Assembly: GCA_964016885.1 (NCBI GenBank)
Contig: CAXHJY010001525.1
Coordinates: 1-57,838, forward strand
Length of the DNA stretch: 57,838 nucleotides
Source: Eledone cirrhosa
Taxonomy: Eukaryota
Reading direction: 5' to 3'
Both the position numbers and the translations under genes were made by a program. Every line of letters starts with the position of its first letter. Within the stretch, counting starts at the first letter, position 1. Positions 1-57,838 of this stretch are shown one piece after another. The notes under the pieces are model-generated. The model saw only the letters and a program-made list of their open reading frames with translations. It searched no databases and was not told the origin of the DNA.

Positions 1-1769
1 TATGTGAATATAGACATAGAATATTCAAAAATATTCTGTATGTTTATAATAAACATTTTGAAGACCTAATCGCTATAGAATAGAATACGTCACGTATTAC
101 AATTAGATTCTCGATAAAAGCAAGGGAAGTAATCTACGCGTTTCATTCTTGTTAGAAATCATCAGGACCACATATCCAGTGCTTTTATCGAGAATGACAC
201 AGCTAGAGACTTATAGAATACTTAGCTGTGTACAGGAACTGGTTTGAAAGAGCGGTTGCCGGTCCGGCAGAAATTAGAAATTGGAATAAATGCTCTGAAA
301 TAGCGATATATATGTGAATATAGACATAGAATATTCAAAAATATTCTGTATGTTTATAATAAACATTTTGAAGACCTAATCGCTATAGAATAGAATACGT
401 CACGTATTACAATTAGATTCTCGATAAAAGCAAGGGAAGTAATCTACGCGTTTCATTCTTGTTAGAAATCATCAGGACCACATATCCAGTGCTTTTATCG
501 AGAATGACACAGCTAGAGACTTATAGAATACTTAGCTGTGTACAGGAACTGGTTTGAAAGAGCGGTTGCCGGTCCGGCAGAAATTAGAAATTGGAATAAA
601 TGCTCTGAAATAGCGATATATATGTGAATATAGACATAGAATATTCAAAAATATTCTGTATGTTTATAATAAACATTTTGAAGACCTAATCGCTATAGAA
701 TAGAATACGTCACGTATTACAATTAGATTCTCGATAAAAGCAAGGGAAGTAATCTACGCGTTTCATTCTTGTTAGAAATCATCAGGACCACATATCCAGT
801 GCTTTTATCGAGAATGACACAGCTAGAGACTTATAGAATACTTAGCTGTGTACAGGAACTGGTTTGAAAGAGCGGTTGCCGGTCCGGCAGAAATTAGAAA
901 TTGGAATAAATGCTCTGAAATAGCGATATATATGTGAATATAGACATAGAATATTCAAAAATATTCTGTATGTTTATAATAAACATTTTGAAGACCTAAT
1001 CGCTATAGAATAGAATACGTCACGTATTACAATTAGATTCTCGATAAAAGCAAGGGAAGTAATCTACGCGTTTCATTCTTGTTAGAAATCATCAGGACCA
1101 CATATCCAGTGCTTTTATCGAGAATGACACAGCTAGAGACTTATAGAATACTTAGCTGTGTACAGGAACTGGTTTGAAAGAGCGGTTGCCGGTCCGGCAG
1201 AAATTAGAAATTGGAATAAATGCTCTGAAATAGCGATATATATGTGAATATAGACATAGAATATTCAAAAATATTCTGTATGTTTATAATAAACATTTTG
1301 AAGACCTAATCGCTATAGAATGAAACGCGTAGATTACTTCCCTTGCTTTTATCGAGAATCTAATTGTAATACGTGACGTATTCTATTCTATAGCGATTAG
1401 GTCTTCAAAATGTTTATTATAAACATACAGAATATTTTTGAATATTCTATGTCTATATTCACATATATATCGCTATTTCAGAGCATTTATTCCAATTTCT
1501 AATTTCTGCCGGACCGGCAACCGCTCTTTCAAACCAGTTCCTGTACACAGCTAAGTATTCTATAAGTCTCTAGCTGTGTCATTCTCGATAAAAGCACTGG
1601 ATATGTGGTCCTGATGATTTCTAACAAGAATGAAACGCGTAGATTACTTCCCTTGCTTTTATCGAGAATCTAATTGTAATACGTGACGTATTCTATTCTA
1701 TAGCGATTAGGTCTTCAAAATGTTTATTATAAACATACAGAATATTTTTGAATATTCTATGTCTATATT
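1..1769. mobile_element. 310-bp tandem repeat array with one hammerhead ribozyme per unit (non-LTR retrozyme-like); internal inversion at ~1321
   Basis: Units start at 1, 311, 621, 931 and 1241 and look identical by eye. From 1321 the same sequence runs reverse-complemented to 1769, then (AT)n. HHRs lie on the minus strand at 129-171, 439-481, 749-791, 1059-1101 and on the plus strand at 1605-1647. Confidence 0.9.
1605..1647 (+). ncRNA. Type I minimal hammerhead ribozyme (310-bp family, representative copy)
   Basis: Helix I GTGGTC/GATTAC (two G-U pairs); core CTGATGA at 1611-1617; helix II TTCT-AACA-AGAA; GAAA at 1632-1635; palindromic helix III ACGCGT; GUA cleavage triplet ending at 1641. 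Enclosed by a perfect 16-bp inverted repeat at 1581-1596/1654-1669. Confidence 0.88.
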
Positions 1770-4255
<2,486 letters not shown>

Positions 4256-4582
4256 AGAGATAGAGAGACCGAGAGAGAGGGAGAGACGGGGGATGGGTAT
4301 AGACAGACACAAAATTCGCGCCGGAAATGTACTGGAAAGATTCGTTTCAAGAAAAGCATAAGACACAGAAAAGAAGGAAGATTTTTGGATAACCATCAAT
4401 GCACGGGGATGAAATGATGATGAAGGGAGGTGGCAGAATGAAACAGAGAGATAGGGGAGATAGAGAGAGAAAGAAAGAGTTAAACTGAGAGAGAGATGGA
4501 GGGAGTGGGAATAAGTGGAGAGATTTAAACGAAGATTGGAAAAATAAAGCAACCGAGAGTGATATAAAAGAGTAAAGTAAAT

Positions 4583-4690
<108 letters not shown>

Positions 4691-5139
4691 GGGGGGGTTG
4701 AAAAGAATGGAAAAGATGTAGCATAAAAGAAAAAAAGGACGAGAACTATTTAAAGATAAAAAGAAAATAAATAAGGGACAGAGAGTATGGGAGAATCACA
4801 CGCACATACAGAAAAAATTAGACATGCAGATCCACAAACCTCTCACATCTCGATACACTGACACAAACCAATGTCCCCAACCCAATTTTTGTTCTAGTCG
4901 ATATCTCCCCATAGTCTATAAACCACCGCAAGCCACACTATTTAAGCTTTCTGTCTGCATCCCTCAATCCTTAATACATACATCCATCTCCCTCGCCTTC
5001 AATCAGATGTGTCAACAATAAAACAGTCACTACACATAACAGCGGTGTCACTTGGTGCCACTACTTGGAGTATCACACCATACTCACCTCATCAATGTTT
5101 ATTATTAAATGTAAAAATAATAATTTTCTTCGTTTTATC

Positions 5140-6025
5140 ACAATTATTATTAAGGTGCAGAGCGCCGGGAAAAAATAAAATAAAAACCGCCTTGCAGTAT
5201 TTAAACATGTCCTATTTACATTTTGAGTTCAAATACCAACGGGTTCGATAAAATAAGTAGCAGACAAGTATTTCTTTCCCTGAAGATAGAGATCACCTCG
5301 TTATCTATTACATGGGACAGTTGATTGGCGATGTAGTATATGCTTCGCAGTATTTGAGTATATATCTCGCCGGTGTTAACTTTCCCTTTCATCTTTCCGA
5401 GATCGGTCAATTTAATCGCCCGATTAACAAAAAACATTGCTGGCCTTGTGCCTAAATCATTATTAGCAGAATCGGACGAGCGATATTTAATTAATTACAT
5501 CCCTTTAAGTTCTGAACTCAAACTCTGCTCGTGTCAACTTTACTTTTCATAGACCGATAAAATAAAGTACCAGTCAAGTACTGGAGTCAAGTTAATCGAT
5601 TATATCTGTTCCTTATTATTGACAGATTTCGAATTGTTAGAGCGTCGGGCCAAATGCGCAACGATATTCGTTCCGGCTCTTTACTTCGCCTTTCATCTTT
5701 CCGATGTCGATAAAATAGTAAAGTACCAGTCACGTACTCGTTCGATTTAATCGACTACGAACCTCCATAAGTTTGTGGCCTTGTGTCTATGTTAGAAAGG
5801 ATTACTGTCGTTATGAAAAAATATGAAAATAAAAAAATTAAATAAGAAATAATAATCATAATGTACAATTTATTATTATTATTATTATTTTTATTCCGCC
5901 AAAGTAACTTTGCCTTTCATCCTTACGGGATCGTAAAATAAAGTACCAGTAATGCACTGAATATTTGCTGGCCTTGTGCCAAAAGTAGAAAGTTATTATT
6001 ATTATTATCATCATCATTATTATCA
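5140..6025 (+). mobile_element. Cluster of about 5 degenerate tandem SINE copies (tRNA-derived, Meta/MESC-like core)
   Basis: Recurrent blocks TGAGTTCAAAT (B-box-like), AACTTTGCCTTTCATCC, CGATAAAATAAAGTACCAGT, GGCCTTGTGCC and an ATT-rich tail. The family name is from memory; boundaries are approximate. Confidence 0.7.
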
Positions 6026-6327
6026 TTAATCTTTCCCGCAAAAAGCTAAATGAACTAAATAATCTCGTTTACATCATTCACAAAGTGTGATACAAACCGC
6101 GTGCCGATATAAGCAGCCGCCACCACCATCTACATCAACATATTATATATCGAAGTCGAATCACTTGACTATATACTCCACCCAACCCCCGTAAACACAG
6201 TTACAAAAATTGGTCTCGTGCCTAGCCTAAAAGAAAACAATTATGAATACTGTATTAGCAGCAGTGGAGAACGATCAGGGTTTTTCGGTTGCATTAAACT
6301 TTTTTCTGTGTGGCTATCCCCTATGGT

Positions 6328-9162
<2,835 letters not shown>

Positions 9163-9166
<4 letters not shown>

Positions 9167-9704
9167 AAGCTACTCAAAGGGCAATCACGAAAAAGATAGA
9201 TGGCCATGTCAGACCTTGACTACTGGGGTCGATTGGAAAACCTGAAACTTTACTCACTCCAACGTCGCCGTGAGCGTTATATTATCTGCATGATGTGGAA
9301 AATGTTCCATCATCACTGCCCAAATGATGTTGGCATCGCCTTCAAGATACACCCAAGGCTTGGGCCCCGTGCTATCCGTCCCATTCAAAAATCTAAATCG
9401 CAACTCATAACAACAGTACGGCACAATTATTTCACCTCAATCGGCCCTGCTCTCTTCAACATCACGCCAGGACACGTCAAAACAGAAACTGACCACACAA
9501 AATTCAAGAAGTCTTTGGACAAATTCCTCCAAGTAATCCCGGACAAACCACCCACACCCGGATATGTCTCCGCAAACAGTAATTCTCTTCTCGAATGGGC
9601 CATGGGTGCCCAAATCCTGAATTGAAAGACTTCGCCAGGTGGTGCTATTAAGTTAGACATGGCCTGGGCCAATACTGGCCAAAACATTTCAAAGTTATTC
9701 AAAG

Positions 9705-9706
<2 letters not shown>
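9163..9706 (+). mobile_element. CR1/L2-type LINE 3' fragment
   Basis: Encodes LENLKLYSLQRRRERY...KFKKSLDKFL, a C-terminal region typical of this group. Ends in (TTCAAAGTTA)x2 and is near-identical to the 20255-21384 copy. Confidence 0.85.
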
Positions 9707-9733
<27 letters not shown>

Positions 9734-9742
<9 letters not shown>

Positions 9743-9856
9743 TGAGATTCTACAGTTCTAGTCCTGTAGAATCTCATCTATATTAAAACTTTTATACTCT
9801 GCTATGTATTGAGTACCTTACTTACTGTGGTTACCTCCGATTCAACCCGGAATAAC

Positions 9857-9858
<2 letters not shown>
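9734..9858 (+). mobile_element. Short hammerhead-derived element remnant with 22-bp fold-back
   Basis: Perfect arms 9734-9755/9764-9785 with an 8-nt loop. The sequence matches the 40323-40360 element, and the pivot is that ribozyme's helix III. Confidence 0.75.
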
Positions 9859-9930
<72 letters not shown>

Positions 9931-9949
9931 ATATATACATATATATATA

Positions 9950-9980
<31 letters not shown>

Positions 9981-10012
9981 GTGTATATATACATATATAT
10001 ATATATATGTGT

Positions 10013-10057
<45 letters not shown>

Positions 10058-10060
10058 GTG

Positions 10061-10099
<39 letters not shown>

Positions 10100-10102
10100 G
10101 TA

Positions 10103-10944
<842 letters not shown>

Positions 10945-10953
10945 CATATACAT

Positions 10954-11014
<61 letters not shown>

Positions 11015-11030
11015 TATAATAATATACATG

Positions 11031-11364
<334 letters not shown>

Positions 11365-11375
11365 ATATATATATA

Positions 11376-11418
<43 letters not shown>

Positions 11419-11440
11419 ATATATATATATGTGTATATAA

Positions 11441-12213
11441 ATGTTGCATGGCAGTGAGACCTGGGCTTTGTGTGCAGAGGATATACGCAGACTAGAGAGG
11501 AACGAAGCTTGCATGCTCCGCTGGATGTGTAACAGTAATATACGTGAACGGCAAAGCATAAACGAACTAAGGAAAAAATTAGAGATAAGAGGGGTCAGAT
11601 GTTGTTTACTCGAGAGAAGGCTACGTTGGTATGGACACGTGATGCGCATGAAAGTCGATAGCTGTATAACAAAGTGCAGGGCAATAAAGATAGACGGTAG
11701 CCACGGAATAGGCAGACCTAGAAAAACCTGGGACGAGCTGATAAACTCCGACCTCACACACTTACACCTCTCCAAGACAATGTCACTGGACCGAGACCTT
11801 TGGCGGTACTCAGTAACAGAGAAGACCCGCCTTGCCAGTAGGCATCTCTAACAAAATACACCCCGTCCCACCACCACCACCCCCACCCCATCCACACCAC
11901 CCCGTCCTATGTAAAGTTATGTTGGTGCTGCGCCATCCGGGCCGAAACAAATGAGATCGTGTAGGTGTCACGACAAAAAAAACACACAGTCCACGCTGTA
12001 ATGTGGCCGTGTAGGCAACACGGTAAAAACCTCCCAGACCCACACTGTAAATGTGGTTGGTGTTAGGAAGGGCATCCAACTGTAGAAAACCTGCCAGACA
12101 GTCCTATGCGAGCAAGACAATCACTCTTGCCTCAAGTGGGACTACCCCCGTCCAAACCCATGCAAGCGTGGAACACGGACGTTAAACGTTGATGATGATG
12201 ATGATGATGATGA
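11441..12213 (+). mobile_element. RTE-type LINE, subfamily A, 5'-truncated
   Basis: ORF end MLHGSETW...[12 protein letters not shown]...GRPRKTW (11441-11851), structured 3' UTR, (GAT)n tail, (AT)n flanks. Confidence 0.92.
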
Positions 12214-12244
12214 TATATATGTGTATATATATATATGTGTTATA

Positions 12245-12617
<373 letters not shown>

Positions 12618-12633
12618 ATATATATATATATAC

Positions 12634-12699
<66 letters not shown>

Positions 12700-12714
12700 A
12701 TATATATATATATA

Positions 12715-13003
<289 letters not shown>

Positions 13004-13022
13004 GTGTATATATATATATATA

Positions 13023-13055
<33 letters not shown>

Positions 13056-13074
13056 GTGTATATATATATATATA

Positions 13075-13123
<49 letters not shown>

Positions 13124-13210
13124 ATATATATGTGTATATATATATATGTGTGTATATATATGTGTATATATATGTGTATATATATATATATGTGTATATA
13201 TATATATATA

Positions 13211-13371
<161 letters not shown>

Positions 13372-13565
13372 ATATATATATATATATATGTGTATATGTG
13401 TATATATATATATATGTGTATATATATATATATATATGTGTATATGTGTATATGTGTATATATATATATATATGTGTATATATATATGTGTATATATATA
13501 TATATATATGTGTATATATATATATATATATATGTGTATATATATATATGTGTATATATATATAT

Positions 13566-14231
13566 TTTTCACTGGTCACTCACAGTAAAGTGACCAGTGA
13601 AAAACTCGGTACATCTACATATGTATACGTGTGTGTATTCATATGCATACTAGTATTTCAGTATACATATGTGGATGTACATTTTTAACTTAATTGTTTA
13701 AGCGTCAGTCATACAAAAGTGAGTTACAAACGAACAAAATTTAATTTTGTTTCGTTATTTGTTGTTATCGTCTCCGTTGAACCGGTACGTACTCACGCTC
13801 TATGCAAATTAGTCTGCCCACTACTAATTTTCATAGAAAAAGCATATAACGATATGTGCTTTTACGATTCTCTAGAAAGGCCGGAAGATAGGTAAATATT
13901 GCTGATGAGATGTAACAACATCGAAACTAGTTCAATATTCCTTGTCTGGCTTTCTGGAGAATAGAGGAAAGGTGTTTCCTCAAAAACCAGTATGACTCTA
14001 AAAACCGGTTTTGTCTGTGTGTTTACATACAGAATAGCTGGACACTCACAGTAAAGTGACCAGTGAAAAACTCGGTACATCTACATATGTATACGTGTGT
14101 GTATTCATATGCATACTAGTATTTCAGTATACATATGTGGATGTACATTTTTAACTTAATTGTTTAAGCGTCAGTCATACAAAGTGAGTTACAAACGAAA
14201 CGAAATTTAATTTTGTTTCGTTATTTGTTGT

Positions 14232-14233
<2 letters not shown>
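13566..14233 (+). mobile_element. 466-bp-period partial tandem repeat with hammerhead ribozyme (second retrozyme-like or non-autonomous Penelope family)
   Basis: 13577-13767 is repeated at 14043-14233 (period 466). HHR at 13895-13939, several long hairpins, a 5' fold-back, and (AT)n on both sides. Confidence 0.85.
13895..13939 (+). ncRNA. Type I minimal hammerhead ribozyme
   Basis: AATATTG-CTGATGA-GATGT(AACA)ACATC-GAAA-CTAG-T-T-CAATATT: 7-bp helix I, 5-bp helix II, palindromic ACTAGT helix III, GUU triplet. Outer helix at 13868-13879/13950-13961. Confidence 0.92.
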
Positions 14234-14303
<70 letters not shown>

Positions 14304-14305
14304 TA

Positions 14306-14356
<51 letters not shown>

Positions 14357-14376
14357 ATATATATATATATATAATA

Positions 14377-14635
<259 letters not shown>

Positions 14636-14732
14636 ATATATATGTATATATATATATGTGTATATATATATATATATATGTGTATATATATATATATATG
14701 TGTATATATATATATATATGTGTATATATATA

Positions 14733-14763
<31 letters not shown>

Positions 14764-14866
14764 GTGTATATATATATATATATGTGTATATATATATATA
14801 TATGTGTATATATATATATATGTGTATATATATATATATATGTGTATATATATATATATATATGTG

Positions 14867-14901
<35 letters not shown>

Positions 14902-14952
14902 GTGTGTATATATATATATATGTGTATATATATATATATATGTGTGTATATA

Positions 14953-16832
14953 TCATCATCATCATCATCATCATCAGGTTTAGCGTCCGTGTTCCACGCT
15001 TGCATGGGTTTGGACGGGGGTTTTCCCACTTGAGGCAAGAGTGGTTGTCTTGCTCGCATAGGACTGTCTGGCGGGTTTTCTACAGTTGGATGCCCTTCCT
15101 AACACCAACCACATTTACAGTGTGGGGCTGGGAGGTTTTTACCGTGTTGCCTACACGGCCACATTACAGCGTGGACTGTCTGGCGGGTTTTCTACAGCTG
15201 GATGCCCTTCCTAACACCAACCACATTTACAGTGTGGGGCTGGGAGGTTTTTACCGTGTTGCCTACACGGCCACATTTACAGCGTGGACTGTGTTTTTTT
15301 GTCGTGACACCTACACGATCTCATTTGTTTCGGCCTGGATGTTGTGGGACCAACATAACTGTACATTGAAAGGGGCGGTGTGGATGGGGTGGAGGTGGTG
15401 GGACGGGGGGGGGGGGGTGTTCTGATAGAGATGCCTACTGACTGTAGTAGGTTTTTACTTTGTATTTAGGTAAGGCGGGTCTTCTCTATTACTGAGTACC
15501 GCCAAAGGTCTCGGTCCAGTGACATTGTCTTGGAGAGGTGTAAGTGTGTGAGGTAGGAATTTATCAGCTCGTCCCAGGTTTTTCTGGGTCTGCCTACTCC
15601 GTGGCTACCGTCTATCTTTATTGCCCTGCACTTTGTTATACAGCTGTCGTCTTTCATGCGCATCACGTGACCGTACCAACGTAGCCTTCTCTCGAGTAAA
15701 CAACATCTGATCCCTCTTATTTCTAATTTTTTCCTTAGTTCGTTTATGCTTTGCCGTTCACGTATATTACTATTGCACATCCAGCGGAGCATGCAAGCTT
15801 CGTTCCTCTCTAGTCTGCGTATATCCTCTGCACACAATGCCCAGGTCTCACTGCCATGCAGCATTGCTGTTCGTATGCAGGCATCGTATAACCTGCCTTT
15901 CATTTTTAGGGAGAACCCTCTAGCGGCTAATAGTGGTATAAGCTCTCTGAACTTTTTCCATCCAGTTCTGACTCTAGCTACTGTACTTTCAGAGCACCCT
16001 CCCCCAGTGCTGATTTTGTCACCCAGGTAATGGAAGCTGTCCACTATTTCTATAGAACCCTCTGCGCAGTTGAAGGAGCTAGTATTTTGTGGGCACTTGC
16101 TGCTACTTATTGCACCAGAGCACCGGCCACATGTAAAATCTATGTTCTTAGTTAGCTTACCTGTGATCCCACTACATCTTTTATGCACCCATACTTTGCA
16201 TTTGGGACATAAAATGGAGTTTCTACCTACGCCTTTCCTACACACAGAGCATGGCCATTTCCCAGATGGGACTGCCGCCATATTTTCTTTCCTACAAACT
16301 AGAACTTTTGTCTTAGCCAGGTTAATTTTAAGGCCTTTTGATTCTAGGCCGTGCTTCCATGTTTGGAATTTCTTCTCTAGTTCGGTTATTGATTCAGCTA
16401 TGAGCGTTAGATCATCTGCGTATAGGAGTTCCCATGGGCAGCCGGTCTTGAACTCCTCTGTTATAGCCTGAAGGGCAATAATAAATAGTAGGGGGCTAAG
16501 AACAGAGCCCTGATGGACACCAACTTTTACGCTAAACTCTTCACTATATTCGTTGTTAATTCTAACCTTACGGACTGTTTCTTTATACATGGCTTGTATA
16601 GCTCTCACAAGCCATTCGTCAACACCTAGTTTTATAAGGGACCACCAGATAATGGAACGGGGGACTCTGTCGAAGGCTTTCTCCAAGTCGACGAAAGATA
16701 AGTATAGGGGTTTACTTTTAGCTAGGTACTTCTCCTGTAGTTGTCGTACAATGAAAAGAGCGTCTGTGGTACTTTTTCCTGACACAAACCCGAACTGCAT
16801 TTCATCTAGATCAATTCTCTCTCTGATTAGTT
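14953..16832 (-). mobile_element. RTE-type LINE, subfamily A' (duplicated 3' UTR module), 5'-truncated
   Basis: RT ORF 15466-16800 with [23 protein letters not shown] and YADD; (CAT)n at 14953 on the plus strand. Confidence 0.93.
15466..16830 (-). CDS. RTE LINE reverse transcriptase + PHD finger, N-terminally truncated
   Basis: Open frame with RT motifs and CSVC..CPKC..HKRC..CGRC. Confidence 0.8.
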
Positions 16833-16867
16833 ATATATATATGTGTATATATATATATATATATGTG

Positions 16868-17125
<258 letters not shown>

Positions 17126-17134
17126 TATGTTATC

Positions 17135-17184
<50 letters not shown>

Positions 17185-17213
17185 GTATATATATATATGT
17201 ATATATATATATG

Positions 17214-20254
<3,041 letters not shown>

Positions 20255-20255
<1 letters not shown>

Positions 20256-21384
20256 ACTTTGAATAACTTTGAATTGAAATGTTTTGGCCAGTATTGGCCC
20301 AGGCCATGTCTAACTTAATAGCACCACCTGGCGAAGTCTTTCAATTCAGGATTTGGGCACCATGGCCCATTCGAGAAGAGAATTACTGTTTGCGGAGACA
20401 TATCCGGGTGTGGGTGGTTTGTCCGGGATTACTTGAGGAATTTGTCCAAAGACTTCTTGAATTTTGTGTGGTCAGTTTCTGTTTTGACGTGTCCTGGTGT
20501 GATGTTGAAGAGAGCAGGGCCGATTGAGGTGAAATAATTGTGCCGTATTGTTGTTATGAGTTGCGATTTAGATTTTTGAATGGGACGGTTAGCACGGGGC
20601 CCAAGCCTTGGGTGTATGTGTTTTTGTTAATCTTGAAAGGAGATGCCAACATCATTTGGGCAGTGATGATGGAACATTTTCCACATCATGCAGATAATAT
20701 AACGCTCACGGCGACGTTGGAGTGAGTAAAGTTTCAGGTTTTCCAATCGACCCCAGTAGTCAAGGTCTGACATGCCATCTATCTTTTTCGTGATTGCCCT
20801 TTGAGGAGCTTCAAGTTTCATGATACTTTGTTTCGTGTGGGGAGACCACAGTGGACAACAGTATTCAAGGTGTGGTCGGGCGAAAGTAGAGAAGAGAAGG
20901 ATAATGGTGCGGGAATCTCTCGACTGGAAGGTTCTGAGGATCCAGGAACACATTCTGCGGGCCATGTCAACTTTGCTGCTTATATGCGTGGTCCAGCTTA
21001 TGTTGCTGTCCACGGTTACTCCCAAGTCTCTGATGTTGTTAGATGCCACGAGAGTTTCCCCGGAGGGAAGGGAGTACGGGAGTTTCAGAGCATCCTCTTT
21101 TCCAAAGTGGATCAGTTCGAATTGTCTTCGTTCAGTAACATGTTGTTCTTTTCTGCCCATTGGGTAACAGCCAGTAGGTCTGACTGAAGGCTTATCCGGT
21201 CATCCACGCCATTGATGACCTTTTGGAGCTTGGAATCATCAGCGAAAATTTTAATGTTGCTGTGTTTGATGGTGTCAGTGATGTCATTAATATAGATGAT
21301 GAAGAGAAGTGGGCCCAACACAGTGCCTTGTGGGACTCCACTACTGACTTTGGCTGGGCTTGATTTGACTCCCTCAACTACAAC
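20255..21384 (-). mobile_element. CR1/L2-type LINE, 5'-truncated, frameshifted RT C-terminal half
   Basis: [43 protein letters not shown] and LYSLQRRRERY spread across frames; same 3' tail as 9163-9706. Confidence 0.9.
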
Positions 21385-26160
<4,776 letters not shown>

Positions 26161-26826
26161 AACGATGTCATGTTATTGTTCTGTTTTTTTAGGTTGATTT
26201 CTTTCAGTGCCCTTGTGGCAGAAATAAATAAATAAATCTTTCTATAACTCCTCCTCTGCCTCCTCCACATCATCACCATCACCAATGATTCCTTTACATC
26301 ACGTGCTTTCCTTTTCTGTGTTTATGTTTGTCGATTCGATGTTAGATCGATGATAAGGATTGTGATAATGATGACGATGGTGGTAACGATAGCGGTGGTG
26401 ACTATTTCATAATTGAACACGAATCACGAGAATTGCAATAATGATTTCTTTTGAAGAGGCATGAGGAAGGTAGATTTATAGGACGATGTGGGTGGGCTGT
26501 GAGCGATGGAACAGAATATTGTGACGTTCATGCCTTTCGAAAGAAAACAATGGACTTAAGTGAAGTGATAAGACCAGTCGCTAATATCAATAGCCATAGC
26601 TCGCCGGCAGCTTGCAGCTACAAGGCACTATTCGACAATATCTTTTTTAAAGAAAAAAATATATACTTTCTAATGTGGGCAGAAGCCCACACATTTTAAG
26701 TGGAATGAATAAAGTTAAATCAATACCAGCATGTAACAGGTACTTGATTGAACTGTGAACATGAAGATATGGAACTGTAAGAACACGGATATATTTCCGA
26801 ATTATTAACAATAATGGTGTGTGCGT

Positions 26827-26864
<38 letters not shown>

Positions 26865-26944
26865 CTTCGATTCATCGCAGACGCCTCTCCACACTTTTCC
26901 GTCTTCATGGGTGCTTTAACCCCTTGACCATGTTGCGTCTACAC

Positions 26945-26991
<47 letters not shown>

Positions 26992-27029
26992 CAGTATAGT
27001 TAACATGAAGCATTGTGAGATATATAATC

Positions 27030-27222
27030 TGTGATAAGAACTTCAGCAAGCAGGTACAATACACAGAAATATATACAGTATATTTACAGGTGATACTGGG
27101 GTAAAAGATGTTTTATCTATCATCCTTTACCCCAGTACCGCCTTTATATATATGTATGTATGTATGTATGTGTGTGTGTTTTTCTATCCGCATTGTACAG
27201 GCTTTCTGAAGTTCTTATCACA
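27030..27222. repeat. Nested imperfect inverted repeat (fold-back or MITE-like)
   Basis: Outer arms 27030-27060/27192-27222; inner arms 27088-27110/27121-27143. Confidence 0.75.
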
Positions 27223-27417
27223 TGTCTCTCGCTCTCACACGCATACACACACACTCTATTATATATTTACTTTTGTTCTAAGATGTTGACCAACCAAGGC
27301 TGTGTGTGTAACACTCCAATCAGTAAACGATGATGCAATTAGGTTCAAGAACTCAACAACTACCAAATGCGATTTGGTAGCCCATGGCAGAGTATACGCC
27401 ACAGAAAATATGCATTT

Positions 27418-27492
27418 ACGGGGTCGATAAAATAAAGTACCAGTAATGTACTGGTTAATTGCTGGTCTTGTGCCTAAAGTAGAAAAAATTAT
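27418..27492 (+). mobile_element. SINE 3' fragment (same family as 5140-6025)
   Basis: GGGGTCGATAAAATAAAGTACCAGT...GGTCTTGTGCCTAAAGTAGAAA. Confidence 0.7.
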
Positions 27493-27538
27493 ATACGAAC
27501 TATTTAAGTCTACATCTGACCTTCGCATTTTTTTTTTT

Positions 27539-27664
<126 letters not shown>

Positions 27665-27869
27665 ATCATTTCCCTTCTTGGCGTGGTTCCTACAGCTGGA
27701 TGCCCTACACCGACCACTTTACAGAATATGAAATCGGCACTAGAGAGAAAGTTATAGAGAGATGGGAAGGTACTGCCTTGACCAGATTATAGAATTCTCT
27801 CTAAATTTCCACAGAGCCAACATGACCGATAGGGTGAACAGAAGAGAGTGACATTCCAACTTCCATCAT

Positions 27870-29280
27870 CACCACTATTATTCTAACGACTGTTTTGTCA
27901 TGCTTGCACCAGTGGGCAGGTTTTCTCTACCACCACTCTTCCTTTTCACCTCCATTGTTAAGTTCAGTTTCTCAAGGTCTGCTATCATAATTGGTCCCAT
28001 GTTGTTCTAGCTCACATGAACATCCACTCCAAGCATTCAGCATGTCTTTATACAACTGTCATTCTCGGTATGCATCACATGCCCATACCTGTACATTCTT
28101 AGCTCTTGCACATTACATCTGATTCCTCATATCCATTTTATCACTCAGCTCATTTCTACTCTTTCATTCAAGTACACTAACTATACACATCTAGTGGAAA
28201 CGGCAGGCTTCATTTTTTCCAACCGTTGCAAATCTGCATTCATAACTCCCATCTCGCTAAAATGATGCATTGTACTTTGCCTTTCCCTCTCAGAGAGACC
28301 CTTTGTTTCCAGTAACGACAATAACTCCCAGAACGTTTTCCATTCCATTCTTTTTCTGGCTATTAAACAGTGCCAATTAGGTCACTTAGGTAGCAAATGA
28401 TATCAACTATTTTTAGCCTTCTGAGCATTTCAGGGGATTTATATCATGTGTATTTTGCTGCTAATTACTCCTATGCATCTGCCACATACAAAGTATACCT
28501 TCTTTTTCAGCCCACTACAACACTTGTGCATCCATAATTTATATTGGACACTACATACTCTTTTTCTGCATATTGAACATGGCCATTTCCTTAATAGGAC
28601 CTGTCTTCTTTCCTAATTATCAAAACTTTAGACTTTGCTAAGTTTACTTGTGGCCTTCCAATTCCTGATTTTGTTTCCATGCCCGGAACTTCTCTAATTT
28701 TTCTAGTCTTGGCTATGTGGGCTTGATCATCAGCATACAGGCGCTCCCAGACTTGAATTCCTTTAGCTGTTAGGACATCTAATACACATGAGGGATTGCA
28801 AACTGAGACCTGATAGAGTCCTAATTGTACGCTAAATTCATCAATGGATTTATTGCTGGCTGTATGTCTAGTCACAGCTTGTATGGCCCTCACAAGCCAT
28901 TTATCTACCCTTAGCTTTCTTAAAGACCACCAAACTACAGAGTGTAGAACCTTGTTAATAGCCTTCTCCAAGTCAACGACTGCTATTTATATGGGCTTAC
29001 ATCTAGCTAAGTACTTACAAGGAAAACATAACGCTTCTTTGCAGCAAAAAGCTGAACTGCAACTCACCCAGGCTCATTCTCTCCAAATCAATTGTGTAAT
29101 AACTTTTTTTGTAATGTTCACACTTTGATACCTTTGTACTTGCTTCTCCATTACCCTTATAACAATTCACAATTATCTCTAATGGGCAATCTGCCTTTCC
29201 TACTTTCTTAGCCTTAATTGCTGTTAACTTGGATGACTGGCCCACTTTTTGGTCTACTTCAGGTAGACCTTCTCTCCCAT
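27870..29280 (-). pseudogene. Old, heavily decayed RTE-type LINE
   Basis: Fragmented homology to the young copies: [38 protein letters not shown]. Many stops and frameshifts; boundaries approximate. Confidence 0.8.
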
Positions 29281-30749
29281 GCATATATTATATGTGTGTG
29301 TGTGAGTGTAGTTATGTATATACATACACATACATGTGAATCAGGGTGATAAACTTAGGACAAAAGTGGCCCTTTGAATTACAAGAATAATATATCTAAT
29401 GGTCTTCCAAGCAGATACCACCCATGCAGAGGCTATGACAAAATACATTAGCCTAGGATGCCATGCAATAAGATTGAGCCCGGCACGTTTGTAACACACA
29501 CTCACACACATGGAAAAATGAAATTTATAGGTCACACCTATATAGATTTAGCTGGACTCTTATGAGGTTGCATCTCACGGGACGTTTCTTGAGCATTTTA
29601 ATGATAGTGACACCAGTCTTATCATTAAAATAATGTGAAATGAAGCATCTTGCTCAAGAAAACAATACACTACCTAGTCCTTTTCTGTTCCTTGTAATAG
29701 TGTACTTTGTTTATCTTAGATACTGCTCAATATGTATTTTACATTGATTAATAAGTAGATAGGTTGAGATAGCTGTGGCTAAACTACTGACAATTTAGAA
29801 GGTAGATATGCCTTATCAACAGTGTCAAAAAGATGTAGGAAGGAAGATATCAAGCACATACATGCTCAAATTACCACTTCACAAACAAATCTATCACAGT
29901 GGTTGTCACGTGATTTTGGATTTTATAATAATGATACTTATTACTCTTAGTGGCTGGGTTTCAGAGAAAGAGAACTCAATACATAATTAGAATAAGTACT
30001 TTTATTGAGAGCATAAAAGGTACAATATCTCGCAGTTACTGATGTTTTATTTCAATGGAGGTTCACTGGACTGTGCAGATGTGTGTGCGTATATATGCAC
30101 ACACACACACACACACAATACAGACAAAACCAGGGGGATAGCGATAGATTTACATATGAATACATATACATTGTGTAACATATGGATACATATGCATACA
30201 CATTTAAATGGATGAGAAATAATTTATATCATGTCTGTGTGCGTGTGTAACTAGACAGACAGACAGATAGATAGATAGACAACAGAGCTACAGGCAAATA
30301 AACACAAAGATAATAGGAAAATCAGCAACTCTATTCCTTTTCTCGCTGTTCCTTACTTTCTCAATCAAATTTTTCTTCTCTATCAATATACATCTCTCTC
30401 TCTCTTTCTTTCTTCAAACTCCCTCTCTCTCTCAACATTTTCTTCTACCTCTGTCATCCCTTAACCACTAAATACTTTTCATTTCTCATGCACATCCTCC
30501 TGCTCTCCTATAAATTCTCTATCTAATCTACGTGCACAACCTCCTCTGCTACTACAACAACTATCTCTAACTGTCATCCTCTCACAAATCACCGGCTATT
30601 CGATGAGGCTTAGCTCTAGTTCCTACTCCCACTGCTATTTCGCATATTCCTACACCCTTTCAATCTGTTACTACACAAGACACATGATAATGTTTTCATC
30701 ATTTGATCACATACACATGACCAAGCGATAAAAACCTCAGCATACACAC

Positions 30750-30812
<63 letters not shown>

Positions 30813-30924
30813 AATGGTTTCTTTATTAGACAAACATGGCTTACATTAAGAGGACAATAAAGACGGTACAGTGTGGGTTTTTTGTGTGAATGAATGGTTT
30901 ATAATAATAATGATGATGATGATG

Positions 30925-31066
30925 ATTTCTACTATAGGCACAAGGCCAGCAATTTCTGGGGAGGGGGAAAATCGATTAAATCGGCCTTAGTGCATTACTG
31001 GTGCTTTATTTTATCGACCCCGTAAGGATGAAAGGCAAAGCTAACCTCTGCGGAATTTGAACTCGT
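30925..31066 (-). mobile_element. SINE copy
   Basis: Reverse complement of the SINE blocks (GGCACAAGGCC, TTTTATCGACCCC, GGATGAAAGGCAAAG, ATTTGAACTC). Confidence 0.75.
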
Positions 31067-31810
31067 CAATAATAATGGTTTCTTTATTGGCCACAAAGGG
31101 GTTTTTTAAAATACATTAAGATCGGTACAGAACGGTACAAATATGGGTTTCTGCGTGTGATAAAAAAAAAAAAAGAAACAAACAAAAGATGTAAAAAAAA
31201 ATGGAAACAAAGAAAAAAATCCCCAATGGAGGGGGGCACCACCAAGAGTTACTCGTGGAGAAAGCCCACAAAAACCACGGTTATCAATATATTGTATATT
31301 CACAGATGACGCGTGTTTCGCAATCGATCAGCTAAAAGTATGATCGCTAGTTGCCAGGCCCGACTATGGAATCGATAGCTTGTCAGGCTTAACACTGCTT
31401 TTTACGGATACCAATACTGGTGAAGACGTATACGAAGAATTCACATAGGTAGCTTGATCCAAATATTAGCATTGAGTGCTCAACCTGCTGAACCATCAGT
31501 AACAGAATGTTACACACCAATACACTATACACACATATGTGTGTATGTGTGTGTGTGTGTCTGTGTCTGTGTGTGGATCCGGCTACCGATGCGGGATTCT
31601 ACGTTTCACCAACGACTATCATTTTTCTCTCAGAAGAGAATGAGCTGTGATCTTATAGAAATACATCTATTTTTATACATTGACTATCTAAAATGAATTC
31701 TATAACAACAGTTTGAATAATTTGATGTCACATCCCATTCGAAACGATTGTAAGAGAATAAATACGGTTCTTTGCTGAAAGAAGATTAATTTTCCATTAA
31801 TACCTTTGTC

Positions 31811-31843
<33 letters not shown>

Positions 31844-31874
31844 TAGTGTACATACACACATGTATAAACACACA

Positions 31875-32047
31875 GCAGTATCGGTAGAGGGTCGGACGCC
31901 ATGCTTTGACGCATAGAGTTACGGCCCTTGCCATTCTGAGTTCAAATCCTGCCAAGGTTAACTTTGCCTTTCATCCTTACGTGGTCGATAAAATAAAGTA
32001 CCAGTAACACACTGGGTAATTGCTGGCCTTGTGCCAAAAGTAGAAAC

Positions 32048-32050
<3 letters not shown>
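31875..32050 (+). mobile_element. SINE copy
   Basis: CTGAGTTCAAATCC, AACTTTGCCTTTCATCC, GTCGATAAAATAAAGTACCAGT, GGCCTTGTGCC. Confidence 0.75.
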
Positions 32051-32110
<60 letters not shown>

Positions 32111-32409
32111 TGTAATAAACAACATAAGGCAATTATTCCATTTACCAGTGGTTTCTTAAAAGCAGAATCTGTGTGCATTATCATCATCATTTTACGTCTG
32201 CTTTTCCCTGCTTGATATATATAATATATAGATATATATATATAATGTGTGTGTGTGTGTGTTTATACATGTGTGTATGTATGTACACTAACACACACAA
32301 ATATATATATATATACATAGTAATAATAATAAATTTGAAGACTAAAATCCAAAGAGGGCTCGATAAGGATAAATATATATCAAATATATAAGAACCGTAG
32401 AGCAAATAC

Positions 32410-32538
32410 TTATTAAAATAACAGATTAAAGTTTAAGCAAAGAATCGCTGCTTTCACCCTTAACGGGATCTTCTGAAGATCCCGTTAAGGGTGAAAGCAG
32501 CGATTCTTTGCTTAAACTTTAATCTGTTATTTTAATAA
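32410..32538. repeat. Perfect 129-bp palindrome (64-bp arms) centred on a hammerhead core
   Basis: Centre T at 32474. The plus strand reads CTGAAGA-TCCC(GTTAA)GGGT-GAAA-GCA..TGC-T-T. Confidence 0.92.
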
Positions 32539-32569
<31 letters not shown>

Positions 32570-32610
32570 CGATATTAAATAAATGGAAACTATATTTATA
32601 AAACCATATT

Positions 32611-32676
32611 TATTTCATTATATATATTTCAGGGATATCATATTAACAATATGTTATGCCTTCCTCAGACAAAATA
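32611..32676 (-). ncRNA. Type I hammerhead ribozyme with long helix II
   Basis: Minus strand: TATTTTGT-CTGAGGA-AGG.ATA.CATATT(GTT)AATATG.TAT.CCT-GAAA-TATATA-T-A-ATGAAATA. Confidence 0.7.
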
Positions 32677-33280
32677 CAATATAGACAGTTTTATAGATAA
32701 ATAGATTTGACATACCGTTCAACATCGACTTGTATTTGAAAAAGTTGATTTGGCAGTGAAAAATTGTAAACAGAAAGAAAGAAAGAGAGAAAGAAGGAAA
32801 GAAAGAAAGAAAACGAAGAAAAAGAAGAAAAAGAAGAAATGCATGCAACAAAATACATGCAACAAAATAGAGAGATGGAAAGATAGATAAAGAGAAGAAC
32901 TTCATGTAAAGAAACAGAGAGAGATATATATAGAGAGAGAGGAAATAGATAGAGATAGATATATAGAGAAAAGTAGGTAGTTGAACATCCGTTGAATGAA
33001 CGTATCAATGATACATTTATTTATTTATTTATTTATTTAGCTCTAGTATTAATGTAAGGGAGATATATGTGGTTAGGAAAGAAACCAGCCGTTATATAGA
33101 GAGAAAAATGAAAAGTAACCAGACATAGGCGAGGCAGAATTTAAAAACCCTATGTTTTAATGTAGAAATATTAGTTTGTATAAAAACCAGGCACTATAAT
33201 GTAAATATCAGTATTCCTGAATGAGACACGTATCCATAATGTGTGAAAAGTAATGATCTTATGTCTAGTTTTAAAAATTC

Positions 33281-35061
33281 ATATGACTGACACTGATAAG
33301 AAGGTCGCTTGGAAGTGTCACTACGAGAGGCTACTAAATGAGGAGAATAAATGGGAGAAGGATAGTCTCCCCCAGATCGATCCAATAGAGGGACCAGCAG
33401 TGTTAGTTGAAGGTAGTATAATAAATAAGGCAATCAAAGATATGAAGACGGGTAAGGCGGCTGGGCCTTCGGAAATAGTCGCTGAGATGCTGAAGGCCTC
33501 TGGAACGGTGGGACACACCATGGTCACCCGCATAGTAAACCAAGTCATACAGAATGGGGTTGTTCTGAAGGACTGGCGTAGCAGCATCATCATTAACTGT
33601 TACAAGGGTAAAGGAGACGCCCTAGATAGGAGTAACTATAGAGAGATTAAATTAATCGACCAGGTCATGAAAGTCACGGAAAAAGTAATAGTGCAACTAA
33701 TCAGAGAGAGAATCGATCTAGATGAAATGCAGTTCGGGTTTGTGTCAGGCAAAAGTACCACAGACGCTCTTTTCATTGTACGACAACTACAGGAGAAGTA
33801 CCTAGCTAAAAGTAAACCCCTATACTTAGCCTTTGTCGACTTGGAGAAAGCCTTCAACAGAGTCCCCCGTTTCATTATCTGGTGGGCTCTTAGAAAACTA
33901 GGTGTTGACGAATGGCTTGTGAGAGCTATACAAGCCATGTATAAAGAAACAGTGAGCAAGGTTAGAATTAACAACGAATATAGTGAAGAGTTTAGCGTAA
34001 AAGTTGGTGTCCATCAGGGCTCTGTTCTTAGCCCCCTACTATTTATTATTGCTCTTCAGGCTATAACAGAGGAGTTCAAGACCGGCTGCCCATGGGAACT
34101 CCTATACGCAGATGATCTAACGCTCATAGCTGAATGAATGGCCGAGCTAGAGAAGAAATTCCAAACATGGAAGCACGGCCTAGAATCAAAAGGCCTTAAA
34201 ATTAACATGGCTAAGACTAAAGTTCTAGTTTGTAGGAAAGAAAATAAGGCGCCGGTCCCTTCTGGGAAATGGCCATGCTCAGTGTGTAGGAAAGGCGTAG
34301 GTAGAAACTCCATTTTATGTCCCAAATGCAAAGTATGGGTGCATAAAAGATGTAGTGGGATCACAGGTAAGCTAACTAAGAACACATATTTTACATGTGG
34401 CCGGTGCTCTGGTGCAATAAGTAGCAGCAAGTGCCCACAAAATACTAGCTCTTTCAACTGCGCAGAGGGTTCTATAGAAATAGTGGACAGCTTCCGTTAC
34501 CTGGGTGACAAAATCAGCAATGGGGGAGGGTGCTCCGAAAGTACAGTAGCTAGAGTCAGAACTGGTTGGAAAAAGTTCAGAGAGCTTATACCACTATTAG
34601 CCGCTAAAGGGTTCTCCCTAAAAGTGAAAGGCAGGTTGTATGATGCCTGCATACGAACAGCAATGTTGCATGGCAGTGAGACCTGGGCATTGCGTGCAGA
34701 GGATATACGCAGACTAGAGAGGAACGAAGCTTGCATGCTTCGCTGGATGTGTAATAGTAATATACGCGAACGGCAAAGCATAGACGAACTAAGGAAAAAA
34801 TTAGAAATAAGAGGGATCAGATGTTGTTTACTCGAGAGAAGGCTACGTTGGTATGGTCACGTGATGCGCATGAAAGACGACAGCTGTATAACAAAGTGCA
34901 GGGCAATAAAGATAGATGGTAGCCACAGAGTAGGCAGACCCAGAAAAACCTGGGACGAGCTGATAAATTCCGACCTCACACACTTACACCTCTCCAAGAC
35001 AATGTCACTGGACCGAGAGCTTTGGCGGTACTCAGTAATAGAGAAGACCCGCGTTACCTAA
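33281..35061 (+). pseudogene. RTE RT/PHD ORF with one in-frame stop
   Basis: TGA at 34135-34137 replaces the Ser found in the sister copies; the two track ORFs are in the same frame. Confidence 0.88.
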
Positions 35062-35561
35062 ATACAAAGTAAAACCTACTACAGTCAGTAGGCATCTCTA
35101 ACAAAATACACCCCCGTCCCACCACCCCCACCCCATCCACACCGCCCCTTTCAATGTAAAGTTATGTTGGTGCCACAAAATCCAGGCCGAAACAAATGAG
35201 ATTGTGTAGGTGTCACGACAAAAAAACACACAGTCCACGCTGTAATGTGACCGTGTAGGCAACACGGTAAAAACGTCCCAGTCCCACACTGTAAATGTGG
35301 TTGGTGTTAGGAAGGGCATCCAGCTGTAGAAAACCTGCCAGACAGTCCACGCTGTAATGTGGCCGTGTAGGCAACACGGTAAAAACCTCCCAGCCCCACA
35401 CTGTAAATGTGGTTGGTGTTAGGAAGGGCATCCAACTGTAGAAAACCCGCCAGACAGTCCTATGCGAGCAAGACAACCACTCTTGCCTCAAGTGGGAAAA
35501 CTCCCGTCCAAACCCATGCAAGCATGGAACACGGATGTTAAACGATGATAATGATGATGAT
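33281..35561 (+). mobile_element. RTE-type LINE, subfamily A', 5'-truncated (lacks APE endonuclease)
   Basis: RT frame to 35061, a 112-bp duplication in the 3' UTR (35231/35343) and a (GAT)n tail. Confidence 0.93.
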
Positions 35562-35566
35562 GTATG

Positions 35567-35598
<32 letters not shown>

Positions 35599-35604
35599 TG
35601 TATG

Positions 35605-35636
<32 letters not shown>

Positions 35637-35712
35637 TATATATATATGTATTAGAAAGTGAGGTTTTTTTTACAAATTGAAAAATAACCGGGGTCCGACA
35701 CGAGTGAAAGTA

Positions 35713-35841
35713 TAAAGAATAAGAGATGAAATTGAAAATACAACTGGAGGCTTATTTGCGAAACCAGTAAAGGAACCAAATAAATATATATATTTTTTTT
35801 TTAAATCCAGTTGCATTTTCGATTTCATCTCTTTTACTTTA
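35713..35841. repeat. 36-bp imperfect inverted repeat enclosing a possible truncated hammerhead 3' half
   Basis: Arms 35713-35748/35806-35841 with 4 mismatches; the spacer begins GGC-TTATTT-GC-GAAA-CCAG-TA. Confidence 0.65.
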
Positions 35842-35925
35842 TATATATGTATGTATATATATATATATATATGTATATGTATATATATATATGTATATAT
35901 ATACATATATATGTATATATATACA

Positions 35926-36115
<190 letters not shown>

Positions 36116-36118
36116 CAC

Positions 36119-36239
<121 letters not shown>

Positions 36240-36356
36240 CATATATATACATATATATATATATACATATATATATACATATATACATATATATATATAT
36301 ACATATATATATACATATATATATATATATACATATATATATACATATATATATAC

Positions 36357-36389
<33 letters not shown>

Positions 36390-36458
36390 CATATATATAT
36401 ACATATATATATATATATACATATATATATACATATATATATACATATATATATATAC

Positions 36459-36579
<121 letters not shown>

Positions 36580-36589
36580 CATATATATA

Positions 36590-38280
36590 TCATCATCATC
36601 ATCATCATCACCGTTTTACGTCCGTTCTTCCACGCTAGCATGGGTTAGACGGGTTGTCCTGTTGTGGGCAGTGTCTGGTCGGCTGACCATGCCTTGCTCA
36701 TACAGGAACTGATCTGGCTTGATTTCTACAGCTGGATGCCCTTCCTAACACCAACCTCATTTACAGTGAGTGCTGGGTGCTTTTTCGTGGCGCCTACACG
36801 TCCACTTTACAGTGTGGGCTGGGTGCTTTTTTGCCGTGGCACCTCCACGACCACCTTGCGGTGGTGGGGGGGGGGGGGGCATATTGTTTATATGCTTCAG
36901 CATGTACCCATGGGAGGTCGGGTACCCTGTATTACTGCGTGACGCCAGAAGTCACGGTCGTGTGTCATTGACTTTGAGAGGTGTAGTTGGGTAAGGTCGG
37001 CTTTTATCACCTCATCCCAAGTCATCTTGGGTCTCCCCACTCCGCGGTTTCCATCAACTTCTAGTGCTCTGCACCTTTTTATGCAGCTGTCATCCTTCAT
37101 ACGCATCACATGTCCATACCAGCGTAACCGCCTCTCCTGCACGCAGCATTTGATTCCTCTTATGCTCAGTCTCTCTCTCAATTCATTTATGCTTTGTCGT
37201 TCACGTATATTACTGTTACACATCCATCGGAGCATGCAGGCTTCGTTTCTCTCTAATCTACGTAAGTCTTCCACCTTCAGCGCCCAGGTCTCACTACCAT
37301 GCAACATCGCTGTTCGGATACACGCATCATACAGTCTGCCTTTCATTCTGAGGGAGAAGCCTTTTGCAGCTAGCAGTGGTAGTAGTTCCCTAAACTTCTT
37401 CCATCCCGTTCTTACCCTAGTTATTGTACTTTCTGAGCACCCACCTCCGTTGCTAATTCGGTCACCTAGGTAGCAGAAGCTGTCTACTGTTTCTACAGGG
37501 CCCTCCCAGAGATTGGTGGTACTTGTTTCCTGTGGCTGTTTGCTTGCTGTTTCAGCACAGCTGCTGCATGTGAATCCTACATTCTTAATTAAGCTTCCTG
37601 AGATCCCGCTACATCTCTTGTGTACCCATTGTTTGCATTTGGGGCAAAGAATGGAGTTCCTACCTACACCTTTCCTACATACTGAGCAAGGCCATTTCCC
37701 TGAGGGGATCTGGGTTCTGTTTTCTCGTCTACTTATAAGGACCTTAGTCTTTGTCATGTTGACTTTGAGGCCCTTTCTCTCTAGTCCCTGCTTCCAGGTT
37801 TGGAATTTATTCTCTAGTTCTACCATAGATTCAGCTATGAGTGCGAGGTCATCAGCATACAGGAGTTCCCATGGGCATCCGGTCTTAAACTCCTCCGTTA
37901 TTGCCTGCAGGACTATGATGAACAGGAGAGGGCTAAGAACAGAGCCCTGGTGGACCCCAACCTGTACGCTAAATTCCTCGCTATACTCATTGCCAATCCT
38001 AACTTTGCTGACTGCTCCCCTATACATGGCTTGTACCGCTTTCACAAGCCATTCATCTACTCCTAGTTTTCTAAGAGCCCACCAGATTACTGCACGTGGA
38101 ACTCTGTCAAAGGCTTTCTCAAGGTCGACAAATGCCAAGTAGAGTGGCTTACTTTTAGCTAGGTACTTTTCCTGTAATTGCCTCACAAGGAAGAGCGCAT
38201 CAGTGGTGCCTTTCCCTGGAACAAACCCAAATTGCATCTCGTCTATATTCACCCGGTCCCTAATCAGCTGTGCTATAACT
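36590..38280 (-). mobile_element. RTE-type LINE, subfamily B, 5'-truncated
   Basis: Open RT+PHD frame 36897-38280; 3' UTR and tail differ from subfamily A. Confidence 0.93.
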
Positions 38281-38288
38281 ATATATAC

Positions 38289-38321
<33 letters not shown>

Positions 38322-38332
38322 CATATATATAC

Positions 38333-38363
<31 letters not shown>

Positions 38364-38390
38364 CATATATATACATATATATATATATAC

Positions 38391-39461
38391 AGGAAAGGTG
38401 TAGGTAGGAACTCCATTCTCTGCCCCAAATGCAAACAATGGGTACACAAGAGATGTAGCAGGATCTCAGGAAGCTTAATTAAGAATGTAGGATTCACATG
38501 CAGCAGCTGTGCTGAAACAGCAAGCAAACAGCCACAGGAAACAAGTACCACCAATCTCTGGGAGGGCCCTGTAGAAACAGTAGACAGCTTCTGCTACCTA
38601 GGTGACCGAATTAGCAACGGAGGTGGGTGCTCAGAAAGTACAATAACTAGGGTAAGAACGGGATGGAAGAAGTTTAGGGAACTACTACCACTGCTAGCTG
38701 CAAAAGGCTTCTCCCTCAGAATGAAAGGCAGACTGTATGATGCGTGTATCCGAACAGCGATGTTGCATGGTAGTGAGACCTGGGCGCTGAAGGTGGAAGA
38801 CTTACGTAGATTAGAGAGAAACGAAGCCTGCATGCTCCGATGGATGTGTAACAGTAATATACGTGAACGACAAAGCATAAATGAATTGAGAGAGAGACTG
38901 AGCATAAGAGGAATCAAATGCTGCGTGCAGGAGAGGCGGTTACGCTGGTATGGACATGTGATGCGTATGAAGGATGACAGCTGCATAAAAAGGTGCAGAG
39001 CACTAGAAGTTGATGGAAACCGCGGAGTGGGGAGACCCAAGATGACTTGGGATGAGGTGATAAAAGCCGACCTTACCCAACTACACCTCTCAAAGTCAAT
39101 GACACACGACCGTGACTTCTGGCGTCACGCAGTAATACAGGGTACCCGACCTCCCATGGGTACATGCTGAAGCATATAAACAATATGCCCCCCCCCCCAC
39201 CGCAAGGTGGCCGTGGAGGTGCCACGGCAAAAAAGCACCCAGCCACACTGTAAAGTGGACGTGTAGGCGCCACGAAAAAGCACCCAGCACTCACTGTAAA
39301 TGAGGTTGGTGTTAGGAAGGGCATCCAGCTGTAGAAATCAAGCCAGATCAGTTCCTGTATGAGCAAGGCATGGTCAGCCGACCAGACACTGCCCACAACA
39401 GGACAACCCGTCTAACCCATGCTAGTGTGGAAGAACGGACGTAAAACGGTGATGATGATGA

Positions 39462-39465
<4 letters not shown>
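38391..39465 (+). mobile_element. RTE-type LINE, subfamily B, shorter inverted twin of 36590-38280
   Basis: Near-exact reverse complement of 36590-37676; ORF to 39170. Confidence 0.93.
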
Positions 39466-39518
<53 letters not shown>

Positions 39519-39520
39519 TA

Positions 39521-40214
39521 AAAAGTACCATGAAGTACAAAGTACAATGAAAAGAGCGTCTGCTCTTTTCATTGTACGACAACTACAGGAAGAGGGATCA
39601 GATGTTGTTTACTAGAGAGAAGGCTACGTTGGTATGGTCATGTGATGCGCATGAAGGATGATAGCTGTATAACAAAGTGCAGGGCAATAAAGATAGACGG
39701 TAGCCACGGAATAGGCAGACCCAGAAAAACCTGGGACGAGCTGATAAACACCGACCTCACACACTTACACCTCACCAAGACAATGTCACTGGACCGAGAC
39801 CTTTGGCGGTACTCAGTAATAGAGAAGACCCGCCTTGCCAGTAGGTATCTCTAACAAAATACACCCCGTCCCACCACCACAACCCCCACCCCATCCACAC
39901 CACCCCCGTTCTATGTAAAGTTATGTTGGTGCCGCGCCATCCAGGCCGAAACAAATGAGATCGTGTAGGTGTCACGACAAAAAAACACACAGTCCACGCT
40001 GTAATGTGGCCGTGTAGGCAACACGGTAAAAACCTCCCAGACCCACACTGTAAATGTGGTTGGTGTTAGGAAGGGCATCCAACTGTAGAAAACCTGCCAG
40101 ACAGTCCTATGCGAGCAAGAAAATCACTCTTGCCTCAAGTGGGGCTACCCCGTCCAAACCCATGCAAGCGTGGAACACGGACGTTAAACGTTGATGATGA
40201 TGATGATGATGATG

Positions 40215-40219
<5 letters not shown>
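39521..40219 (+). mobile_element. RTE-type LINE, subfamily A 3' fragment with rearranged 5' junction
   Basis: 39591-40219 is the ORF end, 3' UTR and (GAT)n tail; 39521-39590 is built from RT sequence about 1 kb upstream. Confidence 0.9.
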
Positions 40220-40272
<53 letters not shown>

Positions 40273-40280
40273 ATAGTATA

Positions 40281-40313
<33 letters not shown>

Positions 40314-40340
40314 GATATATATAGTTTTAATATAGATGAG

Positions 40341-40388
40341 ATTCTACAGGACTAGAACTGTTTCATTCATTAGAAATCATCAGGAAAT
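40341..40388 (-). ncRNA. Hammerhead ribozyme in a ~66-bp insert (40323-40388)
   Basis: Minus strand: TTC-CTGATGA-TTTC(TAAT)GAAT-GAAA-CAG(TTCTAGTC)CTG-T-A-GAA; GUA triplet; helix I is only 3 bp. Confidence 0.72.
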
Positions 40389-44255
<3,867 letters not shown>

Positions 44256-46128
44256 GGAAAAGACCATAAAACGGGCAGTGACCCTGTCACGAGACCACCA
44301 ACACGGCCAGTCTGTGGGGCTAACATTGCTCGTAACTACAGACTGTCCTACTTCCTCTCCCTGATCATACGCCCCATCATTGAAATGTCCCCAGATGTAT
44401 GTGACAGCACGGAGGACCTCCTCAGCAGAATCGGCGAGAGTAACCGATCTAGGGACCTAACAAACTGCATAATAGGTAGTATGGATGTTGTGTCCCTGTA
44501 TCCATCTATTGATGTGGATTTGGCTGTGGAGAAATGCATAGAAATGATCAGTGAGAGCAATGTTGAGTTCCGTAGGATTGATACCTGTGAGCTGGGACTC
44601 CTACTTAAACTTACCTATAGTAATAATTATCTAGACACATATGACCTTAGCAACCTGTGCCCTACAAGACCAGCAAGAGGCAGACCACCTACCATTACCT
44701 CAATGGCCAAGAAAACCCACACAGATAGATGGAACGGGTGGACCAGAGCCATACGGACCCCCGAAAACCACGATGAACTAAAGAAAATGATTGCACATGC
44801 GGTGGGGGCCAGCATAAAATTAACCCTTCAGGAACATATGTTCAAATTTAATGGAAAAACATATGCCCAAGAGAAGGGAGCAGCCATTGGTGTTAGCATT
44901 GCAGGTGACATAGCTAACTTATTCATGGTATGGTGGGACAGTAGACTTAAACTTAAAGAACAATTGGAAGACCCCTTAACCCTGATAATGTACTCTCGCT
45001 ATGTTGATGATATAAACATCGTAGTTAAAACACCCCCACTAGAGAACAGTCAGGAATTAGAGAAAAACACAATGGAAAGCATCCAGCAAATAGCTAACTC
45101 CATCCACCAAAGTATCAGAGTTACTATAGAAAACCCAAGCAAACACCCCAACCATCGATTACCTGTACTAGACACAGAGCCCTAGTTAGATACCATTAAT
45201 AACAAACAACAAATCCTCCATTCCCATTATGCCAAACCTATGGCTTCCAAATATCTGATCCACCGAAACTCAGCTGTTTCAGACCATGCCAAAATCAACA
45301 TACTGATTGCGGATTTGGTACGGGTGATGAGAAACGTGTCCCACATATGCAACCCCCGGAGAACTAGAGAGACACATACAACACTTCATCCACCGTATGC
45401 AGTTCTCTGGTTACAATCAGAGAGATAAATCAGAGTGTATAGAGGAGCAAGAACCAAATGGTAAAAAATGGTAAATAATGACACAAATGGGACCTGCCCC
45501 TTGTATAGGAGCAAATTTTGGAATAGAATAGAAAGAACTAGGAATAAGGCTAATAGAATAAACTCATGGTATGATAGCAATAAATACCAGAGTGTAATGT
45601 TCATCGATACAACCCCTAGAGGTGAATTAGCTTACAAATTTAGAAGGGCCCTAGATAAACAAACTCAATATTAAGATAGTAGAAAGACCAGATACATCCG
45701 TAAAAACACTTATTAGCAAGACATACCCTTTTCAAAGACCCCCCTGTATAGATAAGAAATGTATAACCTGTAAATTAAGCCCCCATATTAACTGTAAAAC
45801 TAGAAATGTAGTATATAGCATAAGATGTACTGAAGGACAATGTAGAGATAAAAATATAGTGTACATAGGTGAGACAGCCCGTAGTGTAGAGGATAGGATA
45901 AATGAACACTGGCGAGACCTTCAAGATAGTAAAGAATCATCTGTACTCAACCAACATGCTAAAATAGAACATAAGGGTAAATTAGAGAACATAGAAATAA
46001 AAATAGAACCTACACACAGAAAAGACGCAATGTTTAGACAAATCACAGAGGCAATAAACATAAAAGAATTACAACCAAAATTAAATAGAAAACATGAGTG
46101 GAACAGCAACATCACAACTTACAATTAA
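44256..46128 (+). pseudogene. Penelope RT-GIY-YIG polyprotein, interrupted
   Basis: Split across track ORFs 44385-45185, 45240-45428, 45468-45674 and 45859-46128 by stops and frameshifts. Confidence 0.88.
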
Positions 46129-46329
46129 GGACAAAATGAAAACACAGATGCACATAGAAAAAACAACCAACCAGTAACATGTAAATAAACAAATAAATAA
46201 ACGAATATAAACACACACAGACACCCGGATGTGGCGCATGCGCAGACTGAGCACACAACACACACACAGAAACATGATGGCGTAGGACAGAACAAAGGAG
46301 AGGCACAAAAACAAAGAAAAGAAACCCCA

Positions 46330-46372
46330 GTCACTGAAGAGGTCACAGAATGTGTGACGAAAGAACTTTGAC
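46330..46372 (+). ncRNA. Minimal hammerhead ribozyme of the Penelope pseudo-LTR
   Basis: GTCA-CTGAAGA-G-GTCACA(GAATG)TGTGAC-GAAA-G(AA)C-T-T-TGAC, in the position expected for Penelope HHRs. Confidence 0.78.
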
Positions 46373-46740
46373 AATATATAAACAACCATCTGGTTGTGGA
46401 ACCAACCAACCAACCGGTAATTTATAAATTCCTAAATTTATAAATTTATTATCATACATTGAAGTGAAAGCAACTGGTGCGTGTGTCTCTTATTGGCAAC
46501 ATGACCCTCCCAAAGTATAACAATATCGGTTTCAACACACGTTTTCAGATAAAGAATCTTGCTAAACAAATTCAGAAACGAAATATATATATACATATAT
46601 ATATACATATATATATATACATATATATACATATATATATACATATATATATATACATATATATATATACATATATATATATACATATATATATATACAT
46701 ATATATATATACATATATATATATACATATATATATATAC

Positions 46741-46811
<71 letters not shown>

Positions 46812-46828
46812 CATATACATATATATAC

Positions 46829-46885
<57 letters not shown>

Positions 46886-46886
46886 C

Positions 46887-46941
<55 letters not shown>

Positions 46942-46951
46942 CATATATATA

Positions 46952-48110
46952 TGAATATAGACATAGAATATTCGAAAATATTCTGTATGTTTATAATAAA
47001 CATTTTGAAGACCTAATCGCTATAGAATAGAATACGTCACGTATTACAATTAGATTCTCGATAAAAGCAAGGGAAGTAATCTACGCGTTTCATTCTCGTT
47101 AGAAATCATCAGGACTACATACATATCCAGTGCTTTTATCGAGAATGACACAGCTAGAGACTTATAGAATACTTAGCTGTGTACAGGAACTGGTTTGAAA
47201 GAGCGGTTGCCGGTCCGGCAGAAATTAGAAATTGGAATAAATGCTCTGAAATAGCGATATATATGTGAATATAGACATAGAATATTCGAAAATATTCTGT
47301 ATGTTTATAATAAACATTTTGAAGACCTAATCGCTATAGAATAGAATACGTCACGTATTACAATTAGATTCTCGATAAAAGCAAGGGAAGTAATCTACGC
47401 GTTTCATTCTCGTTAGAAATCATCAGGACTACATATCACATATGTCTATATTCACATATATATCGCTATTTCAGAGCATTTATTCCAATTTCTAATTTCT
47501 GCCGGACCGGCAACCGCTCTTTCAAACCAGTTCCTGTACACAGCTAAGTATTCTATAAGTCTCTAGCTGTGTCATTCTCGATAAAAGCACTGGATATGTA
47601 GTCCTGATGATTTCTAACGAGAATGAAACGCGTAGATTACTTCCCTTGCTTTTATCGAGAATCTAATTGTAATACGTGACGTATTCTATTCTATAGCGAT
47701 TAGGTCTTCAAAATGTTTATTATAAACATACAGAATATTTTCGAATATTCTATGTCTATATTCACATATATATCGCTATTTCAGAGCATTTATTCCAATT
47801 TCTAATTTCTGCCGGACCGGCAACCGCTCTTTCAAACCAGTTCCTGTACACAGCTAAGTATTCTATAAGTCTCTAGCTGTGTCATTCTCGATAAAAGCAC
47901 TGGATATGTAGTCCTGATGATTTCTAACGAGAATGAAACGCGTAGATTACTTCCCTTGCTTTTATCGAGAATCTAATTGTAATACGTGACGTATTCTATT
48001 CTATAGCGATTAGGTCTTCAAAATGTTTATTATAAACATACAGAATATTTTCGAATATTCTATGTCTATATTCACATATATATCGCTATTTCAGAGCATT
48101 TATTCCAATT
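46952..48110. mobile_element. Second 310-bp HHR tandem array with internal inversion at 47437/47441
   Basis: Left arm about 1.6 units (HHRs on minus at 47076-47118 and 47390-47432); right arm about 2.2 units (HHRs on plus at 47598-47640 and 47908-47950). Confidence 0.9.
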
Positions 48111-55277
<7,167 letters not shown>

Positions 55278-57378
55278 TCATCATCATCATCATCATCAAC
55301 GTTTAACGTCCGTGTTCCACGCTTGCATGGGTTTGGACGGGGGTAGTCCCACTTGAGGCAAGAGTGATTGTCTTGCTCGCATAGGACTGTCTGGCAGGTT
55401 TTCTACAGTTGGATGCCCTTCCTAACACCAACCACATTTACAGTGTGGGTCTGGGAGGTTTTTACCGTGTTGCCTACACGGCCACATTACAGCGTGGACT
55501 GTGTGTTTTTTTGTCGTGACACCTACACGATCTCATTTGTTTCGGCCCGGATGGCGCGGCACCAACATAACTTTACATAGGACGGGGGTGGTGTGGATGG
55601 GGTGGGGGTGGGGGTGGTGGGACGGGGTGTATTTTGTTAGAGATGCCTACTGGCAAGGCGGGTCTTCTCTGTTACTGAGTACCGCCAAAGGTCTCGGTCC
55701 AGTGACATTGTCTTGGAGAGGTGTAAGTGTGTGAGGTCGGAGTTTATCAGCTCGTCCCAGGTTTTTCTAGGTCTGCCTATTCCGTGGCTACCGTCTATCT
55801 TTATTGCCCTGCACTTTGTTATACAGCTATCGACTTTCATGCGCATCACGTGTCCATACCAACGTAGCCTTCTCTCGAGTAAACAACATCTGATCCCTCT
55901 TATCTCTAATTTTTTCCTTAGTTCGTTTATGCTTTGCCGTTCACGTATATTACTGTTACACATCCAGCGGAGCATGCAAGCTTCGTTCCTCTCTAGTCTG
56001 CGTATATCCTCTGCACACAATGCCCAGGTCTCACTGCCATGCAACATTGCTGTTCGTATGCAGGCATCGTACAACCTGCCTTTCATTTTTAGGGAGAACC
56101 CTTTAGCAGCTAATAGTGGTATAAGCTCTCTGAACTTTTTCCAACCAGTTCTGACTCTAGCTACAGTACTTTCAGAGCACCCTCCCCCACTGCTGATTTT
56201 ATCGCCCAGGTAACGGAAGCTGTCCACTATTTCTATAGAACCCTCTGCGCAATTGAAAGAGCTAGTATTGTGTGGGCACTTGCTGCTACTTATTGCACCA
56301 GAACACCGGCCACATGTAAAATCTATGTTCTTAGTTAGCTTACCTGTGATCCCACTACATCTTTTATGCACCCATACTTTGCATTTAGGACACAAAATGG
56401 AGTTTCTACCTACGCCTTTCCTACACACCGAGCACGACCATTTCCCAGAAGGGACCGCCGCCTTGTTTTCTTTCCTACAAACTAGAACTTTGGTCTTAGC
56501 CAGGTTAATTTTAAGTCCTTTTGACTCTAGGCCGTGCTTCCATGTTTGGAATTTCTTCTCTAGCTCGGCCATTGATTCCGCTATGAGTGTCAGGTCGTCT
56601 GCGTATAGGAGTTCCCATGGGCAGCCTGTCTTGAACTCCTCTGTTATAGCCTGAAGGGCAATAATAAATAGTAGGGGGCTGAGAACAGAGCCCTGATGGA
56701 CGCCAACTTTTACGCTAAACTCTTCACTATATTCGTTGTTAATTCTAACCTTGCTGACTGTTTCTCTATACATGGCTTGTATAGCCCTCACAAGCCATTC
56801 GTCAACGCCTAGTTTTCTAAGAGCCCACCAGATAATGGAGCGGGGGACTCTGTCGAAGGCTTTCTCCAAGTCGACAAAAGCTAAGTAGAGGGGTTTACCT
56901 TTAGCTAGGTACTTCTCCTGTAGTTGTCGTACTATGAAAAGAGCGTCTGTGGTACTTTTGCCTGACACAAACCCGAACTGCATTTCATCTAGGTCAATTC
57001 TCTCTCTGATTAGTTGCGCTATTACTTTTTCTGTGACCTTCATGACCTGGTCGATTAATTTAATGCCTCTATAGTTACTCCTATCTAGGGCGTCTCCTTT
57101 ACCCTTATAACAGTTAACGATGATGCTGCTATGCCAGTCCTTCGGAACAACCCCATTCTGTACGACTTGGTTAACTATGCGGGTGACCATGGTGTGTCCC
57201 ACCGTGCCAGATGCCTTCAGCATCTCAGCAACTATTTCCGAAGGCCCAGCCGCCTTACCTGTCTTCATATCCTTGATTGCCTTACTTATTATACTCCCCT
57301 CGACTAACACTGCTGGTCCCTCTATTGGGTCGACATGGGGGAGACTGTCTTTCTCCCATTTATTCTCCTCATTTAGTA
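55278..57378 (-). mobile_element. RTE-type LINE, subfamily A, 5'-truncated
   Basis: Uninterrupted RT+PHD frame, 3' UTR, (CAT)n at 55278 on the plus strand. Confidence 0.94.
55637..57378 (-). CDS. RTE LINE reverse transcriptase + PHD finger (complete RT domain, no start codon, no endonuclease)
   Basis: [43 protein letters not shown]. The N-terminal Ile/Tyr part of the track ORF is microsatellite. Confidence 0.82.
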
Positions 57379-57838
57379 ACATATATATATATACATATAT
57401 ATATACACATATACATATATATATATATATAAATACATATATACATATATATATACATATATATATATACATATATACATATATACATATATATATACAT
57501 ATATATATATACATATATATATACACATATACATATATATATATATAAATAAATACATATATACATATATATATACATATATATATACATATATATATAT
57601 ACATATATACATATATACATATATATATATACATATATACATATATACATATATATATACATATATATATATACATATATATATACACATATACATATAT
57701 ATATATATAAATACATATATACATATATATATACATATATATATATACATATATATATACACATATACATATATATATACATATATATATATACATATAT
57801 ATATACACATATATGTGTATATATATATATATATATAT
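57379..57838. repeat. Compound (AT)n microsatellite
   Basis: Direct inspection. Confidence 0.96.

What the first reader, a model, noticed from the sequence alone, without database searches (positions are those of the whole stretch)
13566..14233. Second, unrelated HHR repeat family (466-bp unit), highly structured
Seen: 1.4 tandem units and a textbook HHR at 13895-13939 inside an extended helix. There is a 20-bp stem GTACATCTACATATGTATAC/GTATACATATGTGGATGTAC (13609-13680, repeated in the second unit) and other hairpins, with no credible ORF. It shares loop II AACA and the long outer helix design with the 310-bp family despite different sequence. Inference: another retrozyme-like or non-autonomous Penelope RNA, permuted relative to its cleavage site.
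Basis: partly seen in the sequence, partly recalled or inferred. Interest (0 to 1): 0.78.

Follow-up and report, generated by a model that had tools for sequence, protein, structure and literature searches.

The report
Penelope-carried hammerhead retrozyme in TA repeats
A 466-base non-coding repeat with a hammerhead ribozyme motif sits as 1.4 head-to-tail copies in a TA microsatellite, with ends typical of Penelope-like transposon insertions, so it is likely a new family of the known animal "retrozymes", likely copied from a circular RNA by a Penelope enzyme.

Summary
Observation confirmed. Bases 13565-14234 hold 1.41 copies of a 466-bp unit inside a (TA)n tract. There is one type I hammerhead (Rfam HH9, 36.5 bits, E 1.6e-7, below the gathering score; 0 of 5000 shuffles), a strongly folded unit (z -9.6 to -11) and no credible ORF.

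Three refinements. (1) Helix III is one pair plus a palindromic tetraloop, so the ribozyme is predicted to cut as a dimer, and this one-ribozyme copy would not release a monomer. (2) The ends look like a Penelope-like element (PLE) insertion: partial tandem, a 12-nt 5' fold-back, microsatellite target, 3' end 302 nt past the cut site. (3) The shared AACA loop is a generic hammerhead feature, not a link to the 310-bp family.

Public contigs show a high-copy, variable family with head-to-tail joints and a compensatory change in helix II. A decayed RT + GIY-YIG PLE in the window has a different, minimal-type hammerhead and no similarity to the unit. The host is likely an octopod.

Verdict: new member of the non-LTR retrozymes, likely PLE-mobilised. 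Cleavage, expression and circles are untested. Interest 0.42.

The parts
13565..13576 (.). 5' fold-back extension of 12 nt. 13565-13580 is the exact reverse complement of 13589-13604; it perfects and lengthens a native imperfect hairpin.
   Evidence: exact match true. The native arm at 14030-14046 differs at the base equivalent to 13576 and upstream of 13572.
13578..14043 (+). One full 466-nt unit, non-coding, predicted 67% paired as a circle.
   Evidence: joint 14043->13578 on a contig of run X5.
14044..14234 (+). Partial second unit (0.41); its end is the 3' end of the insertion, the inferred start of reverse transcription.
   Evidence: 3 differences in 191 nt from 13578-13768.
13884..13955 (+). 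Type I hammerhead: helix I 13895-13901/13933-13939 with internal loop and outer extension, core 13902-13908 and 13923-13926, helix II 13909-13922, palindromic helix III 13926-13931, predicted cut after 13932 (GUU).
   Evidence: compensatory change at 13910/13921 in relatives.
13867..13962 (+). Long outer helix enclosing the hammerhead.
   Evidence: -36.4 kcal/mol, z -5.1, 0 of 200 shuffles, for 13860-13970.
13609..13680 (+). 20-bp stem of TA/CA/TG-rich sequence with an inner 8-bp hairpin; second copy at 14075-14146.
14194..14222 (+). 13-bp hairpin with an AC-rich 5' arm, 12 nt before the 3' end; candidate signal for the start of reverse transcription (inferred).
   Evidence: analogy to the AC-rich stem-loop of PMC11167929.
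12213..13564 (.). Upstream (TA)n/(TG) microsatellite, the inferred target.
14235..14953 (.). Downstream (TA)n/(TG) microsatellite in the same orientation as upstream; no target-site duplication can be discerned.
44256..46582 (+). Context, not part of the element: a 5'-truncated, decayed autonomous-type PLE (RT, CX4CXXC linker, GIY-YIG, minimal-type hammerhead at 46334) in (TA)n; candidate class of helper.

Best explanation
This is a 466-bp non-coding, hammerhead-bearing repeat unit inserted as 1.4 head-to-tail copies in a TA microsatellite, likely a non-LTR retrozyme copied from a circular RNA by a Penelope-like reverse transcriptase/endonuclease acting in trans. Steps: (1) Tandem source arrays are transcribed by read-through (inferred; head-to-tail joints shown in contigs, no RNA data). 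(2) Two neighbouring hammerheads pair through their palindromic helix III and cut out 466-nt monomers (predicted). (3) A host ligase closes the monomers into circles, in which the lone ribozyme would be nearly silent (inferred from other retrozymes). (4) A microsatellite-targeting PLE protein nicks (TA)n and starts cDNA inside the RNA, just 3' of an AC-rich hairpin and 302 nt past the cut site (end position shown; enzyme inferred). (5) It copies through the cut/ligation site for 1.41 units (shown: the copy is longer than one unit and crosses the site). (6) The cDNA end folds back on a hairpin, extends 12 nt on itself and joins the target (fold-back shown; mechanism inferred). This copy has one ribozyme and would be a dead-end monomer unless trans-pairing occurs. 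Odds: retrozyme-type non-autonomous element about 0.8; with a circle as template about 0.55.
For: HAMMERHEAD: real motif. It is the canonical metazoan kind (7-bp helix I with internal loop, 4-5 bp helix II), not the minimal kind of PLE pseudo-LTRs defined in PMC4209133. The window's own PLE motif fits the minimal kind by eye (4-bp helix I, unpaired base before a longer helix II; sequence). DIMER: two cores co-fold as a strand-swapped double hammerhead at -30.2 kcal/mol versus 2 x -13.4 alone; monomer helix III probability is 0.0. SELECTION ON RNA STRUCTURE: A13910T and T13921A each occur in about half the depth of run X1 (182,304 of 350,500; 176,432 of 332,352) and together on one contig of X5. 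Of 18 listed variable sites, 11 are paired; 9 keep pairing and 2 break it, versus a mean of 6.0 breaks in the control, P 0.012. No variant of 8% or more is listed in the catalytic core. One X6 contig shows the canonical GUC triplet. MULTIMERS: exact 14043->13578 joint in X5 at depth 185.6, equal to its body contig (188.3); 10 variant joints listed in X1. 1040 contigs were laid in X1; share running on into unrelated sequence was 0, 0.13 and 0.01 in X1, X5, X6. PLE HALLMARKS (partial tandem, inverted 5' piece, one-sided 30-40 bp tail, microsatellite bias; PMC8557442): the first two and the target are seen here. The tail is seen in the 310-bp family, where one 3' end runs 36-38 nt beyond the other three. 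ONE TEMPLATE: both partial units carry G at 13764/14230 where X1 reads T in 390,189 of 390,218 depth. 310-bp arrays share diagnostic bases within an insertion and differ between insertions. A RT + GIY-YIG PLE is inserted in (TA)n in the same window.
Against: No RNA evidence at all; cleavage, expression and circles are untested. Only 1 of 9 predicted Xenopus retrozyme dimers cleaved in vitro (10.64898/2026.07.22.740005). For Poseidon_Ac, uncleaved RNA was the main substrate and the hammerhead was not needed in vitro (PMC11167929), so a linear multimer explains the same anatomy. The GUU triplet lets A14 pair with U17 in the dimer (8-bp palindrome), which may weaken this copy. No sequence link to the one PLE at hand (best local score 21-25, shuffle means 22-24), so the helper is not identified. 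G13671A (23% of X1 depth, all of X5) breaks a C-G pair of the 20-bp stem, and G13789T breaks another pair. The covariation test counts both sides of a pair, and the shared T13748 and the 13736/13748 pair are CpG transitions that could recur. X1 lists no exact 14043->13578 joint, short contigs limit the test for an attached ORF, and 37 loose ends were not shown. One X5 contig has 24 nt of non-unit sequence before 13985. X1 may or may not be this window's species.
Confidence: 0.55

Rival explanations
1. Same non-autonomous element and PLE helper, but the template is an uncleaved linear multimeric transcript from a tandem array; the hammerhead is weak or incidental and circles are not needed.
For: PLE RT starts internally on unprocessed RNA and hammerhead mutants still insert in vitro (PMC11167929). 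Dimer-dependent motif with a GUU triplet. A homogeneous source array would also give two partial units that share G13764.
Against: Helix II covariation and an invariant core imply selection for an active ribozyme. A near-private base in both partial units is simpler from one circle. Circles are abundant for coral, mussel and axolotl retrozymes (PMC7229834).
Confidence: 0.25
2. The unit is the pseudo-LTR of an autonomous PLE family not present in the window; this copy is a pLTR-only by-product of that family.
For: 24 of 57 Xenopus retrozyme families matched transposons, nearly all of them PLEs, at their termini. Ends here are PLE-like. One X5 contig carries non-unit sequence before 13985. No genome was available to search.
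Against: Upstream of the ribozyme lies the unit's own 3' part, not ORF sequence. Head-to-tail joints are present and run-on into unrelated sequence is near zero in X1 and X6. The hammerhead is canonical rather than minimal in type. There is no similarity to the window's PLE.
Confidence: 0.12
3. A satellite spread by DNA-level processes (unequal exchange, extrachromosomal circles) that carries a relic ribozyme.
For: High copy depth and tandem joints; no RNA data to the contrary.
Against: Strand-biased fold stability (-150 vs -124 kcal/mol), compensatory changes, 5' fold-back and microsatellite insertion; similar fold-backs at other inserts in the window.
Confidence: 0.05

Closest known systems
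Metazoan non-LTR retrozymes (Cervera and de la Pena 2020, PMC7229834; Li, Clavereau and Pollet 2026 preprint 10.64898/2026.07.22.740005)
   Same: Short non-coding tandem unit with a canonical type I hammerhead, low GC (34%), highly self-paired predicted circle with an accessible ribozyme, co-occurrence with PLEs.
   Different: 466 nt is just above the 150-450 bp range of the 2020 paper and inside the 51-972 bp range of the 2026 preprint. This locus has one ribozyme, so it fails the preprint's 'active' criterion. No homology to a PLE pseudo-LTR was found. It shows explicit PLE insertion marks in (TA)n, which I did not see described in the parts of either paper that I read. Circles untested.
Axolotl HHR_Amex1 / newt satellite hammerheads
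   Same: Helix III of one base pair capped by a palindromic tetraloop; efficient cleavage only as dimers (PMC7229834).
   Different: Here in a likely mollusc, whereas most invertebrate retrozyme motifs are said to cut well as monomers (PMC7761336). The triplet in this copy is GUU.
EN+ Penelope-like elements (Neptune/Nematis-type linker; Poseidon_Ac)
   Same: Partial tandem, 5' inverted piece, microsatellite or AT-rich target, 3' end internal to the RNA and downstream of the hammerhead, AC-rich hairpin near the 3' end.
   Different: No ORF; canonical rather than minimal hammerhead; the repeat unit is the whole element.
Non-autonomous Chlamys PLEs such as MRC1 (PMC8557442)
   Same: Non-coding, pseudo-LTR-forming, head-to-tail insertions.
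   Different: Those resemble their autonomous partner at the 3' end, and most Chlamys lack canonical hammerheads; no partner similarity was found here.

Membership tests
Type I hammerhead ribozyme | Conserved core CUGANGA...GAAA...UH with helices I and II | tested here: met
   0 of 5000 shuffles at the observed helix lengths. Below Rfam gathering score (36.5 vs 52).
Type I hammerhead ribozyme | Internal loop in helix I facing loop II (canonical, not minimal, form) | tested here: met
   Full-length alignment to HH9 including both sides of the helix I internal loop and a 6-nt loop II. The tertiary contact itself is not shown.
Type I hammerhead ribozyme | Self-cleavage | not testable with these tools
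   Predicted to need a dimer.
Non-LTR retrozyme | Short non-coding repeat unit, GC under 50%, no LTR/PBS/PPT, no ORF | tested here: met
   466 nt, GC 0.34; ORF tests; no tRNA gene in the window. PBS/PPT were not scanned separately.
Non-LTR retrozyme | Head-to-tail tandem copies in the family | tested here: met
   1.41 units here; joints in X5 and X1. Array lengths unknown.
Non-LTR retrozyme | [quoted passage not shown] | tested here: not met
   One hammerhead at this locus. This marks the copy as a solo derivative; the family elsewhere could not be examined.
Non-LTR retrozyme | Stable, self-paired circular fold | tested here: met
   z -9.55, 0 of 60 shuffles; prediction only.
Non-LTR retrozyme | Expressed as unit-length linear and circular RNA | not testable with these tools
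   Contigs cannot show RNA ends or circles.
Insertion by PLE machinery | Partial tandem, 5' inverted piece, microsatellite target | tested here: met
   against PMC8557442 passages.
Insertion by PLE machinery | One-sided 30-40 bp tail from two RT start sites | tested here: inconclusive
   Only one insertion of this family in the window. 4 X1 contigs end at 13700 in (TA)n, 68 nt before this copy's end. A 36-38 nt tail is seen in the 310-bp family.
Autonomous PLE or its pseudo-LTR | RT + GIY-YIG ORF between the repeats | tested here: not met
   The 275 nt between the repeats hold the ribozyme and no ORF.
Autonomous PLE or its pseudo-LTR | Sequence identity with the pseudo-LTR of an autonomous family | tested here: inconclusive
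   None to the single PLE in the window; other families not searchable.

The most novel reading that the evidence does not exclude
Several unrelated ribozyme-bearing circular RNAs (the 466-nt, the 310-nt and a third family) all ride one TA-targeting Penelope enzyme without sharing sequence with it. They would be recognised by shape, such as an AC-rich hairpin or a TA-like stem that mimics the target, and copied by rolling-circle reverse transcription. This locus would be a single-pass record of that reaction, and retrozymes could arise independently of pseudo-LTRs rather than only descend from them.
Probability: 0.25. Interest if true: 0.68.

Novelty: new member of a known kind. Interest (0 to 1): 0.42.

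Why it matters
The enzyme that moves animal retrozymes is an open question: a 2020 review says the repeats show no motif pointing to their helper (PMC7761336), and the 2026 preprint argues for PLEs from co-occurrence and phylogeny in vertebrates. Here the insertion ends themselves carry PLE marks, and a candidate helper class lies in the same window. That gives a direct test with the existing in vitro PLE system: does a PLE protein copy a retrozyme circle in trans, and from which start site? It would also extend retrozymes to a likely cephalopod. My searches listed no paper on cephalopod retrozymes, only a count of 235 hammerhead matches in giant squid (PMC6962438). The supplements of PMC7229834 and of the preprint were not readable and may list such families.

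Tried and rejected
No whole genome is held, so copy number, array lengths and linked ORFs could not be surveyed.

Exact-pattern scans found nothing: 0 matches in metagenome contigs, viral contigs and prokaryote genomes.

No RNA holder was listed among 24 runs; this is not evidence on expression.

Wide host range or horizontal spread: 20 runs under 17 organism labels share words with the stretch, but I laid only 4 of the 24 listed. Raw reads under the same organism label as X5 gave 0 laid reads from about 1% of the run (X21; the tool calls this no test). Carry-over between samples is possible, so I make no claim.

Copy number from depth: rejected, because summed contig depth is not copy number.

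Kinship with the 310-bp unit: no blastn hit; local score 27 vs shuffle mean 20.6, 4 of 100 as high, alignment not inspected. Rejected beyond the ribozyme core.

A shared GAAACGAA word at the PLE's 3' end and in the 466 hairpin was noticed after the fact and is not supported by the shuffle test.

The 72-aa minus-strand ORF was rejected. Rfam microRNA matches to the 20-bp stem are far below gathering scores. The sigma-70 scan is irrelevant and at chance. The alignment of four hammerheads misplaced the PLE motif and was not used.

I first read G13671A as strengthening the stem; one search showed that it breaks a pair. PMC12602865 passages held nothing on targeting. Earlier-finding look-ups by place and by sequence were empty.

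Full report
SETTING. The window is AT-rich eukaryotic DNA made largely of (TA)n tracts with transposon islands between them. It holds several LINE fragments (RT + PHD) and one decayed RT + GIY-YIG Penelope-like element, PLE. The best of 66 longer relatives of that PLE's RT is a named Octopus vulgaris protein, 72% identical over 99% of the query, so the host is likely an octopod (inference). No whole genome is held.

OBSERVATION. The island 13565-14234 lies between two microsatellite tracts of the same orientation. 13578-13768 recurs 466 bp later with 3 differences in 191 nt, giving 1.41 units. The unit folds far better than shuffles: linear z -11.0, 0 of 100; circular z -9.55, 0 of 60; plus strand -150.2 versus minus -123.8 kcal/mol. 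The 20-bp stem is real (0 of 300 shuffles reach 20 bp). The longest ATG frames are 20 aa on plus and 72 aa on minus. The latter is marginal (21 of 500 shuffles), has no Pfam match and is broken by a common deletion at 14009.

RIBOZYME. Rfam gives nothing at gathering level, but a full-length Hammerhead_HH9 match at 13884-13955, 36.5 bits, E 1.6e-7; this is the top of 56 rows, and the next rows are microRNA hairpin models far below their cut-offs. My type I pattern found 12 hits in the window: this one, 10 in the 310-bp family and 1 doubtful AT-rich hit. It occurred in 1 of 5000 shuffles of the element loosely and in 0 of 5000 strictly. Helices I and II are well formed in the circular ensemble (0.63-0.94 and 0.91-1.0). 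Helix III is a single A-U pair around the palindromic loop CUAG, with probability 0.0 as a monomer. Two cores co-fold as a strand-swapped double hammerhead, -30.2 versus 2 x -13.4 kcal/mol. This is the design of canonical metazoan type I motifs and of axolotl HHR_Amex1, which cut efficiently as dimers (PMC4209133; PMC7229834). The triplet here is GUU; one contig of run X6 shows GUC. Only one ribozyme is present, so this locus would not release a monomer by itself.

RELATIVES. Of 24 listed runs, 20 share words with the stretch; I laid 4 of the 24 on the unit. X1 gave 1040 contigs, mostly 90-100% alike, with very high summed depth. X5 gave 3 contigs, X6 31, and X21 (raw reads, about 1% of the run, same organism label as X5) none. 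Head-to-tail joints: an exact one in X5 at body depth, and 10 variant forms listed in X1; X1 lists no exact joint. Run-on into unrelated sequence was 0, 0.13 and 0.01 in X1, X5, X6; contigs are short, so this test is weak, and one X5 contig has 24 foreign letters before 13985. Helix II shows an A-U to U-A double change (13910, 13921) at about half of X1 depth and in phase on one X5 contig. Of 18 listed variable sites, 7 are unpaired or weak, 9 keep pairing and 2 break it (13671 in the 20-bp stem, 13789). Random placement gives 6.0 breaks on average, P 0.012; both sides of a pair are counted, so this is a rough figure. No listed variant falls in the catalytic core.

ENDS. At the 5' end, 13565-13580 is the exact reverse complement of 13589-13604, while the native arm seen in the second unit is imperfect and shorter. 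The first 12 nt therefore match the element's own hairpin, which I read as a cDNA fold-back. The 3' end at 14234 lies 302 nt past the predicted cut and 12 nt after a 13-bp hairpin with an AC-rich arm. Four X1 contigs end instead at 13700 in (TA)n. Partial tandems, inverted 5' pieces, one-sided 30-40 bp tails and microsatellite bias are PLE marks (PMC8557442). Internal initiation at an AC-rich stem-loop downstream of the hammerhead, on AT-rich targets, was shown in vitro for Poseidon_Ac, where uncleaved RNA was the main substrate (PMC11167929). The 310-bp family shows the same grammar: long 5' inversions, three 3' ends within 2 nt of each other about 130 nt past the cut, and one end 36-38 nt longer. 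Array A (1321 + 453 nt) has no internal differences, and array C carries the same three substitutions in each unit on both arms, with one 4-nt insertion. In the 466 element both partial units carry G13764/14230 where X1 has T in 390,189 of 390,218 depth. This fits both units being copied from one template, but cannot separate a circle from a homogeneous array, and X1 may be another species.

HELPER. The PLE at 44256-46582 sits in (TA)n and has the CX4CXXC linker of the type proposed to mediate microsatellite bias in Neptune elements. By eye it carries a minimal-type hammerhead at 46334. It is decayed and shows no similarity to the 466 unit. It indicates a class of helper, not the helper.

MECHANISM AND RIVALS. 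Best: a non-LTR retrozyme whose arrays give dimer-cut monomers and circles, copied in trans by a PLE enzyme into (TA)n for 1.41 turns and ended by a fold-back (0.55; 0.8 for the class of element whatever the template). Rivals: linear uncleaved multimer as template (0.25), pseudo-LTR of an unseen autonomous PLE (0.12), DNA-level satellite (0.05). Shown: anatomy, motif, fold statistics, tandem joints, covariation. Inferred: transcription, cleavage, ligation, enzyme.

KNOWN AND NEW. It works like, and meets the sequence-level definition of, metazoan non-LTR retrozymes (PMC7229834; preprint 10.64898/2026.07.22.740005). It fails the preprint's two-ribozyme criterion for an active copy, and expression is untested. 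A more-than-unit copy from a circle was already proposed for PLEs (PMC4209133) and retrozymes. What is added is a new family in a likely cephalopod, with insertion ends that point to PLE machinery. Six paper searches listed no cephalopod retrozyme paper.

WHAT I SAW OF EACH PAPER. Preprint 10.64898/2026.07.22.740005: parts 1-3 of 5, supplements not seen. PMC7229834: parts 2-4 of 6, supplement unreadable. PMC11167929: parts 1-2 of 4. PMC4209133: parts 1-2 of 4. PMC8557442: 12 of 16 passages. PMC7761336: 12 of 13 passages. PMC6962438: 2 passages. PMC12602865: 3 passages. Unseen supplements may already list cephalopod families. Hammerhead position numbering (A14, A15.1, U16.1, H17) is from established knowledge.

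VERDICT. Real feature, first reading supported, new member of a known kind. Interest 0.42.

Noticed in passing
window 1-1769, 17288-17482, 46954-48110: 310-bp hammerhead family: units share bases within an insertion and differ between insertions; long 5' inversions; one 3' end with a 36-38 nt tail; palindromic helix III with a CGCG loop, U.U at the base of helix II, GUA triplet. The copy at 17324 has a different base at the variable core position.
   Followed up: partly
window 44256-46582 (+): Decayed 5'-truncated PLE (RT, CX4CXXC linker, GIY-YIG) with a minimal-type hammerhead at 46334, inserted in (TA)n; nearest named relative from Octopus vulgaris.
   Followed up: partly
window 9736-9854 (+) and 40313-40386 (-): Fragments of a third hammerhead-bearing family sharing 39 identical bases; the first has a 22-bp 5' fold-back, the second a core resembling the 310-bp family's ribozyme. 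Both lie in (TA)n.
   Followed up: no
window 32404-32538: Perfect fold-back of about 65 bp (-104 kcal/mol) ending in (TA)n, with a CUGAAGA...GAAA motif across its tip; possibly a short 5'-inverted PLE-type insertion.
   Followed up: no
window 35652-35839: 188-bp island in (TA)n with several long imperfect inverted repeats; no match elsewhere in the window.
   Followed up: no
window 11440-12212, 14954-16831, 33247-35559, 36590-40217, 55277-57378: Two related LINE families (RT followed by a PHD finger, (CAT)n tails), about 76% alike; some copies 99% identical; 36595-39465 forms a 1082-bp inverted duplication.
   Followed up: no
window 9164-9705 and 20256-20814: Two 95%-identical, oppositely oriented copies of an unidentified element in (TA)n; no Pfam match for the two frames tested.
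   Followed up: no
window 5375-6035, 27415-27485, 30892-31064, 31934-32056: Several decayed copies of a short interspersed repeat.
   Followed up: no
run X1 contigs at window position 13700: Four contigs of the 466 family end in (TA)n 68 nt before this copy's 3' end, suggesting a second start site for reverse transcription.
   Followed up: no

Follow-up and report, generated by a model that had tools for sequence, protein, structure and literature searches.

When a Penelope-like element (PLE) and an array of hammerhead repeats lie in the same AT-rich tract, are they a helper and its parasite, or two arrivals at one target? The question is raised by a 57,838-nucleotide stretch of DNA from Eledone cirrhosa (contig CAXHJY010001525.1), analyzed here at its full length and referred to as the window. 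An earlier note had proposed that a PLE lineage in this stretch supplies reverse transcriptase (RT) and endonuclease (EN) in trans to a neighboring 310-bp hammerhead repeat (the 310-mer). Mobilization of retrozymes by PLEs has been proposed (Cervera and de la Pena 2020, PMC7229834), and for the helper enzyme of animal retrozymes the arguments so far have been co-occurrence and similarity to pLTRs (Li et al. 2026 preprint, 10.64898/2026.07.22.740005). The main text of that preprint, supplements aside, mentions neither a tail nor an octopus, and none of the literature matches listed describes an octopus retrozyme or a retrozyme tail analysis. The helper idea is already in print; junction-level evidence is not found in the accessible text of these sources.

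The (TA)n setting

TA-type tract makes up 53% of the window, which holds 18 insertions (delimited by hand; main features in Table 1). The multi-kilobase tracts, e.g., 40930–44255 and 48111–55277, show strict strand polarity, with interruptions by C only or by G only. Polarity is kept across most insertions, flips at a few points, and is identical on both flanks of the Penelope insertion and of the 310-bp array insertion. That the elements themselves generated the tracts was considered and rejected, because tract polarity does not track element orientation. The window also contains LINE copies that we take to be RTE and CR1-like, all with their 3′ ends in (TA)n tracts: eight RTE-like pieces (10388–57376), which have (TGA)n tails, and CR1-like pieces at 9164–9703 and 20255–21374. 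An internal duplication of 112 bp lies close to the 3′ end of some RTE copies; for RTE, Pfam confirmed the RT domain only. The RTE-like copies at 36590–38273 and 38392–39461 stand head-to-head across a 118-bp TA spacer and are nearly identical (4 mismatches and 2 gaps in 1077), possibly the product of one double-primed event.

Table 1. Coordinates of the Penelope-like element, the 310-bp repeats and associated features in the window.
Positions	Strand	Feature	Remarks
1..1769	−	Second 310-bp array	Runs off the window; at least 4.3 minus units, head-to-head with a 1.46-unit plus arm
17288..17482	+	Single 5′-truncated 310-mer fragment	In (TA)n; same tail-less end
44256..46582	+	Decayed 5′-truncated PLE in (TA)n tract	Begins at about residue 410–430 of 1050–1175-aa relatives
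44256..45182	+	RT core	309-aa open frame; interval from motif A to B′ longer by ~70 residues
45183..45660	+	Thumb and linker	2 stops, 3 frameshifts
45661..46128	+	CX4CxxC linker and GIY-YIG endonuclease	CCHH residues; stop at 46126
46330..46372	+	Minimal type I hammerhead of PLE	Unpaired G, 6-bp stem II, G10.1–C11.1; predicted cut after CUU
46501..46526	+	ORF restart	ATG 46501; 46526 is a main family 3′ end
46527..46582	+	Putative tail of the PLE	~56-nt extension of the window copy relative to family end 46526; codons 9–27 of restart
46583..46952		Spacer between PLE and 310-bp array	370-bp (TA)n/(TATACA)n
46953..47437	−	310-bp repeat, inverted 5′-truncated arm	1.56 units; tail-less end
47441..48072	+	310-bp repeat, direct arm	~2 identical units
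47598..47640	+	310-mer hammerhead	CUGAUGA-U, 4-bp stem II, U-GAAA, palindromic stem III; predicted cut after 47634
47914 (+), 47426 (−), 47112 (−)		Further 310-mer hammerhead cores	In first array
48073..48110	+	Penelope-type tail	36–38-nt extension past the end common to three other copies

The Penelope-like element, a dead member of an abundant family

The neighboring element combines a PLE-type RT and a GIY-YIG endonuclease in a single ORF, as expected of EN+ PLEs. In Pfam, the RT frame matched PF00078 at E = 6e-5, under the gathering score, and the region 45658–46125 matched the GIY-YIG family PF01541 with 25.9 bits, above the 22.6 cut-off; the GIY-YIG core holds two Cys, joined by two His (CCHH). 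Protein homologues numbered 66 at E ≤ 1e-3 among 1527 candidates, and the closest named one, Octopus vulgaris P0001, is 72% identical (68% over a longer tblastn segment). The Penelope identity given in the earlier note is thereby borne out. So is its description of the copy as dead: two stops (45183 and 45462) interrupt the frame, which also shifts near 45355, 45426 and 45660. Four of these five breaks are absent from many other family copies: in organism A, position 45183 belongs to a sense codon in nearly all other copies, and many keep the frame where the window copy shifts, while the 45462 stop is not among the 40 of 420 variant rows listed. No individual intact copy appears among the organism A sequences. 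The window copy also carries at least 33 near-private substitutions (among the same 40 of 420 rows). We conclude that 44256–46582 is a dead, 5′-truncated PLE of a very abundant family.

In organism A the family was matched by 27,867 contigs of run X1 and 201,917 reads of run X20. Summed depth, which is not copy number, increases ~13-fold from the vicinity of the 5′ end to the hammerhead. The family is heterogeneous, since most X20 reads are 90–95% alike. Organisms B–O hold small shares of it (0.05–0.24); organism E yielded 47 contigs at low depth, with 0.48 continuing into unlike sequence. No RNA data set among those listed contained Penelope sequence. Two O. vulgaris gene models (P0063 and P0215, dynein regulatory complex subunit 6-like) start with ~150 residues of this RT, by either mis-annotation or exonization.

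Among the X1 loose ends listed, 149 contigs (agreement 0.55) define a main family 3′ end at 46526, beyond which (AT)n follows. As the window copy ends at 46582, it carries ~56 nt more, an extension that we set beside the optional 30–40-bp tail of PLEs, with the proviso that it comes from one copy and that the ends are listed only in part. Read pile-ups in X20 at 46237, 46123, 46422 and 46572 were considered as element ends, and a joint from 46568 to 46123 as a pLTR tandem; all were rejected as library artefacts because they fall on GCATGC and AATT, which we take to be the SphI and MluCI sites of the window. Opposite-strand joints in X20, each with a single start, were set aside.

A covarying hammerhead and an ORF restart

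The earlier note had placed a hammerhead at 46330–46372, and these coordinates proved exact. The motif consists of a 4-bp stem I, CUGAAGA, one unpaired G, a 6-bp stem II, GAAA and a minimal stem III. It fits the minimal PLE hammerhead described by Cervera and de la Pena (2014), in which a long stem II is preceded by one unpaired base and G10.1–C11.1 is highly conserved. Rfam gave no hammerhead match on the Penelope element or the 310-mer, a further search returned microsatellite matches only (150 of 681 matches listed), and the fold taken alone is weak (z −1.8). Loose ends of X1 contigs cluster on both sides, 147 before 46329 and 77 behind 46375, which marks the motif as a conserved island; some organism A contigs match 46329–46375 alone. 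Across six hand-picked rows, chosen for the motif, pairing in stem II reaches 36/36 cells, against 22–58% in slid controls, and 5/6 pairs show two-sided changes. These lineage hammerheads close stem II by G-C in five rows and by G-U in the sixth.

The restart of the ORF at ATG 46501, also read in the earlier note, was confirmed by its peptide, which matches the N-termini of P0015 (6/2000 shuffles) and P0022 (40/2000) and the restart of the tandem contig L002 (6/5000); the other 13 of the 15 full-length protein N-termini compared gave no match. Eight metagenomic loci share 41–50% RT identity with the window copy, and five of them repeat the order of stop, hammerhead and ATG restart: L002 and L003 have terminal repeats, and L001, L005 and L006 end in (AT)n, 7–24 codons into the restart. 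No such end was found in L004, L007 and L008. A mechanical hammerhead descriptor recognized only L002 and L006 among 13 loci, and the hammerheads of L001, L003 and L005, which have variant cores, were added by eye. The window restart, these relatives and the L002/L003 repeats together display the tandem organization and the pLTR of 3′ UTR plus ORF start that characterize PLEs; in rotifer PLEs the pLTR includes 12 codons, or 22 with the tail (PMC3846280). Several of L001–L007 have repeated GACGTCA motifs around the stop codon and in the 3′ UTR, and TGCGTGT just 5′ of the restart ATG is common to L001, L006 and the window. No relatives were found in viral contigs.

Junctions of the 310-bp array

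The array starts 370 bp beyond the Penelope copy, in agreement with the distance of about 370 bp given earlier. Its first arm is inverted and head-to-head with the direct arm, so that it is not a plain tandem, a feature that the earlier note left unmentioned. Both 310-bp arrays of the window (2/2) have head-to-head arms. Because each inverted arm shows 0 mismatches to its own direct arm and 4–5 to the other array, we interpret each array as one event; the two arrays differ by 3/310. Of the four 3′ ends that can be seen, three share one internal AT run as their stopping point (the 1.46-unit plus arm of array 1–1769 is likewise tail-less), and the fourth lies 36–38 nt beyond, a tail length that rests on one array end. 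With this extension the direct arm amounts to 2.16 units; counting the AT run as target shortens the extension to 26 nt.

A non-coding unit in tandem with one type I hammerhead each, within the 150–450 bp size range, makes the 310-mer a candidate non-LTR retrozyme. The window has 12 occurrences of the hammerhead pattern, 10 belonging to the 310 family, and shuffles have 0; metagenome contigs gave 0 matches to the 310-mer pattern. The 310-nt unit is predicted to fold as a self-paired circle (−67.8 kcal/mol, z −3.8, 0/100 shuffles), and its hammerhead alone folds no better than shuffles (z 0.0).

Inverted 5′ copies and 30–40-bp tails are described as PLE features (Craig et al. 2021, PMC8557442), and Frangieh et al. 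(2024, PMC11167929) relate the tail to a pair of internal start sites of the RT. The 310-bp array carries this Penelope-type footprint: an inverted arm, a one-ended 36–38-nt tail and (TA)n targets. Within the window, RTE copies end in (TGA)n and CR1-like copies in short tandem ends; the 310-mer ends have no simple-repeat tail of either type, and masked self-comparison of the window found no match between the 310-mer and these copies. It thus lacks the common 3′ end and simple-repeat tail of a SINE of RTE or CR1. The earlier note had named junction features of RTE/CR1 type as speaking against its reading; those in the window match PLEs and not the RTE/CR1-like copies.

Other hammerhead sequences lie in the same tracts. 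A third family at 13566–14232, in (TA)n, forms a 466-bp partial tandem with a 16-bp inverted 5′ piece; it has a canonical G-C hammerhead (core 13902, 7-bp stem I) and ends at an internal TTAT. A 64-bp head-to-head pair at 32410–32538, whose 3′ end lies in (TA)n, has a U...U-type hammerhead core at 32473 and resembles the 3′ terminus of a Hydra-type PLE. The hammerhead core of a small family (9736–9852 and 40313–40392) equals that of the 310-mer in 25/28 columns (0/200 shuffles, partly core-driven). This family likewise ends just past TCTATATT, and its 9736 copy has an inverted 5′ piece.

Weighing the helper

Mobilization of the 310-mer by Penelope-type machinery of whatever family, as the earlier note had supposed, is likely given the inverted arm, the one-ended tail, the (TA)n targets and the lack of an RTE/CR1-type tail. 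Inversion in itself is not PLE-specific here, because the RTE pair described above is also head-to-head. As to the particular family, we favor, with reasonable though limited confidence, two separate insertions into one pre-existing (TA)n tract, with the 310-mer inserted by the protein of another PLE family, possibly of the Hydra clade. A different Penelope family is likely to have copied the repeat because it has no sequence in common with its neighbor: alignments on either strand were at shuffle level (29–154 of 200 shuffles reach the score), in line with the earlier remark that no clear sequence is shared. Nor did tblastn with lineage proteins reveal a trace of the lineage's ORF start in the 310-mer at E ≤ 0.05, a search that is insensitive since the PLE's own restart was likewise missed.

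Adjacency to the 310-mer is in itself ordinary. By label permutation over the 18 insertions, the Penelope copy would have a 310-mer as neighbor with P = 0.31, and RTE and CR1-like copies abut the same tracts. The earlier caution that the adjacency may only reflect a shared target holds, the shared (TA)n being a better reading than a helper pair, and the pairing of these two elements is probably coincidental.

Candidates for another helper are many, since an O. vulgaris annotation from 2026 lists 31 recently active Penelope-like families (PMC13282606) and octopus has (TA)n-targeting Hydra and Naiad families (PMC8557442). The 310-mer and the small-family cores at 32473 and 40383 share a U...U pair of bases around a 3–4-bp stem II. 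By our count in File S2 of PMC8557442, 14/25 Hydra families have this form with such a stem II, the one published octopus Hydra family falling outside the 14; the count refers to the Hydra clade alone. No Hydra ORF occurs in the window.

Against another family as helper stand the properties of the neighbor itself. Its family is numerous and inserts into (TA)n; it likewise has its end at an internal AT run, and other copies are open where the window copy is broken, so it could serve as helper. In that case intact copies elsewhere would supply RT and endonuclease and recognize the 310-nt RNA by structure. The 3′-biased depth, the (AT)n ends of L001, L005 and L006, and the fact that Penelope copy and 310-mer both end at an internal AT run are consistent with this. 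The absence of common sequence, the different hammerhead form, the chance-level adjacency and the tail lengths (~56 versus 36–38 nt, one copy each) make it unlikely nonetheless. The divergences differ as well: at least 33 near-private substitutions in the Penelope copy (among the 40 rows listed) against 3/310 between arrays, from which two insertions of different age are probable. PLE cis signals have been located around the ORF start (PMC11167929), and a rotifer study, in its accessible text, reports no cross-mobilization between its two PLE types. The trans-helper role that the earlier note gave to this lineage is therefore not supported.

Insertion of the 310-mer by a LINE of RTE/CR1-like type, or its spread at the DNA level, with arms formed by fold-back or double priming at (TA)n hairpins, is quite improbable. 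Young RTE copies (89–99% alike) and CR1-like copies do adjoin the same TA tracts, and besides the head-to-head RTE pair there is an RTE fragment at 39520 that begins with a hairpin. Against this route, the 310-mer shows no LINE-type 3′ repeat and no common 3′ end; it has instead a fixed internal end with an optional 36–38-nt extension and a direct arm-to-arm junction, and three more hammerhead families share the same short inverted or partial-tandem build. That the identical inverted arms are an assembly or long-read fold-back artefact of low-complexity DNA, as zero mismatches within arrays and TA tracts of several kilobases might suggest, is highly improbable, given that the arms are unequal and one has a private 4-bp insertion, that the two arrays differ by fixed variants, and that three independent ends coincide.

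Starting from the observed anatomy, junctions, array-specific arm identity and family abundance, we infer how another PLE family might have inserted the 310-mer. Tandem 310-mer transcripts would self-cleave as dimeric hammerheads into 310-nt units, which are predicted to circularize. A dimer of the helper's RT/GIY-YIG protein would nick (TA)n on both strands. Reverse transcription would then be primed at two internal sites 36–38 nt apart, and more than one unit copied per strand. The outcome would be a direct arm with the tail and an inverted arm without it.

A tail and a head-to-head arm on a retrozyme array together form a mechanistic footprint. Its occurrences can be tallied genome-wide, it is open to testing in the existing in vitro PLE assay, and it allows a helper to be assigned once sequence similarity is gone. 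Together with the unplaced lineage, this junction footprint is a modest, testable addition. We also entertain, tentatively, a joint reading: a community of TA-tract retrozymes with PLE clades of their own, in which the 310-mer bears a two-site footprint and the neighbor belongs to an unnamed marine PLE clade. If it were true, octopus (TA)n hammerhead retrozymes would be readable by tail length and hammerhead form, and the 310-mer junctions would directly record two-site PLE priming on circular RNA. The neighbor's widespread marine clade would then unite a telomerase-length finger insertion, a C-terminal endonuclease and a hammerhead.

Comparison with known systems

The 310-mer resembles the non-LTR animal retrozymes (PMC7229834; 10.64898/2026.07.22.740005) in its low-GC, non-coding tandem unit of ~310 bp, its type I hammerhead with palindromic stem III in each unit, its predicted self-paired circle and a genome that also contains PLEs. 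Neither the inversion of head-to-head arms nor the tail or the targeting of (TA)n is reported in the accessible text of those sources. It also differs in lacking homology to the neighboring pLTR, whereas 24/57 Xenopus families matched Repbase elements, nearly all PLEs (10.64898/2026.07.22.740005). With the Hydra clade, including Hydra-1_Obim (Craig et al. 2021, PMC8557442), it shares the (TA)n target and, together with the 32473 and 40383 fragments, the hammerhead form.

The window PLE itself is not a Hydra element. Its RT lineage has the KDH, RWK and YPSI motifs of Hydra-clade RTs, but that clade lacks CCHH and an IFD, has a CxCX5C linker and measures <3 kb, and the window PLE departs from it on every count: it keeps CCHH, lacks CxCX5C, has a long finger insertion and exceeds 3 kb. 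Poseidon PAc of Anolis (PMC11167929) is alike in its end inside the ORF start, its optional tail, its AT-rich target and a hammerhead near the start codon. It belongs to another clade, and its hammerhead overlaps the ATG, whereas the window core lies 167 nt upstream. Closest in build are Neptune/Nematis (Craig et al. 2021, PMC8557442), which share the RT followed by GIY-YIG, the CX2-5CxxC linker (short in the window PLE, as in the Nematis rows of Fig. S2), CCHH, a minimal hammerhead, a pLTR reaching the ORF start, 5′ truncation and a microsatellite target.

The window lineage differs from Neptune/Nematis, which have DKG and no finger insertion, in its RT. Motifs A and B′ are 120–144 aa apart in 85/85 RTs (the query and 84/158 BLAST hits covering >270 residues), compared with ~60 in DreriNep1, 84 in Naiad-Amil and 118 in human TERT by our own count in Fig. 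S1 of PMC8557442. DKS, KDH and LRW replace DKG and PKxHK in most lineage RTs (DKS in 99 and DKG in 20 of 214 proteins, many partial). The endonuclease lies 3′ of the RT in 87/88 homologues having both motifs. Naiad/Chlamys, by contrast, have an N-terminal EN, a CxC domain and no canonical hammerhead, where the window PLE has a C-terminal EN and a hammerhead.

In a predicted RT structure (pLDDT 78), Foldseek returned two matches at E ≤ 0.001, both telomerases, with TM ~0.4; VIA-align did not separate telomerase (Z 11.0, rmsd 4.1, 220 aligned) from unrelated polymerases (Z 12.1, rmsd 3.8, 220 aligned). Atlas contained generic RT clusters only, the supplement of Craig et al. (PMC8557442), as available, gave 0 matches to two motifs of the lineage, and no published description of it was found in the literature searched. 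As far as the published clade definitions compared here extend, a telomerase-length RT finger insertion combined with a C-terminal endonuclease fits none of them. Such an insertion in a lineage with C-terminal EN is relevant to the view of the IFD as a mark of Naiad/Chlamys and telomerase.
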